From positions 124,001-188,000 of the IMG/VR virus record IMGVR_UViG_3300021959_006010: 64,000 nucleotides of DNA. The stretch is one strand, 5' to 3'. The first letter of the stretch is position 1. The number at the start of each line of letters is the position of its first letter. Positions 1 to 64,000 of the stretch are shown piece by piece. The notes beneath the pieces were generated by a model. That model was given only the letters and a program-made list of their open reading frames with translations, had not been told where the DNA came from and did not search any database. The position numbers and the translations under genes are program-made.

Positions 1-568
1 CGTTTGCGCCGCCTGTGACTTGGTTAGTAATACTAAACCAATTGAACTGATTTACTCTACTACCTCCAGTACCATCCGAGTTAACAGCATACTCAGGATG
101 CGCAGGATCAAAGTGTCCATCAATAATTACAACATCAACATCTTTGCCTGTTGTTTGAACGTTAATTGTCCCGCTTTGGTTTGAAACAAAAACTCCTCCG
201 TTCGATCCCCAGTTTCCACGTTGTGTGCCTTCGTATACTCTAAGTAATCCCCAGTTGACATCGTTTACATCTTCAATTGAACTTTTATCAAAATTAGAAC
301 TAGTCTGCTCGTAAAAACGTGTGACTACCATTCCTAATTCTTCCGGAGTAAGAGATACGCCGATTACTCGCGGATCGTTTTTAACTTGTTCTGCTTCTTC
401 TTCAGTAAGCATATAATGCGTATTTCTACTTGGAATTCTTCTGTTGGCTACGTCAACTGCACGATCAGGAATATATAAATTTCCTCCCGGAGTTTCCATA
501 TCGTTGTAGAAATCGTCCAGTTCTTCTTTACTTCTTAGTGATACTACATATTCTCTTAATTCAGACAT
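1..568 (-). CDS. S8 (subtilisin-like) serine peptidase, 5' part; runs off the window edge
   Basis: Hand translation from ATG 568 (not in ORF track): MSELREYVVSLRSKEELDDFYNDMETPGG...RNTHYMLTEEEAEQVKNDPRVIGV (propeptide-like), then GKDVDVVIIDG (catalytic Asp motif of S8). Confidence 0.7.
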   Translation of the reverse strand, partial: MSELREYVVSLRSKEELDDFYNDMETPGGNLYIPDRAVDVANRRIPSRNTHYMLTEEEAEQVKNDPRVIGVSLTPEELGMVVTRFYEQTSSNFDKSSIEDVNDVNWGLLRVYEGTQRGNWGSNGGVFVSNQSGTINVQTTGKDVDVVIIDGHFDPAHPEYAVNSDGTGGSRVNQFNWFSITNQVTGGAN

Positions 569-569
569 A

Positions 570-2636
570 TTACGCCTCTATTTGTACTACTGTTACAGTT
601 ACAGTAATTGTTCTTGTTGTTCCACTTAAATTTCTTACAATTATTGGAACATCATTTGTAACAGGTGATTCGTCATTAAAACCAATTACCCCTGGTGTTA
701 ATTTTACAGTTTGTGCGCCAACTGTTACAACTTCAGAGATTAAACCACTAACATTGATAGGATCTACATCAATGGATCTACCACTATCAGTTGATCTCGA
801 ATTAGCATCGGTATAAATTCTTACCCACGCTGCTGCGTCTGTTTCTATTTTGTATAAAATATATCCTGGGAATGTAAGTGATAAAGTTGCAAGTGCTTGA
901 CTTTGATCAGTTAAACTAGAAGTAGTAACTTGGAAAGTTGTTCTGCTTCCTAAACTGGTTCCGCCGCCGCCACCACTCGGTGTAACGTTTTGCCAGTCCG
1001 AAGTAGCTGCTTGATATGTTAAAACTTGTCCATCAGTCGGACTTGTAATTTTAACATTAGTAATATCATTGATATCAGCAACAGTTCCGCCACTTGCAGG
1101 AGCATTTGGCTCCCAGTTACCAGTGCTACTATTATACGAAATTATATCTCCGTTGTTAGCTCCAGCACCTAGGTCTACATCTGTTAACGTATCTAATGTT
1201 GTTGCGCCGCCACCGCCGCTCGGTGTTTGGAACGTAAAATTACCTGCGCCATCTGTTGTTAATACTTGCCCGGCAATTAAACCGTCTACTATTCCAAGAT
1301 CGGTTAGTACAGTCGGTACATCTGCATCATTTGCTAGTTTATTCCACGCACCTCCATGTGCAAAGTACATTGCAGCATCTGCGTGGCTATGTGCTATTGC
1401 TCCGTGCCATGTTGTTGCATTTGGAAATGCTAATTGATCTACATAGTATTGACGAACAGGTTGTGCAGCAATAGCTGAATCAGATGCAATATATCCTGTG
1501 TCGTTATCAAAATTAATTGTAAGTGTTTGTCCAGTGATAGTAGTACTTAAATCAATTCCGCCTGTTACTGTTAAAATAGTATTGGTACTATTTGCTGTTA
1601 CACTTCCGTTATCGGAACTTACTGTACTGAAAATGTTTTGTGTTCCGCCGCCTGCGGATATAGTTGTAAATATAAAATTACCACTACCGTCTGTAGAAAG
1701 CACTTGACCGTTTGAACCATCGGCAATACCAAGATCAGTAAGTGTTGTTGGAACAGTAGACGATAGCGCATAGTTAGAAAGAGTTGACGATAAGAAACTG
1801 CTAGTTACATAGTTAGCCAGTTGTCCTGATAAAAATGATCCATCTACAAAATCTTGGTCATTTGTAAATGCACTTAACACTGTTGGTCTATTTATTACAT
1901 CAGTCCATTGTCCTGTAAATGCAAGCGTACTTAAACTTCCTGGCTGTACTGCTGACGTAGCAAGAGCTCCTTGTGCTGCTGTTGCAGCATCAGTAATACC
2001 ATATCCTCCTAGTGTTGTAGGAGTATTTTGTATATTTGTCCAGTCTACTATAACTGTACCAAAGTTTTGACTGTTTACCCATTCTCTTGTTGCAAGGGTA
2101 CCATCTTCGTCTGGAATAATAACATCTCTATCTGCGGTAACTGTTGTAGCTTGCAGTTTAGCTTCAAAGTCATCTGGTGCAGTGCCTTCAAATATAAGTT
2201 TAGTTCCTGCACTAATCCAAATGTTGTCTGTAGGATACAGTACAAGGTTTGCCGGAGAGCGTATTTCTGTTTCGCCACTAGCAACAGTCATTACGTTATC
2301 TGTAAATTGGAAATTTCCAACGTTAGCTGCTTGTCTACTTACAAACTGAAATGTTCCATCTCCGTTTGCTTGAAGTATGTGTCCAGCTGTCCCGTCAGCA
2401 ATTCCTAAATCTGTTAGTGTATCTGGAATATCAGGTAAGTTTTGTAAGTCGTTATAATCACCTGTAACTGTTACACCATTTACTTCAAGTGATCCAGTAG
2501 CAATATTTCCTACTGCTGAAATATTAAGTACATTAGTAATACTACTATTTGTTAGTAATAAGTTATCACCTTCGGGCAACTCTGCAAAGTTGCCGCCGTT
2601 TGATGTATCAATTACTAGGGGATATCTATTAGCCAT
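570..2636 (-). CDS. Virion structural/fibre-like protein with repeated TLTDLGIADG...GQVL modules
   Basis: 688 aa ORF, G/T/S-rich fibre-type repeats, ATAAATA motif upstream, located in structural block. Confidence 0.65.
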   Translation of the reverse strand: MANRYPLVIDTSNGGNFAELPEGDNLLLTNSSITNVLNISAVGNIATGSLEVNGVTVTGDYNDLQNLPDIPDTLTDLGIADGTAGHILQANGDGTFQFVSRQAANVGNFQFTDNVMTVASGETEIRSPANLVLYPTDNIWISAGTKLIFEGTAPDDFEAKLQATTVTADRDVIIPDEDGTLATREWVNSQNFGTVIVDWTNIQNTPTTLGGYGITDAATAAQGALATSAVQPGSLSTLAFTGQWTDVINRPTVLSAFTNDQDFVDGSFLSGQLANYVTSSFLSSTLSNYALSSTVPTTLTDLGIADGSNGQVLSTDGSGNFIFTTISAGGGTQNIFSTVSSDNGSVTANSTNTILTVTGGIDLSTTITGQTLTINFDNDTGYIASDSAIAAQPVRQYYVDQLAFPNATTWHGAIAHSHADAAMYFAHGGAWNKLANDADVPTVLTDLGIVDGLIAGQVLTTDGAGNFTFQTPSGGGGATTLDTLTDVDLGAGANNGDIISYNSSTGNWEPNAPASGGTVADINDITNVKITSPTDGQVLTYQAATSDWQNVTPSGGGGGTSLGSRTTFQVTTSSLTDQSQALATLSLTFPGYILYKIETDAAAWVRIYTDANSRSTDSGRSIDVDPINVSGLISEVVTVGAQTVKLTPGVIGFNDESPVTNDVPIIVRNLSGTTRTITVTVTVVQIEA

Positions 2637-2676
2637 TCTCTAAATCCTATTGTTTTATATATTTATCGTAACTCAC

Positions 2677-4494
2677 TTATGCACCAATACTACCGTTAGC
2701 AAGTATCCATCCTGTGCCATTCCAAATACAACTATACATTCCTGTACTTAATTCTTCAAGTCTCCAGGTAAAGGTTGTAGCAGTAGCAGTTGTAAGAGCC
2801 CCGTTAGTCCATATAGCATTTGCTACAGTAATATCATTGAATCCGCTTCCTGGATTCCTCCAAAGTTTTAGTTCTTGTCCTATATATGTACCATCTGCTA
2901 GTGTATAATTTTGTCCCGGTACAATAAAATGATTTGTAACTGTTATATCAATTGGTCCACCTACTGGAGCATCTGCAAAACTTGTAGTTTTAATTGAAGT
3001 ACTATTAAATGTAAGCCTATTATCAGCACTCATACCTACTGGATATTCTACAGGATTTTGTGGATCACTATCATCAACAAATTTTAAACTGTTGTTGCTT
3101 AGATAGAAGTGACGCACTTTAAACTCTGCACTACCAATATCATATGTTGCATTTGCAGTAGGTATAAAGTGTCCTGCTGATGTAATATCCCAGCGAGCGG
3201 TGTTTTCAGTTTTAAATTCAATATTACCATCTGATCCTGTGTCAGTTACAGTAACAGCACTGTCGCCTTGTGTAATAGCATTAGATGTACCACCGCCACT
3301 TTGTGCGACCCAGTCATAATCAGTACCTGTCCAACTAAGTACTTGACCTGTTGTTGCTGTACTTGTGTTTAAGTGTGCGTCAATGCCGCCTTCGACATCT
3401 GCAGGTTCAAATGTAAATACCCCTGTAGAGTTATTATAAGTTAAACTACCAGTGCCGCCGATTGGCGGTGGATTATTAGTTATACTAAAACTACTCAACG
3501 TAGTATAGTTGCCTAAGTTTGTGATTTGAGATTCAGTAATTAGTATAGCACCTTGGTGTTGTGTAACTGCTGTTTCTGTAATGTTTGCAGGAGGTACGTT
3601 TGTCCAAGTAACACTTGCTGTTAGATCGTTAGTTTCTGTGTAACTTGTTAGATAAGATGATAAATCTGGAGGTGTATATGTAAACACACCTGTGCTATCT
3701 GTGTATGTTAGTGTTCCATTACCACTTGCAGGGTTTGATACAACACTAAAATTGCCTAAAACATCTGGCGGTGTATATGTAAACACACCAGTAAAAACGT
3801 CATATGCAATAGCACCGCTACCACTTGCTGCTGCTGGAGCACCTACACTTAGATCAGCTAGTTCGATGTAACTGCTTAGATCCGGTGGAGTGTATGTAAA
3901 CACACCAGTCGAATTATTGTATGCAAGTCCTCCACTTCCACTTGCTGTTGCATCTGCACTTACACTTAGATCAGCTAATGTAATGTATGATCCTAAATCA
4001 CTAATTTGTGATTCGGTGATACTTAGAGCTGCTTGGTGTTGTGTAACACTTGATTCAGTTATGTTTATATCTGGTACGTTTGCCCAAGTAACCGCACTTG
4101 TTAAATCGTTTGTTTCAGTAGTAATATACGTAGATAAGTCAGGTGGTGTATACTGAAATATTCCTGTTATATTATCGTAAGTTAGTGTTCCACTACCTGC
4201 GGCAGCAAGACTTGTAACACTTAAATCTGTAAGAGCTATTCCTGCTGCACCACTAGTAGAAAGTAAAATTTGATCGTTATCGTCATCGTATGTAGCAGTT
4301 ATGTTAGTATGATTTGCATGTGTAAACATTGCCGCAGCATAGTCTTGTGATATTTCTTCTAGTTCTGCTGCTGTTCCTCCAGTAAGGGCATATAGTTCGT
4401 CGAAGTTTGAATTAATTTTAGTAAAACTTGTACGTAACGGATCGCCATCACCTTTGTTAGGACTTGTTCCTATATTAATTGTTTGTTTTGCCAT
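2677..4494 (-). CDS. Baseplate/fibre protein with T4 gp9/gp10-like N-terminus and internal repeats
   Basis: N-term MAKQTINIGTSPNKGDGDPLRTSFTKINSNFDELY; repeated TGVFTYTPPDLSSY; duplicated TETNDLT..VTW.NVP..NITE..VTQHQ.A..ITESQI. Confidence 0.7.
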   Translation of the reverse strand: MAKQTINIGTSPNKGDGDPLRTSFTKINSNFDELYALTGGTAAELEEISQDYAAAMFTHANHTNITATYDDDNDQILLSTSGAAGIALTDLSVTSLAAAGSGTLTYDNITGIFQYTPPDLSTYITTETNDLTSAVTWANVPDINITESSVTQHQAALSITESQISDLGSYITLADLSVSADATASGSGGLAYNNSTGVFTYTPPDLSSYIELADLSVGAPAAASGSGAIAYDVFTGVFTYTPPDVLGNFSVVSNPASGNGTLTYTDSTGVFTYTPPDLSSYLTSYTETNDLTASVTWTNVPPANITETAVTQHQGAILITESQITNLGNYTTLSSFSITNNPPPIGGTGSLTYNNSTGVFTFEPADVEGGIDAHLNTSTATTGQVLSWTGTDYDWVAQSGGGTSNAITQGDSAVTVTDTGSDGNIEFKTENTARWDITSAGHFIPTANATYDIGSAEFKVRHFYLSNNSLKFVDDSDPQNPVEYPVGMSADNRLTFNSTSIKTTSFADAPVGGPIDITVTNHFIVPGQNYTLADGTYIGQELKLWRNPGSGFNDITVANAIWTNGALTTATATTFTWRLEELSTGMYSCIWNGTGWILANGSIGA

Positions 4495-4606
4495 AGACTT
4501 TACCCTCTACTTTAACTGCTAATTTTGTTCCACGATTTGTAACAACAGTGACTTTGTTGCCACTGTTGTTTGTTGAAACCGTTTTTTCTTCCGATTTTTT
4601 CGTCAT
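4475..4606 (-). CDS. Small basic hypothetical protein (43 aa)
   Basis: Hand translation MTKKSEEKTVSTNNSGNKVTVVTNRGTKLAVKVEGKVYGKTNN; TAATG stop/start coupling to the upstream gene. Confidence 0.45.
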   Translation of the reverse strand: MTKKSEEKTVSTNNSGNKVTVVTNRGTKLAVKVEGKVYGKTNN

Positions 4607-7600
4607 TATGTTCTTCCTACTAGCACTTCAACAACACCCTTGTCAGTATCGTCTTTCGTTGATATTGCTTTACCAATGACAGTACCTACGCCTGGAGTAT
4701 TGTTTACACAAGCATATCCAGGCACTGCACTAGTTACTAACATATCACCTTTTTGTACTTTACCAATTACTTTACAAGGTACTCTACCTTTTAGTGCAAC
4801 ACCTACAACATGATCACCTTCTAGCGCACTATTCATTAAGTGTGCTGGATTTGTTGTAACAATACCAGCAACTCTATGATCACCTTTGGTGTTTGTTACA
4901 GTAACTTCAGCATCGCCGCCTAGTACAAGAACTGTTCCTGCATCATAATCTGCATCACCTAAATAGTTTTCTGCTAAGTCAGCATATTGTGCTTGTGTAG
5001 CAGTACCTTCAAATGTTGTTGCATACACTGTATTAAACACACTCGAAGAACTACCTAAGTTTACATTGTCAGCAGTTGAACTCGGTAATATGTCATTATC
5101 TGTGGTATTGCCTGCGTTAGTTACTTGTTGAAGTGTTCTAGTAAGACCATTACTTGAACTAGTTACGTCTGATAATAATGCAACAGTACCACTTTCGTCT
5201 TTAAATTCAATTACTTTGTTACTAACTGTTGCGCCTGCAAATTGTACTGTCGTTGTAAAAGATCCATTTCTGTTAACAATATCTGCTGTATCAACAGTGT
5301 CAACAAAAATCTCATTATAACGTAAACTGTTGGTACCAATATCATAAGCACTGTCTGTATCAGGTTCAATACCTGTTGACTTAAATGTTGCAACTACTGG
5401 ACTTGTACTATTACCGCTGTTAGCAACAACAATAGCAACTTCGCCAGTACCTGCTTTACCACTTCCTGCACCTATTGCAATACCTGCACTTGCTGCTTCT
5501 TTCTCACCCGGTGCTTCGATAAATCCGTGATATGCCCAGTTACTTGCAACCCAAGAGCTTTCACTAAACGAAGTACTGTTGTCTTGTAGAATACTAGTAT
5601 CAAACACATCTGGATCTGTACCAGCGTCAGCACCATCCGGATCAGTTAGTCCGCCAATGTTTAGATTACCTGGAATATAAACATCTGGATTAATAGTTGA
5701 ACTACCGCCTTGTGCAGTTAACACAACACCTTCTACTGGTGTTGTAATTTTTAGTCTAGTACCGCCAGTGCCGTCTAGTTGTAGAACGGTATAGTCATTG
5801 TTTTGTCCTAGTGCTAGAGAGTTAACAGTAACTTCACCGTTTGCTTCTGTCTTAACCAAACTATCAGCTGTACCAGTAGTTGTAATAAGTTCAATGTCGT
5901 ATGTTTCTGAACCAGTTCTTACAACAGCGCCATTATTACTACCGCTAATGTCTGTGTGTAAAATGCCGCCGCCTTCGTCAACTACTGTACCAAATGATAC
6001 TTGTGCAACATTAGCGGTGTTTGCTGTTGAATTACCTAAAACACTATCAGATGCTATTGTTTGTAGTTTACTTAATGATATCCCGTTATCGGCAATAGTT
6101 GTCCAACCTCTTGCAACACTGAATATGTCTCCGTCGAATTTTGCCAATCCAAGTGTTGCTTGTACAGTTGCATCATCATCGCCGCCAACTGGAAGAGTAT
6201 CATTTTGCGGATCATAAGTGTCCGCTTCTTGCATATCTAGTTTACTTTGTAGTATTCCAGCAGTTGGAGAAACATCTGCATTGACAATGACTTCTGGATT
6301 GATTTGTAAATCAATTGTTGCTGTTGGAACATCAGGATCTACATTAGGATCATCTGAGTTATCATTGTCTGTTCTTACAATAGTTATTCCAATATCACTA
6401 CTTGCATCTTCGTCAGCATTGATTATTTCATCGTATATTCCGTCTTCAACTGTACCGCTAACACCTATGTTTGTATAAACACTTGCGTTTACAGTAATAC
6501 CTGTGTAATTTACAGTAGGAGTAAATGCAATCTCTACAACATCGCCAAGAACACTGTCTGTTCTTGCATATACACCAACTACGGTACCAAAGTCAACTGT
6601 TCCTGCTTGGTTTCTTAAAATAGCACCAATTTCAAAGTCGCCGCCTGATATAGATAGTGCATCAATTATTATTATTTTTGCACCACTCATAGCTAGCAGT
6701 TGATTTTCTGCACCGTTATAAACACTTACATCTCTTAGTAAAGAGAATTTGTTAAATGCATCAGATCTACTGTCAACATATGCTTTGTTTACTGCAACCT
6801 GTGGATCAGAGTTTAGATCAATATTAGCAAGGTCAGTAATATAATTACCGTCCATATCTAAGTTGCCTGTCATAGGCACAGATCCGTTTTGTACGATTAC
6901 ACGAGGACCAATTGGATTGCTTACAGGAATACCTGAATGATCGTAACCCAAGCGTCTGTTCACATAAGCTCTAACAGCACTTTCAACTGGAACAGTATCA
7001 ATTGCATTATCGCTCATTTCGCTGTCTGTAGAGAATTCAGTAACAACAACACCACGTTTAAATCCAATACCGTCAACATCTGAAAGCGCAATACTTGCAC
7101 TAAATGTAACAGTACCAGTACCTTGGTCAACTGTAAAGAATCTACCAACACGGAAGAAACCATCTTGGTCTGTACTTACATAGAACACACGCCCTTTGTT
7201 ACGCTCTTGAACTTCGGCGTCTTGATCTGCATTTTTTGCAGGGAAACCTAAGATAACATTTGGATAGTTAGTTTCGTTAAACGATCCTGTACCAATGTCT
7301 AAGAAGTCGTGTCCTGTTGCTCGACATGTTGAAATATTGATTGTAATTGTAGCCGGTGCACCGTCTTGCAATCCAGCTCTAAGTACAACACTTTCACCTG
7401 TTAAATCTACTGGAGAATTTAAGCCAGTAACACCTGCACTAGTAAGATCGCTGTTTGGAACTTCTGCAATATCTACTAATGCATAAGGGTGAGCATCTGA
7501 ATTATAACTATAAGTTTCTGCGCCTGTTGCAGCATCTGAAACTTCTCTATAATTATAAACATAGTGCTTTTTACCTGCCCAAGTCATAACCATTGGAAGT

Positions 7601-10600
7601 TGGTTAGTGTAATCTGCTGGTCTACCGCCTACAGGTGTTAAACTGTTGTTGTTTAAACGATTTCTATCCTTTTCTTCTGTAAGTGTTGATATAGCAATTT
7701 GGTCATCGCCAATTGTACCACCCATGCTAGTGCCTGTAACACTTGCAGGAAGGTTAGCTGTTTGTGATGCATATGTTCCGCTGACCAATAGTCTTACATA
7801 GTCATATGTTGCATCAAATGCTGTATAAACAGAACCAAATGCTAAATCATTACCTGCTGCATCAGCAGATCCAAAACTAATTGATCTGTATGTATAGTTA
7901 GGATCTTCAGCAAAGTTAACAGCAGTACTTGGACGAATAGTTAAGTTGCCAGGATTTTCTGCACCAGTAAGAATAAAGTTTTGGTTTGAACGTATGTTTA
8001 ACGGCTCGTCTTGTACTATTGCAGCTAAAAGTCCGTCATTACTAAATCCTGAATTACCTGTTGAAAAGTTTGCACGATAAACCTGTCCACTTTTTACAGG
8101 AGTTATTGCTGTTTGATTTATAGTCCCGCTAATAGTTGCCGATGTAATAGCACCAACCGCTCCAAGTTCAGGATCTGTATTAACTCCTGTAATTGTGATT
8201 GTTGCATCGTGTGTTGAAGTACTACCACCTAATTCCGTACCGTCTACTACAATTTGTTCAGTGCCAAGCCATCCTGAACCACCACCTGTTATACTTAGAG
8301 TGTATCCGTTTTGCTGACTCTTTTCGATTACAAATTCTGCATTTATACCACCCGGGCTTGTAGTAGTGTATACTGTATCATCAATTGTATAGCCGTCAAC
8401 TAATACTCCTGTAATTTTTGATATGTTTGCTACTTCGTATCTTCCGATACGATCTGCGCCTTGTATGTTGTGTACTAAATCTAACTCACCTTTGTTAGTT
8501 GGAACAAATTCTGTATCATAGAAATGTAAACTTAATTGTTCAAACTCGTTTGTAAATCCAGTTTGAATAGATAGTGGAATACTGTCAGGACCTTGTCCTG
8601 TTGCTGCAAATTCAAGTTCTTCAGCAAGGTTAAGTGTACCTGAAACGTTGTTTAAGTATACTTTTCTTCCACTTGTTGTAAATGCAATATCAGCACTAAA
8701 GTCTGAAGTAGGCTGCGTTACTGCATCACCAGCAGTTGCGTTTACTATACCTGTAGTTGTAACAATGCCGTCAACACTAAATGCTTTAGCTGCTTGAACC
8801 ATATCATTTTCAAGTGTAACTGCGTCTGGAACTTCGTTTGGATCAGCACCTTCTGCAACTAGACCAAAGTTACCGTTAGCGTTAGAGCCAGCAACTGAAC
8901 GAATCTGCGAACCGTTGTACGAGTAGTATGCAGCATGACAGTAGTATGTAAACATACTAACCATCTCTGACAAGCCACCATTCATTACAAGTAAGCCATA
9001 ACCTAAGTCGTTAATTTGTGTAAAGTCATTTCCTAGCTGTGATCTGTTACCAGCTGTTTGTAATGTAACATCATATGGTACAGGATAATCAACACTGCTA
9101 TAACCAACTGGATTTCCGTTTTGATCGTCTGGTCCAGAAGTAGAATCTAGTATAAGAGTAGCAGTTGGACTTAAAATACCATCTTTCGGATCATAGTCTA
9201 CAATATCGTTAACTTGGTATCTAGAACCGTTTATATAAAACGGAGCCGGAACTTGTGGTTTTCTAATAAACAATCCACTGTTTGGTGCGCCTTCAACTTC
9301 TAGTGTAAACGAATCAATAACATTAGTAATAGTTAAAGGAGTATTACCACAGAATGCATCTACAAGCATACCTCCACGGAATGCCTGACGGTTAATTGTT
9401 TGAGAGAAACTTGAACCAGTTTGAATATATGGAGATTTAGTTAGGATCTGTCCTTCGGGATCAAGCACACACATAAATCCGCCGTGCCCTTGTACAGTCA
9501 TATTACGCAAAATAGTTGCATCATTCATCATAAATGCATCTAATTGTGTGTTATTTCGTGCTGGGTTAAAGTCTGGATCAAAAGCAAACAACATCAAAGC
9601 AAATAGTTCGTTTATTGGACTATTAACACCTGTTTCTTTAACAATATTTGTATTAACATATTGTGTTAAAGAACTTAAACTTGTTATTGCTGTATTATCA
9701 ACAATGTCAAGAACATAAGCATTTAACTGCTGAATAGCAGCACTTGTTTGTGCTTCTTGTCCATTTACAGCACCTGCATAATAAGAACCTTGTGCAGCTA
9801 ACGAATTACTTCTACCGCCTTCTCTAAGATCTGCAACAATTGCATCTACAATAAATCCAACATCTCGAGAACACTTAGCACTGTCATAAGTAAAGCCGTT
9901 CCATATTCCTACATTATTTAGAATATTATCGTCGATCCAAGCAATGATTTCTGCTTGTAAAAATGCTCTGTTTTTCTCTAGCAAGCGAGCAGTATTTTCA
10001 TACTCTCCTGCGTTAGTAACTGTTAACTGACCATTGTTGTCTATGTTAATATCTCTTGTAGGATCGATAAGATAATGTCTACCAAAATAACCTGTTGGAT
10101 CATCAACGCCGGGAGTTAAATTTAGTAGAGGATCATAATACTCTGTGCCTCCTGTTGGCAAGTTTGTATCGGCATAACCAGTAGCACTTGTCGCTCCGTC
10201 GCCTGTCAATCCGTCAAATTCTCTATCTCTATAGAAATAAACGTTAGCCCAAGGACTTAACGATGGACGATTCTTAGGACGAATGATTACACGTCTAAAT
10301 TCGTCACCTTTGATAGAAGTATTTCCAGGTACACGAATTGGATAATCTTCGTAATATATACCAGTTTCGATTCTAATAGTTGTTTGATCTTCTTTTACTA
10401 AGTTTCCAAATTCTAATTCTTCACCGTCTACAAATTCTATAGGTCTTAAAAGATTTAGATAAAGACTATCATTATTAGTCGGTGTAGTTGTTGCAGTATC
10501 AGCTTCGTAGTCATAACGTGTAATTCTACCAATCGCACGTGATGACTTACCAACTACTACTTTACCAACTCTTAAATCACTGTTTGTTGGATTACCTTGG

Positions 10601-12519
10601 TCAACATAACCTGCACCACCGTTTGTAATGTTAACTCTAAATCTTTTCCCGTCAACTTCTTTTGGTCTAGAAAAAACGCCGTTCTCAACAATATCTAATA
10701 CAATATTAAAATTATCTTCAACGCTATCTTCGTCTTGCTGATCCGGTAACACTCCTGCATTTAATGCATCAAACTGTTGTGTGTAAATTGTTTGGTTAAC
10801 TGCTCCAGTTCTTGAATCAAAGTAAGGATCATTTGTATCATTTCTTAAAATATAATCCGTAATTAATTTTGCACGATCAACCGCAGCCAAGTATTCATAT
10901 TTCGATAATCCTTTTTCGTTATTAATTTTTAGATCTGAGTAGTAATAAACACCCGCTTGTATTGAAAGAGTATTAGCACGAATCCCTGCTACATGATCTA
11001 ATATAACACTTTTAATAACATTTGATAAATGGTCTTCTAAAGTTTTTACATCATAGAAATAGCCAGTCCAGTCAACTTGGGTTCCTCTTACGAGTGTTGT
11101 TTCTTGATTTGTAACATTATAGTCGATCCATGCAACAGTTTCTGCAACAATAAAATCGAGGTTATTGTTTACAAGTGTTTGTGCAACTAAATCATCTGCA
11201 ACAGGACTATCAATACCTGCACCTGCAACTACACTGTTAGATTCAACTCCTTGGTCAGTCCAAGTAATTGTTTGCATATAAGGACCTGGCTCAAACTTAC
11301 TTGCAATTTGTATTTCTTCTGCTTTACGTGCAGCAGCACCAACTGTTTTGAATGCATAACTTAGACTTCTTCCTTCGCTACCTGGGGGAGTAAATTCTTG
11401 GGTATCAGAACCTGTTGTACTTACAAATATATTAGTTGTACTTGAACGGCTTGCTTGGTCTACATAGTATTTTGTAACTGCTTGTAAATCTGTCGGACCG
11501 TTCGGAGTTCCTTGTCCTGCAAGATCTCCTGGATGGTCGTATAGGTATAGCGGACCCTCCATATCGTCACCTTGTCTGCGTACAACACTTTCTCTCGGAA
11601 GTGCTTCATTTTGCAGCCAGTTTCCGTAAAGTGCATCATTATAGTCATTATCAACAATAGTTTGTACACCAGATCCGCCTGACGGTCTTAAACGTACTGC
11701 ATCACGAAGTGCTTCTGTATCAGCTGTTGCATCTTGATATGTTGCGTATAGTTCAAGTTCGTCTACATTACGTACTCTTAAATAATAAGTGTTTCCACTT
11801 GTTAGTCCTGTAGCATCAGTACTACCGCTTTCATATGTCCATGCACTGCCGTTTATACTAGCATCTAATCCGTGTGCTGGAATTTCTAGATATCCTGTAG
11901 ATGTTGTATATCCGTTTATAGTAAGAGTATATTCAGAAGCGTCAGCTGGTTCAGGACGCATTCTTGCTCTATTACCCGGTGCTTGTCTTTTAATATAGTT
12001 TTCGTCAGCGTATTTTTTATCAATAACTAAGTCATCTATTGTAATATTAGGCTCATGTATAATATTGTAATCCGTAACAGCTTGCTCATTTACACTAACT
12101 CTACCAATTGCGTTATTATTAGCGTTTAACGGACCTGACAATTCCGGTGTTTGGTCTTCTGAAATTGCAATTTCTCCGATCGAAAGAATAATTTTTCCTT
12201 CTTCGGTCACATCAATATCAATAGTGTCTACAGTTTCTGGTGTTGCACCTGCTGCTTCTGTATTAGATACTATTTTTCTAATCTCAATACCTGTTCCATC
12301 TTGTTTAACAATTGGAATGTATGCAGCTAGATTGTTTCCGACATAAGCATCATAACTATCAGGTGTGTCACCTAAACTAGTAAATGTAATCTGTCCGCCT
12401 AAACCTACAACAGCATAAATCTCACGGAAGTTTTCATTTGTTTTACGAAAACTTTCGCGGACGCTATCACCTGTGCCGTCGTTACCCTCTACACCTATGT
12501 CAATAATTTGTCTTGCCAT
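4606..12519 (-). CDS. Giant baseplate/tail-fibre protein: gp9/gp10-like N-term, pectin-lyase-like beta-helix, C-terminal peptidase-G2-type autocleaving chaperone
   Basis: 2637 aa; N-term MARQIIDIGVEGNDGTGDSVRESFRKTNENF; IRIETGIYYEDYPIRVPGNTSIKGDEFRRVIIRP; C-term QYADLAENY...VALKGRVPCKVIG. Confidence 0.75.
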   Translation of the reverse strand: MARQIIDIGVEGNDGTGDSVRESFRKTNENFREIYAVVGLGGQITFTSLGDTPDSYDAYVGNNLAAYIPIVKQDGTGIEIRKIVSNTEAAGATPETVDTIDIDVTEEGKIILSIGEIAISEDQTPELSGPLNANNNAIGRVSVNEQAVTDYNIIHEPNITIDDLVIDKKYADENYIKRQAPGNRARMRPEPADASEYTLTINGYTTSTGYLEIPAHGLDASINGSAWTYESGSTDATGLTSGNTYYLRVRNVDELELYATYQDATADTEALRDAVRLRPSGGSGVQTIVDNDYNDALYGNWLQNEALPRESVVRRQGDDMEGPLYLYDHPGDLAGQGTPNGPTDLQAVTKYYVDQASRSSTTNIFVSTTGSDTQEFTPPGSEGRSLSYAFKTVGAAARKAEEIQIASKFEPGPYMQTITWTDQGVESNSVVAGAGIDSPVADDLVAQTLVNNNLDFIVAETVAWIDYNVTNQETTLVRGTQVDWTGYFYDVKTLEDHLSNVIKSVILDHVAGIRANTLSIQAGVYYYSDLKINNEKGLSKYEYLAAVDRAKLITDYILRNDTNDPYFDSRTGAVNQTIYTQQFDALNAGVLPDQQDEDSVEDNFNIVLDIVENGVFSRPKEVDGKRFRVNITNGGAGYVDQGNPTNSDLRVGKVVVGKSSRAIGRITRYDYEADTATTTPTNNDSLYLNLLRPIEFVDGEELEFGNLVKEDQTTIRIETGIYYEDYPIRVPGNTSIKGDEFRRVIIRPKNRPSLSPWANVYFYRDREFDGLTGDGATSATGYADTNLPTGGTEYYDPLLNLTPGVDDPTGYFGRHYLIDPTRDINIDNNGQLTVTNAGEYENTARLLEKNRAFLQAEIIAWIDDNILNNVGIWNGFTYDSAKCSRDVGFIVDAIVADLREGGRSNSLAAQGSYYAGAVNGQEAQTSAAIQQLNAYVLDIVDNTAITSLSSLTQYVNTNIVKETGVNSPINELFALMLFAFDPDFNPARNNTQLDAFMMNDATILRNMTVQGHGGFMCVLDPEGQILTKSPYIQTGSSFSQTINRQAFRGGMLVDAFCGNTPLTITNVIDSFTLEVEGAPNSGLFIRKPQVPAPFYINGSRYQVNDIVDYDPKDGILSPTATLILDSTSGPDDQNGNPVGYSSVDYPVPYDVTLQTAGNRSQLGNDFTQINDLGYGLLVMNGGLSEMVSMFTYYCHAAYYSYNGSQIRSVAGSNANGNFGLVAEGADPNEVPDAVTLENDMVQAAKAFSVDGIVTTTGIVNATAGDAVTQPTSDFSADIAFTTSGRKVYLNNVSGTLNLAEELEFAATGQGPDSIPLSIQTGFTNEFEQLSLHFYDTEFVPTNKGELDLVHNIQGADRIGRYEVANISKITGVLVDGYTIDDTVYTTTSPGGINAEFVIEKSQQNGYTLSITGGGSGWLGTEQIVVDGTELGGSTSTHDATITITGVNTDPELGAVGAITSATISGTINQTAITPVKSGQVYRANFSTGNSGFSNDGLLAAIVQDEPLNIRSNQNFILTGAENPGNLTIRPSTAVNFAEDPNYTYRSISFGSADAAGNDLAFGSVYTAFDATYDYVRLLVSGTYASQTANLPASVTGTSMGGTIGDDQIAISTLTEEKDRNRLNNNSLTPVGGRPADYTNQLPMVMTWAGKKHYVYNYREVSDAATGAETYSYNSDAHPYALVDIAEVPNSDLTSAGVTGLNSPVDLTGESVVLRAGLQDGAPATITINISTCRATGHDFLDIGTGSFNETNYPNVILGFPAKNADQDAEVQERNKGRVFYVSTDQDGFFRVGRFFTVDQGTGTVTFSASIALSDVDGIGFKRGVVVTEFSTDSEMSDNAIDTVPVESAVRAYVNRRLGYDHSGIPVSNPIGPRVIVQNGSVPMTGNLDMDGNYITDLANIDLNSDPQVAVNKAYVDSRSDAFNKFSLLRDVSVYNGAENQLLAMSGAKIIIIDALSISGGDFEIGAILRNQAGTVDFGTVVGVYARTDSVLGDVVEIAFTPTVNYTGITVNASVYTNIGVSGTVEDGIYDEIINADEDASSDIGITIVRTDNDNSDDPNVDPDVPTATIDLQINPEVIVNADVSPTAGILQSKLDMQEADTYDPQNDTLPVGGDDDATVQATLGLAKFDGDIFSVARGWTTIADNGISLSKLQTIASDSVLGNSTANTANVAQVSFGTVVDEGGGILHTDISGSNNGAVVRTGSETYDIELITTTGTADSLVKTEANGEVTVNSLALGQNNDYTVLQLDGTGGTRLKITTPVEGVVLTAQGGSSTINPDVYIPGNLNIGGLTDPDGADAGTDPDVFDTSILQDNSTSFSESSWVASNWAYHGFIEAPGEKEAASAGIAIGAGSGKAGTGEVAIVVANSGNSTSPVVATFKSTGIEPDTDSAYDIGTNSLRYNEIFVDTVDTADIVNRNGSFTTTVQFAGATVSNKVIEFKDESGTVALLSDVTSSSNGLTRTLQQVTNAGNTTDNDILPSSTADNVNLGSSSSVFNTVYATTFEGTATQAQYADLAENYLGDADYDAGTVLVLGGDAEVTVTNTKGDHRVAGIVTTNPAHLMNSALEGDHVVGVALKGRVPCKVIGKVQKGDMLVTSAVPGYACVNNTPGVGTVIGKAISTKDDTDKGVVEVLVGRT

Positions 12520-12531
12520 TCGTTTGCTCCG

Positions 12532-12900
12532 TTATACTGCTGGACTAGCTAAGTCCGGTAATTTTTCCATATCAAAGTTTACACTCACTCCGCAACCACA
12601 TGCAGACTGAGCATTAGGATTTTTAATCTCAAAGTTTGATCCTATAATTGATTTTGTATAGTCAATTGTTGATCCTGCTAGGAACATTAAACTATGAGCT
12701 CCAACTACAAACATCCCCATATCGCACTCAACACCAAAGTCGTGTGCTTCTATTTCGTCTACTTGTGCTGTACCCCATTCGTACTCAAATCCTGCACATC
12801 CGCCGCCTTTAATATTCAGCGTAATAGCATAACAATCGTGTTCTTGACACAACTTGCTAATTTGAACGTTGGCTGCTGGTGTTACTTTGATAAGACTCAT
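12532..12900 (-). CDS. iscA: A-type Fe-S cluster carrier (HesB/IscA/ErpA family)
   Basis: GGCAGFEY and CGCGVS motifs, 122 aa. Confidence 0.9.
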   Translation of the reverse strand: MSLIKVTPAANVQISKLCQEHDCYAITLNIKGGGCAGFEYEWGTAQVDEIEAHDFGVECDMGMFVVGAHSLMFLAGSTIDYTKSIIGSNFEIKNPNAQSACGCGVSVNFDMEKLPDLASPAV

Positions 12901-12961
12901 TTTTTGTTCCTCTTCGACTGTATTTATTCATAGATTTTATAATCTTAATGTAAATATAGTT

Positions 12962-13249
12962 ATGTATTTAAAAGAATATACAGTAACAAAAAGGTACGAA
13001 CGTGCTAGCAAACTAGGAAAAGTACATACTTATTGGCGCACATCGACTATTTGTGTTTTTAGGTGTGATAATTGTAATAAAGAGTTTGATCGTCCAAGGG
13101 GAAAGATGGATCCAAAACGACTAAGCAACAACTATTTCCATGTTTGTAAAAATTGTGATGCTAAAGTATTTGCTCAAAAAAGAGGTGTTCAAGCAAAACA
13201 AGTGTGGAGCCTGTCTGCTAGTTCTAATATTCCTATTAGTAAATTATGA
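12962..13249 (+). CDS. Zinc-ribbon hypothetical protein
   Basis: Probable start ATG 12962 just after TAAATA; CDNC...CKNC pairs. Confidence 0.6.
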   Translation: MYLKEYTVTKRYERASKLGKVHTYWRTSTICVFRCDNCNKEFDRPRGKMDPKRLSNNYFHVCKNCDAKVFAQKRGVQAKQVWSLSASSNIPISKL

Positions 13250-13477
13250 TCTACTAGGATATGCGCCTTCAATTGCAATAATTGCTTTACAGCTATTTAG
13301 ATCTTCTATTTTAGGCAAAGCAAATGTTGTTCTGCCATCGCCGCCGTAGATTGTACCTAATATGCTAAACAATGCTGTATTTGATGCAATAGCCAACATA
13401 GCTCCATTACAGAATGCCCAACCTCTTGGAGCAAAGTTACCTGCGAAGTATTTTACTTCTCCTAATAATGGCTCCAT
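13244..13477 (-). CDS. Stand-alone phage tail-collar domain protein
   Basis: LGEVKYFAGNFAPRGWAFCNG...NTALFSILGTIYGGDGRTTFALP is the tail-collar signature. Confidence 0.85.
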   Translation of the reverse strand: MEPLLGEVKYFAGNFAPRGWAFCNGAMLAIASNTALFSILGTIYGGDGRTTFALPKIEDLNSCKAIIAIEGAYPSRS

Positions 13478-13641
13478 TATTCAGCTTTCCAAATAGTCCA
13501 AGCACCGTATGCAATAGCACCGTAAGCTACTAGAGCAGCAATTGGCTTGAAGATAAGAAACGCAACGCCTGCTCCTACTAGTATAACACCGTCTAGTGTT
13601 GTACGTTCTTTAAGTCTTGCATTAATCCATTTTTGAATCAT
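13477..13641 (-). CDS. Small two-TM membrane protein (54 aa)
   Basis: Hand translation MIQKWINARLKERTTLDGVILVGAGVAFLIFKPIAALVAYGAIAYGAWTIWKAE; GGAG RBS, TATAAATA upstream, TAATG coupling. Confidence 0.7.
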   Translation of the reverse strand: MIQKWINARLKERTTLDGVILVGAGVAFLIFKPIAALVAYGAIAYGAWTIWKAE

Positions 13642-13697
13642 TTCTGTTCTCCTTGTTAAAATATTTATATAAGTAATTATTCCTATAGGAGGTAATT

Positions 13698-13943
13698 ATG
13701 TTAAAATGGTTAAAAAGAGTCTTAGGAACTGATTATCCTGAGGCACCAGTTATAGCACAGGAGCAACCAAAGCCGGCTGCAAAACCCAAGCCGCAACCCA
13801 AAAAGCCTGCAAAAAAGGCTAAAAAAGTTGATTTAGATGCTATGACTAAAAAGGATTTACTTGCTCACGCAAAGACAATTGGTGTTAAATCAAATGCTAG
13901 CATGAGCAAAGGTGCAATTCTTGATGCAATTAAGAACGGCTAA
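13698..13943 (+). CDS. Small protein with C-terminal Rho-N/HeH-like helical domain and Pro/Lys linker
   Basis: GGAGG RBS; DLDAMTKKDLLAHAKTIGVKSNASMSKGAILDAIK. Confidence 0.6.
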   Translation: MLKWLKRVLGTDYPEAPVIAQEQPKPAAKPKPQPKKPAKKAKKVDLDAMTKKDLLAHAKTIGVKSNASMSKGAILDAIKNG

Positions 13944-14217
13944 TTGCCGCTTGTAGTTGCGTTATTGCAGAATCTTGGCGAGCAAGCTTTCGTTCTAATA
14001 CATCGATAGCTGCTCGCTGTTTTTTTGACTGCTCTTCCAAACTTCTAACATACGCTAAAGACGGAACTTCTTGCTGCGAGCCATCTTCTCCAAGCATAAG
14101 AACTGTGTCAACACCTTGCGCTCGTAATCCGCCTGTTACACGATTAGGATTTTTATTAGATGATGATTGGGTCTGGTCCGGCGACTTTCTGCCGTACATC
14201 TTGTTCAAATAGCTCAT
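13930..14217 (-). CDS. Hypothetical protein with C-terminal coiled coil
   Basis: 95 aa ORF in gene train; heptad pattern. Confidence 0.55.
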   Translation of the reverse strand: MSYLNKMYGRKSPDQTQSSSNKNPNRVTGGLRAQGVDTVLMLGEDGSQQEVPSLAYVRSLEEQSKKQRAAIDVLERKLARQDSAITQLQAAISRS

Positions 14218-15238
14218 TATTCTTCTCCATATAGTATTTATATAAGCTAATACTTGCTAGATTCTTGCATTTGCTTTCGACCATAATATCTGCATAAGGC
14301 AAAAATTCTAGTGCCCAATCGTTGACTGCATCATTCCACATGTAATCGCTGTGGGCTCGTAGTTTTGCTTTTTTGTATTCGCCTGCAAGTAGTATATCCA
14401 TATCAGGTTTAACATTTGTAGGATGTCCTACAAGCAAGTCTTCTCGAGATACTGAATAGTGTATTACAGGACGTACACCACGCCACGAGTCAATTATGCG
14501 AGTAAATCTATCGTCGGTTGGGAGAATGTATTCTCCTTCACGGCACCAGTGATGGTGTATGTCAAGAACGAGTGCGCAGTGGTCGACAAGCTCGAGGCTG
14601 TGTTCAAGTCCCCACTTGTTCTCGTCGTTCTCGATCGTGATGGTGTTTCGTGCTTCGGGCGAGAGTCTCTTGAGGGCGTCTTTGATGCCTTGTGGACCTC
14701 TTCGACCCGATATGTGTACGTTGCACTTGAAGTCTTGGAAGGTACGACCGTATCCCATCCAGCGCAAGACATCGGTGTGATATTCAAATTCTTCTATGCT
14801 CCTATCTACTATATCGTCGTTATCGCTTGCAAGGACAGTAAACTGACCAGGATGCATAGACAACCTAACATCAAGCGACCGGGCAAGATCACCGACCCTT
14901 GCGAAATTGCTTTCACAATATCGGACCACATCAGGACGTTTCCAGTAATAGCACCAAGTAGGCTCAGTGTATACAGGAAGGACATCACTGCCAAGTCGAA
15001 CCATTCGTAATTCATGTGGTAAACTCCCTACGTATTCAATCAGGTTGTAGTAGCTTTCGATATTATGTACCATAATATCCCACAACCGTTGTTCAGCAAC
15101 ATCACGAGATTGTCTATTCAACCATTGTACTGTTGTGCTACGAGTATTTAGTGGACGTTGGATTTCCTCTAACAGTTTCTTTTTTTGTGTCTGATCAGGA
15201 TGCATGTATTTGCATGCAAAGCCTATACGTTGTGTCAT
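14156..15238 (-). CDS. uvsE: UV damage endonuclease (UvsE/UvdE)
   Basis: RIGFAC, RLGSDVLP, RLSMHPGQFTVLAS, ITIENDE, LVLDIHHH, HYSVSR, LRAHSDY, DIMVESKCKN motifs. Confidence 0.92.
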   Translation of the reverse strand: MTQRIGFACKYMHPDQTQKKKLLEEIQRPLNTRSTTVQWLNRQSRDVAEQRLWDIMVHNIESYYNLIEYVGSLPHELRMVRLGSDVLPVYTEPTWCYYWKRPDVVRYCESNFARVGDLARSLDVRLSMHPGQFTVLASDNDDIVDRSIEEFEYHTDVLRWMGYGRTFQDFKCNVHISGRRGPQGIKDALKRLSPEARNTITIENDENKWGLEHSLELVDHCALVLDIHHHWCREGEYILPTDDRFTRIIDSWRGVRPVIHYSVSREDLLVGHPTNVKPDMDILLAGEYKKAKLRAHSDYMWNDAVNDWALEFLPYADIMVESKCKNLASISLYKYYMEKNNELFEQDVRQKVAGPDPIII

Positions 15239-15942
15239 AATACAAATGCCTTTTCTTGTACAAAATTACCTGCTGTTCTACGATTACCTTCTACCCAACC
15301 TGAATTAGTGACAATATCTTTAAGATCGTTATTAAAGGGCATACTACCACATATCATGATTTTATCTGTATTAGGATCACCATTTGTTAATATTATACCA
15401 TCTTTAATAAGATCTGTCATCCTATTTCTTTGTTCTGGCCATTCCGGGTCTCTAGTAACAATAGGAATGTAATCTATATCCATTTCTTGCAAGAACTCAT
15501 TATATGATAGCAATTCTTTTGCTTGTCTTACACTCCATACTACATGTATTCTATTAAAAGAATCATATGTAGTTGGATCTCGTAACAGGCTTATAAAGGG
15601 CGCAATGCCTGTTCCTGTTGCAAGCATCCACAAATCGCCGCCAAGTTCTAAATTTGCTAGAGTTAATGTGCCAGTTGGTTTATCGCCTACTTCAAGTTCG
15701 TCGCCAACTTTTACATGTTGTAGTCTACTAGTAAGCGGACCGTCAGGAACCTTAATTGAATAAAATTCAAGAAAGTCGTCATATGGGCCACTTGTTATAG
15801 AATAAGCACGATTAATATCATCGTCTCCCATTCCAATCATTGTAAACTCACCAGCTGTAAACCTAAATGTATTAGGACGTTCTGTACGTATCCTAAACAA
15901 CGTATCTGTATAATGTTCTACTTCTGTTATTTTTAAAAACAC
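15235..15942 (-). CDS. fpr: Ferredoxin-NADP(H) reductase, bacterial type
   Basis: RAYSI (FAD), LATGTGIAPF, MICGS, GNFVQEKAF; GTG start 15942 with GAGG RBS preferred over the ORF-track start. Confidence 0.88.
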   Translation of the reverse strand: MFLKITEVEHYTDTLFRIRTERPNTFRFTAGEFTMIGMGDDDINRAYSITSGPYDDFLEFYSIKVPDGPLTSRLQHVKVGDELEVGDKPTGTLTLANLELGGDLWMLATGTGIAPFISLLRDPTTYDSFNRIHVVWSVRQAKELLSYNEFLQEMDIDYIPIVTRDPEWPEQRNRMTDLIKDGIILTNGDPNTDKIMICGSMPFNNDLKDIVTNSGWVEGNRRTAGNFVQEKAFVL

Positions 15943-15952
15943 AATTACCTCT

Positions 15953-16402
15953 TTAAATCGAATAAATTGCAGAGTTGGCACCGTGTTCGGCACATTCAAC
16001 TTTTACAACATAGCATCGATTGTCTGTCATATCACGAATTAGTTTATCTGCAAAGTTGAATGCATGTTCTGCAAACTTCTCTGCACCAACACCGTCAAAC
16101 ACTCTACATTCTGCTAGTCCGAATTCTTCTAGTTCTTGTAGTTTTACACGCCAAGGATCTTTTTTGTCTAAGCATAGTTTATGGTCAAAGTTATCTTCGA
16201 GCCAAGCCTTTAGTGGCTTTAGTCCTCCAAAATCTACTGCCCAGTTTTTATTATCTAGCTCGTCACATCCAAATGTAAACGTAAATGCTAAACTGTAACC
16301 GTGTAGTAGATGACAGTGCGAATGATCAGCGTTAGGCTGACGAAACACTGCTGACAGACCAATATTATGTCCGTAATGTTTTGTAGAATAATGTTTACCC
16401 AT
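15953..16402 (-). CDS. queD: 6-carboxy-tetrahydropterin synthase (QueD/PTPS family)
   Basis: CHLLHGYS, VDFGGLK, FDHK, GVGAEKFA, EHGANSA; ATG 16402 with GGAGG RBS. Confidence 0.85.
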   Translation of the reverse strand: MGKHYSTKHYGHNIGLSAVFRQPNADHSHCHLLHGYSLAFTFTFGCDELDNKNWAVDFGGLKPLKAWLEDNFDHKLCLDKKDPWRVKLQELEEFGLAECRVFDGVGAEKFAEHAFNFADKLIRDMTDNRCYVVKVECAEHGANSAIYSI

Positions 16403-16488
16403 CTCTTGCCTCCTGTGTTGAGTAAGTTTGATGCGCAGAATATTTATAGTGGGATGAGCATATAAGACCACTTTGTAACATACTATGT

Positions 16489-16517
16489 ATTATAGTATAC
16501 ATTACTTATCCTGTCAA
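16489..16517 (-). promoter_or_regulatory. Sigma70-type promoter for queD-fpr-uvsE
   Basis: TTGACA-17 nt-TATAAT exact; TATAAATA at 16441-16448 further downstream. Confidence 0.85.
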
Positions 16518-16536
16518 CCTCAACATATAAAATTTA

Positions 16537-16543
16537 ATAAATA
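16537..16543 (+). promoter_or_regulatory. T4-like late promoter motif ATAAATA
   Basis: About 30 nt before the 2798 aa gene. The same (A)TAAATA motif precedes genes at 2660-2666, 12921-12927, 13662-13669, 25274-25279, 26438-26444, 41352-41357, 47092-47098(+), 52911-52917, 52950-52957(+), 54477-54483, 56598-56604, 60649-60654, 61215-61221. Confidence 0.7.
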
Positions 16544-16573
16544 CTACAGCAAACTTAAACTATAGGATTCGAC

Positions 16574-19500
16574 ATGGCAACAGAAGCTGTATGGTATGAT
16601 ATTTTCAGAAACTTAACACTCAAAGTAAAATCAGATGGTAGTACAATTGATACTATCGTAGCTGACGAGTACAAGGACACACTTACAATTAACCAAGGAC
16701 TTGGCGTAGCATTTAATCCAAGTGCTGCTGGAGACGAGTTTGACATTGATGTAGATTATCAATTATATGTGCCTGTTGGAACTACAACTGTAAGATTACA
16801 AGATGTAAATTCAAACACAAGAGATGTAAAATTAACACCTGGTTCTGGTGTTTTTATTAGCAGACTTGCAGATGATGAGCTTGCATTTACAAGTTACGGT
16901 GTTGCTGAAAATGATAATCTACACACTGTAACCAAAAGAGGTGCAATTACTACTAATAAACTAATTATAAATGATTTAGAAATTGGTGATATTACAAGTA
17001 CTCCTGGTGTTGACGGATTTTCAGTTCTAGGTGTCGAATTTCAAGGCGACGGTACTTTAGATAACCCGGCTAGACTGTTGCCAGCATATGTAGGTATTAC
17101 TGATCCTACATATACAAAAACATACGAATTTAGCGTAGGTGCAGCAGGTATATTTGGTTACTCTGCTAGCTATCTACCTCCATTAAACTTAACAACAGGT
17201 AGTATTGTTCTTGAAAGAGAAGATCCACTAAATCCAGGAGTTTGGGCTCCTATTGCGCAACAGTCAGGTACAACAGCAGGTGTTACATATCAGCTTTCAA
17301 ATACATATGCAGAAAGTTACACCGGCGGAACTGTTAATTACAGAATTACTGTTAGCTGGACTGGTAACACTAGCCAAGTAAGAGTAGATTTAAATTTAAC
17401 TTACGAAGTTTACGATGTAGCAACTAACGTTTTACTTGAAACTGATACTGCAAACAACAGAGTGTTTTTAAGCGGCAATGTTGGTATAGACGAAGCTAAC
17501 CCTCTTGTTAGTTTAGTAATAAACAGAACAGATGCAATTGCATTACCTAAAGGTATTACAGCCGAACAGCCAACTGGCGCAGACGGATATATTAGATATA
17601 ATACACAAACTAACAAATTTGAAGGATTTTCAAATGGGTTCTGGAACGAATTAGGAAGTGTAAGTGACGTCGACTTAGACACCTACATTACAGCAGAACT
17701 AAATCCCGGAACTGACGATGATACTTTGTATTTTTACAATGCATTTGCAAATAGTTTATCGTTGTCATCAACATTATTAGATGTAAAAAATGATGTTTTA
17801 GTTAGAATTAACAATACAACAGATAGCACTAATTCAACAACAGGTGCTCTTATTGTTGACGGTGGTGCATCTATTAAGAAAAACTTAACGGTTGGATCTA
17901 GTAATACAAATACTGTTACATTTAATAGCAGAGTTGCTAGCTCTTTTGTTCCCGAAGTTACAGCAACACATGCACTTGGCGAAGATGCACTTCGTTGGAG
18001 TGAGCTATTTGTTAGTGATGCAGTAAATGTTAATGATTATACACTTCCACTAGCAGACGGTACTGTAAACCAAATTGTACAAACTGATGCACAAGGACAG
18101 TTATTCTTCGGTGATGCAGACACGTTTGGTGGTAACAGAGTTTATGTAAGTGCTGCAAAAGGTGACGATGCAAACGATGGTATAACTGCTCCAGTCGCAA
18201 CTATTGCACGAGCAGCAAGAATCGCTGCTGATCTAGCATACTCTCCAGAAACAACTGATCCAACAACTGAATCAGAAACTGCTGCACTAAGAGCAGCAGC
18301 ACAGTCTATTGCAGACGATACTATTACATATGTTAATACAACATATCCAACACTAATTTATGACCAAGCAAAGTGTAACAGAGATGTTAAAGAAATTATC
18401 GACAGTGCTATTTACGATTTACGCTTTGGCGGCAACAGCCGTTCAGTAGCAGCAGGTGAGTATTACTATGACGGTACTGGTACATTATATATTACTGGTC
18501 AAGTATCAGAAACTATAGATGCTATTAATTATGCTAAAAGCCTTGCAATAACATACTTAACAGGTACTAGAGCTACTGCAATTGGCGCAAGTTTTGATAC
18601 TGTAACAAGTATTATTACAAGTTTAGGTAACGCACCTGCAAAAACATACGGTGATTTTATTACTAACCAAATTACCATTATGGTTGCATCAGGCGATTAT
18701 GTTGAACAAAACCCGATCTTATTAGGTGATGATATTTCGATTGTAGGTGATAACTTACGTAGAACAGTTATCCGTCCAGCGAACGAAAATTTAGATATGT
18801 TCCGTGTAAGAAACAGTTCTTACATTACAGGCGTAGTTTTCCGTGACGGATTAGTAAACAGAATACCAGATTATACATTCCGCTATGCTATTAGTTTTGA
18901 TAATGTGGTAGACACTGCTACCAGCAGGGCAGGATATGTAAATCTTCCAGTTAGCCGTCCTAGGATTTTTACATCACCATACATTCAAAACTGTTCTGTG
19001 ATTTCGTTCTTAGGCGGTAACGGGGTTGAAATAGACGGTAACTTAATTGATACACCAAACATTCCAAACAGTGATATTGAAGCAGAGAATCCTATTGATT
19101 TAGCAGACGGTGTACCTGAACAAGGTAAGTCAATGGTTGCTAACGCATTTACTATTCTATCGTTTGGTGGTGTTGCGTGGCGTGTAATGAACGAAGCATA
19201 TGCACAGATTGTTAGCTGCTTCGTAATCTTTACTGGCAACGGCTGTATTGCACAAAATGGTGGTTATCTATCTATTACAAACTCGGCGTCAAACTTTGGA
19301 TTGTTTGCTCTTAGAGCAAGTGGTTATAGTCCAAATGCATTTGAGTTTGACCGAGGTATTATCAGCGGCAACGGTATATACGAAGTATATCAAACTCTTA
19401 AATTTGTAGGTTTACAACGTGCTCCATTGGAACACTTTATTGTTAGAGTTAGAAACAATTCTAACATTGATATTACTGATAACTTTAATAACAATAGTAC

Positions 19501-22500
19501 TTTTGGTAATACTGCAAGTGTTGTTCCGACAATTAGCAATGTAAGCGGTAATACTATTACTTTTGCTTCAGCACACGGTTTCCAATCAGGCGAAGAAGTT
19601 GAATATAATTCAAACGGCAATGTAGAAATTGTAGGTCTACTAAACGAAATGACTTACTTTGTAAGTGTTCCAAACACTACTCAAATACAAATTTTTAATG
19701 ATGCCGATTTTACTAAACCAGTAGTAGATTTAGATGCATCGCCTACAAGTGGTACACACGAGTTTAAGTCAGGGTATGAAGAATTTTATGTAACTGAAGT
19801 CGTTAGTTCGCATAATATCTACCAAACACTTACAATACCTGCCGGAACTTACACAATCACACCAGGTGATACTATCCAAGCAACTGATGGCGCTGATACA
19901 ATTAGTGCAACTATTTACAGCTACGACTCAGGTACTAACGAGCTAGTAGTAAGTGTTGAACTTGTACAAAGTGGACAAACAACAGTAAGAAATGAGTTTA
20001 CAACTAACAGTGTTATTGATGCAGGCGAAATAGCAGGCGGTACAGTAAATGTTCTTGGCGTAGCAAACAGAAGAGATTTGTATAGTTCAGAAGTTGCTAT
20101 TATTAGTACAGAAAACAGACCAATGCAAACTATCGGTAGTACTGCGTTTAATCAAATTTACTTACATAGACCTTCGATTGTTAACAGTTCTGCACACACA
20201 TGGGAATATGCAGGTTCAGGTACAGACTATAATGCTCTACCACAGAACGGCGGACAAACAGTTGAGTACTTTGAACAAGTAAGTACACTTCCGGGTCGTG
20301 TTTATACATCAGGTACTAACGAACTTGGCGACTTTAAAGTTGGTGATTTTGTTAGAGCGTTTAACAGAACAGGCAACATTAACTTTAAAAACAAAGTTAG
20401 TATTGGTGAGCTTGACTCACTTGCATTAAGTCTAAGTTCTGGTGTTGTAGTTGACGAAATTTCAACTGATATTGATTTAGGTGACAACGAAATTGGCGGA
20501 CCGCAGCATAGTAGACTTGTTACTCAGCTAGCTGCAAGAAGCTTTATTGACAACAGACTTGGTAACTTTATCGACCAAAACTTGTCAACCAATGCTGTGC
20601 CAAATGCTGTTGTTCAATTAAACGGACAAGGTCAAATTAATGCGGAACTTATTCCTCCGTCAAGTGGTACAAGTGCATTTAGACTAGACGAATATAATGC
20701 ACGTTTAGAACTCCACGAAGATATTCCAAGCAACGATCTAAAATCAGGCGACATTGTAATTGAAGAATATCAAGAGACAGTTATTAACTTAACTGGTAAT
20801 GTTACTGTTGTTGCAGGCGAAACTGTAACACAAGCAAATAGCGCCGCAACTGGTACTGTTAAAACAAGTGTAACAAATGGTTCTACTATTAGAGTAATTG
20901 CTCCATTTAGTGGTACATTTAATCTAACAGACGAACTTACAGGGTCAACTAGTGGAGCATTAGGTGCTAATAGTGTCCCAACTGTTGTAAGCGGACCTAA
21001 CGATGTAACAGACAACTATTTCTTAGCAACTGCAAATGCAAGTCAGTTCTTAGTATTAGATCCAGCTGACACATATGACTTTACTGATATAATTGCAAAC
21101 TCAACACCTGTTACAGGAGCACTAACAGGCGCAACAGGTACTGCTACAGAACACAGAACAGGTGTTGTTACAAGTGTTGATGTAAATAACTTACTTGCAG
21201 GTTCAGGATATTTAACCCCTGGTGCATACAATGACGTAGCTCTTACAAGTGTTACAGGCACAGGTACAGGCGCTCTAGCAGATATTGTTGTAAATGGCGC
21301 AGGTCAGGTTGACAGTATTGATATTACATTTGGCGGTAGTGGTTATGCTGTAGGAGACGAACTAAGTGCAGCCGATAACGACATAGGTGGCCAAGGCGGT
21401 GGCGGCACTGACTTTAGTGTAGATGTATTAAGCATTGAAAATAGATTGTATATTGATCTAGAACCTACTATTGGTATACAGTTTAATGCATCTGATATTA
21501 ATGTAGAATTTACAGTTGACGATAATGCTACTGATTTTACTATTAACCAAACTGCAGAAACAAACTTCGGATTTGATGCTGCTGATGTTGGAGTTGGAGG
21601 CGATGTAACTTACTCAAACAGTAGAATTACACTAACAGCACACGGCATGGCAGACGGTGATCCTGTACGTTATGATTCCGGCGCCAATCCAACAATAGGA
21701 AGTTTAACAAACGGCGATACATATTTTGTTAAAGTTATTGACGCAGACACTATCGAACTTTATACTAATTACGGCTTAAACAGCAAAGTTACATTTATTA
21801 GTTCAAGCACAGGGTCGCATCAATTAAAAATTGATTTTGTTAACTTAACTGACGAATTTTTCTATGCTCCTGCACACGGACTAACAGCAGGACAAGCAAT
21901 TCAATTTAATGCTACAACACCTGTAGTAGGTATTACAGACGGCGATTATCTGTTTGCAGGTAGTATTACTACAAATGCATTTACATTACACAGTGCAAGA
22001 GGTAGCGCATTAGATAGTGTAAACGGTATTACTGTAAATCCAGTAAATTTAACTGCTGACGGTAGTGGTAATGCAACAATTACTATTCAAAATGTTGAGA
22101 TAGTAGGCGAAGTTAACACTAGCGGAAAAGAAGAAAGCAGCTGGAGTAATCTAAGTGCGACAACAATCGATGCTGAAGATATTGTAAGTGGTATTGTTAG
22201 CACATCAAGATTGGCAACAGGTAGTGCAAATAACTTAACAGTCCTACGAGGAGACTCGACTTGGAGTTTTGCTGTACAAGGTATGGTTCCAGAGTTTCCT
22301 GTTACACTAACAGGTCAATCTTATAATGATGGTGTTAAAGATGTTTACTACAACGAAGTAGAAGTAAGTGTAGAACTAGCAAACTATGATAATCCTGTTG
22401 CACCAAGTGCAGGAACAGAAACTGTAGGTGTTGCAGCATTTGATTTTAACCACTTTAACATTGACGCAAATGGACTAGTAACAACTAAAACACCTGCTAA

Positions 22501-24970
22501 CGGCGGCGTGATTGATGCTGACAAACTAGACGGTCAACAAGGAAGTTACTATCTAAATCCAGTCAATTTGTCAAGAGCTGTTCCTATAGAAAACGGTGGT
22601 ACAAATTTAAGCAGTTATACACAAGGCGATCTACTATATGCAGCAACTAACATAGGTACTGGATCATTTACCGAAACCCTAAGTACACTAGCAATAGGTG
22701 CTGCAAATAGTGTACTACAAAGCAACGGAACAGTACCTACTTGGACTGATACACTAACACTTGCAGACTTAACTGTAGGCAACATTCAAGTTGCTGTAAC
22801 AGGTGACAACGAAATTGATACAACTAGTGGTAACTTAACACTTGATTCAGCTGGCGGTACTGTTGAGATTGATGATAACCTTACTGTTGCTGGAAACTTA
22901 ACAGTTAATGGTACAACAACGACTGTTAATAGTACAACTGTAACAATAGATGATCCGATCTTTACACTAGGCGGTGACACAGTACCTACTACTGATGATA
23001 ATAAAGACCGCGGTATTGAGTTTAGATGGTATGATACTCCTACAACAACTGCAAAGGTTGGTTTCTTTGGATTTGATGATAGCACTGGCAAATTTACATT
23101 TATTCCAGATGCAACAAACACAAATGAAGTGTTTAGTGGTACAGCAGGCGATGTAGCATTCAACGACGGTGCATTTACTAGTATTACATCAGGCAGCATA
23201 ACTGTTACCGGTGATACATCACTAGAAGGAAATGTTACACTAGGCAATGCAGCAGCAGATAGAATTACATTTACTGGTCAAATTGCTACAGATCTTGTGT
23301 TCCAAGGTGCAACCGATGACACATTTACAACAACATTAGCAATTACAGATCCAACTACACCAAGTAACACAATTACATTCCCAGATGCAAGTGGTACCGT
23401 TGCAGTAAGTGTAACTGATACCACAACAACTACACAAGGTGATTTAAATTTAGACTTTACCTTAAGTGCTGCCGGTAATGTAAGTGCAACAGGCGATGCA
23501 CACGGACTAGCAACAGGTGATAGTCCAACATTCGCTGGTTTAACAATCAATGGCTCAAGTGTAGTATTTGAAGGTGCAACTGCTAACGACTTCGAAACAA
23601 CTCTAACAGTTACAGATCCAACTGCTGACAGAACTATCACGTTCCCAAATGCAGATGGTACAGTAGTTGTAAGTGCTGGTACTAGTGCTACACAAAGCGG
23701 ATTAGATTTATCCATAAGTGCAGCAGGTCAAATCAGTGGTAGTGCCGAAGGACTTGCTGCAACAGATAGTCCAACATTTGCAGGATTGACTATTAACGGT
23801 AATACTATTGTACTCGAAGGTGCAACAGAAGATGCATTTGAGACTACACTTAACGTAGTTGATCCAACAGCAACGAGAACTATTAACATACCAAACAATA
23901 GCGGTACAATGGCTGTTGCTGTAGACAACACTACAACAACTACACAAGGTGATCTAAACGTTACTATGGGTCTAAGTGCTACCGGTGTAGTAACAGCAAG
24001 CGGTGACGCACATGGACTAGCAACAGGTGATAGTCCAACATTTGCCGGATTAACAATTAATGGTTCGAACATAGTATTCGAAGGTGCTACTGCAAATGCA
24101 TTCGAAACATCGTTTGTAATTACAGATCCTACAGCAGACAGAACTATTACTTTCCCAGATAGTAGTGGTACTGTTGCATTTATTAGCGGTAGTGACATTT
24201 TAACTATTAATGCAAACTCAGGTACTAGTACACTACAATCAGGTGACACACTAACTATCACAGGCGGAACATATTTAACTGCTGGTGTATCCGGCGACAC
24301 AGTAACTATAAATCATGATAACACTACTAGAACAGATACAACAAGTACCGATGCTCCGTCACATGGTGGTACCTTTGAAGCAGTTACAAGTGTTACAACA
24401 AATGCAACAGGTCATGTAACAGCTATTGATGTTTCTACTATTACAATACCAGCAGAAGCAGACACATTGAGTAGTGTTCTTGGTAGAGGAAATACTGCTA
24501 ATACAAACATACTTCCTGACTCAACAGCTAACAATCGAAACATCGGTAGTGCAACTGCTATTTGGAATACTGTATACGCTACAACATTTGATGGTACTGC
24601 AACACAAGCACAATACGCTGACTTAGCAGAAAAATATCTAGCAGATGACATCTATGGTCCAGGTACTGTAATAGCAGTTGGCGGCGATGCAGAAGTAACA
24701 GCAGCGCACGACGAAATTGCACACAGCGTACTAGGTGTTGTAAGTACTGCTCCTGCGTTCTTAATGAACAAGGATTTAGTAGATGGCACTGCAATTGCAC
24801 TTAAAGGTCGTGTACCAGTTAAGTGCATAGGTACTGTACGCAAAGGTGACAGACTAGCACCAAGCCACTTTGCAGGTTATGCTACTGTCGACAACAGTCG
24901 TACAGCGTGGAGTTTTGCTATTGCACTTGAAGATGGAGAAGATGGTTTAGTAGAAGCAATTATTCTTTAA
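16574..24970 (+). CDS. Giant tail-fibre/appendage protein: beta-helix, fibre repeats, C-terminal peptidase-G2-type chaperone
   Basis: 2798 aa; IMVASGDYVEQNPILLGDDISIVGDNLRRTVIRP; PYIQNCSVISF; C-term QYADLAEKY...IALKGRVPVKCIG. Confidence 0.75.
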   Translation: MATEAVWYDIFRNLTLKVKSDGSTIDTIVADEYKDTLTINQGLGVAFNPSAAGDEFDIDVDYQLYVPVGTTTVRLQDVNSNTRDVKLTPGSGVFISRLADDELAFTSYGVAENDNLHTVTKRGAITTNKLIINDLEIGDITSTPGVDGFSVLGVEFQGDGTLDNPARLLPAYVGITDPTYTKTYEFSVGAAGIFGYSASYLPPLNLTTGSIVLEREDPLNPGVWAPIAQQSGTTAGVTYQLSNTYAESYTGGTVNYRITVSWTGNTSQVRVDLNLTYEVYDVATNVLLETDTANNRVFLSGNVGIDEANPLVSLVINRTDAIALPKGITAEQPTGADGYIRYNTQTNKFEGFSNGFWNELGSVSDVDLDTYITAELNPGTDDDTLYFYNAFANSLSLSSTLLDVKNDVLVRINNTTDSTNSTTGALIVDGGASIKKNLTVGSSNTNTVTFNSRVASSFVPEVTATHALGEDALRWSELFVSDAVNVNDYTLPLADGTVNQIVQTDAQGQLFFGDADTFGGNRVYVSAAKGDDANDGITAPVATIARAARIAADLAYSPETTDPTTESETAALRAAAQSIADDTITYVNTTYPTLIYDQAKCNRDVKEIIDSAIYDLRFGGNSRSVAAGEYYYDGTGTLYITGQVSETIDAINYAKSLAITYLTGTRATAIGASFDTVTSIITSLGNAPAKTYGDFITNQITIMVASGDYVEQNPILLGDDISIVGDNLRRTVIRPANENLDMFRVRNSSYITGVVFRDGLVNRIPDYTFRYAISFDNVVDTATSRAGYVNLPVSRPRIFTSPYIQNCSVISFLGGNGVEIDGNLIDTPNIPNSDIEAENPIDLADGVPEQGKSMVANAFTILSFGGVAWRVMNEAYAQIVSCFVIFTGNGCIAQNGGYLSITNSASNFGLFALRASGYSPNAFEFDRGIISGNGIYEVYQTLKFVGLQRAPLEHFIVRVRNNSNIDITDNFNNNSTFGNTASVVPTISNVSGNTITFASAHGFQSGEEVEYNSNGNVEIVGLLNEMTYFVSVPNTTQIQIFNDADFTKPVVDLDASPTSGTHEFKSGYEEFYVTEVVSSHNIYQTLTIPAGTYTITPGDTIQATDGADTISATIYSYDSGTNELVVSVELVQSGQTTVRNEFTTNSVIDAGEIAGGTVNVLGVANRRDLYSSEVAIISTENRPMQTIGSTAFNQIYLHRPSIVNSSAHTWEYAGSGTDYNALPQNGGQTVEYFEQVSTLPGRVYTSGTNELGDFKVGDFVRAFNRTGNINFKNKVSIGELDSLALSLSSGVVVDEISTDIDLGDNEIGGPQHSRLVTQLAARSFIDNRLGNFIDQNLSTNAVPNAVVQLNGQGQINAELIPPSSGTSAFRLDEYNARLELHEDIPSNDLKSGDIVIEEYQETVINLTGNVTVVAGETVTQANSAATGTVKTSVTNGSTIRVIAPFSGTFNLTDELTGSTSGALGANSVPTVVSGPNDVTDNYFLATANASQFLVLDPADTYDFTDIIANSTPVTGALTGATGTATEHRTGVVTSVDVNNLLAGSGYLTPGAYNDVALTSVTGTGTGALADIVVNGAGQVDSIDITFGGSGYAVGDELSAADNDIGGQGGGGTDFSVDVLSIENRLYIDLEPTIGIQFNASDINVEFTVDDNATDFTINQTAETNFGFDAADVGVGGDVTYSNSRITLTAHGMADGDPVRYDSGANPTIGSLTNGDTYFVKVIDADTIELYTNYGLNSKVTFISSSTGSHQLKIDFVNLTDEFFYAPAHGLTAGQAIQFNATTPVVGITDGDYLFAGSITTNAFTLHSARGSALDSVNGITVNPVNLTADGSGNATITIQNVEIVGEVNTSGKEESSWSNLSATTIDAEDIVSGIVSTSRLATGSANNLTVLRGDSTWSFAVQGMVPEFPVTLTGQSYNDGVKDVYYNEVEVSVELANYDNPVAPSAGTETVGVAAFDFNHFNIDANGLVTTKTPANGGVIDADKLDGQQGSYYLNPVNLSRAVPIENGGTNLSSYTQGDLLYAATNIGTGSFTETLSTLAIGAANSVLQSNGTVPTWTDTLTLADLTVGNIQVAVTGDNEIDTTSGNLTLDSAGGTVEIDDNLTVAGNLTVNGTTTTVNSTTVTIDDPIFTLGGDTVPTTDDNKDRGIEFRWYDTPTTTAKVGFFGFDDSTGKFTFIPDATNTNEVFSGTAGDVAFNDGAFTSITSGSITVTGDTSLEGNVTLGNAAADRITFTGQIATDLVFQGATDDTFTTTLAITDPTTPSNTITFPDASGTVAVSVTDTTTTTQGDLNLDFTLSAAGNVSATGDAHGLATGDSPTFAGLTINGSSVVFEGATANDFETTLTVTDPTADRTITFPNADGTVVVSAGTSATQSGLDLSISAAGQISGSAEGLAATDSPTFAGLTINGNTIVLEGATEDAFETTLNVVDPTATRTINIPNNSGTMAVAVDNTTTTTQGDLNVTMGLSATGVVTASGDAHGLATGDSPTFAGLTINGSNIVFEGATANAFETSFVITDPTADRTITFPDSSGTVAFISGSDILTINANSGTSTLQSGDTLTITGGTYLTAGVSGDTVTINHDNTTRTDTTSTDAPSHGGTFEAVTSVTTNATGHVTAIDVSTITIPAEADTLSSVLGRGNTANTNILPDSTANNRNIGSATAIWNTVYATTFDGTATQAQYADLAEKYLADDIYGPGTVIAVGGDAEVTAAHDEIAHSVLGVVSTAPAFLMNKDLVDGTAIALKGRVPVKCIGTVRKGDRLAPSHFAGYATVDNSRTAWSFAIALEDGEDGLVEAIIL
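23295..24175 (+). repeat. About 3.5 tandem copies of an ~85 aa unit in the fibre
   Basis: FEGAT..FETTL..TDPTADRTITFP..SGTV...GLAT.DSPTFAGLTING recurs in A-B-A-B order; DNA ggactagcaacaggtgatagtccaacatt repeated. Confidence 0.85.
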
Positions 24971-25268
24971 GATCTTGTTTAACAGATTTTAAAATTTCTC
25001 TTAGGTCGTCTATTAAAACTATGGAGTGCGAATAAAGATTTATGAGAGACTGTACTTTTCTCATAATCCAATACCACCAAAATGCAGCTATTCCTGAAAA
25101 TAAACCTGTAACTAATATTGATAATTTGTGGTGAGTTTCAGACGTACCAAACCAATATGCTGCCAGCAGAGTTATTACACCAATTATAGGTATTACACGG
25201 GCTGCACAATGCCAGGCATCGAATTCTTGTTCTATTTTTTTTAATTTTCGCTGTTTTTCGAGATCCAT
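24960..25268 (-). CDS. Two-TM membrane protein
   Basis: 102 aa with two hydrophobic segments; TAAATA upstream. Confidence 0.6.
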   Translation of the reverse strand: MDLEKQRKLKKIEQEFDAWHCAARVIPIIGVITLLAAYWFGTSETHHKLSILVTGLFSGIAAFWWYWIMRKVQSLINLYSHSIVLIDDLREILKSVKQDLKE

Positions 25269-25307
25269 AGTAATATTTAATATCTATACATTAGTTATTA
25301 TATACTA

Positions 25308-26432
25308 TTACTTTGATATTAGTCCAAAAGATTTCCATTCGCCCGGGCTTCCAGAACGAGTGCATACCCAACCCATATAGCCGCCTGCTGTAGGATTAGA
25401 ATTCCATACTGTATCACCTTGACGATATGTTCCTGCTGTTGGAGCTCTTTCAGCTACTTCAAATTTCTTTTCTTGAAATCTTACTGGACCAGCTACTGTT
25501 AAGTCTGCATCATCTGCAAAGTTCCTAACCCCAATTCCAACACGTCTTTCGAAACTTGTTTTGCCTGAAACTACTACGTTTCCGCTCGAACTAATAGATA
25601 TTCTAGGAGTATCATCAGTTATAATATCAAGACCTGATGCTGTCCAAGTACCTGCTTTAACACTAGAAGCGTCGGGATCTATTACAAATTCTGAATTTAA
25701 TCCTTTTACACTAACAATGGCATTAGGAGTATCAGTACCTATACCCAAACGCATTGTTCCGCTGTCCCAGAATATAAATTCGTCTACTGTAAGGTTACCT
25801 GAAGTGTGTAAATCTTGTAGTGTACCTACTTTTACTAAACGACTTTCTCTAACACTTTCGCCTATTTTAGTTTTTGATAATACAGGCCTGCCGTCAATAA
25901 AGTACGCACCTTCTCCGTGTAAATCTAAACTTTCAGTACTCCATAATCTATCTGGATTTGCTTTTAAAACAAATTGTCTAGTATGACCCGATCCTATCCA
26001 AAGAAGTCCTTTTCCGTGTATTCCATTATTAGCAGCTAAAAATTCTAAACTACTTGAACGCTCAAAACGTGTGTCTTGAGTTATATGTTCAACATGTAAT
26101 TGTTCTGCCGAAATTTTACCTTTTACTGTTAGATTACCATCAACTGATGTATCTCCAACTAGTGTTTCTACATCAATTTTGTCTGTTAGTAGACCCTCGT
26201 CGTTGACCAAAACAACTAATCTGCTGCTTTTATCTTTTATTCCAACACTTTCAAAATTAGTAATTCTGCCGCCGTTAATTTTGTCGCCGGAAATACTACG
26301 ATTTGCAACTGCTTTAGGATCAAAAGGTTGAGAAGCATTTGCTGCTTCTAATAACTCGTTTAAAAGAGGTCCTACGTGTGCAAAACCCTCTTTTATAATA
26401 TCTACTTTAGCTGGATCTATTTTACTGTTCAT
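25308..26432 (-). CDS. Hypothetical, probably late/virion protein
   Basis: 374 aa; RLGIGT and RVGIG fibre-like motifs; ATAAATA upstream. Confidence 0.55.
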   Translation of the reverse strand: MNSKIDPAKVDIIKEGFAHVGPLLNELLEAANASQPFDPKAVANRSISGDKINGGRITNFESVGIKDKSSRLVVLVNDEGLLTDKIDVETLVGDTSVDGNLTVKGKISAEQLHVEHITQDTRFERSSSLEFLAANNGIHGKGLLWIGSGHTRQFVLKANPDRLWSTESLDLHGEGAYFIDGRPVLSKTKIGESVRESRLVKVGTLQDLHTSGNLTVDEFIFWDSGTMRLGIGTDTPNAIVSVKGLNSEFVIDPDASSVKAGTWTASGLDIITDDTPRISISSSGNVVVSGKTSFERRVGIGVRNFADDADLTVAGPVRFQEKKFEVAERAPTAGTYRQGDTVWNSNPTAGGYMGWVCTRSGSPGEWKSFGLISK

Positions 26433-26449
26433 AACAATATTTATCTGTA

Positions 26450-27775
26450 TTAAAGAGAAATATTATTTAAGTCCTCTAGTAAAATAGTTTCAAACGTCTT
26501 TTTGCTGTATTCTTTAATCTCTGCTTTTAGTTCTTTTGCTTTTGCATTTAGCTTTTTAATTTCTTCTGTAGTCAAACTACGCATCGGTAATCCTAAGAAC
26601 CCTTTAACACGATCTTTTAGTATTGCATCATACGCTTCGCCTTGAGCAATCACATCTGCTTCTTTAGCGTTACGTAATTCAATTGCTTCTTCTACTACAC
26701 CTTGGATAAACTTAGCACGGGCATTTGTATAATCCATTTCTTCTTGCATACTTGCAAGTAGGTATTGCTTGCGCAGATTGTTATATTCAATACGTTTAGT
26801 ATACCACGCTTCTAGTAGTTCTTTTATATTATTAAAAATAACAATTTTGTTGTTTTCGTCAATACAAGTATAATTTTCGGTTACTTTCTTAATTAATTTG
26901 AGTTTGGTCATAATCCATTCGTCTGTACGCTCGCCAAACGCACGATCTACTTGAATTTCAAATTCAAACTCGTCATTATCTGAAAAGTCTTCGTAGTCTT
27001 TGATTACTTTATCTTCTACTAGTTTTTCAAGTACGCTCTGATACTGCTTGAGTGTGTAACCCACAGGCAGTGCATCGATAGTAATACGATGTTTAGTTTT
27101 GCGTGTAAACGATCCGTGTATTTCCCACTGTCCTTCGCTTTCGCCTTTTACAACAGTACACTTCATACCTTGCCAGTATGGTGTTAGTCGAGCAGTAATC
27201 TTAGCACCTTCTGCACGTTGTTGTACCCACTTGACAATCTGTGCAGGATCACGTGGTAGAATCTTTTGTGCGTAACCAATTGATACACCGTCCGAGCCGT
27301 TAATTGCAAGCACAGGCAGTGTAGGCACATAGTAGCGTGGCTCAATCTTTGCACCTTCGAAGTTCTGATGTTCAAGGTTTACAAAGTCGTCCTTAACAAA
27401 CAACTGTTTAAGGATTGGATTCATACGAGCAAAAATGTAACGTGTTGCTGCCGCTTCGTTAATAAATGCACTACCAAAGTTACCATCGCCTTCTAGCAAG
27501 GGCACGTTGTTGCCACTACCTACATAGTCAGCAGTCATATTAACAATAGTGCCTTCTAGGCTACCGTGCAAGTATTGTGCATAGTCTTGTACCTTAGGAC
27601 CTAGATTGCTTACTTTAACAAACTTGTCAATGTTTTGCTGTAGTACAGTGTGTACAATCTTACGACTTGCGTTCTTTTGTCCGTCGATGTAACTAGACAG
27701 TTTACGCACATTGTCGTATACTGAAAAGTCAATGTATTCTTCTTTGAAGAAATCTTCTAGTTTGAGTTCTGCCAT
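26450..27775 (-). CDS. Type IIA DNA topoisomerase, breakage-reunion subunit (T4 gp52-like)
   Basis: DGQKNASRK, YLHGSL, GNFGS...AAATRY (catalytic Tyr), NGSDGVSIGY. Confidence 0.92.
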   Translation of the reverse strand: MAELKLEDFFKEEYIDFSVYDNVRKLSSYIDGQKNASRKIVHTVLQQNIDKFVKVSNLGPKVQDYAQYLHGSLEGTIVNMTADYVGSGNNVPLLEGDGNFGSAFINEAAATRYIFARMNPILKQLFVKDDFVNLEHQNFEGAKIEPRYYVPTLPVLAINGSDGVSIGYAQKILPRDPAQIVKWVQQRAEGAKITARLTPYWQGMKCTVVKGESEGQWEIHGSFTRKTKHRITIDALPVGYTLKQYQSVLEKLVEDKVIKDYEDFSDNDEFEFEIQVDRAFGERTDEWIMTKLKLIKKVTENYTCIDENNKIVIFNNIKELLEAWYTKRIEYNNLRKQYLLASMQEEMDYTNARAKFIQGVVEEAIELRNAKEADVIAQGEAYDAILKDRVKGFLGLPMRSLTTEEIKKLNAKAKELKAEIKEYSKKTFETILLEDLNNISL

Positions 27776-27776
27776 G

Positions 27777-29567
27777 TTACACCTTCATAATATCAAATGG
27801 AGCAGCCTGTAGGATTTGCTCTTTACGATAATCAATTGTACTACCACTAAACCAGTTTGTAAAGAGATCAGTGTCATCAATATTCACAGTTGGCAACATT
27901 TCATCCATTGTATCTTGATCAATAATATGTTTTAGATCCTTTTCACTCCAAGAACCAAGTCCTTTTACATAACTTACATCTAGTTTGTGATCAATTTTAT
28001 TTACATCAGCGAATGTATAAGCCCACTCTTTAACTATATTATTCTTCTTGCCGATAGCAATAGGTGTGCGCAGTATCTTTAACTTACCATTGTTTAAATG
28101 CTCAGGGAAGTACTTGTACATAAACAGCGCAACCAATCCGCGGATACGACTTCCATCTGCGTCAGCATCAGTAGCAATACAAATCTCAGCATCTGGGAAT
28201 GTAGTAATAATTGAATACAGTTCGCTCAGTTCTTTGTTCGCCATAAACTTTTGATGCGATACTTCTAGCACGTTTAGTGGAACACCTTTTAGTGCATAAA
28301 ATGCATTACCTTTGCGTCCAAGACATTTAATCAAACCACCACTTGCTGAATCACCTTCTACAACAAAGATACGGTCTGTTCTGTGTCCAATGGCAGCAAA
28401 GTATTTGTCGCTTTTAACTTTCTTTTTCTTTTCAAGTTTACCTAGTTCTTTCTTAGCCGCTAGGTCTTCTTGCATTTTAGTGTAAGCACAAATTTCGTTA
28501 ATCAAGTCATCATTTTTCATTAACTTGTTAACAATTTTCTTAGCGTCAATCTCACCAATTGCTTCGCGACATTCAGCGGCAGAATTTGTTACACGTTCTT
28601 TGGTTTGACTGTCAAATTTTAGTGCAGGAAAGCCGTTGATAATAGCGTGTACTCGCAAGTGCTGTTTCAAACGAGCAGGAGTAATATCCACCTTCTTGCG
28701 TCTTTTTAATGTATCACGGAACTCTGGAATCACAACACTTAAGAAGTGATCGATGTGAGTACCACCTTTTACACTTAGTCCGTTTACTAGTGAGTGCGAC
28801 TGATGCGAGCCGTCTGACTTAGTAATACCAAATGTTGCTTTTTCACTTGGAAAGATATCACACTCGCCAAAGTATTCGTTAAACTTAAGGCGCACAATCT
28901 TTTTGTTAAAACGAAAGCGAATCGTATCAAATGCTAGTGCAAGCGAACGAACACGTTCTTCTATCATTTGGATGTGCGCTTCGTCGATGTTCTCTAGCCC
29001 AAAAAACTCATAGTCCGGAAGGAACTTAACTGTAGTACCTTTGAGTGCAGTTTCTTTCGTCTTTACACTTTTGATCTGCTCATCTGCTCCGCGGAGATGT
29101 ACTTGCAATTTGCCGTCGCCGCTCTTTGCTTCAAACTTCTTTGAAGTTACAAATGTAATCATAGAGCCTACGCCGTTCATACCAATTGACTCACGGTTAG
29201 TGTCGTCAAAGTTTGAACCTGCTCTTGCTCTTGTAAATGCTGAAACCATTTGATACTCTTTGCCGTCTGGAGTATCAATTTCAACTGCTGGAATACCGCG
29301 ACCGTTGTCGCTTACTATAATAGTGCCATCTGGGTCAATATCTACATCAATGCGTGTAGCAAACTTGCGATCAGTTCTAACGTGTTCGTCTACTGAGTTG
29401 TCAATAATCTCGTTGATTACTTTTAGCAAGCCACCTACGATATTGACCTTTTTGAATTCTGTGTTTAGAAACGCTTCTTCTTGTTGTACAACTTGTGATC
29501 CCCCGTACATAGAAAAGCGTTTGCGAATGTGTTCTGCATCCGATAGTAGTTTAAAATTGTCAGTCAT
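27777..29567 (-). CDS. Type IIA DNA topoisomerase, ATPase/TOPRIM subunit (fused gp39+gp60-like)
   Basis: EIIDNSVDE, DNGRGIP, GMNGVG, EGDSA, LKG, TDADADG, YVKGLGS. Confidence 0.92.
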   Translation of the reverse strand: MTDNFKLLSDAEHIRKRFSMYGGSQVVQQEEAFLNTEFKKVNIVGGLLKVINEIIDNSVDEHVRTDRKFATRIDVDIDPDGTIIVSDNGRGIPAVEIDTPDGKEYQMVSAFTRARAGSNFDDTNRESIGMNGVGSMITFVTSKKFEAKSGDGKLQVHLRGADEQIKSVKTKETALKGTTVKFLPDYEFFGLENIDEAHIQMIEERVRSLALAFDTIRFRFNKKIVRLKFNEYFGECDIFPSEKATFGITKSDGSHQSHSLVNGLSVKGGTHIDHFLSVVIPEFRDTLKRRKKVDITPARLKQHLRVHAIINGFPALKFDSQTKERVTNSAAECREAIGEIDAKKIVNKLMKNDDLINEICAYTKMQEDLAAKKELGKLEKKKKVKSDKYFAAIGHRTDRIFVVEGDSASGGLIKCLGRKGNAFYALKGVPLNVLEVSHQKFMANKELSELYSIITTFPDAEICIATDADADGSRIRGLVALFMYKYFPEHLNNGKLKILRTPIAIGKKNNIVKEWAYTFADVNKIDHKLDVSYVKGLGSWSEKDLKHIIDQDTMDEMLPTVNIDDTDLFTNWFSGSTIDYRKEQILQAAPFDIMKV

Positions 29568-29596
29568 ATATTTCTCTTGTTTTGTTTTATGCGTAT

Positions 29597-29625
29597 ATTA
29601 TATAGCCAAAAGAAGATTTTTTCAA
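29597..29625 (-). promoter_or_regulatory. Sigma70-type promoter for the topoisomerase genes
   Basis: TTGAAA-17-TATAAT. Confidence 0.75.
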
Positions 29626-29667
29626 CCTTCTTTTTCTAAATTCCAAACGCAACGAACAGATTCTTGC

Positions 29668-31035
29668 TTATATTTTTTCGTGTACTTCAAATCCGCGGAA
29701 GGTTTTGAACCTTGGGAAACGAAGCGAGTAAGTACCATCTTGATTTTGTGTAATAGCATCTGCTCTAACCTCTACAAGTTGACCAACAAGAGCATCCCTG
29801 CTATTCCAAAAAGTAGTGCGGTTATCATCCGTAAATCCGCTACCGACATTAACCCTAATATCTTTCCCATCATCCACCCCAGAGCATACCAAAGCCCCGA
29901 GTCGTCCTTCGTTTCGTCCTGTTCCATGTTCGTAACCCATTACTTCCAGTGTAACTTCAATAAACGGCTTTGCTTTAAGCCATGCATGTGTACGTTTACA
30001 CTCGTATGGAGCATCAACGTCTTTAATCATTACACCTTCATAACCACCTTCTACGGCTGCTTTATTAAGCTCTACAAAACGTTCTTGGCCTTCAGGTGTG
30101 TCCAAGTCTACTTCTTCCCAGTCCAGTGCTTGTACGTGCTTTAAAACGTCTGCGTGTTCTTCTACCCATGCTTTAGTAATTGCACTACGAAAACTCTGTG
30201 GCTTATCCCAAGAACCGTTTAGGAAGTTGCCTAGCGGAATAGTATCAAACAAATGCAGTACTGCATCTCCAGCGGCTACATTATCCTTGCGATGCACTTG
30301 CTTCATAAGATCCTGGAAGTTAGCACTCATTACTTCGCCGTCAAGTACTAGTGGATAAGGCACAGGATATTCTTGTACCACAGCACGAATCTCTTCAATG
30401 ATGTGATCAAAGTTGTGGAACTGTTTGCCGTTACGGCTGTACATTTCAATCTTCTTGCCGTGACGATCGTGGATTACAACTAATACACGAACACCGTCTA
30501 GTTTGATTTCGATCTGCTTCTTGCCAATCATTTTCTTTTCGTGGTTAGCAGAATCGTGTGCAAGAGCACAAGTAAACACAGGAACAGTGCCTGGTGCGAC
30601 TTTGTTTACAGTTTTCTCACTTACGCCACAACGCAAGTCTTTGATAAGGATTCTACGATACCAATCATTCCACTGTTCTGTAGTAGCAACACTCATTGCC
30701 AATTCAATAGCATCACGAGCGGCATGTCCTGTTAGCTCGCGATCACGCAGTTGTTGTGCTAGTTTAAGGAAACTATTCCATCCAAGACCTTGTCCTTCGT
30801 CTACTTCTTTAGTAGGAACCTGCTTAACACCAAATGTTACAAGTGGATCAAGTGCCATACGCAAACCTTCAAAGAACTCTGGAAGTCCTTCGTCGTATGC
30901 TGCTTTAAGAATTGCTTCCTTATCTAAGCGACTGTTGTGTGTTTCTAGTGCGTGGATAATATAGGTAGGTTGTGTTCTCATAGACTCTAAATAATCACCT
31001 GCTGTTGTAAATTTAAGATCGCCCATTTCGCTCAT
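29668..31035 (-). CDS. ATP-dependent DNA ligase
   Basis: KLDGVR (motif I), VLDGE, EGVMIK, WLKAK, SLRFPRF; true start may be MRTQP. Confidence 0.92.
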   Translation of the reverse strand: MSEMGDLKFTTAGDYLESMRTQPTYIIHALETHNSRLDKEAILKAAYDEGLPEFFEGLRMALDPLVTFGVKQVPTKEVDEGQGLGWNSFLKLAQQLRDRELTGHAARDAIELAMSVATTEQWNDWYRRILIKDLRCGVSEKTVNKVAPGTVPVFTCALAHDSANHEKKMIGKKQIEIKLDGVRVLVVIHDRHGKKIEMYSRNGKQFHNFDHIIEEIRAVVQEYPVPYPLVLDGEVMSANFQDLMKQVHRKDNVAAGDAVLHLFDTIPLGNFLNGSWDKPQSFRSAITKAWVEEHADVLKHVQALDWEEVDLDTPEGQERFVELNKAAVEGGYEGVMIKDVDAPYECKRTHAWLKAKPFIEVTLEVMGYEHGTGRNEGRLGALVCSGVDDGKDIRVNVGSGFTDDNRTTFWNSRDALVGQLVEVRADAITQNQDGTYSLRFPRFKTFRGFEVHEKI

Positions 31036-31256
31036 GCCATTGCCCCTTCTACTTTTGCTAGCACTGCTTTTGAATGTTTACAGTAACCGTGGAATGCAAA
31101 CCCAGTACAATCACAGTTAAACCCTTTGTCGTGTAGTTCTACACTATATTCTTTGCCTTTAGAACCTTGCATAGGCCAGACAATGCCTACCATCCAATGA
31201 TCTTTAGGATCAAAGATAGTAGGCTTTAGATATCGTTCAAACTTTGACTTTTTCAT
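31032..31256 (-). CDS. SWIM zinc-finger protein
   Basis: CDC-x7-YCKH pattern. Confidence 0.7.
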   Translation of the reverse strand: MKKSKFERYLKPTIFDPKDHWMVGIVWPMQGSKGKEYSVELHDKGFNCDCTGFAFHGYCKHSKAVLAKVEGAMA

Positions 31257-31549
31257 ATTTGCCTCGGTTTTGTGCCTGTTAAAAAATACATTTTATTTAT
31301 AATAGCATCAACATCCGATTCTGTCAACCATCCTTTTATCGTATCTCCCTCTTGAGTGACACCCGGTAGTTCTTTCATATCACCATCTTTAAATACACAA
31401 ATTTCGTACAATCCTTGCTTTCCGCCGTAACCATCGTCAATTATACTCAAGTCATAGTTTCCAAAATTTAATATAATTTGTCCGCCTGCTTCTGTTACAA
31501 GGCTCTTGTGTTGTTTTTTGGTCATCCATTTAAAGTCTTTCAGTTTCAT
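31253..31549 (-). CDS. Hypothetical protein
   Basis: 98 aa, coupled ORF. Confidence 0.6.
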   Translation of the reverse strand: MKLKDFKWMTKKQHKSLVTEAGGQIILNFGNYDLSIIDDGYGGKQGLYEICVFKDGDMKELPGVTQEGDTIKGWLTESDVDAIINKMYFLTGTKPRQI

Positions 31550-31550
31550 A

Positions 31551-31781
31551 TTACCACCCTGGTGCTGAATAGTCTGTGTGTTTCTTGTACATTGCCATGC
31601 CGTCTAGGCCGTAGGCAGGGCAAACCGAAATAAATTCCGGTAAGCCCATATCATCTTTTTCTCCACCTTCGCCACAGATAAAGTAAACACCTTCAAGTTG
31701 CTCTGCTTTAGAATGCTTCAAGATAGTTTTCAGTTTCTGGAATAGTTCGTATTCCTTTTCAGTAATCTCAATCATTTTCAA
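31551..31781 (-). CDS. Hypothetical protein
   Basis: 76 aa, coupled ORF. Confidence 0.6.
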   Translation of the reverse strand: MKMIEITEKEYELFQKLKTILKHSKAEQLEGVYFICGEGGEKDDMGLPEFISVCPAYGLDGMAMYKKHTDYSAPGW

Positions 31782-31998
31782 AACATCCTCTTCCTGTTTG
31801 ATGTTCCCAAGTCAGTAGTCCTGCTCGCGGAGCATTAGGCTTGGTGCATACTCCCCAGTCTGCGTCAAGTGCCCAAAACCACTTGCATCCACAGCTACAA
31901 TCTGGATAGTCGTCTCCATCAGCCCAACGCTCCACTTCCCCACCGTAGTCTTTGTAGTCGGAAGGGAGCACCTTTACGATGCTCCAATCTATTTTCAT
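31768..31998 (-). CDS. Cys/Trp-rich hypothetical protein
   Basis: 76 aa; CSCGC...C...C. Confidence 0.55.
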   Translation of the reverse strand: MKIDWSIVKVLPSDYKDYGGEVERWADGDDYPDCSCGCKWFWALDADWGVCTKPNAPRAGLLTWEHQTGRGCFEND

Positions 31999-32534
31999 CG
32001 TACTCTCAATTCCTCTATGTTAACAGGAGTGTAGTTAATTTGCTCTACACACACGCATCTGTGGAATTCAGTTGGCGATGGATTCTGGTGGATGTGTCCG
32101 TGTACGTTTACCATACTGCCTTCGCCAAATCTGTGACTTTCGCCTAATGTACTATTGTGTACAGGAACGTGGGTCAATAACAATCCAAACTCGGGGAACA
32201 TTCTCCACATGTCAATCTTGCCCCACCAGCCTCCGGCAGCGTGGAACTTGATGTTGTCGTGGTTACCAACAATCAAACGCTTCTGTCCGTTCAACCGAGG
32301 CATGTTAGTGTCCATCCACTCTTGCTTGCGAGTGCCAAACAACACATCGCCCAAGTGGTACACTTTGTCACCTGGCTTGACTACACTGTTCCAGTTAGCG
32401 ATCATCTGCTCGTTCATATCTTCAACGTCAGTAAAACGATCGCCACGAGTAGGACGTCCGTCAATGTCAGTAAATGTCAAAATGTTAGCGTGATCAAAGT
32501 GTGTATCACTGATTACCCAAATATCTCTAGCCAT
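31995..32534 (-). CDS. Calcineurin-like metallophosphoesterase
   Basis: DTH, HLGD, GNHD, HGHIH motifs. Confidence 0.88.
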   Translation of the reverse strand: MARDIWVISDTHFDHANILTFTDIDGRPTRGDRFTDVEDMNEQMIANWNSVVKPGDKVYHLGDVLFGTRKQEWMDTNMPRLNGQKRLIVGNHDNIKFHAAGGWWGKIDMWRMFPEFGLLLTHVPVHNSTLGESHRFGEGSMVNVHGHIHQNPSPTEFHRCVCVEQINYTPVNIEELRVR

Positions 32535-32562
32535 GTCATGACCCTCTTATCTAATTTATTTT

Positions 32563-32591
32563 AGTTTAACATCTATTAGCTAGTCTGTCAA
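32563..32591 (-). promoter_or_regulatory. Sigma70-type promoter
   Basis: TTGACA-17-TAAACT. Confidence 0.7.
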
Positions 32592-33715
32592 CTTCTAAAA
32601 ATCAAGTTGTACATATCTTTGTTTACTTCTTCAAACGAAGTTCCGTAAAAGTTATCTAAATCAATTACATATTGTTTAAATTTTTCAACTTGTGCAGGAT
32701 TGTACATGCCAAAGCTATCTTCTAAAATATCTTTTACACTGTCTGTTACTAGTTTGTGTTGTATTAGCCATTGTTTAGCACTATCTTTTAGATTTCTTGC
32801 ATCTAAGAAAGAAGGATAATTTGTAACAACTTGGCTACGGTCAAACTCTTTTAGTCCTAGCGATTCAATATATTTTTCTATCTTTTTACTTTGATTGATA
32901 TTAAACATACTTAAAGTTACACTAATTCCGACATATATAGATTTGTGTTCTATAAAACTTAGAAGACTTTTTAAATTGTTTTCAAATTGATTCCATATAG
33001 AGTGTTGTCTTACATAATCATTAACTTTTCCTATTCCGTCAATACTTACATAGATATGTGTAGTTTTACACTTTTCAAATATTTCTAACCATTGTTCTGT
33101 AAAAGGTTCGTGTAAATTAGTCGGCATTTCTAGATGTATTTTTTCCAATTGTCCTATACTATCTAGATGTTCTAATAATGCTAAATGCTTTTTCTGGTAA
33201 GTAGGTTCTCCGCCCATCAATTTTAAAACTTCAAGAGATGATAAATCTAATGTGCTCCATTCAAAAAACTCTATTCGTTCTGTTCTAATATGTTCGTACT
33301 CGTTAGGTAATTTTACATTGAACCATTTGCTCGAACTCCGTGGCATACACATTCTACAAGCTAAATTACAAGCATTACCTGGAGTGATCTCTAGGAATCT
33401 TAGTTTTTGATCTAAAAAGTCCTTGTTGTCTAATAAATGACGGAACTGTTTTAGTTTATCTAATCTATAACTTGAATGTCTCAACGATTCTGCTTTCCAA
33501 CAAGCACTACATCCTTGTGGTTTTTCTCCTCGAAGAAACTGTTTTTGTAGACCTATATAATCAGTTGAATTTAATAAACCAGACTCGCCAACTGAATCTA
33601 ATGTACCGTTATATCGACAACACGGTTTAATATTATCTGTTTCGATAAGTTTATTATGTCCTGCTAGTGTAGAAGAAATAAATGGCAATACACAAAACGT
33701 ACTTGGTAAAATCAT
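32588..33715 (-). CDS. Radical SAM protein with an N-terminal auxiliary Cys cluster (twitch/SPASM-like)
   Basis: CNLACRMC; FCVLPF...PCC...GCSACW; MGGEP; VSIDG. Confidence 0.85.
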   Translation of the reverse strand: MILPSTFCVLPFISSTLAGHNKLIETDNIKPCCRYNGTLDSVGESGLLNSTDYIGLQKQFLRGEKPQGCSACWKAESLRHSSYRLDKLKQFRHLLDNKDFLDQKLRFLEITPGNACNLACRMCMPRSSSKWFNVKLPNEYEHIRTERIEFFEWSTLDLSSLEVLKLMGGEPTYQKKHLALLEHLDSIGQLEKIHLEMPTNLHEPFTEQWLEIFEKCKTTHIYVSIDGIGKVNDYVRQHSIWNQFENNLKSLLSFIEHKSIYVGISVTLSMFNINQSKKIEKYIESLGLKEFDRSQVVTNYPSFLDARNLKDSAKQWLIQHKLVTDSVKDILEDSFGMYNPAQVEKFKQYVIDLDNFYGTSFEEVNKDMYNLIFRS

Positions 33716-33736
33716 ACTATTACTTATTTTTTAGAT

Positions 33737-33811
33737 TGGAGTGAGCGGCGAGACTCGAACTCGCATGAGACAGATTTGCAATCTGTTGCCTAACCTTTCG
33801 ACCACGCTCAC
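33737..33811 (-). tRNA. trnC: tRNA-Cys(GCA)
   Basis: GTGAGCG/CGCTCAC acceptor stem, U73, CCA encoded, ACAGA-TTGCAAA-TCTGT, GTTCGAG T-loop. Confidence 0.95.
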
Positions 33812-34125
33812 ACTGTATATTCTACTTCTGGTATGCCTATTTTTTCAATTGCGTGTTGGCATACACGACACGGCTTTGCTAATCTAGGATTACCATCTCT
33901 GTCATAGCGTTCGATTACAATCTTTCTGATTGCAGTCCAATCTTTGCATTTACGCAGAGCGTCAATTTCTGCGTGTAGGAAAATTGCATCAGGCTTACCT
34001 GCTTCAACTGCAAACTTACCTTGCAGTGGATGGCTCTTTGTGTAACTGTTTGTACCAACTGCTAACTTGCGTCCTCGCTTGTCATACAGTGTTGCAGTTA
34101 AATTAAATTCGCCTCTGTTTTGCAA
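33808..34125 (-). CDS. Zinc-dependent deaminase (CDA/dCMP/TadA superfamily)
   Basis: HAE...PCRVC; TTG start with AAGGA RBS. Confidence 0.85.
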   Translation of the reverse strand: MQNRGEFNLTATLYDKRGRKLAVGTNSYTKSHPLQGKFAVEAGKPDAIFLHAEIDALRKCKDWTAIRKIVIERYDRDGNPRLAKPCRVCQHAIEKIGIPEVEYTV

Positions 34126-34144
34126 TAGTCCTATCCTTTAAAAC

Positions 34145-34222
34145 TGGTCGGGGATGCAGGATTCGAACCTGCGGCTTTTCCGCCCCAAACGGAACACTCT
34201 GACCAAACTGAGCTAATCCCCG
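34145..34222 (-). tRNA. trnP: tRNA-Pro(UGG)
   Basis: CGGGGAT acceptor stem, TTCCG-TTTGGGG-CGGAA, CCA encoded. Confidence 0.95.
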
Positions 34223-34296
34223 TGGCATAGGTGGAGGGAGTCGAACCCCCATTAACGGTTTTGGAGACCGCTGTGTTGCCATTACACCACACCCAT
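34223..34296 (-). tRNA. trnW: tRNA-Trp(CCA)
   Basis: GCGGT-CTCCAAA-ACCGT, G73, CCA encoded. Confidence 0.95.
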
Positions 34297-34332
34297 AAAA
34301 AAAGCCCCTAACATTATTAGTGCTAGGGGCTT
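34297..34332 (-). terminator. Intrinsic terminator immediately upstream of tRNA-Trp (attenuator terminator)
   Basis: GCCCCTAGCA-ctaataa-TGTTAGGGGC followed by T7. Confidence 0.88.
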
Positions 34333-34354
34333 GTCAACGTAATAAAAAGTCACG

Positions 34355-34417
34355 TCAAGACATACCCCTGCATCCTGGAGGCCAACAAGTAATGTTTGTT
34401 GTGTTAGTCTTGAACAT
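34355..34417 (-). CDS. Putative attenuator leader peptide MFKTNTTNITCWPPGCRGMS
   Basis: AAAGGA RBS 7 nt before ATG; consecutive TGT TGG CCT CCA codons; last codons overlap the antiterminator arm. Confidence 0.75.
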   Translation of the reverse strand: MFKTNTTNITCWPPGCRGMS

Positions 34418-34446
34418 GTATCTATCCTTTCATTTAGTATGCGTAT

Positions 34447-34475
34447 ACTATAACTTATTTATCTCTGTGTGTCAA
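34447..34475 (-). promoter_or_regulatory. Sigma70 promoter, with embedded ATAAATA, driving the leader and tRNA-Trp/Pro/Cys cassette
   Basis: TTGACA-17-TATAGT; ATAAATA at 34456-34462 within the spacer. Confidence 0.85.
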
Positions 34476-34645
34476 CCGTTTTTTGAATTATTTTCTTCTA
34501 TTTTACATCCGGCTTTAATACCACAATGTGGACAACTAAACTGATACCTATCAATTTTCATTTTTTCCATTGTAGCATATGTAAACCAGTTCTTGCAATT
34601 TCCGCAAGTTAGATGCCAAATAGTTTCTTTTACTGCTTTGAACAT
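34472..34645 (-). CDS. Small zinc-ribbon protein (57 aa)
   Basis: Hand translation MFKAVKETIWHLTCGNCKNWFTYATMEKMKIDRYQFSCPHCGIKAGCK...; two CxxC. Confidence 0.65.
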   Translation of the reverse strand: MFKAVKETIWHLTCGNCKNWFTYATMEKMKIDRYQFSCPHCGIKAGCKIEENNSKNG

Positions 34646-34661
34646 AGTTTACTTTCTTTTA

Positions 34662-34737
34662 TGGTGCCGGTGCACGGACTCGAACCGCGGACCTACTGAT
34701 TACAAATCAGTTGCTCTACCAGCTGAGCTACACCGGC
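34662..34737 (-). tRNA. trnT: tRNA-Thr(UGU)
   Basis: GCCGGTG acceptor stem, ACTGA-TTTGTAA-TCAGT, CCA encoded. Confidence 0.95.
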
Positions 34738-34743
34738 TAAAGT

Positions 34744-34905
34744 TTATTCTGTTACTTCCTCTACAGGTGCAACATAACCTCTTTTATTTAGTTCCGCAAC
34801 TGCTTTGCTTTTGTGTTTACGGTTGTTATTATCTTGCGATGCACGTACTAGAGCTTCGTTGCTCATTGTGCTTACTTTTACTTCGTTAATCTTTGGCGAT
34901 GCCAT
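34744..34905 (-). CDS. Small hypothetical protein (53 aa)
   Basis: MASPKINEVKVSTMSNEALVRASQDNNNRKHKSKAVAELIKRGY...; GAGGA RBS. Confidence 0.6.
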   Translation of the reverse strand: MASPKINEVKVSTMSNEALVRASQDNNNRKHKSKAVAELNKRGYVAPVEEVTE

Positions 34906-34928
34906 AAGTATTTCCTCGTTAAGTTATT

Positions 34929-35003
<75 letters not shown>

Positions 35004-35009
35004 ATTGTA

Positions 35010-35100
35010 TGGCGGAAACGGAGGGATTCGAACCCTCGGTACGCTTATCACGTACGGCTCCTTAGCAGGGAGCTGGTTTCAGCCACTCACCCACGTTTCC
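35010..35100 (-). tRNA. trnS: tRNA-Ser(GCU)
   Basis: GCTCC-CTGCTAA-GGAGC, long variable arm, CCA encoded. Confidence 0.95.
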
Positions 35101-35169
35101 TATAAAACATATCCCCGCTTTATCAGATACGTTGCATCAGCTATACTGTATGCAGGATATGTTTTAACT

Positions 35170-35245
35170 TGGCTCCCCGAGCTGGACTCGAACCAGCGAC
35201 ATACGGATTAACAGTCCGGTGTTCTACCAACTGAACTATCAGGGA
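35170..35245 (-). tRNA. trnN: tRNA-Asn(GUU)
   Basis: TCCCTGA acceptor stem, CGGA-CTGTTAA-TCCG, CCA encoded. Confidence 0.95.
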
Positions 35246-35251
35246 ATAAAC

Positions 35252-35752
35252 TTATTTTGCGTTGATGACTACATTAATAGGAATTCGATCACCAATACTG
35301 TACTGGTTGTATGTATAACTACTTCCCTGCACACCACTCCATTCGTATGTAATGCGATAGTTCTTTAGTTTTTCTACAGTTTCTTGTCTGTACTCTTTAG
35401 TACAACGTTGCTCTTGGCGATATCCGACAATGCCTTGCTGTTGTCCTTTGTCCGCCGCAATCACTCCGCCAAGAACAGCACCAGCCGCTGCACCATTATC
35501 TTTACCAGTAACTCCTTTACCAAGTAGTCCTCCGATAATCATGCCTGTTAACACATCTCCACCTGAGGCTCCGCTGCCAACATTGCCATAGATTGGCACA
35601 TCAACAGTACTACAAGACTGATACGGTGTTGTAAAAATTTGTGTTTCGTAATTAGCTTCAACTTGTGTGATAGTTGCTAATGGTGTCTTATCTGCAAGAG
35701 CGGGTGACGCCGTCGCTGCTAAGACAGATGCTGTAATAAGTAATTTTTTCAT
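35252..35752 (-). CDS. Secreted glycine-zipper (2TM) protein
   Basis: Signal peptide MKKLLITASVLAATASPALA; GMIIGGLLG...GAAAGAVLGG. Confidence 0.75.
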   Translation of the reverse strand: MKKLLITASVLAATASPALADKTPLATITQVEANYETQIFTTPYQSCSTVDVPIYGNVGSGASGGDVLTGMIIGGLLGKGVTGKDNGAAAGAVLGGVIAADKGQQQGIVGYRQEQRCTKEYRQETVEKLKNYRITYEWSGVQGSSYTYNQYSIGDRIPINVVINAK

Positions 35753-35776
35753 AGATCCCTTCCTTACCTTACGCAC

Positions 35777-35807
35777 TATTTATAACATTAATTGTAGTAC
35801 TTGTCAA
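35777..35807 (-). promoter_or_regulatory. Composite promoter: sigma70 whose -10 coincides with TATAAATA
   Basis: TTGACA-17-TATAAA(TA). Confidence 0.7.
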
Positions 35808-35973
35808 TCGGAAAAATGTGATCTTTCCAATAAATTTCCATAAATTCTTGAAGTTTATCGGGATACTCTTCTTTTTTTACAGTATCCATATACTCATTCC
35901 ATGTTTGATGTACAAGAATGTTTTTTGAAACCCATTCTTGTATATCTTCAAAAATCATTTCTTCAATTGTCAT
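35788..35973 (-). CDS. Hypothetical protein
   Basis: 61 aa ORF in gene train. Confidence 0.5.
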   Translation of the reverse strand: MTIEEMIFEDIQEWVSKNILVHQTWNEYMDTVKKEEYPDKLQEFMEIYWKDHIFPIDKYYN

Positions 35974-36205
35974 TTAAAATTTTTCTCAGTATACGTTCAG
36001 CTTCGGGATATTCTTCCATATTATCAACAATATTATCTACGTATTCCCAACGTTTCATTTCTTGTCTAGTTTTAATTTCTTCTTTAGTTATATCAGGCTG
36101 ATACGCAGGATTTAGACTTACACGGTAAGGCTGTGTCCAACTATGATAAACTTTGCCACGAAATTGATTATTCGACATTATACCACTCCTGTTTGTACTC
36201 GTCAA
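35963..36205 (-). CDS. Hypothetical protein
   Basis: 80 aa ORF; start may be MSNNQF. Confidence 0.5.
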   Translation of the reverse strand: MTSTNRSGIMSNNQFRGKVYHSWTQPYRVSLNPAYQPDITKEEIKTRQEMKRWEYVDNIVDNMEEYPEAERILRKILNDN

Positions 36206-36515
36206 TAATATCTACTGAGTTGATTCGCTCATAACGAAAGCTACGCCAACCCTTTGCATTAACATCCCAGACACCAACAACAGCATCTGATATTTCTCGA
36301 ACTTTCTTTTGACTCATTGTATCGTCTTTTGTAGCACGAGGTTTCATATCTTCGCGTAGTGTACAAGTCATTACTCGCTTGTCACCGTTGAGCTTAGTAA
36401 AATCAACCACTAGAACATTTTGCTCAAGCAGTGTCTTAAGTTCTTCCTTTACAGGAATACCCTTAAGACTTGCTACTGTTTCAGCGACTTGTGACGACTT
36501 TATCTGCGAGTCCAT
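36168..36515 (-). CDS. SH3/WYL-like beta-barrel protein (DUF2693-like)
   Basis: [17 protein letters not shown]...[13 protein letters not shown]. Confidence 0.65.
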
Positions 36516-37098
36516 TTTCTACTGCCTCTTCTGCTGTTAAAAATGTATCAAATTTCATAGTTTCGAAAAGTTCTTCGTAGGTCTTGCCTGCTGTGTTATG
36601 TTTTACATATAACTCAGTTAGACGTTTATTAACCTTCTGCGACTCTTCATAATGACGCTTTGCATCTTCAAACTGTAATTCCTGTACGTGTACACTGCCG
36701 CTAGTACCAGGAGTACCTGAGCTTACACGGTGTATCATTGTACGACTCTCTGGCAACACAATACGCTCGCCCGGTGCACCTGCTTGTGCTAAGAAACTAC
36801 CCATTGAACAGGCTTGACCCATTACAATAGTACGAACAGGTGATTTAATATATTGCATTGTGTCGTAGATAGCAAGTCCTGCTGTGACTGCGCCACCTGG
36901 ACTGTTAATATATAAATTAATAGCTTTATCAGGATTTTCGCTTTCGAGATATAACATCTGTGCAACAATAACATTTGCCATGTTGTCTTCTACTGGACCG
37001 TTAAGCATAATGATGCGATCCTTCATCAAGCGGCTGTAAATATCCCAAGAGCGTTCGCCGCGAGCTTCTTGTTCTACTACCATAGGAATAAGTGGCAT
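36481..37098 (-). CDS. clpP: Clp protease proteolytic subunit
   Basis: [26 protein letters not shown] (Ser), [19 protein letters not shown]. Confidence 0.95.
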
Positions 37099-37325
37099 TA
37101 TCGACGTCCTTCCTTAATATAACGCACTGCTGGTCCTGGACTAGTAAATTCCATACCGTGAGCGTTACCAACATAGATTTTTCCATTCCATTTCATTGGA
37201 ATTTTATTAGTGGCAACAAAAGCATCAAAACTTTGACCTTCTCTAAAGTTATCTACTTCTGCTTCTACAGCTATTTCACTACTAGTGTTAGTTAACATAG
37301 CTAATGTTTCGTGTATTGCTTTCAT
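37098..37325 (-). CDS. Hypothetical protein
   Basis: 75 aa coupled ORF. Confidence 0.6.
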
Positions 37326-37555
37326 TTTTTTCCTAGTAATTTAAGGTTTAATACAAAGTTTTCTACTAGTAGTTTAACAATAATTGCGCCATCTGTCAAG
37401 TGATTTCTTTCCATTTCTAGAACGTGCGTAGCCATCATTATATAGGCTTGTTCTTCTGTTATTGCTAATTCGCCCCAGTCAATAGGATCTACTGTTTCGC
37501 ATTCTTTGGCTAGTGCTACAAGGTTGCGAATTGCTTCGTCATCTACTTCAAACAT
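37322..37555 (-). CDS. Hypothetical protein
   Basis: ATG 37555 directly after the upstream stop, preferred to the track start 37645. Confidence 0.55.
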   Translation of the reverse strand: MFEVDDEAIRNLVALAKECETVDPIDWGELAITEEQAYIMMATHVLEMERNHLTDGAIIVKLLVENFVLNLKLLGKK

Positions 37556-37556
37556 A

Positions 37557-38276
37557 TTAGTCCCAGAGGTTTTCATAGTACTTTCCAAATAATCTAAATC
37601 CATTAGAGATACGTTCTTGATATGCCTTGCGTCCTTCCCAATCATACACTCGAGTATCGTTAGGACCTTTTACCATTTGGTAGTTGCCATCTTCTAGTTT
37701 CTTCCACTGGACGTCCCATTCACCTGACTCAAACTGTTCTTCCCAACTATTGTCCAGTTTGCTTTCGAACGCAAATATCATTTCGTCTAGTACCCAGTCC
37801 CAACGCTCAAAGTGTGTGCTATCAGTTTCGCAGTTGTCTTTCTGCTTCTTGGTCTGCTTCTTAGGCTTTAGTTCTGGCGGACATTCCTTTGGATCAATAT
37901 AAGGAGCACCGTGTTTGGTTGCCTTTAGTTGCTTGAGCATAGGCAATACAATGTGTGCTAGAGTATGATCCATGCTCCATGTATCCCAACGATCGATTCG
38001 CACTTCAATCTTTTGTTCTTGCTTACTATGTATCCAAGATAGAAACTTGTAAAGCCAAGTAGTAGGACGGCGATCGCCTCCCCAGTCACGCACTTCACCT
38101 ACTTCTGCTTCTGGCTCAATGCTACCGTGAGCAAGCCATTCGCCAAACTTGTGTACACGCTCCGCAGTGTGCGGAAAGCCGTACTCGTCCTTTTCTTTCG
38201 GCACCCAAAACATAAGTGTTTCGGCCAACTGATATGGCCCGTACCATGATTCATATTTTCCAATTTTAACTTTCAT
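37557..38276 (-). CDS. Trp-rich hypothetical protein
   Basis: 239 aa; DTWSMDHTLAHIVLPMLKQLK. Confidence 0.65.
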   Translation of the reverse strand: MKVKIGKYESWYGPYQLAETLMFWVPKEKDEYGFPHTAERVHKFGEWLAHGSIEPEAEVGEVRDWGGDRRPTTWLYKFLSWIHSKQEQKIEVRIDRWDTWSMDHTLAHIVLPMLKQLKATKHGAPYIDPKECPPELKPKKQTKKQKDNCETDSTHFERWDWVLDEMIFAFESKLDNSWEEQFESGEWDVQWKKLEDGNYQMVKGPNDTRVYDWEGRKAYQERISNGFRLFGKYYENLWD

Positions 38277-38454
38277 AACTTACCACCACTACATTATGTT
38301 CTTTGCCTGGTATGACCCAAGGTTGTGCATATTCCATTGCTGTTTCTGCATCTTCAAATAGCAAAGGTTTCAAGTCCCAACAATGATCTGTTTTCTCAGT
38401 AATAAAAATCCAATCATCTTCTACCTCGTCCAGGCATACCATTATTGCGTACAC
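38266..38454 (-). CDS. Hypothetical protein
   Basis: 62 aa ORF. Confidence 0.5.
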   Translation of the reverse strand: MYAIMVCLDEVEDDWIFITEKTDHCWDLKPLLFEDAETAMEYAQPWVIPGKEHNVVVVSYES

Positions 38455-38555
38455 GTCACAGTTTCTCTCGTGTCCTTGTTATAAAGTGTTACACCAAATG
38501 CATAAACACTTACTAATAACCAACCATCTTCTCTTTTGTAATCACTTACGGTCAT
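38442..38555 (-). CDS. Possible 37 aa ORF filling the gap
   Basis: MTVSDYKREDGWLLVSVYAFGVTLYNKDTRETVTCTQ. Confidence 0.35.
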   Translation of the reverse strand: MTVSDYKREDGWLLVSVYAFGVTLYNKDTRETVTCTQ

Positions 38556-38757
38556 AGTCTAGTTCCTCTAATGGTTCAAAGCTCTCTTCAATATACTTCA
38601 TATTATACTGCGAAGGATAATGTCTTAGCAATCGTTGTGCTTCTTCACGCACTGCACGTGGTACACGAGGGTATTTCTTAGGATCTCGCAGATCCATTAA
38701 GAAACGTTCTACTCGCAATACTGCATTTGTACGTTCTATTGGAAGTGTCATTTGCAA
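38542..38757 (-). CDS. Hypothetical protein
   Basis: 71 aa; TLPIERTNAV...LLRHYPS. Confidence 0.6.
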   Translation of the reverse strand: MQMTLPIERTNAVLRVERFLMDLRDPKKYPRVPRAVREEAQRLLRHYPSQYNMKYIEESFEPLEELDYDRK

Positions 38758-38969
38758 TCCTCAATAAAAATCTTTAGTGTGCGATCATCGTCTTGAAGCA
38801 TATAATGCATCCATTCGTCAGGTTTAAAATAACGCACGTACTCGCGCCCGTCTGACCCAATTACTTCTACACGGCTTACGTCTTTAAACTGTAAATCTTT
38901 TAAATTACTTGCCATTTCATTTAAATCGCTCATTATGATAGTCCTGTAATCAATTGATAATTGTCCCAC
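38748..38969 (-). CDS. Hypothetical protein
   Basis: 73 aa; start may be MSDLNE. Confidence 0.5.
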   Translation of the reverse strand: MGQLSIDYRTIIMSDLNEMASNLKDLQFKDVSRVEVIGSDGREYVRYFKPDEWMHYMLQDDDRTLKIFIEDCK

Positions 38970-39313
38970 GCTTTTTGTTGTGCAGGTGTCATTTCTTCAG
39001 GCGGTACAAAGCACTCTAACCAGTAGTAGGGCATACGCTGTGGATGTGCCTTAAACTGTCGTGGCTGATGTAGTTTGCCCGAGTCATATAACTCTATTAG
39101 TATGTCGTGCATTGCTTTTTGACGATCTTCTAGTCCAGCCCATTCGGGATGGCTAAGTCCGCCGTACAAGTAACCTTCCCAGATTTGACTCCAGTGGTTG
39201 TCATTGTGCGGGTTTATATCTGTCCTAGCAACAATAACTAGTACATCGCCGATGTCTACACGTTCTTCTAAAATATCCCTCATGCATCTGCTGAGGCTAA
39301 GTCCGATTTTCAT
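38933..39313 (-). CDS. Hypothetical protein
   Basis: 126 aa coupled ORF. Confidence 0.6.
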   Translation of the reverse strand: MKIGLSLSRCMRDILEERVDIGDVLVIVARTDINPHNDNHWSQIWEGYLYGGLSHPEWAGLEDRQKAMHDILIELYDSGKLHQPRQFKAHPQRMPYYWLECFVPPEEMTPAQQKAWDNYQLITGLS

Positions 39314-39540
39314 TGGTCTGCGTATTCTCCCATTGCGATCTTAAATTTTCTAGCACTTTCTTCATATTCGAAATGGAATGTATGCTCATAAACATCTGTC
39401 CATGTAGTAACACTCCATTGGTGTTGTTGACAATTCCTTTTAGCAAATGTTTTTCCACGATCAACTACATCACTGTGTAGTCTTACAGTATATCCTGGCT
39501 TCCAACGCTGTTTATATTCAAATATTTCTACAGGTGTCAT
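39310..39540 (-). CDS. Hypothetical protein
   Basis: 76 aa coupled ORF. Confidence 0.6.
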   Translation of the reverse strand: MTPVEIFEYKQRWKPGYTVRLHSDVVDRGKTFAKRNCQQHQWSVTTWTDVYEHTFHFEYEESARKFKIAMGEYADQ

Positions 39541-39782
39541 TAGTGTATAGTTCCTGTTAAAGGTTCGCCGATGCCATCGTCATCGTCTTCATCAAATTCT
39601 TTAGGATCGATACCAAATACATCTATACATAATTTTATAATGCTTTCAGGTACAGGATCTTCCTCCATATTCTTTGGAACCCATAATCCTTTTAACAATC
39701 CAGTTTTGCCGCAAATAATAAGTCCAAAGTCAGTATCTTCTAATGCTTCGCCAAATTCTAATTCGTGATTATTCTCGCTCAT
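39540..39782 (-). CDS. Acidic hypothetical protein
   Basis: 80 aa coupled ORF. Confidence 0.6.
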   Translation of the reverse strand: MSENNHELEFGEALEDTDFGLIICGKTGLLKGLWVPKNMEEDPVPESIIKLCIDVFGIDPKEFDEDDDDGIGEPLTGTIH

Positions 39783-39912
39783 TTGGTTCCATACCTTTTC
39801 TTGTAAATTCTTTAGCTCTTTTTACTTGTTCTTTCTCTGACAGTCTTGAGTTAGACAAATATGTTTTCCACATTTTAAACAGCTTCTTTTTATCAATACT
39901 GTCATCGCTCAT
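39769..39912 (-). CDS. Small basic hypothetical protein (47 aa)
   Basis: MSDDSIDKKKLFKMWKTYLSNSRLSEKEQVKRAKEFTRKGMEPNERE fills the gap and is coupled to upstream ORF. Confidence 0.5.
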   Translation of the reverse strand: MSDDSIDKKKLFKMWKTYLSNSRLSEKEQVKRAKEFTRKGMEPNERE

Positions 39913-40385
39913 ACTTGACAGTCCTTGCCCGGATACACATATTCTTCTTCTTTACGCTGTGCAAATAAATCTTCTACGTCTTTAGCAATAAATTTACCGT
40001 TAATAACTCGCATCACTAAATCGCAGCCATTGCTTTTAATATACACCCGGCCGCCGTCAATCATTTTACCATTATCTAGTGTTCGATAATCATGATGAGT
40101 TTGACTGTAATAGTACTTACCTTCTTCTTCAATCATACCAAACTCAAGTGACTCCACAACATCTGCGTTAGTAATCATAAGGTGACCTCTAACATTATCG
40201 TAATACAACCCAAAATAACGATTACCAAACTCGGGATGAGGCGTTTCTCTATAGTACACATCCACAGGGACATCACTAGCAGTAAGATCTGTAGTGCAAA
40301 CATATTTTACCTCCACTCCGTCTTTATTAGTATAGTGCTCTGTGACCTTTTCTACATCAAAGTTAGGTCTATGTTGAATATTCAT
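39909..40385 (-). CDS. Hypothetical protein
   Basis: 158 aa; HPEFGNRYFG...IDGGR. Confidence 0.6.
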   Translation of the reverse strand: MNIQHRPNFDVEKVTEHYTNKDGVEVKYVCTTDLTASDVPVDVYYRETPHPEFGNRYFGLYYDNVRGHLMITNADVVESLEFGMIEEEGKYYYSQTHHDYRTLDNGKMIDGGRVYIKSNGCDLVMRVINGKFIAKDVEDLFAQRKEEEYVYPGKDCQV

Positions 40386-40968
40386 CTTTTACCTTCTTAG
40401 CAATAGTTTTATGGATACCAGGATTTACTTGTAATACATGAGGCATCATTTCATGTCTAATATAGTTTCTAGTATAACACGTATCTGTGTTGCTGTCATC
40501 CTCTATGTACGGTACATTTTTCAAATTACACCAAAGTTCAAAATCTCTTTTACGTGTGAGGCGGAAAGGACGGATCACGTTCTTGTTGCGGTAGGGGATA
40601 ATTTTTCCTGTACCGTGCATACTGCTCCACACCCAAGTTTCTACACAATCATCTAAGTGATGGCAGGTAATAATATCTGCGTTAATTGTAGAGAAAAACT
40701 TGTAACGTTCATTGCGCCAGTATTCTTCTTGGCTTTCATTTTGATCACGCTCTCGAGTGATACGACCATACAAAAGACCTAGGCCGTGTTCGTTGCAGTA
40801 ATCGCCAATAAAATATCCTGCTTCTTTACTGTGTTCTGTGCCATGATCAAAATACATAACCGAAACAGTATGATTGTTGCGTAAAAAGTCTACAACTGCC
40901 ATCGAGTCTACGCCGCCTGAACAGGCAACGTAAACTTCTCTTGGTAACTTATTCTGTAGTTTTATCAT
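40369..40968 (-). CDS. tilS: tRNA(Ile)-lysidine synthetase-like PP-loop ATPase, short form
   Basis: CSGGVDS, EEYWRNERY, TCHHLDDCVET, IRPF, EDDSN...RNYIRH. Confidence 0.8.
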   Translation of the reverse strand: MIKLQNKLPREVYVACSGGVDSMAVVDFLRNNHTVSVMYFDHGTEHSKEAGYFIGDYCNEHGLGLLYGRITRERDQNESQEEYWRNERYKFFSTINADIITCHHLDDCVETWVWSSMHGTGKIIPYRNKNVIRPFRLTRKRDFELWCNLKNVPYIEDDSNTDTCYTRNYIRHEMMPHVLQVNPGIHKTIAKKVKDEYST

Positions 40969-41176
40969 CGTGCCACTCGGTATGTTTTAAAATTTCTACA
41001 TTATCACCTTGTCCACGAGTCTTTAAATACCCTTGTTCTATTAAACTATCAATTACTAATTCTGCTGTAAGAAGTCCTTTAGAGTTTGATCCCCATGTCC
41101 ATCCTACTGCTGTAAAAATTACTGCTGTGAGTAACAACCAAATTTCGTTTACCCATAGTTCCATGTTATCCTCCAA
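40949..41176 (-). CDS. Small single-TM protein
   Basis: 75 aa with hydrophobic N-term. Confidence 0.55.
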   Translation of the reverse strand: MEDNMELWVNEIWLLLTAVIFTAVGWTWGSNSKGLLTAELVIDSLIEQGYLKTRGQGDNVEILKHTEWHDDKTTE

Positions 41177-41333
41177 ACAACCAAACTAATGCCGCACCTA
41201 CAAAAATCCAAGGTGCTAACTGCCAACCAAGTTTAATTGCTCCTGCAACTACTGCAAGTACTACACCAAAAGTAAAACCGAATACTAATAAAGGTTGTAA
41301 TACGTCCCATGCTAAACTTAAATCGCCACCCAT
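41166..41333 (-). CDS. Small two-TM protein (55 aa)
   Basis: MGGDLSLAWDVLQPLLVFGFTFGVVLAVVAGAIKLGWQLAPWIFVGAALVWLFGG; TAAATA and GGGAG upstream. Confidence 0.6.
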   Translation of the reverse strand: MGGDLSLAWDVLQPLLVFGFTFGVVLAVVAGAIKLGWQLAPWIFVGAALVWLFGG

Positions 41334-41377
41334 TTTACTCTCCCTTTAATGTATTTAACATTACACAAATCATATTT

Positions 41378-42217
41378 TTACACCTTATACAATCTTACAT
41401 AATTTAAACGAGTTTCGTTTGCTTCAAACAAACGATTTTTAGTTTGTGACTTAACCTTTGCTTTAATACGCTTGCGGTCTCCCACCGCATATTCAAATTT
41501 ATTCATAAAAGACACAAGGTTACCGTCAGTAGTAACTGCTGTATAGTTGTATGATTCCCACTGTGTGCTGTAACGCTTGTCAAGAATTTTTACAACAGTT
41601 TCAACAATGTCTTTTTCTTTACCAAGATACTGGCTGTCGCGATACTCAACTCGAATCTCTTTCTTTAGTCCATTTTCGTGCTGATCACGTTTGATAAATT
41701 CTGGAGCATATGCAATGCGACCCATACCTACAACACGAACTTCGTCCTGTGTCAGTTCTGTTACCATATCTGCTTTAAAGTTGTCAAGCTCGCCTAAACC
41801 AAGCATCACATAACGCTTCATCCACTTGATTGCTTCTTGTACACTAGCATAATCGCCTTCGGTAGGTTCAAACATAACAAAGTCTGTAGGAAGATATTGT
41901 GCATTACTACTGTTGGTTTTCTGCTCCCAGTAGAACCGAACAAGATCTTTATTAGCAAATTGTGTCTTGTTTTCTTCTTCGCTAAATCGACGGGTATGCT
42001 TAACATAAGTTTCTTTGTTAATTCGATAGGCAGCATACGCTACTGCGAGTGCATCTGTAAGCGGAACAGTTTTCATTGGAAGTACCTTATGCTTATTTCC
42101 TGCAATAGTAATGCTAGGAGTTTCGTCAGCAAGTTCGTATTCTAGTTCCCAACGCTTAAACTCTGACTTGCTCATACTACCCCAGTCAAGGGTATCTGGA
42201 TTAGGAAGTTTTGCCAT
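41378..42217 (-). CDS. Hypothetical protein, possible C-terminal OB-fold
   Basis: 279 aa under its own sigma70 promoter (TTGACA 42277-42282, 17 nt, TATAGT). Confidence 0.6.
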   Translation of the reverse strand: MAKLPNPDTLDWGSMSKSEFKRWELEYELADETPSITIAGNKHKVLPMKTVPLTDALAVAYAAYRINKETYVKHTRRFSEEENKTQFANKDLVRFYWEQKTNSSNAQYLPTDFVMFEPTEGDYASVQEAIKWMKRYVMLGLGELDNFKADMVTELTQDEVRVVGMGRIAYAPEFIKRDQHENGLKKEIRVEYRDSQYLGKEKDIVETVVKILDKRYSTQWESYNYTAVTTDGNLVSFMNKFEYAVGDRKRIKAKVKSQTKNRLFEANETRLNYVRLYKV

Positions 42218-42268
42218 AATGTGCCTCTATGTGTTTGCCTAAGTTATGTATATACTATAACACCGAAC

Positions 42269-42748
42269 CTAATCGATGTCAACCGAATCAAAGAATTTTT
42301 CAAAAATAATTTCTAAAGTTTCTTCGTCATAAGGAAACGTTCCGTCAAAACGATAATGATATCTAAGTCCGTCAGCACATACAATATTTTTTTCTACAAT
42401 ATGACGTAGGTCCTCTCTTCCACATAATAATCTCTCACGACATAGTTCAATATTATCTTGCATAAGATCAACACCATAAATGTTACTAAGTGCGTGTTCG
42501 AACGTGCTACCATTCTCCATCTTACGTATAAGTATTTCGCCTAAAAATTGTCCATCACCGCAACTCGGTTCAAGATATGTTTTTGTAGGATCTGTAAACA
42601 ACTCTCGCGGAAGTTGATCAAGTACTTCGTTTACAAGTTCAGTTGGCGTAAAAACTTCGCCAGTTGATTTAACTCTAACTTCTTCTCGTTCTATTCCACT
42701 CATATACGATCTATTTCGTATGTGATTTTTTATCTTCTTCAGATCCAA
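42269..42748 (-). CDS. Short N6-adenine methyltransferase-like protein (motifs X, I-III only)
   Basis: STGEVFTP, YLEPSCGDGQFL, YGVDLMQDN; no NPPY motif. Confidence 0.75.
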   Translation of the reverse strand: MDLKKIKNHIRNRSYMSGIEREEVRVKSTGEVFTPTELVNEVLDQLPRELFTDPTKTYLEPSCGDGQFLGEILIRKMENGSTFEHALSNIYGVDLMQDNIELCRERLLCGREDLRHIVEKNIVCADGLRYHYRFDGTFPYDEETLEIIFEKFFDSVDID

Positions 42749-43997
42749 TTTCTTGTACCTTTTTTAATTCTTCAGGAGTTAGATTAAAAATAGTTGCAAT
42801 GTTAATATCTTGTGTGAGATCAATCTTTTTCAAGTATTTTAAAAACTTGATATTAGGAGCACGACCTTCTTGAGTAATAACTTTAAAGAATTTACAAAGA
42901 TCAGAAACACATAGTTCTTTTAGCGATTCTGCTTCTTTTGCTGTCTTTGTGCTGTAAGAAATTACCCCGTGTCCGCCCAAAGGATGCTGTTGACAACCTG
43001 ACAGCATGTTTCCGTTATAATCAATAACGTAACTAGTTCCAAGCATTGCAGTGATAAACTTTGGTCCTCTTGGATCAAATCCTTCGTTTTGTTTCTTTAA
43101 TTTTTCTAGCTTTTTTTCTGTTACTGTGACTTGATAAGTTACTGGGTTATTGCCTGCTTTGATTCCGCCAATTGCAGTAAATTCTCCATTAGGATCTTCT
43201 ACAAAATTATTTTTATCAAACTTACCAATATCGGCACTAGTACCGTTGTAATTATTAGGTCCATCGCTATCAAAACACTTGTCTACGATTGACATTACTA
43301 CTGGATCGGCAGCATACTTCTTTAGTTGTAACATTTTATAAGTATCGTGCTTTATAGTACCTTCGTCGGAAAGTTCTATATAGCTGTCTTTAAAATTTGT
43401 AGTTTTTTGTACAACTGAGTATCCGATTTCAACACCAATGTTTGGAAAATGTTTTTGTACACGATTACCTTTTGAAACCATATGCACAGTTCCAGCTCGT
43501 TCCATATTTGTACCATCTACTTTATGTCCAAACAACCCTGGAAAAAGAGTAGGAGGAGTAATTAAAGCAACATATCCTCCGTCTTTAACTAAGTTATACG
43601 ACTTATTATAAAAATGCTGATAAATTGCATTCTTGCCGTTTGGATGCTTAAATGGAGGGTTGCCTATTACTACGTCAAATTGCATATCAGTTTTCCATTC
43701 TAAAAAGTCTGATTTAATAACATTTTCAAAACCTTTGTTTTTTAAATCGTTAGTAAACACTTTGTACTTATCGGTCAAGTAAATGCTATTTTTAATGTCT
43801 TGAACCGAACGTCCAAGACGAAGCATACGTTGTGCAACTGCGTTTGCTTCAGTGGCATGTCCACTTGCAATAGATAAGATTTTTACATTGTCTTTGAGTA
43901 AGAGTGCATCAGGTATGTTTTCGAGGATTTCATCCCATAATTCTTTCGAATCAGGTTTACCTAAAATGCCTTTGGTAAGATCACGTACAAAACGCAT
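42711..43997 (-). CDS. Amino-methyltransferase/specificity protein (Eco57I-like fold) with degenerate motif I
   Basis: FDVVIGNPPF, GGYVALITP; motif I reads SIASGHAT; own promoter TTGACA-17-TATAAT at 44024-44052. Confidence 0.75.
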   Translation of the reverse strand: MRFVRDLTKGILGKPDSKELWDEILENIPDALLLKDNVKILSIASGHATEANAVAQRMLRLGRSVQDIKNSIYLTDKYKVFTNDLKNKGFENVIKSDFLEWKTDMQFDVVIGNPPFKHPNGKNAIYQHFYNKSYNLVKDGGYVALITPPTLFPGLFGHKVDGTNMERAGTVHMVSKGNRVQKHFPNIGVEIGYSVVQKTTNFKDSYIELSDEGTIKHDTYKMLQLKKYAADPVVMSIVDKCFDSDGPNNYNGTSADIGKFDKNNFVEDPNGEFTAIGGIKAGNNPVTYQVTVTEKKLEKLKKQNEGFDPRGPKFITAMLGTSYVIDYNGNMLSGCQQHPLGGHGVISYSTKTAKEAESLKELCVSDLCKFFKVITQEGRAPNIKFLKYLKKIDLTQDINIATIFNLTPEELKKVQEIGSEEDKKSHTK

Positions 43998-44029
43998 AAC
44001 GCCCTCGTTTATTAACTATGTATATTATA

Positions 44030-45370
44030 CTATACAATAAATGGACTGTCAACTGTATTCTTAGAGTTTTGTACAATTACATCTAGGATAGGTTCGTTCA
44101 AAAGATTTCTATCAAGAATCACTTCTACAAAGTCGGGCGAAACACCAAACAAGTCTTCAAACTCTTCTGCATCTTCTGTGTCATTACCGATTATTTGAAT
44201 ACATTCTCTATAGGTATTTCCTGCGTTAGCAAGATTGTAAACACTAGTTGCACTCATATTGAGAGATCTAACTGCATCATTGATAAGTTTTTCAAGAGCA
44301 ATTTTTTCGTTATCGGTTAATTTTGTTCTTTCAGTATCACCTTCTGTTATTCTATTTTTAGCCTTATTGATAGCGTTTCGTTTTTGCTTCTCAGAAGCAG
44401 ATGCTTTAACATTTGCAATGTCTTCAATGATATCTAAAACACTTTCAACGTCAACAGATACATCTGCAATACGTAATAGGTTTTCGTTATCTCCAAGTAT
44501 TTTAAACAAGTCTTCTTCGGTAACTTCAACGGCTGTACCGTAACGTACCTTAAAACAATCAATGCTAGATAGTACAAAACTTTGCGCACTTGGAAAGTCT
44601 AAATTTTCGCTTTTTTGAACCATTACAATTTCGTCAACAAGCAAACGCTCGATGTTCTCTGAACGGTTAGGATCAAAGCTCAAATCTAAAATATGTCCAT
44701 ACTCTTTAAAATTGCCGGAGTAAGTTTTGCCCGGAGTAAGACAACGGCTTACTTTTTGTTGTGTGGAATCTACACTTCCGCGATCATATGCAACGACAGT
44801 TGCTTGAATTTCCGAAATGCTGTAGCTACGTGAGCCCATTTGATTAGCAATAATAATTACACCTTCTTTGCCTGCCATACGTGCTTCGTTAATTTCTTTA
44901 GTAGTTTCGTATTGTGCTTGCTTATTGCTAGTGTAGTCGCCGTTAAGAATCTTAATATGATAATTAGGAATTGCACGTTCTGCAATTTCTTTAATCTGTT
45001 TCATCTCACGCTTGTTTGCACTTACTAACATCATAAAACAATCAATGCTTTCGCCAGTAAGATTGCTCAAGTTAATCTCTTGACGCAAGGGCTCTTCGCC
45101 AGTTAGACTAAGAAACAGTTTAGTAATAAATGCCTTGTTGCCGTTAGGCTTTCCCCAAATTTTAATCCAACTTGGTTGCACAACCTCATCAAACTCTTCA
45201 ACGTCTTTTTTAAGATTGTCTACTTCTAACATATAAAACTTACGTTTAACAATGTTTTCTTCAGTTTGTTCTAGTTGCGAGTATGCAGTATAGATAACAC
45301 CGTCAGCACGACCTGATCCTTTTGCAAGACGTTGTACATTTGTGCCGCTTGCGAAAACTTTAATTAACAT
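44030..45370 (-). CDS. SF2 helicase-like protein, C-terminal part (motifs III-VI)
   Basis: ASGT, IIIANQMGSRSYSI, QQKVSRCLT. Confidence 0.7.
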   Translation of the reverse strand: MLIKVFASGTNVQRLAKGSGRADGVIYTAYSQLEQTEENIVKRKFYMLEVDNLKKDVEEFDEVVQPSWIKIWGKPNGNKAFITKLFLSLTGEEPLRQEINLSNLTGESIDCFMMLVSANKREMKQIKEIAERAIPNYHIKILNGDYTSNKQAQYETTKEINEARMAGKEGVIIIANQMGSRSYSISEIQATVVAYDRGSVDSTQQKVSRCLTPGKTYSGNFKEYGHILDLSFDPNRSENIERLLVDEIVMVQKSENLDFPSAQSFVLSSIDCFKVRYGTAVEVTEEDLFKILGDNENLLRIADVSVDVESVLDIIEDIANVKASASEKQKRNAINKAKNRITEGDTERTKLTDNEKIALEKLINDAVRSLNMSATSVYNLANAGNTYRECIQIIGNDTEDAEEFEDLFGVSPDFVEVILDRNLLNEPILDVIVQNSKNTVDSPFIV

Positions 45371-46188
45371 GTTAAAAACTCCATCTTCTTAACTTGGTTG
45401 TCTGCATGTGTTCCGAAGTCACCTTCGTCTGCAAATACGAAAATGTCATCATTATTAATATTTGCAATCCACTTGTGTTTAGTAGACCATTCGTCAAAGT
45501 CGCCGTGCAATGATACAGGAATAATAATACGTTGGTTGTTGTCAAGTGCATGTATAGCACTCAACTCGTCTTGCACAAGTGCAATATCTAAAAAGTCATC
45601 GAACTGATCAAGCTCATCAATAAAACTACTGTGTACACTAAGCCAGTAAGCAGGTAATAGCATTACACGATTTCCATACTTTTTAGATATCTCATTAAAC
45701 AACATAAGAGCCCAAATAGTTTTACCAAATCGAGGACATAAATTTGCAATTACTGTAGCAATGTCGCCGCATTTCTCAATAATGTCCATTGCTTCGTCTA
45801 ATGCTTTCTTTTGCAACTTACGCAATTTTACTTTGTTACGAATTCGTTTACCTTCAAGTTCTGCAATTAAAGCGTCAATGTATGTATATGCATCTTCAAC
45901 GTTGTTGCCGGGAATCTTAAACCATTCTGTGCCTTTGCCGTCAGTATGGTGCAGTCCTCTTTTAGTAAGAACTTTGTGTAGTTCGTAATCTCGTTTGATT
46001 TTTTGCAAGTTATTCCATGCACCTACGTGTACTTTCGATTCGTACTCGGCTGCGCCGCCTTGTTCGTTCATACGAACTTCAACATCTCGAATACTATCAC
46101 CTACTTTTGTAAGTACATAGCCGTCGAAAAGTTTAATTGCACTTGGATAAGTGTAAGAATATATGTTAATCATGTGTCCCATGTCCAT
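45364..46188 (-). CDS. T5orf172/GIY-YIG-like nuclease fused to SF2 helicase N-terminal part (motifs I-II)
   Basis: TKVGDSIRDVEVRMNEQ...DYELHKVL...GTEWF; CPRFGKT; FADEGDFG; ends 7 nt into the next ORF. Confidence 0.7.
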   Translation of the reverse strand: MDMGHMINIYSYTYPSAIKLFDGYVLTKVGDSIRDVEVRMNEQGGAAEYESKVHVGAWNNLQKIKRDYELHKVLTKRGLHHTDGKGTEWFKIPGNNVEDAYTYIDALIAELEGKRIRNKVKLRKLQKKALDEAMDIIEKCGDIATVIANLCPRFGKTIWALMLFNEISKKYGNRVMLLPAYWLSVHSSFIDELDQFDDFLDIALVQDELSAIHALDNNQRIIIPVSLHGDFDEWSTKHKWIANINNDDIFVFADEGDFGTHADNQVKKMEFLTC

Positions 46189-46598
46189 TTTTTATTGCCA
46201 AGACCTTCTTGCTCTGCCCATCGTACAAATAGTCCGCACTCTCTTCCATGTGCTTCTATTTCCCACGGCTGATCCCAATAATCAGTAGTTGGGCTGATCA
46301 GTTTACCTTGCCATACGTTTTCAGATTTTAGTTCTTTACGGGCATACTGTTTTACATGCACCATTTCGTGTGCAACAGTTTCTAACAGTCTGCGTAATTT
46401 CAACGTGCGATCTACTTCAATTTCAAATGTACGTGTAGTTTCGCTTAAACAATAACCATACGCACCTTTAGGAGATGTTAGCTTAACGGTTATGTCTAGT
46501 GTACGCATACGCGGCATTAACTTCTTAATACAAAAGTTAACAATGCTTTCTACATACTTTTTTTGTGACTGTGTTCCGCCAATTATCGTAAGTTCCAT
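46170..46598 (-). CDS. HExxH zinc metallopeptidase-like protein (SprT-like)
   Basis: AHEMVHVKQY...PWEIEAH; promoter TTGACA-17-TATAAT at 46631-46659. Confidence 0.75.
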   Translation of the reverse strand: MELTIIGGTQSQKKYVESIVNFCIKKLMPRMRTLDITVKLTSPKGAYGYCLSETTRTFEIEVDRTLKLRRLLETVAHEMVHVKQYARKELKSENVWQGKLISPTTDYWDQPWEIEAHGRECGLFVRWAEQEGLGNKKWTWDT

Positions 46599-46667
46599 AG
46601 GAAGGTGCCCGTTTTTGTTAATATAGTATTATTATACGATCAAAAACAGTAAGTGTCAACCAAAGAT

Positions 46668-46886
46668 TTATGTTCTATATATAACGCGGCCTTTAGAAAG
46701 ATCATATGGAGACATTTCTACTGTAACTTTGTCTCCTTGTACTAGACGAATTTTGAATTTTCTCATTTTTCCTCCAGTATATGCAGTTATGATATGCTCA
46801 TTGTCTAATTTTACTTTGAACATTTGATTTGGTAATACTTCAACAATAGTACCGCTTAATTCGAACAAATCTTTGTCTTTGGCCAC
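46668..46886 (-). CDS. infA: Translation initiation factor IF-1
   Basis: [18 protein letters not shown]...[33 protein letters not shown]. Confidence 0.95.
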
Positions 46887-46888
46887 TT

Positions 46889-47077
46889 TTACTCCTCTTT
46901 GTTGATTTTTTCTAAAATCAATGTACCTTGATCGCCCACAGAAATTTTGAGAGTATCTCCCTCTTTTAAGTTTGCTGCTTCAAGAACTTCTGGCGGAATA
47001 TTCATTAGCACATTTTCGTCATCGCCAGGAATGTCTTCAAAAATATCTTCTACTTTATAAACAATTGGTTTTTCCAT
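46889..47077 (-). CDS. AbrB/MazE-like swapped-hairpin DNA-binding protein
   Basis: [23 protein letters not shown]; start MEKPIV. Confidence 0.7.
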
Positions 47078-47103
47078 AGGGTTCTCCTCTGATAAATATT
47101 TAT

Positions 47104-47538
47104 ATGATCGATGCGTATCGTTTAGCATTTTACGATGTAATAAAAGAAACGCAAGCCAAAACAGGATACGAATTACCGGAACACCTTGAGGCTTACGTTG
47201 TTATGCTTTTGGCTCATCATATAGATCATCCTAATTTTTTACCTGAAAAATCATTTGCAGAAGCATACTTAAAACTAGAACGTCCTGGCGATATGAGTGC
47301 AAAAGAACTAGGCGATATTTGTTTGTTTGTTACAGGTGTTTTTCCTACATATGGACGTAAACACGGACTTAATCGTAAATACTATCAAGATATCGGAATT
47401 GGATCTTACGAAATAGTAGCAGAGGTAATGAGTCCTGATTTGTTCTCACAACTTGCTACACATTTCAATTTTTTGTCAGACTTTATAGAAATATCTACTA
47501 GTTCTTCCAAACAGATGCATAGTATCCTTTTCCATTAG
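47104..47538 (+). CDS. Hypothetical helical protein
   Basis: 144 aa; ATAAATA directly upstream. Confidence 0.65.
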   Translation: MIDAYRLAFYDVIKETQAKTGYELPEHLEAYVVMLLAHHIDHPNFLPEKSFAEAYLKLERPGDMSAKELGDICLFVTGVFPTYGRKHGLNRKYYQDIGIGSYEIVAEVMSPDLFSQLATHFNFLSDFIEISTSSSKQMHSILFH

Positions 47539-48223
47539 TATCGCCGCCTCCGTTATCAACTTCAACGCCGTCATACTCTACACTAGTAATAGTGTCTTCA
47601 CCGTTTAAAAATTCTGTAGTTACAATAGTAAGTTTCTTAGGATCAAAGTCGCCGTAAGTAGTAATAACACCATCAAAGAATGTACCCTTTTCACTACTGT
47701 AAAGTTGAGCAATGTATTCAGTACCTTCTGGTGTTTCGTCTGACACTCCCATTTGAACTATTTCAACTTCGTAGTCGCTTTCTTCACCTAGTCGATCATT
47801 CAATTCGTCGATGCGTTCGTCTAGCACTTCTGCAATTACTCTTGAACTATATTCGTCACTATCAACCTCATCAATGCAAATATGACAACTATCCCATGTG
47901 CCGCCATAGCTGTGTTCAAACTCTGTGTGAGATTCGTACCAAGGACGCTTATAATTGTCATCGTCTTTGTCGTGTAAGAACTGTGCTTCTTCAGGCACAC
48001 CGTCGATATCATCATATTCTGGTTCTTCGTCGTCGTCAGAAGCCATATATGATACAAGATCGTTATCGCCGTGCTCATCTAAGACAGGCTTCCAAAAATC
48101 ATGTGCTTCTTTTGAAATACTCATGTAGGCTGCTTCGCCGCCGTATCCGCTAATCAATACACGAAAATAGCGTTCGCCTTTAAGTGTATCGATAGTTTCT
48201 TGCTTTTCTTCGCTAGTTGCCAT
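47498..48223 (-). CDS. Acidic hypothetical protein
   Basis: 241 aa; promoter TTGACA-18-TATAGT at 48256-48285. Confidence 0.7.
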   Translation of the reverse strand: MATSEEKQETIDTLKGERYFRVLISGYGGEAAYMSISKEAHDFWKPVLDEHGDNDLVSYMASDDDEEPEYDDIDGVPEEAQFLHDKDDDNYKRPWYESHTEFEHSYGGTWDSCHICIDEVDSDEYSSRVIAEVLDERIDELNDRLGEESDYEVEIVQMGVSDETPEGTEYIAQLYSSEKGTFFDGVITTYGDFDPKKLTIVTTEFLNGEDTITSVEYDGVEVDNGGGDTNGKGYYASVWKN

Positions 48224-48281
48224 TTTATAACCTCGTTAACATCTAAGTTATAATAACTATACTACACTTATGGCAGAGCTG

Positions 48282-48575
48282 TCAACCTTTTTTTCGCATA
48301 AGTTTTGCTTTTAAATCATCTAGCTCTTTTTCGTGTTTAGCTCTTTGAGTATTTTCTTCTCGTGTTCTCTCCAAACTTCTCGGCGGCTGTCGTTTTGCTT
48401 CATCCACCAATTGCTTGGGTTGTGTCTGTGTATTTTTATTGGGTCTGTTATCGATCTCAAGGCTGCTTTTAATAGCGGCGATTCTTCTCTTGATGTCAAC
48501 AATTCTTTGATAGAGCTCATCCTCAGGTTGCTCGGCATCTATAACTTTCCTTTCTAGTCTTAACCATTTAAGCAT
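48282..48575 (-). CDS. Hypothetical basic coiled-coil protein
   Basis: Start MLKWL. Confidence 0.55.
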   Translation of the reverse strand: MLKWLRLERKVIDAEQPEDELYQRIVDIKRRIAAIKSSLEIDNRPNKNTQTQPKQLVDEAKRQPPRSLERTREENTQRAKHEKELDDLKAKLMRKKG

Positions 48576-48579
48576 ACTG

Positions 48580-48936
48580 TTATTTAACCAAAAATTCAAC
48601 TCCTAGAAGCAAACCGAAATTATGATCACTATTTACATATTCACCAGTTGGAGCAATAAAATATCTAGTATTTTCGGAGGCATCATAAGTAAATCTTGCA
48701 AAAGGTGCAAGCTTTGAAATTTCTGGATATCCTGTTGCTAATGCAGCTTCGAAACTAAGATTCTCTGTAAGATCTTGTCTATATCCTACGTAAAAACTTA
48801 TTTTATCTACACTATTGTAATAAAATCCAGATATTAACTGTTCGTTTTGATAACGTATATGAGGATGTACTCCGTTGTAATTGTGTTCTAATCCTGCGTG
48901 TAAACTTAATCCTAAAGCTAATGTTATTGGATCCAT
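48580..48936 (-). CDS. Small putative outer-membrane beta-barrel-like protein
   Basis: Alternating aromatic/hydrophobic strands with terminal VEF; start MDPIT. Confidence 0.5.
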   Translation of the reverse strand: MDPITLALGLSLHAGLEHNYNGVHPHIRYQNEQLISGFYYNSVDKISFYVGYRQDLTENLSFEAALATGYPEISKLAPFARFTYDASENTRYFIAPTGEYVNSDHNFGLLLGVEFLVK

Positions 48937-48949
48937 TGTTTTCCTTCCT

Positions 48950-49048
48950 TCAAGAAAATACAACTACTACCGCAAAACCTACTATGGCTATGAGAATAAC
49001 ACATAGCCATACATATTGCATTGGTGTTGTATCTCTATGACTCCACAT
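48950..49048 (-). CDS. Possible 32 aa single-TM peptide
   Basis: MWSHRDTTPMQYVWLCVILIAIVGFAVVVVFS; TAATG coupling. Confidence 0.4.
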   Translation of the reverse strand: MWSHRDTTPMQYVWLCVILIAIVGFAVVVVFS

Positions 49049-49686
49049 TATTTCATATCATTTAGAGGATTATCCAGTGCCTCCTGTAGCAATTCTCTAA
49101 TGTCCTTGTCTAGCTTGTCCATGTTTTCGTCTATTCTCGATTCAGTAGCTCTCATTGTGTCACGCACATCTTTTTCAGTTTCTCTATTGAGTGACTCAAC
49201 TTCACGTATGCTTTGTGCTACATCTTTTTCAACTTGATTTATATCAGCACGTACACCTTCGAGGGTTGCTTCAATACTTGCTTGTGCGTCCTTAACACGT
49301 TTCTCTGATTCGTCTACTTTATCTTCCATTCTATCAACTGCTTGTTCAGTTTTTAGAATGTCTTCACGTAGTCCGTCTTTGATATCACGAGTATAGTCTA
49401 CTGCTTCTTCAAGTTTAACTTCTATAATGTCCATACGTTCACTGTAGGATGCCATAAGCTCTTGGTACTCTTGTTGTTGATCTACAAACGCTATAGCTTC
49501 TTCTATCTTTTGATACATTAAGAAACCTCCGTATAAAGAACCTATTACAGTACCTATTACAGTTAATAATGCAGTTACACTCATAAATGTAACTTTTATT
49601 CCAAGGACACGGAACTCTTTATTCTTTAGATTTTCTATGCCCTCTTCCATGTTTTCTAGGCTTTCACCTAAGTCTTTGTTAGCCAT
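49048..49686 (-). CDS. TM-anchored coiled-coil protein
   Basis: One TM then long acidic heptads. Confidence 0.7.
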   Translation of the reverse strand: MANKDLGESLENMEEGIENLKNKEFRVLGIKVTFMSVTALLTVIGTVIGSLYGGFLMYQKIEEAIAFVDQQQEYQELMASYSERMDIIEVKLEEAVDYTRDIKDGLREDILKTEQAVDRMEDKVDESEKRVKDAQASIEATLEGVRADINQVEKDVAQSIREVESLNRETEKDVRDTMRATESRIDENMDKLDKDIRELLQEALDNPLNDMK

Positions 49687-49697
49687 TGCCCTCTCCT

Positions 49698-51758
49698 TTA
49701 TTCGTATTGCGATCTAACCATATCTCTATGTAGTTGATCGCTTGCTCCGTTAAACAATCTTGCATTAGGATTGTCATAATTCTTTTGCCCTTCGTATATT
49801 TCTTTAGGTGCATAAAAATTAGCATCTGCTAAACCTTGTGATTGATATGCTCTAAAGTTTGGATTGTAACCTAGTAGTGCAGCATTTGCATCTTCGTTAT
49901 CTGTACCTGCTAATGCTTCTGCTACAAGTGCATCTTCTTTTGCATTTTGATCTTCCACACTTTCTGTACTTTCTTCAATTGAGTTTTCAACAGTTTCTGC
50001 TTCTAAACTTTGCACTTTAGCAAATGCTAAACTTATTGCACTGTCTACGGCTGCAATGTCAAAGTTAGAATCAACAACTAGCTCAATTGCTAGTCCGCCT
50101 GTGTCGCCTGTATCGTCCGACTGTCCTGGTGTTGACGATATAACAACATTCATTGTACCAGACTCGCCAAAGCTGCTGGGTAATCCAGTTGAGTCTGTAT
50201 TTTCGTCTGTTGTTGTGCCCATTGCAACTGCTTGACTTCCTGTTGTGCTAGAACCGTCATCGCTGCCGTCCATTGACTGTGATCCAAAGTTTTGTGATCC
50301 TGTAGAACCTGAACCAGTTGTATTTGTGCTTGAATTGCTTGCTACACTGTTGCTTGTGCTTGTTGCTTCTGTGCTACTGCCTGCGACAACTGCTGTTGCT
50401 GTTGCAGTTTGTTCTAAATTAGCAACACTTTGTTCTGCAATATCTGATTGTATATCTGCGCTTGTTTGTTCTGCGGCTGCTACACTTGCTTGTGAGTTTG
50501 CAACTGCTCCCGAGCTTGCTGCGCCTGCTACATTGTCTGCTGCTGCAACTGCGGCTGCTGCTACACTCAACGGATTTGCACTAGGTGCATTAGACGCTGA
50601 TGATTCTTCTTGTGCTACTTCTTCTGTAGCTTCTTCTACCGCAGCTACTTCTTCAACTGCTGCTGTTGTTTCTTCTGCAACTGCCTCAGATGGTGTAGGA
50701 TCACTTGCAGCGGCGACTTGTGTACTTTCTTGTGTTTGAACAGGTTCAAAAGTTTGCGTTTGAGTTTCTGTAATTGGTTCACTCGTAATTTCCTCCAATG
50801 CTCCTGATCCGTCATCTAATGATGCTGTTGATGTTTCTTGTACTGACTGTAGGAACGCTTGATCGTCTGTTGTTCCTGCAGGATCTGCTGTGGTTGACTG
50901 TGCAATCATTTCTAATAGTGCATCTTGTTCTGCTGCCAGTGCATCTGCATAACCAGGACAAGTAGGACTGCTTAATGGATCTAAGTCACAACTGTTATCT
51001 TCTTCTGGTGGACGGTAAACATACAGTCCGTATATTTGTCCTTCTCTAAATTCTGGTCCCCACCATCCTGCCCAGTAGCCTGCATCTTGTCCGTATACTT
51101 CAATTGTAACAGTGTCAACACCTGTTGCGTCTGTGCCAAATGCTTGCGGGAATAACTGTTGTCCACTCTTTAGTTCCCAGTTAGCAATACGATAAGAATA
51201 GTCATATTCTTTAGAATACAGTTCGTTGCCTGCTGTGTCTTTGAATGTTATGGTTACAGTTAGTGGATCTTGGTTAGCCATTTGGTTTGTGCTTGTGTCG
51301 TTAGCATTAGCGTTTTTAACTTTCCACTGATACAAGTAACCTACAACATCAATACCTACTTCTCTTAGTGCCTGTGCAATTACATCTTGTGTTTGACTAA
51401 TAGTTGCTGCTGTATAACCAAAGCGTATAGCACCATCTCCATTAATACCAATGTTAGCACAACTACCTCCTGATGTCCCTGCCCACGAACCGTCACCTCC
51501 ATTGTCTTGACTTTGTTGTAAGCAGCCTGAGGTTGCACTCCAACTGCCTGCACTATTGTTTAACAGTGGATCAAAGTAGGTTATGTCTTCTTCAAGATAG
51601 CTTGAATCGCCAGGAATGCCATAGATAGTTCCAGTATCTACTGTACCAGTAGTCCCATCACTAAACGTAGTTTCCTGTGCTAAACTATTAGAGGCCCAAA
51701 AGCAGAACCATAAGCCCAGCGCCGAGGATGCCTTTAACAGCCCCTTCCATTTGGTCAT
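49698..51758 (-). CDS. Secreted protein with globular N-domain, Ser/Thr/Ala/Glu-rich stalk and C-terminal domain
   Basis: Signal peptide ending SLA-Q; CDLDPLSSPTCPGY; low-complexity middle. Confidence 0.7.
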   Translation of the reverse strand: MTKWKGLLKASSALGLWFCFWASNSLAQETTFSDGTTGTVDTGTIYGIPGDSSYLEEDITYFDPLLNNSAGSWSATSGCLQQSQDNGGDGSWAGTSGGSCANIGINGDGAIRFGYTAATISQTQDVIAQALREVGIDVVGYLYQWKVKNANANDTSTNQMANQDPLTVTITFKDTAGNELYSKEYDYSYRIANWELKSGQQLFPQAFGTDATGVDTVTIEVYGQDAGYWAGWWGPEFREGQIYGLYVYRPPEEDNSCDLDPLSSPTCPGYADALAAEQDALLEMIAQSTTADPAGTTDDQAFLQSVQETSTASLDDGSGALEEITSEPITETQTQTFEPVQTQESTQVAAASDPTPSEAVAEETTAAVEEVAAVEEATEEVAQEESSASNAPSANPLSVAAAAVAAADNVAGAASSGAVANSQASVAAAEQTSADIQSDIAEQSVANLEQTATATAVVAGSSTEATSTSNSVASNSSTNTTGSGSTGSQNFGSQSMDGSDDGSSTTGSQAVAMGTTTDENTDSTGLPSSFGESGTMNVVISSTPGQSDDTGDTGGLAIELVVDSNFDIAAVDSAISLAFAKVQSLEAETVENSIEESTESVEDQNAKEDALVAEALAGTDNEDANAALLGYNPNFRAYQSQGLADANFYAPKEIYEGQKNYDNPNARLFNGASDQLHRDMVRSQYE

Positions 51759-52869
51759 TACGTCTTGTCTCCTGTTCTATGTTTGTTGGTTGTAGCTCAG
51801 GATTTAGTTCCCACTTTGCTTTTGCCTCTGTACCAATTGAACCATCAAACGGGCAAGGAGTACCTGCCATTTCCATTGCACGATATACACTTGGGTCTTG
51901 ACACATAAGAGCAACTGCTGCAACCTTCATCCCCATATTGTAGAGTGTTTTTGAATTTTTGAGTCTTTCACAATTTAAATCACGAACGTGGCCACCGCCT
52001 GATGCGCCAAGTATTTGTGTTTGCACAGCCGCAGAGTATGTTACAGTACAAGTGTCGTTACCACCTAACATCACAGTAGGTGCAATAGCACTTGGAGGAG
52101 GAGACTCGATCTTTTGTGTAATAGTGCTATCGTTTTTGTTTACATTATTATTGTTGTTTGTATTGTTGTTGGTATTTGTGTTTGTATTTGTACTTGTACT
52201 AGTGTTTACGTTTGTATTATTGTTTGTATTAGTATTGGTATTATTACTAGTAACATTACTTGTGCTATTAACTGTTTGGTTGATATTGGAATCTGTAGTT
52301 TGATTTACATTTTGGTTGATTGTTGAATCACTAGTTTGGTTAATAGTTGTGTTATTAGTATTTGTATTAGTGTTTGTATTGTTTGTACCACCACTTAGAA
52401 TATTATTGTTTGTATTAGTAGTTGTACTATTGATAGTAGTGTCATTAGTATTAACGTTTGTATTAGTGTTTGTATTGTTAGAGGTAGTTGTACTATCAAT
52501 TGTAGTGTTGTTAGTATTCAAATTAGTATTTGTATTAGTTGTGCCGCCACTCAACACATTGTTATTTGTATTAGTACTAGTAATTGTAGTATTATTAGTA
52601 TTCAAATTGGTGTTGGTGTTTGTACTATCAATTGTTGTATTGTTAGTATTGGTGTTGGTATTCGTGCTAGTACTAGTACTATCAATAGTACTTGTATTAG
52701 TGTTGGTGTTGTCTGTTGTTACATTGCTATTTGTTGTAGTTGTTGAGTCATTGTTTGTAGTAACATAACTAGTAGAATCATAACTAGTTCCGTCAATTAC
52801 TGTTTGTGCATAAATTCCTGAAGATAACAACAGTGATACTCCAGAAGCCAACAAAAGTTTTTTAGTCAT
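51688..52869 (-). CDS. Secreted Asn/Thr-repeat protein with Cys domain and C-terminal TM
   Basis: Signal MTKKLLLASGVSLLLSSGIYA; about 230 aa of TNTNTNxNTNNTTIDST repeats; PPPSAIAP...C..C..C..CP; terminal hydrophobic helix. Confidence 0.75.
   Translation of the reverse strand: MTKKLLLASGVSLLLSSGIYAQTVIDGTSYDSTSYVTTNNDSTTTTNSNVTTDNTNTNTSTIDSTSTSTNTNTNTNNTTIDSTNTNTNLNTNNTTITSTNTNNNVLSGGTTNTNTNLNTNNTTIDSTTTSNNTNTNTNVNTNDTTINSTTTNTNNNILSGGTNNTNTNTNTNNTTINQTSDSTINQNVNQTTDSNINQTVNSTSNVTSNNTNTNTNNNTNVNTSTSTNTNTNTNNNTNNNNNVNKNDSTITQKIESPPPSAIAPTVMLGGNDTCTVTYSAAVQTQILGASGGGHVRDLNCERLKNSKTLYNMGMKVAAVALMCQDPSVYRAMEMAGTPCPFDGSIGTEAKAKWELNPELQPTNIEQETRRNDQMEGAVKGILGAGLMVLLLGL
52100..52800 (-). repeat. Asn/Thr-coding low-complexity tandem repeats
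   Basis: aatactaatacaaac-type units repeated. Confidence 0.85.
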
Positions 52870-52961
52870 TCTCGTGCCCTCTTTATAAGTGCCCTCACAC
52901 TCATATAATGTATTTATCTTGTACACTGTAAGATATTTTACACCTACTTTATAAATACGTT

Positions 52962-53207
52962 ATGAGCAAAACAGAAAATGATATATGGTGGGATCTATTT
53001 GACGATATGAGAGATCAGTTATATTCTAGTAGTTCAGTTGAAGAGAATAAAACCAATATGCTATCTAATATCGAGCACTATATGATCGACTGTATTAAAG
53101 AAGCTCTAAAAGAAGAAAATAATAATCAAACTCGAGCCGCAAAAAAATTAGGCATCAGTCGAGAATGCCTAATTTATAAAATTAAAAAGTATACAATAAA
53201 CTTCTAA
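52962..53207 (+). CDS. Fis/NtrC-type helix-turn-helix protein
   Basis: ALKEENNNQTRAAKKLGISRECLIYKIKKY; TATAAATA upstream. Confidence 0.8.
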   Translation: MSKTENDIWWDLFDDMRDQLYSSSSVEENKTNMLSNIEHYMIDCIKEALKEENNNQTRAAKKLGISRECLIYKIKKYTINF

Positions 53208-54452
53208 TTATCCAACGGTAGCTGATTTTTTGTATCCTGGTCCGGTTTCTACATACATTTTATAACGTAATAATTCGTACCCGCTAGGTGCTTCTTTTCC
53301 ATCTTTTACAGATTTCTTTTTCAACGCCTTTCTGTATGTGCTACCGCTAAAACGCCCGCCACTGCAAACAAATCTCATTTTAAAAATTAAATCGCTTCCG
53401 CCTTCTTCGTAGTCTGCCATAATTCTTAATTCGGATTTTTTTGTATCAGCTACTGCACTTATTGTTAGATTAGGAACGTTTTTTTCAAATTCTTGTACGG
53501 TTGTAGTATATGCTCCGTTTTTATCAAAAGTAAGAAGTTTAATATTGTCATCGTCTTTATTGATATGTTTCTTTAAGAATACAACTATATCGTTTAAAAA
53601 TGCTGCTTCTTCTCCATCTTTTTCAATTTGAGTGTTAATTTGTTCTGCTGCTTTAACTATGTTTTTATTAAATGCTTGAACGCCTTCGTTTTCACGTCTG
53701 ATAGCACGAAGTTCTTTTTCGTATTCTTTTTCAAGTTTACCGTCTTTTGCATTTTTGTTTACAAGATCTCTCAATTTAGCATCAAGCTCATTATATGCAT
53801 CTAAAGATGCATCGTCAATATCATCAACAATACCAATATCAGCAAAGAATTCAACTTGTCCGCCTGATCCTTTATCAACTCCTGGATGCTGACTAACCGG
53901 CATAACACCCTTACCTGAAGTATCTGTTTTTAAACTATAACCTAAACGTGTTACTTCTCTGTTACCTTCAGTATCAGTATGTACAATACTTACATCAACT
54001 TTAGTACCTTTTTGATCTGCGCCGCCTTCAGCACCTACTGCAATACTATCAGCTATACCATTTGCAAAAATATCCTTTAATTGAAGTCCGGCAGTTTTTA
54101 CTTGAGCATTTGCATCATTAATAATTCCAGGTAATTCAGCAGAAATATTTTCAATAGATGTTTCAATACGTCTTAGATCAGCTATGTGATCCTTCATATT
54201 AATAATATTTTTAAAAACAACTTTGTCAGTAATCTCACTCTTCATACCGTCTTCTCTAGTATCAAGATATGTCAACGACTGATCAAGCCCTTTAATAACT
54301 CTAATTACATCAGCTTTGTCTACTGGATTTGGGAATTTTGCAAAGGCAGCAGTAACGGCTGCTCCCCATACTGTTTCTGCAAGATCGCCTTTTGTATAAC
54401 CCTCTGTTAGTACAGTTGGTTGGTGGTATAATTTAAATTCTCTAAAACGCAT
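53208..54452 (-). CDS. Hypothetical late protein, possible PD-(D/E)xK-like nuclease
   Basis: 414 aa; KVDVSI...GYSLK weak motif; ATAAATA upstream. Confidence 0.5.
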   Translation of the reverse strand: MRFREFKLYHQPTVLTEGYTKGDLAETVWGAAVTAAFAKFPNPVDKADVIRVIKGLDQSLTYLDTREDGMKSEITDKVVFKNIINMKDHIADLRRIETSIENISAELPGIINDANAQVKTAGLQLKDIFANGIADSIAVGAEGGADQKGTKVDVSIVHTDTEGNREVTRLGYSLKTDTSGKGVMPVSQHPGVDKGSGGQVEFFADIGIVDDIDDASLDAYNELDAKLRDLVNKNAKDGKLEKEYEKELRAIRRENEGVQAFNKNIVKAAEQINTQIEKDGEEAAFLNDIVVFLKKHINKDDDNIKLLTFDKNGAYTTTVQEFEKNVPNLTISAVADTKKSELRIMADYEEGGSDLIFKMRFVCSGGRFSGSTYRKALKKKSVKDGKEAPSGYELLRYKMYVETGPGYKKSATVG

Positions 54453-54479
54453 TGATAGTTTCCTAAATATTTTTAGTAT

Positions 54480-55172
54480 TTATGTAATCTTAGGAAACAA
54501 CATGTCACGACAGAATACTTCTACATCTTCTTCAGGTAAACCTAAACTTTTCATAACTGCCGGGGTGTGCGGATTTTGTTGCTGATTATGACAATAATAA
54601 TCTTGGCATGCTGCTACGATATCAGGACTTCCTTCTCCCTTTGATTCTCCAACTTCGTCAAAGTATGCATGTAAGTTGTCTAGTGCAATTCTTATAATTT
54701 CTGTTGCTTCGTCTTCTGTCTTAACATTGCCAGCTGCTAACATTTTACCTGTAAATATATTTCTCGCCCATTCTGGTAGTTCACGCTGTTTCTCTGGAAT
54801 AAAGTGTTCAACACTATCGTAGTAACCTTGTATCATAGGATGATCAACCTCTGAACTAGGCGAAAAATCATGGAATGCTCCTGTTATTTTATTCTTACCA
54901 GCAATAACATCAAAGCCATAAATTGGAGCAGAATTATCTAAGGTAGGAAAAATACATACGTGCATCATCCAGAGGCCTTTTGTATCTCGAGCGTCAACAA
55001 CATCAATATGTGCCCGACGAATGCTATCGTTAGCCCAGACACGATTAATCCAACCATTGTCTGGCTGATTAAAAGCATCAAGTCCTTCTTCGTTGATTTC
55101 CGTTGCACGTTCATCAAACGTTTTAATAATTTCATCTTTACAATCGATTAGTTTATCCCAGATAAAACTCAT
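54480..55172 (-). CDS. pcyX: Ferredoxin-dependent bilin reductase, PcyX-type
   Basis: RRAHIDVVDAR..KGLWMMHVCIFP, GFDVIAGKNKITGAFHDFSP, RELPEWARNIF, NPHTPAVMKSLG. Confidence 0.85.
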   Translation of the reverse strand: MSFIWDKLIDCKDEIIKTFDERATEINEEGLDAFNQPDNGWINRVWANDSIRRAHIDVVDARDTKGLWMMHVCIFPTLDNSAPIYGFDVIAGKNKITGAFHDFSPSSEVDHPMIQGYYDSVEHFIPEKQRELPEWARNIFTGKMLAAGNVKTEDEATEIIRIALDNLHAYFDEVGESKGEGSPDIVAACQDYYCHNQQQNPHTPAVMKSLGLPEEDVEVFCRDMLFPKIT

Positions 55173-55705
55173 TCTTCTCCTAACTCCTCAAATAGTTGCA
55201 TAGCAAATTCAAAACAACGATTGGCTTCGTCTGCCATCTCATCGTGTAGCATTGCACGTACTGTTGTTTTTAAATTTTCTACGTCTTCAAACTCATACAT
55301 TTTACCTGAGCCTGGATTACGTTTAGCAATCATTTGACCGCCATACATATCACCAAAGTGACGTACATAAATGTGTGCAAGCAATTCGTCACTATTCAAA
55401 GTTACTACATGACTTGCATATTGATCCACTACAGGACACAATAAATCTGTGTTTCTTTGAATATCATATTCTGATTCTAATTCTTCGAGATCTTTTAATA
55501 TGTTGTCTACTCTACAAATATTTTCAATACCTTCTAGAACACTACGTTGTTTTGCAATCGATTCTAAAACTGCATATTGTACATATTGATTGTAAATGTA
55601 TCTGTGATATTCTTGCGGAGTCATGCCTTTTAACAATTTACGGGCATGTTCGGTACGTTCTGCTTTTTGATGGTTAGCCCATGTAAGCTCTTTAAGTTTG
55701 CTCAT
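55169..55705 (-). CDS. hemO: Heme oxygenase
   Basis: LKELTWANHQKAE (proximal His), LAHIYVRHFGDMYGGQMI. Confidence 0.88.
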   Translation of the reverse strand: MSKLKELTWANHQKAERTEHARKLLKGMTPQEYHRYIYNQYVQYAVLESIAKQRSVLEGIENICRVDNILKDLEELESEYDIQRNTDLLCPVVDQYASHVVTLNSDELLAHIYVRHFGDMYGGQMIAKRNPGSGKMYEFEDVENLKTTVRAMLHDEMADEANRCFEFAMQLFEELGEE

Positions 55706-56007
55706 TCTGCCTCTACTGTAACTTGTAATGGAAAGCCGTTTGTTCTACTTAAATTAACTGTTTCGATTGCTTTTTGCTCTGCAATTTCAAAAAGATAAGT
55801 TCCAACAACTCCACTTCCTTCGTTGTGGATTGTCATTGTAATACTCTCTGCAGATTCGCGACTGTGTTTAAAGATTTCTGTTAGAACTTTGTAAACCCAT
55901 TCCATTGGTGTTTGGTCGTCGTTTAAGAAAATAACATTGTATTTTAAAGGTTCAGTTATTTGTTCTTCAATTTTTTCATCTAGTTTAATTTCAATATCTG
56001 TACTCAT
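55702..56007 (-). CDS. clpS: ClpAP adaptor ClpS
   Basis: YNVIFLNDDQTPMEWV...IHNEGSGVVG...FPLQVTVE; start MSTDI with GGAG RBS. Confidence 0.9.
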   Translation of the reverse strand: MSTDIEIKLDEKIEEQITEPLKYNVIFLNDDQTPMEWVYKVLTEIFKHSRESAESITMTIHNEGSGVVGTYLFEIAEQKAIETVNLSRTNGFPLQVTVEAE

Positions 56008-56028
56008 ATTATCTCCTAGTAAGTAAAT

Positions 56029-56048
56029 GGGGGAGTCTGAGCTCCCCC
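56029..56048 (-). terminator. GC-rich hairpin between hsp20 and clpS
   Basis: GGGGGAG-6 nt-CTCCCCC; weak U tail. Confidence 0.55.
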
Positions 56049-56055
56049 TAGACAA

Positions 56056-56541
56056 TTACTTGCCTACTTCTCCTTCGAACTCTCCTTCGATTGCTTCTTG
56101 TACATGACCGTTCCAGTCTGTAATAGCAATCTTTTTAGGCTGTAGTTCTTCAGGTATTTCACGCTTTAGATATATGTTAAGCATACCTAGTTCAAGGCCT
56201 GCGCTTTCTACTTCAACGTGATCAGCAAGTGTAAACTCTCTACGGAAGTTGCGTCCGCCGATTCCTTTGTGTAGGTAGTTTACTTCTTCGCCTCCCTTAG
56301 GAGCGTTACCTTCAATTGTTAGAATATTTTTATCCTTAGTAATTTCTAAGTTATCCATACCAAAGCCAGCAACTGCAAGTGAGATCATATACTCATCTTC
56401 GTTGATTTGCACAATATTGTATGGAGGATATCCTGTTGTCTTACTATTAGCAAATTCTCTTTCAAGTTGATTGAAAATTCTATCAAATCCAATAGTAGCT
56501 CTGTGGAATTGAGGTAGGTCTAGAGTTGTTAGTCTTGTCAT
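56056..56541 (-). CDS. hsp20: Small heat-shock protein (IbpA-like)
   Basis: IGFDRIF, YPPYNI, LAVAGF, YLHKGIGGRNFRREF, GMLNI. Confidence 0.95.
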   Translation of the reverse strand: MTRLTTLDLPQFHRATIGFDRIFNQLEREFANSKTTGYPPYNIVQINEDEYMISLAVAGFGMDNLEITKDKNILTIEGNAPKGGEEVNYLHKGIGGRNFRREFTLADHVEVESAGLELGMLNIYLKREIPEELQPKKIAITDWNGHVQEAIEGEFEGEVGK

Positions 56542-56548
56542 GTTTTTT

Positions 56549-56592
56549 CTCCTTTAATAAGCAAGTTAACATTGTAACCCTTTCGGCGTTAC
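56549..56592 (-). promoter_or_regulatory. ROSE-like RNA thermometer plus upstream GAAA hairpin in hsp20 5' UTR
   Basis: CUUGCUU-AUUA-AAGGAG pairs with a bulged G over the SD; upstream GUAAC-G-CC-GAAA-GG-GUUAC. Confidence 0.7.
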
Positions 56593-56610
56593 GACTTTAT
56601 TTATCAACTA

Positions 56611-57774
56611 TCAATTACCGATAGTTGACGATTCGTACACAGAATTGTGTGTCTGTGTACATCGAACAAATGTGGTACATTTGCTCAAATGCTTTAATCT
56701 GACTGCGCCAGCATAAGTGCAAGTAGAGCGCACCCCACCAAGTATATCTTGAATGCTACCTTCCACTGCTCCTCGGTAAGGAACAAGAACCGTTCTTCCT
56801 TCACTACTGCGATACTCCTTTAGTCCGCCAAAATGTTTTTCGTTCGCGGCCTTCGAACTCATTCCGTAGAATTGTACAAACTTTTTTTCTTTATAAATGC
56901 ATTCAACATCGTTTGGTTCTTCATTTGAAATCAAAACATACTCGTCTGTTTTATACAATTTGGTAATTACTTCGCCGCCACCTTCATCGTGTCCGGCTAA
57001 CATACCACCAAGCATTACAAAATCTGCACCAGCTGCGAAAGCCTTGGCAACATCTCCGGGGCAAGTACAGCCGCCGTCAGCAATAATATGTCCGCCAAGC
57101 CCATGAGCAGCATCAGCACACTCAATGACAGCGGAAAGTTGTGGGTATCCGACTCCAGTTTGAATCCTAGTAGTACAAACGCTACCAGGTCCAATACCAA
57201 CTTTAATAATATCAGCTCCAGCAAGAATAAGTTCCTCCGTCATTTCGCCTGTTACTACATTTCCGGCGATGATTACAATATGTGGATAGCGTTGTCTAAA
57301 CTCACGCACAAATGTTGCAAAGCGTTCTGAGTAGCCATTCGCAACATCAATACACACATATTTTAGATTACCGTCTGCTTGTTCGTATACATTGCGAAAC
57401 TTCATTTCGTCTCGATCAGTAATACCGATACTCATAGCAACATAGTTAGTGCGACTATAGTCATCAGTATCAAAGAAACTTACAAGTTCTTGTACACTAT
57501 AAGTTTTAACTAAACAAGTAAAGATACTTTGTTTAGCCAGTGTGTCGGCCATTTCAAACGTTCCAACACCGTCCATGTTAGAAGCCATAATAGGAACGCC
57601 TCGCCAGTGACGTGTGTCAGGACGTAACTGTTCCATACTCATATCTTCCGGAGTCCAGTTACGCCAAGTATAGCCTCTTTGTAAATCTACTTCTTTTCGA
57701 GATCCTAGAGTTGATCGTTTAGGACGAATTAGTACATCCTTATAATCAAGTTTCATGTCTTCTTCGAGACGCAT
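56611..57774 (-). CDS. guaC: GMP reductase
   Basis: [46 protein letters not shown]. Confidence 0.92.
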
Positions 57775-57783
57775 AATAACCTC

Positions 57784-58044
57784 TTAGTAACCTAATTCTC
57801 TTTTACGTTTTGCTAGTGCTTTTAGATGTCTGTTGCGAGCTTGTTTTTTCTTTCTGTTTTTTACAATACTCGGCTTTTCATAAAATTCTCGATTTCTTAG
57901 TTCTTGTAAAACACCATCTTCTTGAACTAATTTCTTGAAGCGTCTCATAGCTTTATTAAAATCGCCATTGCGTACTTCTACACGAAGTCCTTGAACTTCA
58001 ACTTCGTTTTTTCTATTTTGATTCCTGCGCAAAATTGCCTCCAT
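57784..58044 (-). CDS. rpsU: Ribosomal protein bS21
   Basis: VEVRNGDFNKAMRRFKK...REFYEKPS. Confidence 0.9.
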   Translation of the reverse strand: MEAILRRNQNRKNEVEVQGLRVEVRNGDFNKAMRRFKKLVQEDGVLQELRNREFYEKPSIVKNRKKKQARNRHLKALAKRKRELGY

Positions 58045-58411
58045 CTTCTATCAAAAAATCGAGTGTATAAACTCTTTTAACACTTATATTAGTATATACT
58101 GGATTGGTATCATTTGTCAACCAATAAGTGTTTGTGTTTGCAACAATAAAACTTGCTAAATCTCTTACACGTCTTGGGCTATTGTCAATGTCAAAGATTA
58201 CTATATCTGCTATGTGTGCAACACTAAGCAACCAATCTATATTTTCTTCTTCTTCGGGATTATCGTATATGTAAATATTAAGAGGTGCATTCCAAGATTC
58301 TAGATGATTTTGAAACTCTTCTTTTATAGAATCTCTACAACCGATTAATAAAAAACTACGATTATTATTAAACAATTTATCCGGTGCGGTAATCAAGTTA
58401 ATTGTGTGCAT
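58013..58411 (-). CDS. Hypothetical protein
   Basis: 132 aa ORF. Confidence 0.6.
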   Translation of the reverse strand: MHTINLITAPDKLFNNNRSFLLIGCRDSIKEEFQNHLESWNAPLNIYIYDNPEEEENIDWLLSVAHIADIVIFDIDNSPRRVRDLASFIVANTNTYWLTNDTNPVYTNISVKRVYTLDFLIEDGGNFAQESK

Positions 58412-58433
58412 ACTTTATATATTCAAACCTTGA

Positions 58434-60641
58434 TTATTTTTTGTCGTTTTTGGTAGGTTTCTTTTTTTGAATTTCCTCAATTTCTTCTGTATAAAACATT
58501 TTATTTACAGTTGGAGGAATAGGCTGCTGTACTTTATTCCAAAGACTATCGGGACTTTGTTCAGCGTTTTGTACGTATCCTGTTTTGTATACTACTTCGT
58601 CGGAAGGTAAAGGAATCGGTCTTGTAATGTTCGCCACTCTCTGCCCTGTTTGAATACTTGACTCATGGCTAGTTTCCCCATCTCGTTCATTGTCCACCAC
58701 ATCGTTTTCTTGTAATTCTGTTGCATCTGTGTCCCGAACATTTTGTCCATCATCTCTAGATTCGCTAGGTGTATCGTCAGTAGGTTGTGTATCATCTACT
58801 TCTCCTTGTTGTATTCCAGTGTCTTCTGGATTATCTTGTTGCGTGTCTTCTGTGCTTTCAGATTCTTCTTCTGTGCCCACTGGCGTAACATCTTCCTGCG
58901 CAACTTCTGCATCTTCTTCAAGTGCTGTTCTTTGTTCAACTTCTTCATCTAGCTGTCTCTCTTCTTCTGTGGCCACAGCCATTCCTTTGGCAGTGTCTCC
59001 TCTCGTACCTCCGGTTCCAGTGGTATGTTCGCTAGTAATTGTTTCAACAGTTCCTCCGTTGTCATCTACTTCCTCCTCTTTAGTAGGCGGCGTAGAATCG
59101 TCAATATTAAAACTAGAGTTGTCAACTATAGTATGTTCTCGCTGGCGTTCGTGATCTTTCCATTCTGCTTGCCGAAGTAACTCCTTCTGATCGTCTTTAC
59201 GTTTTTTATTAAATTCAAACGTATATTGACTTGCGATCAAAAGTAACACAGCTAACGGGTCAAAAACAAAGATGATAATAAGTATCACCCAACGAACGGC
59301 TTCTTCCAGCATATCAGTATCAGTTTGCTCACCGTAAACAAATTCTGCAATATACTTTACTGGGCCTACTTCTGCTTCTAGTTTGCGATATTCTGCTTCT
59401 AGAGCATATTTTTCTTCTGTGAGTGTGTCTATTTCTGCATTTGCAGTTCTAATGCGATCATTTTGTTCTTCAATAGCCGCATCTATTTCGGCGGCTTTGT
59501 CTTCTTGCGCAAGTTGCGCTCGTAGACGTTCAATTAATGCCTGTGATTGTGCAACCTGAGTTTCTGCACTCTCACGCAATCTCTGTATCTCGTCTCTTGC
59601 TGTTGCAATTATAGGAGACTCAGTTTGACGCACTTCGTCAATCTTACCCAGCATTGTAAGCTCTCTGTCTTTTAATGCTGGTATTTGAGATGTTCTAATA
59701 TCTTTTACTATTCCTGCAAGACGCTCGCGTTCGCTATCTACTGTGCTTGTAGCAGATACACGTAATTGTGATACTTCGCCTTGTATTTGTGTAATACGCT
59801 CACGCTGTGCCGCTACCCAAGCAACAAGAGCCTTACGTGTGTTACTCCCAAATGCGCCATCACTTGTTACACCAATAATTGCTTGTCCTGCTCTAATTTG
59901 ATCTCGTTCGCCACTATTGACTTGATTAGTAACACGAATAATTTCTTGTTCAATTGCATCTATTTGCTCAAGCAAAGGATCTACTGCACTTGTGTCAGCA
60001 CTAAGATTTGCAATCTTATCTTCGTATTCTCTTGCGGTAGTTTCTAAACGTGATATTTCATCTAGGATATTTGTTAATTGAGTTTCAAATGGCTTAGTTC
60101 TATTATTATCATTTTCTCTAGCATCTGCAATAATTTGATTTTGCTGACCAATAGCTGGCTGAATACGTTCAAATGCAAGATCAATACGTTCTTGCTCTTT
60201 GTCAATTTGATTTTGTATGTTTGCATCAGAACCTGTACCTGTAGACTGTAAGTTTTCAATACGTTCTTGTGCTCTTACTACAATGCCTTCTTGACGTGCA
60301 ATTTCTGTAGTCAGACGTTCAACTTGTGCAACACTTTCTTGACTAGCACTTGTTTGTTCGATGTGTGCTTTAGATAAGAATCCAAAGATACCCATACTTG
60401 TAATAAGCATAAGAACTATTACTGCAAGTGTCAGATATCCTTTAAGCCACCAAACAGTTTGTTTCCAATATCGGTGTAACCAAACTGCTGTTACTAGTTT
60501 AGCAATCTCTAGTGTGCCGCCCATAATCATAATAGGCACAGCAGCCGCGGCAAAAATAGCCACAAGGCCAGCGACTGAGTAGTATATAGCAACGGCGCTT
60601 ATTGACAGCGCCGTTATTAATGTTAAAATTCCTAAGAGCAT
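58434..60641 (-). CDS. Multi-TM coiled-coil protein with a peptidoglycan-binding-like motif and acidic tail
   Basis: 3 N-terminal TMs, long heptads, QAIIGVTSDGAFGSNTRKAL, TM at DPLAVLLL. Confidence 0.65.
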   Translation of the reverse strand: MLLGILTLITALSISAVAIYYSVAGLVAIFAAAAVPIMIMGGTLEIAKLVTAVWLHRYWKQTVWWLKGYLTLAVIVLMLITSMGIFGFLSKAHIEQTSASQESVAQVERLTTEIARQEGIVVRAQERIENLQSTGTGSDANIQNQIDKEQERIDLAFERIQPAIGQQNQIIADARENDNNRTKPFETQLTNILDEISRLETTAREYEDKIANLSADTSAVDPLLEQIDAIEQEIIRVTNQVNSGERDQIRAGQAIIGVTSDGAFGSNTRKALVAWVAAQRERITQIQGEVSQLRVSATSTVDSERERLAGIVKDIRTSQIPALKDRELTMLGKIDEVRQTESPIIATARDEIQRLRESAETQVAQSQALIERLRAQLAQEDKAAEIDAAIEEQNDRIRTANAEIDTLTEEKYALEAEYRKLEAEVGPVKYIAEFVYGEQTDTDMLEEAVRWVILIIIFVFDPLAVLLLIASQYTFEFNKKRKDDQKELLRQAEWKDHERQREHTIVDNSSFNIDDSTPPTKEEEVDDNGGTVETITSEHTTGTGGTRGDTAKGMAVATEEERQLDEEVEQRTALEEDAEVAQEDVTPVGTEEESESTEDTQQDNPEDTGIQQGEVDDTQPTDDTPSESRDDGQNVRDTDATELQENDVVDNERDGETSHESSIQTGQRVANITRPIPLPSDEVVYKTGYVQNAEQSPDSLWNKVQQPIPPTVNKMFYTEEIEEIQKKKPTKNDKK

Positions 60642-60686
60642 AGTCTTGTATTTAAGTCAAAAATAGCCTCGAATTAAGCTATCTTA

Positions 60687-61196
60687 TTACTTCTCCCATC
60701 GATAAAAAACGTGTACACCGATTCTTCCAACTAAATCAAAGTTTCGAGCCCATCTAGGTTGTACATAATTAGCATGATAGTGAGTAGCACCTTCGGAGAT
60801 TCCTCTAAAATCTCCGTGTACCATCATCATATATGCTCTTTGTTGTGCATTTACCCACGCATCTTTGTCTGTAGGATAATCACTTTTGCCATCACAATAC
60901 CAGCTGAATTGGCATTGGTTACGTTTCATTTGTCCGTTAGGATGTTTAAGTCCTTGTTTTACAACTCCGCAAATTGTATTTGGATAGCGTGTATCTTGTA
61001 CACGATTAAGAACTACATCAGCAACAGCTAATTGATCTGCTAGATTTGATCCTCGTGCTTCGTAGTAAATATTCTGTGCAAGACACCATTCTTCTTCATT
61101 TCCTGCATGTGGAAATAAAATGTCCATGCCAGTTTCTTTTGCTTGTGCCGTGCTGGATACTGCCAGCAGAACTGCTGCGATTAGATATTTTTTCAT
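60687..61196 (-). CDS. Cell-wall hydrolase (SleB/CwlJ, Hydrolase_2)
   Basis: CLAQNIYYEARG, VVLNRV, YPNTICGVV, CQFSWYCDG, ATHYHA. Confidence 0.9.
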   Translation of the reverse strand: MKKYLIAAVLLAVSSTAQAKETGMDILFPHAGNEEEWCLAQNIYYEARGSNLADQLAVADVVLNRVQDTRYPNTICGVVKQGLKHPNGQMKRNQCQFSWYCDGKSDYPTDKDAWVNAQQRAYMMMVHGDFRGISEGATHYHANYVQPRWARNFDLVGRIGVHVFYRWEK

Positions 61197-61217
61197 GTTT
61201 TCTTGCCCTTTTTGTAT

Positions 61218-61646
61218 TTATCGACGCATTTGTGCTATTTCTTTTGCTTGTTTAGTACCACGCATAATAGGTACAGCATTGGATTTATGCATTGTGCCAA
61301 TTCCAACAATAAGGTCTCCTGTATATTGGGGTGATTCTTTCTTTGCTGCAAAACCATCAATAGTGTTAGAAAGACTTGGATAGTTTTTTGTTTCTCGCTG
61401 ATATGTTTCTTTAGGAACATATGGTTCGAATTCTTTTTTAACTACCTTATGTTCGCCGCGAATGTAAGAAAGGTACTGTTCGAGCGTGTCGAACTGTGCC
61501 GAATGGCAATTTGTTTGGCGCATACGTTTGTTATATGCTCGCCATTCTTGCTCTAGTTTGAGCATTTGATTGTCAGTTAGATTCTTCTTCTTACGCTTCT
61601 TGTAGTTTGTTGTGGTCATATAAGGACCTACTAGATGCATAGTCAT
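61218..61646 (-). CDS. Hypothetical basic protein
   Basis: 142 aa; IGTMHKSNAVP. Confidence 0.65.
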   Translation of the reverse strand: MTMHLVGPYMTTTNYKKRKKKNLTDNQMLKLEQEWRAYNKRMRQTNCHSAQFDTLEQYLSYIRGEHKVVKKEFEPYVPKETYQRETKNYPSLSNTIDGFAAKKESPQYTGDLIVGIGTMHKSNAVPIMRGTKQAKEIAQMRR

Positions 61647-61651
61647 AAAAA

Positions 61652-61708
61652 ACTCCTGCTATTTTGTTACTGTCTAAACAGTATAGCAGGAGTCTATTAT
61701 CTTGTCAA
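61652..61708 (-). promoter_or_regulatory. Sigma70 promoter overlapping an 11 bp hairpin that contains the RBS
   Basis: TTGACA-17-TATACT; ACTCCTGCTAT/ATAGCAGGAGT then TTTTT-ATG. Confidence 0.75.
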
Positions 61709-61714
61709 GTCTTT

Positions 61715-61969
61715 TTATTGGATGTTGTTTTCACGCTTCCAAACACGATGTTTTGCTTCGCTCCAAACAACCATTGCAAAGCTATAAACAACAAACGGAA
61801 TACCAATTGTTAGCCAAGCAAAGAATTGACTTTGAAAGTCTGCGTAACCAAATGCAACATAGCCTTGAGTAATAACATACCATACTGCCATTATTCCTAC
61901 AAAGCCTGCAATAAGTTTTGCAACAATCTTTACAGATTCGATTAGTGTATTTTTAGTAGTTGAATTCAT
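61715..61969 (-). CDS. Two-TM membrane protein
   Basis: Start MNSTTK; promoter TTGACA-17-TATGTT at 62033-62061. Confidence 0.6.
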   Translation of the reverse strand: MNSTTKNTLIESVKIVAKLIAGFVGIMAVWYVITQGYVAFGYADFQSQFFAWLTIGIPFVVYSFAMVVWSEAKHRVWKRENNIQ

Positions 61970-62065
61970 GATGTTTTTCTCCTTTATCATGTTGGGCATT
62001 TGCCTCCCGACTACCAAATGCGCTATGTGTATAACATAGCACAACACTACATCTATGTCAACAGT

Positions 62066-62206
62066 TTATTTGTCAAGTTTTTTCTTTATCCAAAGAACAC
62101 TTGCATAAACAGCAAGAGCCCACACTGTTGCGAGTAATATATCGCTCCAGTGTTCTCGCATATTGTAGATAAACTCTATGCCTACTCTTGCTGTATCTGC
62201 GTCCAT
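62066..62206 (-). CDS. Small single-TM protein (46 aa)
   Basis: MDADTARVGIEFIYNMREHWSDILLATVWALAVYASVLWIKKKLDK; TAATG coupling. Confidence 0.55.
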   Translation of the reverse strand: MDADTARVGIEFIYNMREHWSDILLATVWALAVYASVLWIKKKLDK

Positions 62207-63945
62207 TAGTGTATACTTGGCAATTTATTATAGTCTACTTGATAGTAGCCTGACTCGTGTATACTCACTGCGTCAGCGTACTCAGTGTCTAATAGCTCTT
62301 GTGCCATTACACCCGTATGCTGCTCGTTGCTCCATACATAATTGTATGTGTAAGTGTTAAGTCCTGCAACTACACCTGCAAACTCTACATTCTCTTTTAG
62401 ACGCACATCTGAAAACCATTTCTTAGGATTGCTAATGGTTTTCCAGGCTTTGTTAGCCGCGTCTTCAATTGCCTTTTCAGCACTGTTGATTGCATTGTTG
62501 CATTGATTAATTGCTGAGTTACAAGCATTGATAGTTGAATTAGCTGCGTTCATCATATTTTGTGCAGACAATGCTTGTTTTGTCCAATTAGCAGCTTCAC
62601 TGCCCCAATGTGCTACTGAGTTAGCTGCATTGGTTACTGCGCTAGTTGCATCGTTTACTGCTTTCTCTGTCGCATTTACTGCACTGTTAGCACCTGCTAG
62701 TGCTTTTTGTGCGCCTACTTGTGCTTCTTGTGCAACGCCTAGGCTGTAGTTTGCAACTTTAACTGCTTCGTCTTGTGCTGCATCAAGTTGATCAGTCATA
62801 TACTTCTGTGCTTTGTCAACTGTGCCGCCTGCATCTAGGATTGCTTGTGCGCCGTCAATGATAGGATTCATATCAATGTCTAGATCAAAGTCTGCGTCTA
62901 GTCCAATTAGACAAGCAACCTTACCGTCTACACCAATTGATAGTTTGTTGTCTTCGTATGTTGCGTGAGCACCACCACTTACACCAATTTGTGCACCAGC
63001 ACTTACACCTGCTGAACCACCTGCTTCTACATTACCTACGTGAGCTGAACCACTTGCATCTGCACTAACACTTGCGCCTGCAATGGCACCACCTTCAACA
63101 CTTGCACCGTGTTCGCCAACACTTGCACTTCCGCCTGCTTGTGCATATGCTTCTGCGTGTACACCTGCTTCGCCTTCTGCGCCTGCGTCAACGCTTACAT
63201 CACCAATAGGCGTATCTAGTCCAATGCTTGCATCTGCACTTCCACCTACTGTTGCATCAGCACTTGCACTTGCACCTACTTCTGCGGCTGCACTTGCATC
63301 ACTACCATCCCAGCCGCCACTTGCGTTTGCGTGGGCTTCTACTTCTGCACCTGCTTGAGCGTTTGCTTCTGCACTTGCATCTTCGTGTAGTGTACCAATG
63401 TTACCTAGGTCTTGTTGTGCGTGTGCTTCTGCGCCTGCTTCTGCATCAGCACTAACACCTGCGTGAGCTTCTGCACCTGCTGCAAACGAACTGTCTGTAG
63501 TTTCTACACCAGCACTTGCTCCCGCTTCTGCACTTGCGTGAGCACCTGCACTTGCACTTGCTCCAGCATTTTCGTTGCCTACACTTGTGCTTGTGTCAAC
63601 ACCTGCACTTGCATCTACAACTACTGCGTATTGCGGTTCGCTTACTTTGTCAACATTAGCTTGTGCATCTAGTACAGCAGCGTGAGCAGCATCATATTCT
63701 TCTTGTTTTTTCTTTTGATCTTCAACAGCCGCATCGTGATCTTTTTGCGCTTGATCCAACTGTGCCTGAGCATCTTTTTGTTGTTGCTCTGCTTTTGCTT
63801 TTTCTTGATCAGCGTGTGCTTTATTTGAATCAGCAGTGTTTTTTTGTTGTGTAGCACTGCTTAGTTGATTCTGTGCCTGAGATTTTTCTGCTTCTTTTTG
63901 GTTCTTTTCGTTCTGCGCATTGCGCTTGTCGTCTTCTGCACTCAT
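62206..63945 (-). CDS. Coiled-coil/Ala-Gly-repeat protein with C-terminal peptidase S74 intramolecular chaperone
   Basis: FSDVRLKENV...YTYNY...GVMAQEL...GYYQVDY; central ASAEAGAS-type repeats; GGAG RBS. Confidence 0.75.
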   Translation of the reverse strand: MSAEDDKRNAQNEKNQKEAEKSQAQNQLSSATQQKNTADSNKAHADQEKAKAEQQQKDAQAQLDQAQKDHDAAVEDQKKKQEEYDAAHAAVLDAQANVDKVSEPQYAVVVDASAGVDTSTSVGNENAGASASAGAHASAEAGASAGVETTDSSFAAGAEAHAGVSADAEAGAEAHAQQDLGNIGTLHEDASAEANAQAGAEVEAHANASGGWDGSDASAAAEVGASASADATVGGSADASIGLDTPIGDVSVDAGAEGEAGVHAEAYAQAGGSASVGEHGASVEGGAIAGASVSADASGSAHVGNVEAGGSAGVSAGAQIGVSGGAHATYEDNKLSIGVDGKVACLIGLDADFDLDIDMNPIIDGAQAILDAGGTVDKAQKYMTDQLDAAQDEAVKVANYSLGVAQEAQVGAQKALAGANSAVNATEKAVNDATSAVTNAANSVAHWGSEAANWTKQALSAQNMMNAANSTINACNSAINQCNNAINSAEKAIEDAANKAWKTISNPKKWFSDVRLKENVEFAGVVAGLNTYTYNYVWSNEQHTGVMAQELLDTEYADAVSIHESGYYQVDYNKLPSIH

Positions 63946-63978
63946 TGAGTATCTCCTATTGGTTACATAATAGTTATT

Positions 63979-64000
63979 AAAAAAGGACCCTTTCGGATCC
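63979..64000 (-). terminator. Intrinsic terminator at window edge
   Basis: GGATCC-GAAA-GGGTCC-T6. Confidence 0.75.

What the first reader, a model, noticed from the sequence alone, without database searches (positions are those of the whole stretch)
33808..34125. Deaminase embedded between tRNA-Pro and tRNA-Cys, inside the attenuated transcript
Seen: a 105 aa HAE/PCxxC protein starts 20 nt after tRNA-Pro and its stop overlaps the first bases of tRNA-Cys. Known: this superfamily includes tRNA editors (TadA, CDAT8) and nucleotide deaminases. Inference: co-induction with the tRNAs suggests tRNA editing or a counter-defence role. None of the seven tRNAs has A34, so classical TadA action on them is excluded.
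Basis: partly seen in the sequence, partly recalled or inferred. Interest (0 to 1): 0.6.

Follow-up and report, generated by a model that had tools for sequence, protein, structure and literature searches.

The report
Mini phage deaminase inside tRNA operon
A real, strongly conserved 105-residue zinc deaminase gene fills the gap between two tRNA genes of an uncultured marine jumbo phage. It belongs to a virus-only "core-only" deaminase family that most likely works on cytosine nucleotides rather than editing tRNAs, although its repeated placement in tRNA arrays and its very basic charge are unexplained.

Summary
A 105-aa ORF (33808-34125, minus strand, TTG start) with intact HAE and PCxxC motifs starts 19 nt after tRNA-Pro. 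Its TGA stop is nucleotides 2-4 of tRNA-Cys. It is under strong purifying selection (Ka/Ks 0.05-0.08) and folds confidently (pLDDT 91) into a stripped CDA core lacking helix 1 and everything after strand 4.

It belongs to a virus-only family of ~100-aa proteins found in 196 GenBank phages and hundreds of metagenomic contigs. No experimental study of it turned up.

tRNA linkage does recur: 9 of 40 non-redundant loci lie within 100 nt of a tRNA, in at least four lineages, each next to a different tRNA. But most relatives sit in replication or nucleotide modules of phages, with no tRNA within about 5 kb. The neighbouring tRNA genes show no need for editing, and the nearest named families are dCMP/dCTP/cytidine deaminases, not TadA.

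The best reading (about 0.5) is an unregulated cytosine-nucleotide deaminase co-transcribed with tRNAs. Three facts keep a polynucleotide substrate alive (about 0.3 combined): a canonical dCMP deaminase plus ThyA elsewhere in the genome, a net charge of +6 to +9, and the tRNA enrichment.

The upstream "attenuator" looks like a genuine leader-peptide attenuator rich in Cys, Trp and Pro codons.

The parts
33808..34125 (-). 105-aa minimal CDA-fold deaminase gene (TTG start, TGA stop)
   Evidence: PF00383, 29.9 bits; PHROG 174; AF2 pLDDT 90.9; Ka/Ks 0.05-0.08.
34126..34144 (-). 19-nt spacer between tRNA-Pro and the start codon. It holds an AAGGA Shine-Dalgarno and leaves no room for a promoter.
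   Evidence: Sequence. The same 19-20-nt spacer occurs in L008, L013 and L024.
34145..34222 (-). tRNA-Pro(TGG), immediately upstream
34223..34296 (-). tRNA-Trp(CCA), first gene after the terminator
33737..33811 (-). tRNA-Cys(GCA). Its nucleotide 1 is the last base of the final Val codon, and its nucleotides 2-4 are the ORF's TGA stop.
34302..34332 (-). Intrinsic-terminator hairpin (12-bp stem, T7 tail) ending 5 nt before tRNA-Trp
   Evidence: Conserved in L008, L013 and L024.
34355..34417 (-). 20-codon leader ORF (core Cys-Trp-Pro-Pro-Gly-Cys) with its own Shine-Dalgarno
   Evidence: An alternative antiterminator pairing is predicted.
34447..34475 (-). Sigma-70-like promoter TTGACA-17-TATAGT (11 of 12 matches)
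   Evidence: Both hexamers are conserved in four relatives.
32588..33715 (-). Radical-SAM protein (375 aa) starting 21 nt after tRNA-Cys. It is the next gene on the same strand and part of a variable island between the deaminase and the DNA ligase.
34662..35245 (-). Upstream half of the array: tRNA-Asn, Ser, Gly, a 53-aa ORF and tRNA-Thr. A 57-aa zinc-ribbon ORF follows at 34472-34645.

Best explanation
**What it is.** The gene encodes a zinc-dependent hydrolytic deaminase of a virus-only, roughly 100-residue, core-only branch of the cytidine/deoxycytidylate deaminase superfamily. Its secondary structure is strand 1, strand 2, an inserted helix, the HAE helix, strand 3, the PCxxC helix and strand 4.

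**Most likely job (inferred).** It deaminates a cytosine nucleotide (at the dCMP, dCTP or CMP level) to the uracil form. That would feed thymidylate synthesis for a 37% GC genome, as an unregulated companion to the phage's canonical dCMP deaminase, a type that is allosterically regulated in other organisms.

**How it is expressed (inferred from anatomy).** It is expressed as part of a mixed tRNA-mRNA precursor:
1. A promoter.
2. A Cys/Trp/Pro-rich leader peptide and a terminator.
3. tRNA-Trp, tRNA-Pro, the deaminase and tRNA-Cys.
4. The radical-SAM gene and onward.

tRNA processing would trim the message on both sides. An RNase P cut at tRNA-Cys would remove the stop codon, so the protein can be made properly only from the unprocessed precursor.

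**Why it sits among tRNAs (inferred).** The recurrent placement is best explained by a shared early transcription unit and by cassette exchange at tRNA arrays, not by a tRNA substrate.

**Shown versus inferred.** Shown here: the ORF, the motifs, the fold, purifying selection, the family distribution and the genomic contexts. Inferred: the substrate, co-transcription, processing and the reason for the placement.
For: **Catalytic and family evidence**
- The catalytic set H51, E53, C86 and C89 is invariant. So are N26, Y28, K30, H32 and R73, both in relatives next to a tRNA and in those that are not.
- PHROG 174 (dCMP deaminase) matches at 9e-9.
- Across 31 family members the only NCBIfam matches are ComEB (4), anti-phage dCTP deaminase (4) and cytidine deaminase (2). 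None matches TadA.

**Context in relatives**
- CobT-VWA, MoxR ATPase, deaminase, primase, DnaB.
- RNase H, DUF6433, then the mini-deaminase, whose stop overlaps the start of a canonical dCMP deaminase, in L089.
- DNA ligase next door in L013, L021 and L063, and within 1.4 kb in L033.
- Thymidylate kinase and NrdD next door in Erwinia phage Kaldavass.
- Topoisomerase next door in Cobetia phage Carin-5.

**Thymidylate synthesis**
- In the near-complete genomes G003 and G005 it is the only PF00383 match, and ThyX is present.
- G006 (94% complete) also has ThyX.

**tRNA placement**
- 31 of 40 non-redundant loci have no tRNA within 100 nt, and 23 of 40 have none within about 5 kb.
- L015, L016 and L018 share with the window exactly the ORF (79% DNA identity) and nothing else within 5 kb on either side. 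This is cassette behaviour.
- No conserved protein-coding neighbour exists.
Against: - The genome already has a canonical 141-aa dCMP deaminase (75.7 bits) next to ThyA, about 47 kb away. The same double set occurs in Kaldavass and in two IMG/VR jumbo phages. A second dCMP deaminase therefore looks redundant.
- The protein lacks helix 1 and all elements after strand 4. In dCMP and cytidine deaminases, from general knowledge, these close the pocket and build the oligomer and the allosteric site.
- The family is consistently very basic. Median pI is 9.5-9.8 and net charge is +6 to +9 per ~100 aa, with a conserved YDKRGR hairpin. The genome median pI is 5.5 and the canonical paralogue's is 6.3. 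That is more typical of nucleic-acid binders.
- tRNA adjacency is enriched. It is 9/40 for the deaminase against 35/543 for other ORFs in the same loci, p = 0.0016, and 9/17 against 35/239 within tRNA-bearing loci, p = 5e-4.
- No biochemical datum exists for any member.
Confidence: 0.5

Rival explanations
1. It is a tRNA (or other RNA) base editor. The mini-deaminase is co-expressed with the phage tRNAs and deaminates a C or an A in phage or host tRNAs, to retune decoding or to escape anticodon nucleases.
For: - It is embedded in tRNA arrays in at least four lineages on the tree, next to different tRNAs and with 8-36-nt gaps.
- In the window clade it lies behind a leader-peptide attenuator whose codons match the downstream tRNAs.
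- It coexists with a canonical dCMP deaminase.
- It carries a strong positive charge.
- Relatives carry a tRNA-Ser with anticodon ACT (A34). One lineage has an 84-nt tRNA-Trp with C8.
Against: - No constant partner tRNA exists.
- The seven window tRNAs all have U8, U33, a normal T-loop and fully paired stems.
- Of 97 distinct tRNAs across the loci, 97 have U33, 91 have U8, and none has a mismatch that editing would fix.
- The same invariant residues occur in relatives with no tRNA nearby.
- There is no RNA-binding extension such as the TadA C-terminal helix or the CDAT8 THUMP domain.
- No family member matches a TadA model.
- From general knowledge, inosine at position 34 of tRNA-Ser(ACU) would misread AGA.
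Confidence: 0.15
2. It is a polynucleotide or signal-nucleotide deaminase used for host takeover or counter-defence. It might act on single-stranded or host DNA, or on a cytosine-containing immune signal.
For: - It has a very basic surface and an open, cap-less core.
- Its size is like that of the ~108-residue DNA-deaminase chain matched in PDB entry 9k3e, although the match is weak (Z 5.7).
- Its neighbours are DNA-handling enzymes such as primase, helicase, ligase, RNase H and topoisomerase.
- The family is virus-only.
- It coexists with a canonical dCMP deaminase.
Against: - A free DNA mutator would also hit the phage genome, and no inhibitor or immunity gene is conserved beside it.
- Structural scores to DNA-deaminase toxins (Z 4.2-5.7) are lower than to nucleotide and tRNA deaminases (Z 7-8).
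- No sequence match to toxin deaminase families appears, apart from a co-match of distant members to PF14437.
Confidence: 0.15
3. It is an accessory subunit rather than a stand-alone enzyme. It would pair with the canonical dCMP deaminase, or with another replication-complex protein, as ADAT3 pairs with ADAT2.
For: - The L089 gene overlaps the start codon of a canonical dCMP deaminase.
- The two types co-occur in at least four large phages.
- The truncated core lacks the usual oligomer elements.
Against: - It is the only CDA-fold protein in Carin-5, S-T4, ACG-2014f, a phiKZ-like phage, G003 and G005.
- The catalytic residues are invariant, which is unlike a degenerate scaffold subunit.
- No complex prediction was run.
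Confidence: 0.07

Closest known systems
dCMP deaminase (T4 Cd, cyanophage S-TIM5 dCD, PBCV-1 dCMP/dCTP deaminase, bacterial ComEB)
   Same: It has the HAE and PCxxC zinc site and a long insert between strand 2 and the HAE helix. Best PHROG and NCBIfam matches are to this group. Structural Z is 6.8-7.5. It is phage-encoded and often sits in replication or nucleotide modules. GenBank annotators call it 'dCMP deaminase'.
   Different: It is 30-45% shorter, with no helix 1, no helix 4 and no strand 5, and so none of the usual pocket cap or allosteric site. It has an 8-residue insert before PCxxC and a distinct NSYxK(S/T)HPxQ signature. Its pI is ~9.5. It coexists with a true dCMP deaminase in this genome. 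Activity is untested.
TadA / ADAT2 tRNA adenosine deaminases
   Same: It shares the superfamily and the HAE...PCxxC motif. Structural Z is 7.0-7.3. It is genomically tied to tRNAs. Two source databases even label relatives 'TadA'.
   Different: No A34 tRNA is present in the phage. The C-terminal RNA-binding helices are absent. No TadA model matches any of 31 members. The insert before HAE is about twice as long.
Homotetrameric cytidine deaminase / blasticidin-S deaminase
   Same: These are the smallest known stand-alone CDA enzymes (120-136 aa). They give the best Foldseek E-values, but only 3e-4 with TM ~0.55.
   Different: These enzymes keep helix 1 and a C-terminal strand or tail. The mini protein uses His-Cys-Cys rather than Cys-Cys-Cys zinc ligation and is far more basic.
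CDAT8 (archaeal tRNA C8-to-U8 editor)
   Same: It has a CDA core, with Z 6.5 and the lowest rmsd (1.7 A over 65 residues).
   Different: CDAT8 carries a THUMP RNA-binding domain and serves tRNA genes that encode C8. Here 91 of 97 tRNAs encode U8.
tRNA punctuation of mitochondrial transcripts, and trp-type leader-peptide attenuation
   Same: The ORF exactly fills an inter-tRNA gap, so tRNA processing would define the message ends. A promoter, a short ORF rich in the relevant codons and a terminator precede the unit.
   Different: Both are analogies of mechanism only. Neither processing nor attenuation was measured here. I know of no described attenuator that controls tRNA genes through codons read by those same tRNAs; that statement is from my own knowledge and was not searched exhaustively.

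Membership tests
CDA superfamily (Pfam PF00383, dCMP_cyt_deam_1) | Sequence match above the curated threshold | tested here: met
   29.9 bits against a cut-off of 25, E = 5.5e-7. It is re-found in the genome scan.
CDA superfamily (Pfam PF00383, dCMP_cyt_deam_1) | Zinc and catalytic motif (H/C)AE ... PCxxC | tested here: met
   H51-A52-E53 and P85-C86-x-x-C89 are invariant in 31 and in 53 family members.
CDA superfamily (Pfam PF00383, dCMP_cyt_deam_1) | Three-layer alpha/beta/alpha deaminase fold | tested here: met
   AF2 pLDDT is 90.9. Thirty-two PDB chains score Z >= 5, and nearly all those listed are CDA-superfamily (deaminase-fold) proteins. The core only is present; helix 1 and the post-strand-4 elements are absent.
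dCMP deaminase (ComEB / T4 Cd type) | Match to curated equivalog models | tested here: not met
   No NCBIfam match for the window protein at E <= 1. Only 4 of 31 relatives touch TIGR02571, at E >= 9e-5.
dCMP deaminase (ComEB / T4 Cd type) | Helix 4 and strand 5 C-terminal region, and the dCTP/dTTP allosteric site | tested here: not met
   The model ends at strand 4 (residues 100-103 of 105). Alignments to 4p9c, 2hvv, 2w4l and 1vq2 stop at about residue 114-151 of the targets.
dCMP deaminase (ComEB / T4 Cd type) | Deaminates dCMP to dUMP | not testable with these tools
   This needs an enzyme assay. Indirect support comes from ThyX co-occurrence where it is the only CDA.
TadA (tRNA A34 deaminase) | A tRNA substrate with A34 is available | tested here: not met
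   None of the 10 phage tRNAs has A34. Host tRNAs are unknown.
TadA (tRNA A34 deaminase) | Sequence match to TadA models and a C-terminal RNA-binding helix | tested here: not met
   No TadA model is hit by any of 31 members. No C-terminal helix is present.
CDAT8-type tRNA C-to-U editor | tRNA genes that encode C where U is required, and a THUMP domain | tested here: not met
   All seven window tRNAs have U8 and U33. Of 97 tRNAs, 2 have C8. The protein is a single domain.
Virus-only mini-deaminase family (unnamed; part of PHROG 174) | About 100-110 aa with the NSYxK(S/T)HPxQ and YDKRGR signatures, and viral origin | tested here: met
   Atlas clusters of 103-107 aa are 92-100% Viruses. BFVD top matches have TM 0.85-0.89.

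The most novel reading that the evidence does not exclude
The mini-deaminase is a new kind of phage nucleic-acid deaminase. It would be a highly basic, 100-residue core that acts on tRNA or another polynucleotide. It would be switched on together with phage tRNAs by a leader-peptide attenuator that senses shortage of those same tRNAs, forming a phage module that both resupplies and chemically retunes the translation apparatus.
Probability: 0.12. Interest if true: 0.8.

Novelty: new variant of a known kind. Interest (0 to 1): 0.42.

Why it matters
- **An unassayed, widespread family.** I found no enzyme assay or other experimental study for any member, yet the family is widespread and confined to viruses. 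It occurs in Rak2-, phiKZ- and T4-like cyanophage groups and in many marine phages, and databases label it 'dCMP deaminase' or 'TadA' by guesswork.
- **If it is a nucleotide deaminase.** It would then be the smallest working CDA enzyme known. It would show how far the fold can be stripped.
- **If it acts on RNA or DNA.** It would then be a compact natural editor and a new player in phage-host conflict over tRNAs.
- **The arrangement itself.** This is a clear bacterial-virus example of a protein gene punctuated by tRNAs. It sits behind what looks like a tRNA-supply-sensing attenuator, which deserves its own study.

Tried and rejected
- **PDB by sequence.** Nothing was found.
- **NCBIfam on the window protein.** Nothing was found.
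- **Fold searches.** Foldseek against PDB and VIA-align wide tie all CDA subfamilies at TM ~0.55 and Z 6.5-8. Structure therefore cannot choose between TadA, dCMP deaminase, CDA, guanine deaminase and RibD.
- **Conserved protein neighbour.** A Pfam tally of 56 flanking ORFs from the 40 non-redundant loci found nothing recurrent.
- **Editing footprints in tRNA genes.** None were found. C8 in one 84-nt tRNA-Trp and A34 in tRNA-Ser(ACT) of relatives are isolated cases, not a pattern.
- **TGA recoding through tRNA-Trp C34-to-U editing.** I considered this and dropped it. The window reads cleanly in table 11, including ORFs of 2637 and 2798 aa. No other genetic code was used.
- **Truncated gene remnant.** Rejected, because hundreds of relatives have the same length and selection is strong.
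- **Expression data.** No RNA run holds the phage; only estuary and marine DNA metagenomes do.
- **Literature.** Six searches and two papers gave no functional study.

Full report
**1.

The window is bases 124001-188000 of a 275,366-bp IMG/VR virus record. That record has 37% GC and CheckV completeness of 77%. It is an uncultured jumbo phage seen in estuary and marine DNA metagenomes.

ARAGORN and Rfam agree on seven minus-strand tRNAs between 33737 and 35245. The ORF at 33808-34125 (minus strand) encodes 105 residues from a TTG start, with an AAGGA Shine-Dalgarno 8 nt upstream. Nineteen nucleotides separate it from the 3' end of tRNA-Pro. The TGA stop is nucleotides 2-4 of tRNA-Cys.

The HAE and PCxxC motifs are present. 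Pfam PF00383 is passed at 29.9 bits against a cut-off of 25. Ka/Ks against five relatives is 0.05-0.08. The gene is real, and no tRNA in the genome has A34.

**2. What the protein is.**

With a 31-sequence alignment, AlphaFold gives pLDDT 90.9. The order of elements is strand 1, strand 2, an inserted helix (residues 33-41), the HAE helix, strand 3, the PCxxC helix and strand 4. The usual N-terminal helix and everything after strand 4 are missing.

Foldseek and VIA-align place the model squarely in the CDA superfamily. Every subfamily ties at Z 6.5-8 and TM about 0.55, including guanine deaminase, tetrameric CDA, PBCV-1 and S-TIM5 dCMP deaminases, TadA, yeast cytosine deaminase, RibD and CDAT8. 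Only 65-83 core residues align in these matches.

The family itself is well populated:
- 72 word-search hits of mostly 100-115 aa.
- 410 IMG/VR stretches.
- 196 GenBank phage records, covering Rak2/GAP32/CBB-type jumbo phages, phiKZ-likes, large cyanomyoviruses and Aeromonas phages.
- Atlas clusters that are 92-100% viral.

The family signature is YDKRGR in the strand 1-2 hairpin, then NSYxK(S/T)HPxQ, then LHAE, then an insert RYDxxGNPxLAKPC. N26, Y28, H32, H51, E53, R73, C86 and C89 are invariant across 53 distinct members, and K30 is nearly so.

Weak named-family matches across members are ComEB, anti-phage dCTP deaminase and cytidine deaminase, never TadA. I found no experimental work on any member. 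One paper simply lists the Carin-5 homologue as 'dCMP deaminase' (PMC12686479). The 2011 deaminase-fold classification does not mention any phage-specific clade in the passages checked (PMC3239186).

**3. Is the tRNA linkage more than an accident?**

Partly. Relatives at 80-95% identity are all embedded in tRNA arrays, but between different tRNAs:

| Locus | Arrangement |
|---|---|
| L008, L009 | Pro, gene, Cys |
| L010-L014 | Cys, gene |
| L015, L017 | tRNA-UAU, gene, tRNA-UAU |
| L018 | Met, gene |
| L019 | Thr, gene |

L015, L016 and L018 share with the window exactly the ORF at 79% DNA identity and nothing else within 5 kb on either side. L015, L016, L020 and L023 have a promoter-like TTGACC-N18-TACTAT just upstream of the gene.

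More distant relatives again start 8-36 nt after a tRNA:
- L024: tRNA-UAU, 72% identity.
- L097: Leu, gene, tRNA-UAU, Trp, 69% identity.
- L033: Pro.
- L053: Leu.
- L075 and L080: Ser.
- L037: inside a 12-tRNA array.

On the protein tree the tRNA-adjacent state needs at least four changes.

The counts, clustering at 90% identity, are:

| Comparison | Deaminase | Other ORFs | Fisher p |
|---|---|---|---|
| All non-redundant loci | 9/40 within 100 nt of a tRNA | 35/543 in the same loci | 0.0016 |
| Loci that hold a tRNA | 9/17 | 35/239 | 5e-4 |

In the whole genome only 4 of 329 ORFs touch a tRNA. These numbers ignore shared ancestry, so they overstate independence.

Set against this:
- 23 of the 40 non-redundant loci have no tRNA within about 5 kb.
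- None of the eight named phages inspected has a tRNA within 4-6 kb, except DES1, where a tRNA-Arg lies 380 nt upstream.

**4. What the other contexts say.**

No protein-coding neighbour is conserved, but the themes are replication and nucleotide supply:
- CobT-VWA, MoxR ATPase, gene, primase, DnaB in the large clade without nearby tRNAs.
- RNase H, DUF6433, gene, and then a canonical dCMP deaminase whose start overlaps the mini gene's stop, in L089.
- DNA ligase next door in several lineages, including the window clade.
- Thymidylate kinase and NrdD in Kaldavass.
- Topoisomerase in Carin-5.

In the near-complete genomes G003 and G005 the mini protein is the only PF00383 match and ThyX is present. 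G006 also has ThyX.

On the other hand, the window's genome carries a canonical 141-aa dCMP deaminase beside ThyA, about 47 kb away. So do Kaldavass and two IMG/VR jumbo phages.

**5. Tests of the tRNA-editing idea.**

- All seven window tRNAs have U8, U33, a TTCGA T-loop, an encoded CCA and fully paired stems.
- Among 97 distinct tRNAs in all the loci, U33 is 97/97 and U8 is 91/97. ARAGORN stems show no C-A or A-C mismatch.
- There are exceptions. One is an 84-nt tRNA-Trp with C8 in L010-L014. Another is a tRNA-Ser with anticodon ACT in L011-L013 and L097. They are isolated.
- The flanking tRNA changes from lineage to lineage.
- No RNA-binding extension is present.

Nothing here requires editing, though host tRNAs cannot be examined.

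**6. What does not fit a plain dCMP deaminase.**

- It is redundant with the canonical enzyme in this genome.
- The elements that normally cap the pocket and form the allosteric site are absent.
- The charge is striking. Median pI is 9.5-9.8 and net charge is +6 to +9 per ~100 residues across 53 members, with +17 in one. The genome median pI is 5.5 and the canonical paralogue's is 6.3.
- Conserved basic positions lie in the strand 1-2 hairpin and in the two loops that flank the active site.

This is why I keep about 0.3 in total on a polynucleotide substrate.

**7. How it is expressed (inferred from anatomy).**

On the minus strand there is a near-consensus promoter (34475-34447). It is followed by a Shine-Dalgarno and a 20-codon ORF (34417-34355, peptide MFKTNTTNITCWPPGCRGMS). 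A 12-bp terminator with a T7 tail (34332-34302) then ends 5 nt before tRNA-Trp. No promoter can fit between the terminator and tRNA-Trp, or between tRNA-Pro and the deaminase.

The whole leader is conserved in L008, L013 and L024. The leader peptides keep a Cys-Trp-(Cys/Pro)-Pro core. The L024 peptide adds three ATA codons, and its downstream array is Trp, Cys, tRNA-UAU.

Before the 3' arm of the terminator is made, the G-run at the end of the leader ORF is predicted to pair with the C-run of the terminator's 5' arm. This is the classical logic of ribosome-stalling attenuation. The deaminase would be made mainly when Cys, Trp or Pro decoding is slow.

Because tRNA-Cys starts inside the last sense codon, an RNase P cut would leave a message without a stop codon. 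Only the unprocessed precursor can give normal termination.

**8. Verdict.**

The evidence does not support tRNA editing as the likeliest function. The most economical reading is a virus-specific, core-only cytosine-nucleotide deaminase. It belongs to the replication and nucleotide gene set, and in large marine phages it has become part of tRNA transcription units and travels as a cassette between tRNA arrays.

My confidence in that reading is about 0.5, because no member has been assayed and because of the charge, the truncation and the paralogy. I rate it a new variant of a known kind, of moderate interest. The attenuator beside it is the more surprising object.

**Limits.**
- No expression or editing data exist for this phage.
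- The enrichment statistics are not phylogenetically corrected.
- The gene calling used for the control ORFs was a simple longest-ORF procedure.

Noticed in passing
window 34297-34475 (minus strand): There is a candidate leader-peptide attenuator in front of tRNA-Trp. It consists of a promoter TTGACA-17-TATAGT, a 20-codon ORF with a Cys-Trp-Pro-Pro-Gly-Cys core, and a strong terminator ending 5 nt before the tRNA. It is conserved in L008, L013 and L024. The leader codons track the downstream tRNAs: L024 has three ATA codons and a downstream tRNA-UAU. Rfam has no match.
   Followed up: partly
L015 4845-4935 and 5323-5414; L024 4888-4981; L037 4831-4922; L097 5359-5452: An odd 91-94-nt tRNA with anticodon UAU, a long variable arm (class-II-like) and A73 repeatedly flanks the deaminase in relatives. 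Which amino acid it carries is unclear. From general knowledge, the long arm and A73 are Leu-like while the anticodon reads the Ile codon AUA.
   Followed up: partly
L011/L012/L013 (L013 4130-4219) and L097 4773-4862: tRNA-Ser with anticodon ACT (A34) stands where the window has GCT. From general knowledge, A34 outside tRNA-Arg is rare in bacteria and phages.
   Followed up: no
L013 4818-4901 (also L010-L014): An 84-nt tRNA-Trp(CCA) has C at position 8 and an 11-nt variable region, unlike the window's 74-nt tRNA-Trp with U8.
   Followed up: partly
genome G000 190771-191164 (outside the window); also L016, L044, L054, L080, L089: The phage encodes its own permuted tmRNA (tag ANSNFKPEVFANFDEVAIAA). 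Several relatives carry a tmRNA within a few kb of the mini-deaminase. This is notable because RNase P processing at tRNA-Cys would create a non-stop deaminase message.
   Followed up: no
genome G000 about 110183-111720 (outside the window; L005 1429-2967): A canonical 141-aa dCMP deaminase, an 89-aa ORF and ThyA (288 aa) lie in a row. This is the classical dTMP module, separate from the mini-deaminase.
   Followed up: yes
window 32588-33715 (minus strand): A 375-aa radical-SAM protein starts 21 nt after tRNA-Cys. Divergent radical-SAM genes (26% identity, different PHROGs) occupy the same slot in L008 and L024, while L013 goes straight to the DNA ligase. This is a variable island between the deaminase and the ligase. 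The function is unknown.
   Followed up: partly
window 34472-34645 and 34744-34905 (minus strand): Two small ORFs lie between tRNAs: a 57-aa zinc-ribbon protein with two CxxC pairs, and a 53-aa basic protein. Neither has a family assignment.
   Followed up: partly
window 4606-12519 (minus strand) and 16574-24970 (plus strand): Two giant ORFs of 2637 and 2798 aa face away from each other. I did not examine them.
   Followed up: no
window 33737-35245: All seven tRNA genes encode their 3' CCA. In the related loci 95 of 97 distinct tRNAs do.
   Followed up: yes
P0015: A 91%-identical partial homologue is filed in NCBI under a Flavobacteriaceae metagenome-assembled genome. This is a weak hint at the host group, or a phage contig binned with its host.
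   Followed up: no

Follow-up and report, generated by a model that had tools for sequence, protein, structure and literature searches.

The window analysed here is a 64,000-nt stretch of IMG/VR virus record IMGVR_UViG_3300021959_006010 (positions 124,001 to 188,000), from a marine jumbo phage, and on its minus strand a promoter, a small leader gene and a strong terminator lie directly in front of a gene for tRNA-Trp. The following features were identified, all on the minus strand:

34447..34475, minus: sigma-70-type promoter, TTGACA (34475-34470), a 17-nt spacer and TATAGT (34452-34447)
34425..34430, minus: Shine-Dalgarno site AAAGGA, 7 nt before the ATG
34355..34417, minus: leader ORF of 20 codons plus UGA (34357-34355), encoding MFKTNTTNITCWPPGCRGMS
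34407..34418, minus: region 1a, the start codon and codons 2-4 (CAUGUUCAAGAC), 5' strand of the anti-antiterminator, which pairs with 34361-34351
34383..34401, minus: internal hairpin CAACAA (34401-34396) with UUGUUG (34388-34383), whose 3' strand holds the Cys codon and the first two bases of UGG
34376..34387, minus: proposed control codons UGU (Cys, 34387-85), UGG (Trp, 34384-82) and CCU CCA (Pro, 34381-76); GCC.CC at 34382-34377 is also region 1b, which pairs with GGGGU
34343..34372, minus: region 2, UGCAGGGGUAUGUCUUGACGUGA, 5' strand of the antiterminator, partner of regions 1a and 1b, containing the stop codon
34321..34342, minus: region 3, UUACGUUGACAAGCCCCUAGCA, 3' strand of the antiterminator, whose last 12 nt are the 5' arm of the terminator
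34297..34332, minus: intrinsic terminator with a 12-bp stem, a 7-nt loop (stem-loop 34332-34302) and a U7 run (34303-34297)
34223..34296, minus: tRNA-Trp (CCA), the first regulated gene, starting one base after the U-run
34145..34222, minus: tRNA-Pro (UGG), contiguous with tRNA-Trp
33737..33811, minus: tRNA-Cys (GCA), downstream of a gene for a 105-aa deaminase, probably in the same read-through transcript, though a promoter-like site at 33848-33819 could also serve it

The observation made in the first-pass annotation, which described this promoter, ribosome-binding site, leader, terminator and alternative hairpin together with leader codons matching the three downstream tRNAs, was confirmed, as every item it listed is present at its coordinates. 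The promoter scored 11 of 12 and tied for the best score in a 10-kb scan, and the terminator folds at -18.6 kcal/mol (z -4.5). The alternative hairpin is the minimum-energy fold of 34372-34321, at -23.8 kcal/mol (z -5.7), with 0 of 200 shuffles as good. The weak pairing of GCCUC with GGGGU also exists, but is only the minor part of a larger closed fold of the ORF, the main helix of which (34418-34407 with 34361-34351) was missed by the annotation.

The arrangement is more than chance, as the 180-nt element is conserved at 70-84% nucleotide identity in dozens of otherwise diverged phage contigs, and we recovered about 80 distinct variants in IMG/VR and more than 120 marine metagenome hits. Because the pattern searches constrained region 2, members were also retrieved through neighbouring proteins, the terminator and the 5' end of the leader to check that the invariance of this region is real. 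Outside these collections the element matched nothing in Rfam, cultured phages or 185,579 reference genomes: Rfam scans of the window (30-40 kb) and of a relative found only tRNAs and chance-level hits on the leader; blastn and tblastn against cultured phages found no close relative, so the host is not known, with only the tRNAs matching and a neighbouring DNA ligase matching at under 40% identity; and a scan of genome contigs gave 17 hits, all of which are chance matches or an unrelated repeat in a Paceibacterota MAG.

The element is linked specifically to tRNA-Trp, which was the first tRNA downstream in 70 of 72 relatives and in 70 of 70 metagenome variants, while the later tRNAs vary. Among 27 tRNA species, only tRNA-Trp has a terminator within 30 nt upstream, in 32 of 63 contexts under a strict rule, compared to none of the roughly 300 distinct upstream contexts of the other 26 species, though nine of 70 distinct tRNA-Trp contexts in related phages lack the leader. 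A promoter scoring at least 9 of 12 lies at the same place in 72 of 79 relatives, and AAGGA(A) is conserved in the alignment. The ORF is intact (15-22 codons) in 63 of 63 variants, all of which contain an in-frame UGG, whereas the other two frames are open in only 21 and 16 of 63, and the Shine-Dalgarno site, start codon and open frame are conserved through several indels; there are no expression, 3'-end or ribosome data, and all of our evidence is comparative and thermodynamic. The UGG lies 10-19 nt before a GGGG stretch, and the stop codon lies 11 nt after the start of GGGG, inside region 2.

Folding of the alternative states and a search for covariation among homologous leaders had been proposed in advance as ways to check the attenuator reading, and three mutually exclusive structures proved to be conserved. 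The terminator scored -12 to -19 kcal/mol in all variants, and six of its stem pairs have compensatory changes, with 0 of 500 shuffles reaching the observed score. In all 77 variants, the segment without region 4 folds into one hairpin that pairs GGGG with CCCC, with a median of -20.2 kcal/mol compared to -16.0 for the terminator, a median z of -4.1 and every z value below -2.2. In the alignment, 91.7% of cells of this antiterminator are paired, compared to 41-61% when the pairing is slid, but its covariation was not significant because region 2, the most conserved stretch of the element, is almost invariant; divergent variants gave only a few consistent changes (GUU with AAC, GCC with G, and UAUAGGG with CCCUGUA). 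The helix between the start-codon and stop-codon regions scored -12.0 with its own partner, -9.0 with swapped partners and -3.9 with shuffled ones, with 0 of 5000 permutations doing as well, and its compensatory changes are clear: AUG pairs with ..CGUG in 31 variants and GUG with ..CGCG in 16, UCAAGA/UCUUGA alternates with UUAAGA/UCUUAA, and CAAAAC pairs with GUUUUG. The RNAalifold consensus consists of CC.CC:GGGG plus the terminator, and the minimum-energy fold of the full window RNA is the closed ORF plus the terminator, at -42.6 kcal/mol. The internal hairpin is represented in relatives by CAAUUU:AAAUUG and CAAUAU:AUAUUG.

The codons of the leader track the tRNAs that follow across about 110 relatives. 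tRNAs contiguous with tRNA-Trp have a cognate codon in the middle region of the leader in 106 of 113 cases, compared to 75.5 for permuted clusters (sd 3.7, maximum 89), and without Cys and Pro the count is 42 of 49 against 18.3 expected. After a gap of more than 25 nt the count falls to 9 of 24, and upstream tRNAs show no association. Replication in the metagenomes gave 97 of 102 against 70.0 expected, and in frame the count is 165 of 173, against 29 and 30 in the other two frames. Phylogenetically independent pairs went the same way 20.3 times and the opposite way 2.2 times (p about 1e-4), though the tree used for this comparison rests on about 190 nt, and tRNA-Gly(UCC) matches only GGU codons, not GGA or GGG. 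Sister contrasts agree, with IICWPS accompanying tRNA-Cys and IIGWPS tRNA-Gly, and SSFQ accompanying tRNA-Phe where SSLQ occurs without it. Only one Trp codon sits in the sensitive position in 52 of 63 leaders, where classical attenuators use runs of control codons, but Trp, Cys and Pro are adjacent and matched codons cluster at positions -3 to +2 relative to Trp, so these counts do not decide either way whether control codons are enriched here as they are in such runs. Two bases of UGG and the whole Cys codon lie in a covarying hairpin, and the Pro codons pair with GGGG, so part of their conservation is structural.

We suggest, with fairly high confidence, that this is a ribosome-mediated (leader-peptide) transcription attenuator that gates a phage tRNA operon beginning with tRNA-Trp and acts as a multivalent sensor of tRNA supply. 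In this model the RNA made from the promoter can fold in three ways: a closed ORF fold, in which the start-codon region pairs with the stop-codon region (1a:2b) and the Pro codons pair with GGGG (1b:2a), leaving region 3 free so that the terminator forms; an antiterminator, a long hairpin from GGGG (34368) to CCCCUAGCA (34321) that uses up the 5' arm of the terminator; and the terminator itself, directly in front of tRNA-Trp. With no ribosome, the closed fold and the terminator would form and transcription would stop, and a ribosome that runs to the stop codon would sit on region 2, so that the antiterminator could not form and transcription would again stop. A ribosome held up in the middle of the ORF, at the invariant UGG or at neighbouring codons for the other tRNAs of the operon, would cover or separate regions 1a and 1b but leave region 2 free, and the antiterminator would then form before region 4 is made, allowing RNA polymerase to read through into tRNA-Trp and the contiguous tRNAs. 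After a stall at UGG, region 1a lies behind the ribosome and could in principle re-pair with 2b, and it is our assumption that steric hindrance or a second ribosome blocks this. The leader would therefore act as an OR-gate sensor of decoding capacity for exactly the tRNAs it controls, giving negative feedback on phage tRNA supply. Our analysis demonstrates the sequence features and their conservation, the alternative folds, covariation of the closed-fold and terminator helices, the linkage to tRNA-Trp and the in-frame matching of codons to tRNAs, whereas translation of the ORF, stalling, read-through (which was not measured under scarcity of charged tRNA) and the physiological trigger are inferred from the geometry.

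The interpretation given in the first-pass annotation is supported in its core claims of a translated leader, a terminator/antiterminator switch and control codons matching the downstream tRNAs, which passed every computational test that could have refuted them, but several of its additions are not. It proposed that the deaminase is made on demand along with the tRNAs, but the deaminase appears incidental, as it lies downstream of the leader in only 4 of 82 relatives. Its suggestion that a PPG motif makes EF-P status a second input has no support, because a PP(G) motif is not conserved (22 of 63 leaders have one Pro and 3 have none), and a ribosome stalled on the second Pro would start to cover region 2. 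Its suggestion that anticodon nucleases are the trigger is likewise not supported, and nothing in our analysis tests it.

Other explanations were considered and appear unlikely. The element could read general translation capacity, through ribosome availability or elongation rate, with the Trp, Cys and Pro codons arising as by-products of RNA structure; most leaders have a single Trp codon, UGG and UGU lie in a covarying hairpin, CC.CC pairs with GGGG, and the three-helix architecture would work with any slow ribosome. However, this reading is difficult to reconcile with the exclusive linkage to tRNA-Trp among 27 tRNA species, the frame-specific matching to contiguous downstream but not upstream tRNAs, the independent pairs and the sister contrasts. 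An RNA-only switch that binds tRNA or a protein directly, in the manner of a T-box or a protein-mediated attenuator and with an incidental ORF, is less likely still: the regulated genes are tRNAs, the terminator/antiterminator architecture is present, and an invariant UUGG could in principle pair with a CCA anticodon or a 3' NCCA end, but there was no Rfam match on the leader at E values up to 1 in the window or in the relative scanned, no T-box match was produced, the element is only about 140 nt with no Stem I-like platform, the Shine-Dalgarno site, start codon and open frame are conserved through several indels, and codon matching is frame-specific, which an RNA-only sensor does not predict.

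It is also very unlikely that the promoter-to-terminator unit is an independent small gene whose terminated RNA of about 140 nt or 20-residue peptide is the functional product, such as an sRNA like attenuator-derived rnTrpL, a small protein, or a RiPP precursor for the nearby radical SAM enzyme, with the tRNAs made by unregulated leak-through. The unit has its own strong promoter and terminator, its RNA is highly conserved, a radical SAM gene lies 0.6 kb downstream in the window, and liberated attenuator RNAs can act in trans (PMC6614838). However, the peptide is not conserved as a protein, since subfamilies read the same ACAACAA stretch in different frames (TT against QQ) and the C-termini vary (GMS, GTS, GLS, GMF, GYVLT, or a stop 13 nt earlier), and the RiPP idea was rejected because a radical SAM gene lies within 1.8 kb downstream in only 4 of 82 relatives and the frame of the peptide is not conserved. 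This reading explains neither the mutually exclusive helices nor the codon matching, though a trans-acting role for the terminated RNA in addition to attenuation is not excluded. The U-run abuts the tRNA, leaving no room for a separate tRNA promoter; an internal promoter using the invariant TTGACG near the stop codon was considered, as a weak TATTTT lies at the right spacing in some relatives but not in the window, but a start there would still include the terminator, and this possibility was not pursued and is not excluded.

The mechanism is an established one, while its target and codon logic are new. Like the Escherichia coli trp operon attenuator (trpL) and the his and pheA leader-peptide attenuators, the element has a short leader ORF with a Shine-Dalgarno site, regions 1:2, 2:3 and 3:4 that exclude one another, an intrinsic terminator before the regulated genes, Trp codon(s) in region 1, a stop codon positioned so that a finishing ribosome masks region 2, and a default state of termination. 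It differs in that the regulated genes are tRNAs rather than amino-acid biosynthesis enzymes, there is usually one Trp codon rather than a run, region 1 is bipartite so that the closed state also buries the start codon, and the element is encoded by a virus. In the multivalent attenuation of the ilv and thr operons, one leader likewise carries codons for several inputs (Ile/Leu/Val or Thr/Ile), so that a shortage of any one relieves termination, but here each input codon corresponds to a tRNA gene in the controlled operon and the codon set changes between relatives as the tRNA set changes. The pheST attenuator (pheM leader) and T-box control of aminoacyl-tRNA synthetase genes also regulate components of the decoding machinery by sensing the state of the matching tRNA, but pheM controls a synthetase, and T-boxes bind uncharged tRNA directly without translation. 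Phage-encoded tRNAs that compensate for codon usage or replace host tRNAs cleaved by defence nucleases (PMC10264068, PMC11464382) provide a biological rationale for topping up particular tRNAs during infection; those studies concern which tRNAs phages carry, and our literature searches found no description of demand-dependent control of phage tRNA transcription.

More likely than not, the leader ORF is a codon-by-codon table of contents of the operon it gates, in which every tRNA transcribed contiguously with tRNA-Trp is represented by a cognate codon next to the UGG (Cys, Pro, Ser, Ile-AUA, Gln, Tyr, Phe and others), and the list is rewritten in evolution whenever the tRNA set changes. The phage would then measure with a single ribosome whether any of these decoding capacities is limiting, whether through codon-usage mismatch, host shut-off or tRNA-cleaving defence systems, and switch the operon on only then. 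This would be the first attenuator known to control tRNA genes, extending leader-peptide attenuation beyond amino-acid operons, and a natural, compact sensor of about 140 nt for specific tRNAs whose specificity is set simply by the codons in the leader. The co-evolving codon list is also an unusually clean comparative signature that could be used to search for similar sensors elsewhere. Such a demand-sensing switch would make directly testable why phages carry particular tRNAs, whether for codon compensation or to counter tRNA-cleaving defences, and when those tRNAs are needed. Phage tRNA genes have usually been treated as passive, constitutively expressed supplements, but a demand-sensing switch would show that phages monitor the decoding capacity of the host in real time and regulate tRNA supply by feedback, and this phage seems to make these tRNAs only when they run short.

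Reading of the minus strand confirmed every element that the first-pass annotation had listed, so its observation stands in full. These elements and the neighboring genes, all on the minus strand, are as follows.

34475-34470 and 34452-34447, minus strand: promoter, TTGACA and TATAGT separated by 17 nt
34430-34425, minus strand: Shine-Dalgarno site, AAAGGA
34417 (ATG) to 34357-34355 (TGA), minus strand: ORF of 20 codons encoding MFKTNTTNITCWPPGCRGMS
34332-34297, minus strand: terminator, AAGCCCCUAGCA / UGUUAGGGGCUU followed by U7
34296-34223, minus strand: tRNA-Trp(CCA), placed by ARAGORN one base after the U-run; tRNA-Pro(UGG) follows it without a gap
33808-34125, minus strand: 105-aa CDA/dCMP-type deaminase (PF00383), the ORF between tRNA-Pro and tRNA-Cys, inside the tRNA cluster
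33811-33737, minus strand: tRNA-Cys(GCA)
32588-33715, minus strand: 375-aa radical SAM protein (CX3CX2C motif, PF04055) of unknown role, directly after tRNA-Cys

A consensus scan scored the promoter 11 of 12 and reported this terminator as by far the strongest of the seven terminator-like sites in 10 kb. Folding of the alternative states, which had been proposed beforehand as a check on the idea, gave the energies listed below. In the minimum-energy fold of the full terminated transcript (34297-34440, minus strand), the Shine-Dalgarno region (AAUGAAAGG) also pairs with ACUUUUUAUU of region 2, the 5' strand of the antiterminator; conservation of this pairing was not checked, but the finished leader RNA would then be closed to further translation.

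Folding energies and z-scores of segments of the window RNA
Terminator: -18.6 kcal/mol, z -4.5
Alternative hairpin proposed in the first-pass annotation, 34372-34321: -23.8 kcal/mol, z -5.7
Whole transcript: -42.6 kcal/mol, z -4.2

The window belongs to a 275-kb IMG/VR contig, for which we found no close cultured relative, no Rfam match on the leader, and no true match to the element in 185,579 reference genomes. The 19-mer used as a search pattern is also part of an unrelated repeat found near many contig ends of a Candidatus Paceibacterota MAG (JASGCE01 contigs; loci L272, L275-L281, L283 and L284), with which no tRNA or terminator is associated. Relatives were retrieved by several routes, through neighboring proteins, DNA patterns for region 2, the terminator, and the 5' end of the leader, resulting in about 80 distinct variants at 70-84% nucleotide identity. 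A metagenome scan gave more than 120 further hits, and the records that state a source are marine.

The linkage of this family to tRNA-Trp is specific. tRNA-Trp was the first tRNA after the element in 70 of 72 variants and in 70 of 70 metagenome variants, and one of the two exceptions (related locus L071) has a tRNA-Trp gene visible in the alignment that ARAGORN missed, whereas the later tRNAs vary and include Pro, Cys, Met, Ser, Ile, Gln, Tyr, Lys, Arg, or none. Among the 27 tRNA species in these loci, only tRNA-Trp has a terminator-like hairpin and U-run within 30 nt upstream, in 32 of 63 contexts under a strict rule, against none of the roughly 300 distinct contexts for all the others. Sixty-one of 70 distinct tRNA-Trp contexts carry the leader and nine do not, and a promoter scoring at least 9 of 12 precedes the leader in 72 of 79 variants. 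In some relatives (L019 at 2388-2469, L073 at ~700-790, and also L003, L050 and L088), the tRNA-Trp(CCA) after the attenuator is 83-88 nt long with a long stem-loop variable arm, like a class II tRNA, which is unusual for tRNA-Trp; the window carries the ordinary 74-nt form. In L019 (2297-2372) and about 15 other relatives, a structured insert of 80-95 nt, closed by ACUACACUA...UAGUGUAGU, of unknown function and with no Rfam match, sits between the terminator U-run and tRNA-Trp.

Alignment of homologous leaders for conserved Cys, Trp and Pro codons had also been named in advance as a test, and we found that the ORF is intact in 63 of 63 variants, at 15-22 codons starting with ATG or GTG, while the other two frames are open over the same span in only 21 and 16 variants. 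Trp is present in every leader, whereas Cys is absent from 10 and Pro from 3. UGG lies 10-19 nt upstream of the invariant GGGG and is always in frame despite several indels, and the stop codon lies 11 nt after the start of GGGG, though in two variants it comes 13 nt earlier. The peptide itself is not conserved as a protein: subfamilies read the conserved ACAACAA stretch as Thr-Thr or Gln-Gln, and C-termini differ (GMS, GTS, GLS, GMF, GYVLT). The constraint therefore falls on the RNA and on the act of translation, not on the product.

We detected three mutually exclusive structures, for which covariation had likewise been set out as a test. The terminator (C) scores -12 to -19 kcal/mol in all variants, and six of its stem pairs show compensatory changes, with 0 of 500 shuffles reaching the observed scores. 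For the antiterminator (B), when region 4 (the 3' arm of the terminator) is left out, all 77 distinct variants fold into one long imperfect hairpin that pairs GGGGUAUGUCUUGA... with ...AGAUAAGCCCC, with a median of -20.2 kcal/mol, more stable than the terminator in 74 of 77 variants, and a median z of -4.1, every value being below -2.2. On the alignment, 91.7% of cells are paired, against 41-61% when the pairing is slid by one to three columns, although covariation is not significant because the 5' strand is nearly invariant. The apical part of this hairpin, as read from the alignments, exists in several unrelated sequence versions: GACUUU/AAAGUU, GACGU/ACGUU, GACAU/AUGUC and UUAACU/AGUUAG.

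In the third structure, a closed ORF fold (A), the RNAalifold consensus pairs the Pro codons (CC.CC, region 1b) with GGGG. The much stronger helix, which the first-pass annotation did not see, pairs the start-codon region CAUGUUCAAGAC (34418-34407, region 1a) with GUCUUGACGUG around the stop codon (34361-34351, region 2b). This helix scores -10 to -15 kcal/mol in nearly all variants and shows repeated compensatory changes: AUG with ..CGUG in 31 variants, against GUG with ..CGCG in 16; UCAAGA/UCUUGA against UUAAGA/UCUUAA, which ties the UGA or UAA stop codon to codon 2-3; and CAAAAC/GUUUUG, along with a double change in the related locus L220. Each start region binds its own stop region better (-12.0) than swapped partners (-9.0) or shuffled ones (-3.9), and none of 5000 permutations did as well. 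Region 2 takes part in both A and B, which explains why it is the most conserved stretch. The minimum-energy fold of the full window RNA is A plus C, the terminating state.

How these structures would act is inferred by us from the geometry. Without translation, A and C would form and transcription would end before tRNA-Trp, while a ribosome that reaches the stop codon would sit on region 2, so that B cannot form and C terminates. A ribosome delayed in the middle of the ORF would cover 1a (early codons) or 1b and the internal hairpin (at UGU-UGG-CCN), leaving GGGG, 10-19 nt downstream of UGG, just outside the ribosome. B would then form before region 4 is transcribed, and the polymerase would read into the tRNAs. 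One weak point of this model is that after a stall at UGG, region 1a is behind the ribosome, and we assume that steric hindrance or a second initiating ribosome keeps it from re-pairing with 2b.

The boldest claim of the first-pass annotation was that the control codons match the downstream tRNAs, and the leader codons do mirror the tRNAs that follow. We counted tRNAs with a cognate codon in the middle of the leader, from codon 5 up to three codons before the end.

tRNAs with a cognate codon in the middle of the leader, with the expectation from permutation
tRNAs contiguous with tRNA-Trp (all gaps up to 25 nt): 106 of 113; expected 75.5, sd 3.7, maximum 89
Same, without Cys and Pro: 42 of 49; expected 18.3, sd 3.3
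tRNAs after a gap of more than 25 nt: 9 of 24; no permuted expectation
Metagenome set: 97 of 102; expected 70.0
Metagenome set, leaders not seen before: 58 of 59; expected 44.9

By species, the counts are Cys 34 of 34, Pro 30 of 30, Ile(UAU) 10 of 10, the CAU-anticodon tRNA 10 of 10 (scored against AUA), Gln 7 of 7, Tyr 4 of 4 and Ser(UGA) 10 of 12, though tRNA-Gly(UCC) matches only GGU codons, and Cys and Pro codons also have structural roles. The tRNAs called Met(CAU) always co-occur with AUA codons in the leader, so they may be lysidine-type tRNA-Ile2 rather than tRNA-Met. In related loci such as L050, L104 and L106, the tRNA-Ile(UAU) genes are 92-94 nt long and some tRNA-Cys genes are 83 nt long. 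Related contigs also carry tRNAs with A34 anticodons other than Arg-ACG (Ser-ACU in 18 contexts, Asn-AUU and Asp-AUC), and one tRNA has a UUA anticodon; the window has the deaminase inside its tRNA cluster, and phage-directed A34-to-inosine editing is a possibility that was not tested.

Three controls point the same way. tRNAs within 2 kb upstream, which the attenuator cannot control, show no association; for example, Gln matches in 0 of 4 cases upstream against 7 of 7 downstream. In the window, a second tRNA group (Asn, Ser-GCU, Gly-UCC, then Thr-UGU) lies upstream of the leader (34662-35245, minus strand) with two small ORFs between the tRNAs, one of which is a 57-aa zinc-ribbon protein conserved in at least 60 related contigs, and this group has no attenuator of this family, as the profile finds a single copy in the window. 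Over both the variant and metagenome sets, the match is 165 of 173 in frame, against 29 and 30 in the other two frames. On a tree built from the flanks, phylogenetically independent pairs go the same way 20.3 times, the opposite way 2.2 times, and show no change 26.5 times (sign test, p about 1e-4), though the sequences are related and the tree is short. Sister contrasts illustrate the pattern: ..IICWPS.. precedes Trp-Pro-Cys-Ser-Ile while ..IIGWPS.. precedes Trp-Pro-Gly-Ser-Met-Ile, and ..SSFQNWCSPS.. precedes Gln-Pro-Phe while ..SSLQNWCSPS.. precedes Pro-Ser-Gln-Cys.

Of the other explanations we considered, a general translation-rate sensor without codon specificity fits the architecture but not the matching of leader codons to tRNAs, and we regard it as unlikely. 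An independent sRNA, peptide or RiPP gene is more doubtful still, as it is contradicted by the varying peptide frame, by the lack of room for a separate tRNA promoter, and by the radical SAM and deaminase genes following the leader in only 4 of 82 relatives, though a trans-acting role for the terminated RNA in addition to attenuation is not excluded (compare PMC6614838). The least likely is a T-box-like RNA-only sensor, which has no Rfam or structural support and does not predict frame-specific codon matching.

The mechanism is that of the trp/his/ilv leader-peptide attenuators, and the structural criteria for membership tested here were satisfied, although enrichment of control codons was not clear-cut, with one Trp codon in 52 of 63 leaders. 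The differences are that the regulated genes are tRNAs, that the sensor is multivalent with a codon list that co-evolves with the operon, that region 1 includes the start codon, and that the element is viral. Full-text literature searches found no report of attenuation of tRNA genes or of phage tRNA operons. Recent work on phage tRNAs deals with codon compensation and escape from tRNA-cleaving defenses (PMC10264068, PMC11464382), which is the natural physiological context, but it is untested here. Comparative evidence supports the core of the first-pass interpretation, while its side claims, that the deaminase is made on demand with the tRNAs, that EF-P status may be a second input, and that anticodon nucleases may be the trigger, are not supported or were not assessed by this analysis. 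We are fairly confident that the element is a ribosome-mediated attenuator of the tRNA operon, and we consider it somewhat more likely than not that it senses the specific tRNAs it controls.

What the first reader, a model, noticed from the sequence alone, without database searches (positions are those of the whole stretch)
42269..46659. Phage-borne nuclease-helicase-methyltransferase cassette
Seen: metallopeptidase, T5orf172/GIY-YIG nuclease-helicase, helicase C-part, MTase-specificity protein and short MTase in one direction, bounded by consensus sigma70 promoters, with a separate promoter for the MTase genes. Inference: a restriction-modification-like system used against competing phages or host DNA; the separate MTase promoter fits protect-before-cut logic. 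It does not match a canonical type I, III or ISP layout I can name.
Basis: partly seen in the sequence, partly recalled or inferred. Interest (0 to 1): 0.6.

Follow-up and report, generated by a model that had tools for sequence, protein, structure and literature searches.

The report
Phage Type ISP-like restriction-modification cassette
A T4-like jumbo phage carries a nuclease-motor protein (naturally split into two genes), an adenine DNA methylase and a conserved "half methylase" that together look like a phage-specific restriction-modification machine, and cultured cyanophages carry the same cassette, so it can be tested.

Summary
The five same-strand ORFs and the consensus promoters are real. 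The core is a conserved module. It consists of a T5orf172 (GIY-YIG-type) domain fused to an SF2 ATPase, here split after ATPase motif II into 274-aa and 446-aa proteins. These are followed by a complete gamma-class N6-adenine methylase with a hypervariable target-recognition region (428 aa), and then by a translationally coupled 159-aa "half methylase" that has motifs X and I-III but no catalytic motif IV.

The decisive evidence comes from relatives. In 22 of the 150 best representatives the nuclease-ATPase and this same methylase family form one polypeptide of 1099-1192 aa. That domain order, nuclease, SF2 motor, methylase, TRD, is the Type ISP order, with a GIY-YIG-type nuclease where Type ISP has Mrr.

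The helicase is not broken. The split recurs at the same loop in many lineages, each with its own ribosome-binding site and ATG, and both halves are under strong purifying selection. The half methylase follows the methylase in 9 of 10 metagenomic relatives' loci examined, and in the cultured cyanophage S-CAM7. The SprT-like "metallopeptidase" occurs only in the nearest relatives and is not core.

No activity has been shown. Restriction of unmethylated DNA (host or rival phage) is my best inference, at about 0.55. I rate it a new variant of a known kind.

The parts
46631..46659 (-). Perfect consensus promoter (TTGACA-17-TATAAT) ahead of the 142-aa gene and the nuclease-ATPase genes
   Evidence: 12/12 match. 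The window holds 3 such sites against 0.16 expected.
46170..46598 (-). 142-aa HExxH protein, a SprT/IrrE-like minimal metallopeptidase fold. It is an accessory neighbour and not a core part. Its stop overlaps the next gene's ATG as ATGA.
   Evidence: Homologues lie next to the cassette only in L002 and L003; none in L004, L008, L009, L018, L021 or L022.
45364..46173 (-). R-N subunit: T5orf172 (GIY-YIG superfamily) domain plus the first part of RecA lobe 1 of an SF2 ATPase (Walker A GKT, motif II DEGD). The open frame runs up to 46188, but the start conserved in homologues is 46173.
   Evidence: the family-wide near-invariant residues correspond to the GIY-YIG Gly, Arg and Glu (48/49, 52/54, 62/63) and to Walker A Lys (115/115).
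44030..45370 (-). R-C subunit: the rest of lobe 1 from motif III (SGT), RecA lobe 2, and a C-terminal helical domain. It has its own GGAG Shine-Dalgarno and ATG, which overlaps the R-N stop.
   Evidence: SF2 core Z 19-21: RadD, INO80, LlaBIII; pN 0.12-0.17 against pS 0.64-0.74.
44024..44052 (-). Perfect consensus promoter for the methylase pair. The -35 box lies inside the last codons of R-C.
   Evidence: the same position scores 11-12/12 in L002, L003, L007, L004 and L008, and is absent in L009.
42711..43997 (-). M subunit: complete gamma-class N6-adenine DNA methylase (motifs X, I-III, NPPF, V-VIII) with a hypervariable C-terminal TRD.
   Evidence: best folds are CamA, M.TaqI and M.BseCI; pN 0.42-0.44, about three times that of its neighbours.
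42269..42748 (-). Half methylase of 159 aa with motif X (GEVFTP) and motif I (PSCGDGQF) through motif III, and no motif IV. Its TTG start overlaps the end of M by 38 nt.
   Evidence: 69-76% identical among relatives; it follows the methylase in 9 of 10 metagenomic relatives' loci, and in both cultured S-CAM7 isolates.
42254..42282 (-). 11/12 promoter that starts the next, unrelated transcription unit (279-aa gene). It marks the downstream boundary of the cassette.

Best explanation
The cassette is a phage-encoded, ATP-dependent restriction-modification machine of Type ISP-like design, spread here over four genes.

**Proposed mechanism**
- The 428-aa methylase recognises a specific sequence through its variable TRD and marks phage DNA with N6-methyladenine.
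- The two halves of the nuclease-motor protein (274 + 446 aa) reassemble into one SF2 translocase carrying an N-terminal GIY-YIG-type nuclease.
- Working with the methylase/TRD, this enzyme loads at unmethylated sites on host or rival-phage DNA, translocates using ATP, and cuts.
- The conserved 159-aa half methylase is a third, constant subunit. It is probably a SAM-binding partner of the methylase or of the motor.
- The extra consensus promoter in front of the methylase pair raises its dosage relative to the nuclease.

**Shown:** the gene anatomy, the motifs, the folds, the fusions in relatives, the conservation and the selection.

**Inferred:** complex formation, methylation, translocation, cleavage and the target (host or competitor DNA).
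For: 1. **Fusion evidence.** A profile of the nuclease-ATPase family finds 760 representatives. Among the best 150, 22 also carry this same methylase family in the same chain: 17 full-length proteins of 1099-1192 aa, and others with the C-half fused to the methylase.
2. **Linkage beyond synteny.** The pair is adjacent in L002-L009, L021 and L022, while the flanking genes differ.
3. **Catalytic residues are kept family-wide.** GIY-YIG-type Gly 48/49, Arg 52/54, Glu 62/63. Walker A Lys 115/115, motif II Glu 115/115, the motif VI-like Q and R (my assignment) 134-135/135.
4. **Fold.** Foldseek ranks the Type ISP enzyme LlaBIII first for the fused model (E 1.6e-10, 721 columns). VIA gives LlaBIII Z 19.4 with the longest aligned stretch (407 residues), statistically tied with RadD and INO80.
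5. **The specificity part evolves fast.** Phages whose motor is 75-80% identical have methylases only 37-40% identical, with the TRD not alignable, while the half methylase stays 69-76% identical.
6. **The split motor is functional.** The split sits in the same loop in several lineages, each with its own SD and ATG. About ten C-half-only and seven N-half-only representative clusters begin or end at the same profile position. pN is far below pS in both halves.
7. **Expression signals.** Consensus promoters, with the methylase promoter conserved in relatives.
8. **Variable locus in cultured phages.** The same four-gene cassette occurs in cyanophage S-CAM7 isolate 0809CC03, while other isolates of the same species carry alternative helicase/methylase cassettes at that locus. 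This is the pattern expected of conflict genes.
Against: - No enzymatic activity, methylation motif or restriction phenotype is known for any member.
- The SF2 fold match to Type ISP is not better than to repair or remodelling helicases.
- The methylase fold is closest to stand-alone methylases (CamA, M.TaqI), not to the Type ISP methylase domain.
- T5orf172 domains have not, to my knowledge, been shown to cleave DNA in such a context.
- The family was found almost only in phage or metagenome sequence: one 2.5-kb MAG contig among 185,579 species genomes. That scan used only two near-exact peptide patterns. A phage-only range is unusual for restriction-modification systems.
- The role of the half methylase is unexplained, and the complex prediction gave no verdict.
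- PADLOC has no model matching the motor.
Confidence: 0.55

Rival explanations
1. A modification-only machine. The SF2 motor carries the methylase along DNA so that a very large phage genome is methylated quickly and evades host restriction. The T5orf172 domain binds DNA or nicks it for loading rather than restricting it.
For: - Phages commonly carry orphan methylases. The methylase fold is closest to stand-alone or orphan enzymes such as CamA and M.TaqI.
- The family is essentially phage-restricted.
- The hypervariable TRD fits a chase after diverse host restriction specificities equally well.
- The fusions prove coupling of motor and methylase, not cutting.
Against: - The GIY-YIG-type catalytic Arg and Glu are as conserved as the ATPase residues across representatives less than 50% identical to each other. 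That is hard to explain for a mere DNA-binding module.
- No translocase-coupled pure methylase is known to me.
- The domain order is that of restriction enzymes.
Confidence: 0.22
2. A recombination or repair helicase-nuclease (branch migration plus junction cutting, as has been proposed for T5orf172 proteins of jumbo phages) that merely sits beside an unrelated orphan methylase.
For: - Iyer and colleagues suggest a recombination or Holliday-junction-resolvase-like role for T5orf172 proteins (PMC7824862).
- The top VIA match is the repair helicase RadD at Z 20.9.
- The window holds other DNA-metabolism genes: topoisomerase II and ligase.
Against: - Recurrent in-frame fusion to the same methylase family, and adjacency despite changed flanks.
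- The genome already has a separate UvsW-like ResIII/Helicase_C helicase.
- Isolate-to-isolate cassette swapping in cyanophages is not typical of core repair genes.
Confidence: 0.1
3. A decaying remnant: a helicase broken by a frameshift and a truncated methylase fragment, with no current function.
For: - The helicase is in two ORFs that overlap by 7 nt.
- The 159-aa protein lacks the catalytic motif.
- A close relative (L002) has the helicase in one piece.
Against: - The split lies at the same loop in several lineages, with different junctions that each provide an SD and an ATG.
- There are dozens of split clusters.
- pN is 0.12-0.20 against pS 0.64-0.83 for both halves and for the half methylase.
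- The half methylase is present in 9 of 10 metagenomic relatives' loci, including next to fused enzymes.
Confidence: 0.03

Closest known systems
Type ISP restriction-modification enzymes (LlaGI, LlaBIII)
   Same: Same order of modules: N-terminal nuclease, SF2 helicase-like ATPase, gamma-class N6-adenine methylase of the Eco57I family, C-terminal TRD. This order is realised as a single chain in 17 full-length representative relatives. LlaBIII is the first Foldseek hit and has the longest VIA alignment.
   Different: - The nuclease is T5orf172/GIY-YIG-type, not Mrr/PD-(D/E)xK.
- In the window the enzyme is in three polypeptides, with the motor split inside RecA lobe 1.
- There is an extra conserved half-methylase gene.
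- The methylase fold is closest to CamA and M.TaqI.
- It is phage-borne, and it has no biochemistry.
- Sisakova et al. 2012 (PMC3553950) only mention in passing that related enzymes with helicase parts and GIY-YIG nucleases exist.
Type I HsdR / Type III Res-Mod systems
   Same: A nuclease-plus-SF2 motor subunit encoded separately from a methylase that supplies sequence recognition. The nuclease is N-terminal and there is a helical C-terminal domain, as in HsdR. EcoR124I HsdR appears among the Foldseek hits.
   Different: - No HsdS gene, because the TRD is part of the methylase.
- Type III Res has its nuclease at the C-terminus, and Mod is beta-class with an internal TRD.
- The nuclease family differs.
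Stand-alone gamma-class adenine methylases (M.TaqI, CamA, M.BseCI)
   Same: The best structural matches of the 428-aa protein (E 2e-15 to 1e-10). Same motif order X, I-III, NPP[FY], then a C-terminal DNA-recognition domain.
   Different: Those enzymes act alone. Here the methylase is genetically coupled or fused to a nuclease-motor and followed by a half methylase.
Cassettes of cultured T4-like cyanophages (S-CAM7 genes 53-56 of isolate 0809CC03; ACG-2014f)
   Same: True homologues by profile: N-half 319 aa (E 1.6e-20), C-half 448 aa (E 1.9e-32), methylase 353 aa (E 5e-23), half methylase 133 aa (E 7e-20). They are in the same order as in the window.
   Different: - They are distant: Foldseek gives 21-23% identity for the two BFVD S-CAM7 proteins.
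- The split lies about 40-50 residues further along.
- All are annotated as hypothetical proteins.
- Other isolates carry a different ResIII-like protein in that place, annotated as a "type II restriction-modification system restriction subunit".
Circularly permuted or split methylases with the same half-methylase module (Aeromonas phage phiAS5 ORF0215; Vibrio phage PVA23 genes 329/330)
   Same: The 159-aa module (motifs X, I-III) is homologous, with profile E 2.4e-17 and 6e-20.
   Different: - In phiAS5 the module is the C-terminal end of a protein that begins with NPPY, so there it supplies the only SAM-binding half.
- In PVA23 it follows a GIY-YIG-plus-methylase-C-half protein.
- In the window the large methylase already has its own motifs X and I-III.

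Membership tests
Type ISP restriction-modification enzymes | All activities in a single polypeptide | tested here: not met
   In the window the module is three ORFs plus the half methylase. Relatives do meet this feature: 17 full-length fused representatives of 1099-1192 aa.
Type ISP restriction-modification enzymes | N-terminal Mrr-family PD-(D/E)xK nuclease | tested here: not met
   The N-terminal domain matches Pfam T5orf172/MUG113 of the GIY-YIG superfamily. Its conserved residues fit a GIY-YIG pattern.
Type ISP restriction-modification enzymes | SF2 helicase-like ATPase between nuclease and methylase | tested here: met
   Walker A GKT, DEGD and SGT, with a motif VI-like Q/R pair (my assignment), are conserved. 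The two-lobe RecA fold scores Z 19-21, with LlaBIII at Z 19.4 over 407 residues.
Type ISP restriction-modification enzymes | Gamma-class N6-adenine methylase (Eco57I family) followed by a TRD | tested here: met
   Pfam Eco57I E 7.4e-13, NPPF motif, motif order X-I-IV, variable C-terminal region, fold like M.TaqI and CamA.
Type ISP restriction-modification enzymes | Asymmetric site, one-strand methylation, ATP-driven translocation, cleavage on collision of head-to-head enzymes | not testable with these tools
   These are biochemical properties (PMC3553950). Nothing here bears on them.
Type I restriction-modification (HsdR/HsdM/HsdS) | Separate HsdS specificity subunit with two TRDs | tested here: not met
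   There is no S-like gene in the cassette or in relatives. The TRD is the C-terminal part of the methylase.
Type III restriction-modification (Res/Mod) | Res with helicase first and nuclease at the C-terminus; Mod with an internal TRD | tested here: not met
   The nuclease-type domain is N-terminal. The methylase has the gamma order with a C-terminal TRD.
T5orf172 / GIY-YIG superfamily | Profile match and conserved Tyr/Gly ... Arg ... Glu core | tested here: met
   The window protein scores 20.2 bits against a cut-off of 20. Seven of 20 family members match, best E 5.2e-6. Gly 48/49, Arg 52/54 and Glu 62/63 are conserved. Nuclease activity itself was not tested.
BREX / DISARM / MADS (defence systems with Eco57I-type methylases) | Companion genes (PglZ, BrxC, BrxL; DrmA/B/C; mad1-8) | tested here: not met
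   PADLOC gives only generic methylase hits (mad2 E 5.7e-10, MTase_II) for the two methylase genes and nothing for the other four proteins scanned. The neighbours are phage early genes.

The most novel reading that the evidence does not exclude
T4-like marine phages, from jumbo phages to cultured cyanophages, share a previously undescribed phage-specific class of ATP-dependent restriction-modification enzyme.
- It uses a GIY-YIG-type nuclease and tolerates being one, two or three polypeptides.
- It needs a conserved catalytically incomplete half methylase as a third component, for example as a SAM sensor or as a second Mod-like protomer.
- It would give phages that lack hypermodified bases a methylation-based way to tell their own DNA from host or rival DNA, so that the other DNA can be destroyed.
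Probability: 0.3. Interest if true: 0.78.

Novelty: new variant of a known kind. Interest (0 to 1): 0.62.

Why it matters
- **A phage-side restriction system.** If the reading holds, this is a restriction-modification design used by phages rather than against them. It is widespread in marine T4-like phages (760 representative clusters) and invisible to current defence-system catalogues.
- **A testable answer to an open question.** It offers a way to explain how T4-like phages without hydroxymethylcytosine distinguish self from host DNA, and how co-infecting phages exclude each other.
- **Natural protein-engineering examples.** It shows an SF2 motor that works when split inside a RecA lobe, and a methylase half-domain kept as a separate conserved gene.
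- **A laboratory system exists.** Cultured cyanophage S-CAM7 isolates differ at exactly this locus.

Tried and rejected
- **No close relatives in GenBank phages.** Megablast of the cassette and tblastn of the 446-aa protein found nothing.
- **No sequence hit to solved structures.** Neither the single motor protein nor its profile matched anything meaningful in the PDB, and the 142-aa protein matched nothing.
- **No defence-catalogue or naming-model hit.** PADLOC and NCBIfam gave nothing for the motor.
- **UvsW idea rejected.** I considered that the motor is this phage's UvsW. It has no similarity to the cyanophage helicase next to the methylase, and the genome has its own ResIII/Helicase_C helicase elsewhere.
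- **Docking-peptide idea rejected.** The conserved, poorly modelled N-terminal peptide of the methylase (KGILGKPD...) is not a docking peptide. It aligns in pattern with motif X of gamma methylases, by reading.
- **Frameshift idea not supported.** The methylase and the half methylase might have been joined by a +1 frameshift at an A-run. The A-run is not conserved, and relatives keep a TTG or ATG start in the overlap.
- **No second partner for the half methylase.** Only one Eco57I-type methylase and one copy of the half-methylase module were found in the 275 kb held.
- **Complex prediction gave no verdict.** The 428-aa plus 159-aa prediction scored 0.00, which is neither support nor evidence against binding.
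- **Genome scan is a weak test of absence.** The scan of species genomes found one 2.5-kb MAG contig, but the patterns used were near-exact, so this says little about distant bacterial relatives.
- **Literature.** Searches found no description of this cassette.
- **Not used.** The sequencing-run and read-laying tools were not used.
Full report
**Setting.** The window is bases 124001-188000 of a 275-kb IMG/VR virus record judged about 77% complete. Several features mark it as a T4-like jumbo phage:
- a T4 gp9/10-like baseplate protein
- a two-subunit topoisomerase II
- an ATP-dependent ligase
- seven tRNA genes
- two ORFs of about 2,600-2,800 aa
- GC content of about 38%

**Observation.** Five ORFs lie head to tail on the minus strand within 42269-46659. 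Two perfect TTGACA-17-TATAAT promoters (46659-46631 and 44052-44024) and an 11/12 one (42282-42254) are present. The window holds three perfect sites against 0.16 expected, and no shuffle reached three.

**The nuclease-motor**
- The 274-aa protein matches Pfam T5orf172 at threshold and carries Walker A (GKT) and motif II (DEGD).
- The 446-aa protein begins just before motif III (SGT).
- In relative L002 the two are one 726-aa protein.
- An AlphaFold model of that fused form (pLDDT 80, pTM 0.75) shows three parts: an N-terminal alpha/beta domain (residues 1-110), a two-lobe SF2 core (about 111-565) and a helical C-terminal domain.
- Foldseek ranks the Type ISP enzyme LlaBIII first (E 1.6e-10, 721 columns). 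The VIA second look gives RadD Z 20.9, INO80 Z 19.6 and LlaBIII Z 19.4 with the longest aligned stretch (407 residues). These are all tied, so the fold says "SF2 translocase" and no more.
- The genome has a separate UvsW-like helicase, so this is not the phage's UvsW.

**The split is natural**
- In the window, in L003/L007 and in L004-L006, the gene is interrupted in the same loop between motif II and motif III. The junctions differ: an overlap of 7 nt, or a stop plus about 36 nt with a Shine-Dalgarno and an ATG. In L002 it is in frame.
- The word search found dozens of 446-455-aa clusters beside fused ones of 720-760 aa.
- The exhaustive profile search found about ten C-half-only and seven N-half-only representative clusters that begin or end at the same profile position (about 275/284).
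- Both halves show pN 0.12-0.20 against pS 0.64-0.83.
- The helicase therefore needs no repair.

**The methylase pair**
- The 428-aa protein is a complete gamma-class N6-adenine methylase. It has a motif X-like KGILGKPD, a motif I (consensus ACGHGTEA in the family), NPPF, a Rossmann fold at pLDDT about 90, and a C-terminal domain ending in the LTxEE helix. That helix is, to my knowledge, typical of TaqI-type recognition domains.
- Its best structural matches are CamA, M.TaqI and M.BseCI.
- Its middle and C-terminal region is hypervariable. Phages whose motor is 75-80% identical have methylases only 37-40% identical.
- The 159-aa protein has a canonical motif X (GEVFTP) and motif I (PSCGDGQF) and runs through motif III, then stops. 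It has no motif IV.
- It is 69-76% identical among relatives, and its start overlaps the end of the methylase gene.
- It is a paralogue of the first part of the large methylase (E about 1e-8).
- In Aeromonas phage phiAS5 the same module is the C-terminal end of a protein that starts with NPPY, which makes that protein a circularly permuted methylase. In Vibrio phage PVA23 it follows a GIY-YIG-plus-methylase-C-half protein.
- Its role here is open. The complex prediction with the large methylase gave no verdict.

**Linkage of motor and methylase**
- The pair is adjacent in L002-L009, L021 and L022, although the flanking genes differ.
- Decisively, 22 of the 150 best representatives of the motor family carry the same methylase family in the same polypeptide. 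Seventeen are full length at 1099-1192 aa, and three are C-half plus methylase.
- These fused enzymes are again followed by the half methylase (L018, L023, L024). One lies next to a T4 gp2 gene.
- The half methylase follows the methylase in 9 of 10 metagenomic relatives' loci examined, being absent only in L008. It also follows the methylase in both cultured S-CAM7 isolates.
- The SprT-like 142-aa gene is translationally coupled to the motor gene in the window (ATGA overlap). Its homologues are found only in L002 and L003, so it is not core.

**Are the catalytic parts alive?** Across representatives less than 50% identical to each other, conservation is as follows.

| Part | Residue | Conserved |
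|---|---|---|
| GIY-YIG-type domain | Gly | 48/49 |
| GIY-YIG-type domain | Arg | 52/54 |
| GIY-YIG-type domain | Glu | 62/63 |
| ATPase | Walker A Lys | 115/115 |
| ATPase | motif II Glu | 115/115 |
| ATPase | motif VI-like Q and R (my assignment) | 134-135/135 |

Distant fused members still show a literal GIY...FG.G...R pattern.

**Promoters.** The methylase promoter, with its -35 box inside the last codons of the motor gene, is conserved at the same place in L002, L003/L007, L004 and L008 but not in L009. No terminator is predicted between the two promoters on the coding strand. The second promoter should therefore add methylase transcripts rather than make them earlier, and fused relatives have no such promoter. 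The "protect before cut" reading is weak.

**Distribution**
- The family is abundant in metagenomes, including Tara samples, on contigs of up to 345 kb.
- A pattern scan of 185,579 species genomes found one 2.5-kb MAG contig. This is a weak test of absence.
- BFVD structure search puts cyanophage proteins first: ACG-2014f 691 aa (E 1.9e-22), and S-CAM7 448 aa and 319 aa. These are followed by a Hokovirus 1324-aa "adenine methyltransferase" and an uncultured-phage 1138-aa "Eco57I methylase".
- By profile, S-CAM7 isolate 0809CC03 has the same four genes in the same order (319, 448, 353 and 133 aa; E 1.6e-20, 1.9e-32, 5e-23 and 7e-20).
- Isolate 0910CC49 and the ACG-2014f isolates carry other ResIII-like proteins with related methylases and the half methylase at that locus. 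This is isolate-level cassette variation.

**Interpretation**
- The module has the Type ISP domain order with a GIY-YIG-type nuclease in place of Mrr. It comes as one, two or three polypeptides plus a half methylase.
- It fails Type ISP membership on two points: it is not a single polypeptide in the window, and the nuclease family differs.
- It does not fit Type I (no HsdS) or Type III (different domain order).
- I rate an ATP-dependent, methylation-sensitive restriction function at about 0.55, a translocase-coupled modification-only role at about 0.22, a repair helicase with an incidental methylase at about 0.10, and a dead remnant at about 0.03.
- Sisakova et al. 2012 mention in passing that relatives of Type ISP and IIL enzymes with helicase parts and GIY-YIG nucleases exist (PMC3553950). 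I found no description of this phage family.
- Verdict: a new variant of a known kind. It is moderately interesting and directly testable in cultured cyanophages.

Noticed in passing
window 46668-46886 (-): A 72-aa homologue of translation initiation factor IF-1 (Pfam eIF-1a E 3.3e-23, PHROG 30201) is encoded by the phage immediately upstream of the cassette promoter.
   Followed up: no
window 46889-47128 (-): A 79-aa protein with a MazE/AbrB-type antitoxin-like DNA-binding domain (E 1.9e-8). No obvious toxin partner was seen next to it.
   Followed up: no
window 33737-35245 (-): A cluster of seven tRNA genes (Cys, Pro, Trp, Thr, Gly, Ser, Asn). A TTGACA...TATAGT promoter-like site lies inside the cluster at 34447-34475.
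   Followed up: no
window 4606-12519 (-) and 16574-24970 (+): Two giant ORFs of 2637 and 2798 aa with essentially no Pfam match (only a weak DUF5907 repeat). The second lies on the opposite strand in a block where the GC skew is reversed.
   Followed up: partly
L012:3161-4411 (Aeromonas phage phiAS5 ORF0215): A circularly permuted N6A methylase. NPPY sits at residues 11-14 (FDYMIANPPY, residues 5-14), and the motif X/I-III half is at the C-terminus (N6_Mtase profile 20-87 at residues 290-361). It is annotated as hypothetical.
   Followed up: partly
L011:2298-4438 (Vibrio phage PVA23 genes 329/330): A LEM-3-like GIY-YIG domain fused to a methylase C-half, followed by an overlapping half-methylase gene. 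The pair is embedded among 7-deazaguanine (FolE, QueD, QueC) biosynthesis genes.
   Followed up: partly
L010, L025, L027, L028 (Synechococcus phages ACG-2014f and S-CAM7): Isolates of the same cyanophage species carry different helicase/methylase cassettes at one locus, while the half-methylase gene stays constant.
   Followed up: partly
BFVD entries A0A1V0SG34 (Hokovirus, 1324 aa) and A0A1X7C005 (1336 aa): Two BFVD proteins of about 1,330 aa (the first a giant-virus protein from Hokovirus HKV1, annotated as an adenine-specific methyltransferase; the second has no name or organism listed) align structurally over about 755 columns with the phage nuclease-motor model (E 4e-18 and 1.7e-17). This suggests similar motor-methylase fusions in a eukaryotic giant virus.
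   Followed up: no
L023:4589-5059 (-): A TnsA-like endonuclease gene lies on the opposite strand directly after the fused enzyme and its half methylase, next to a T4 gp2 homologue. It may be a mobile endonuclease insertion.
   Followed up: no
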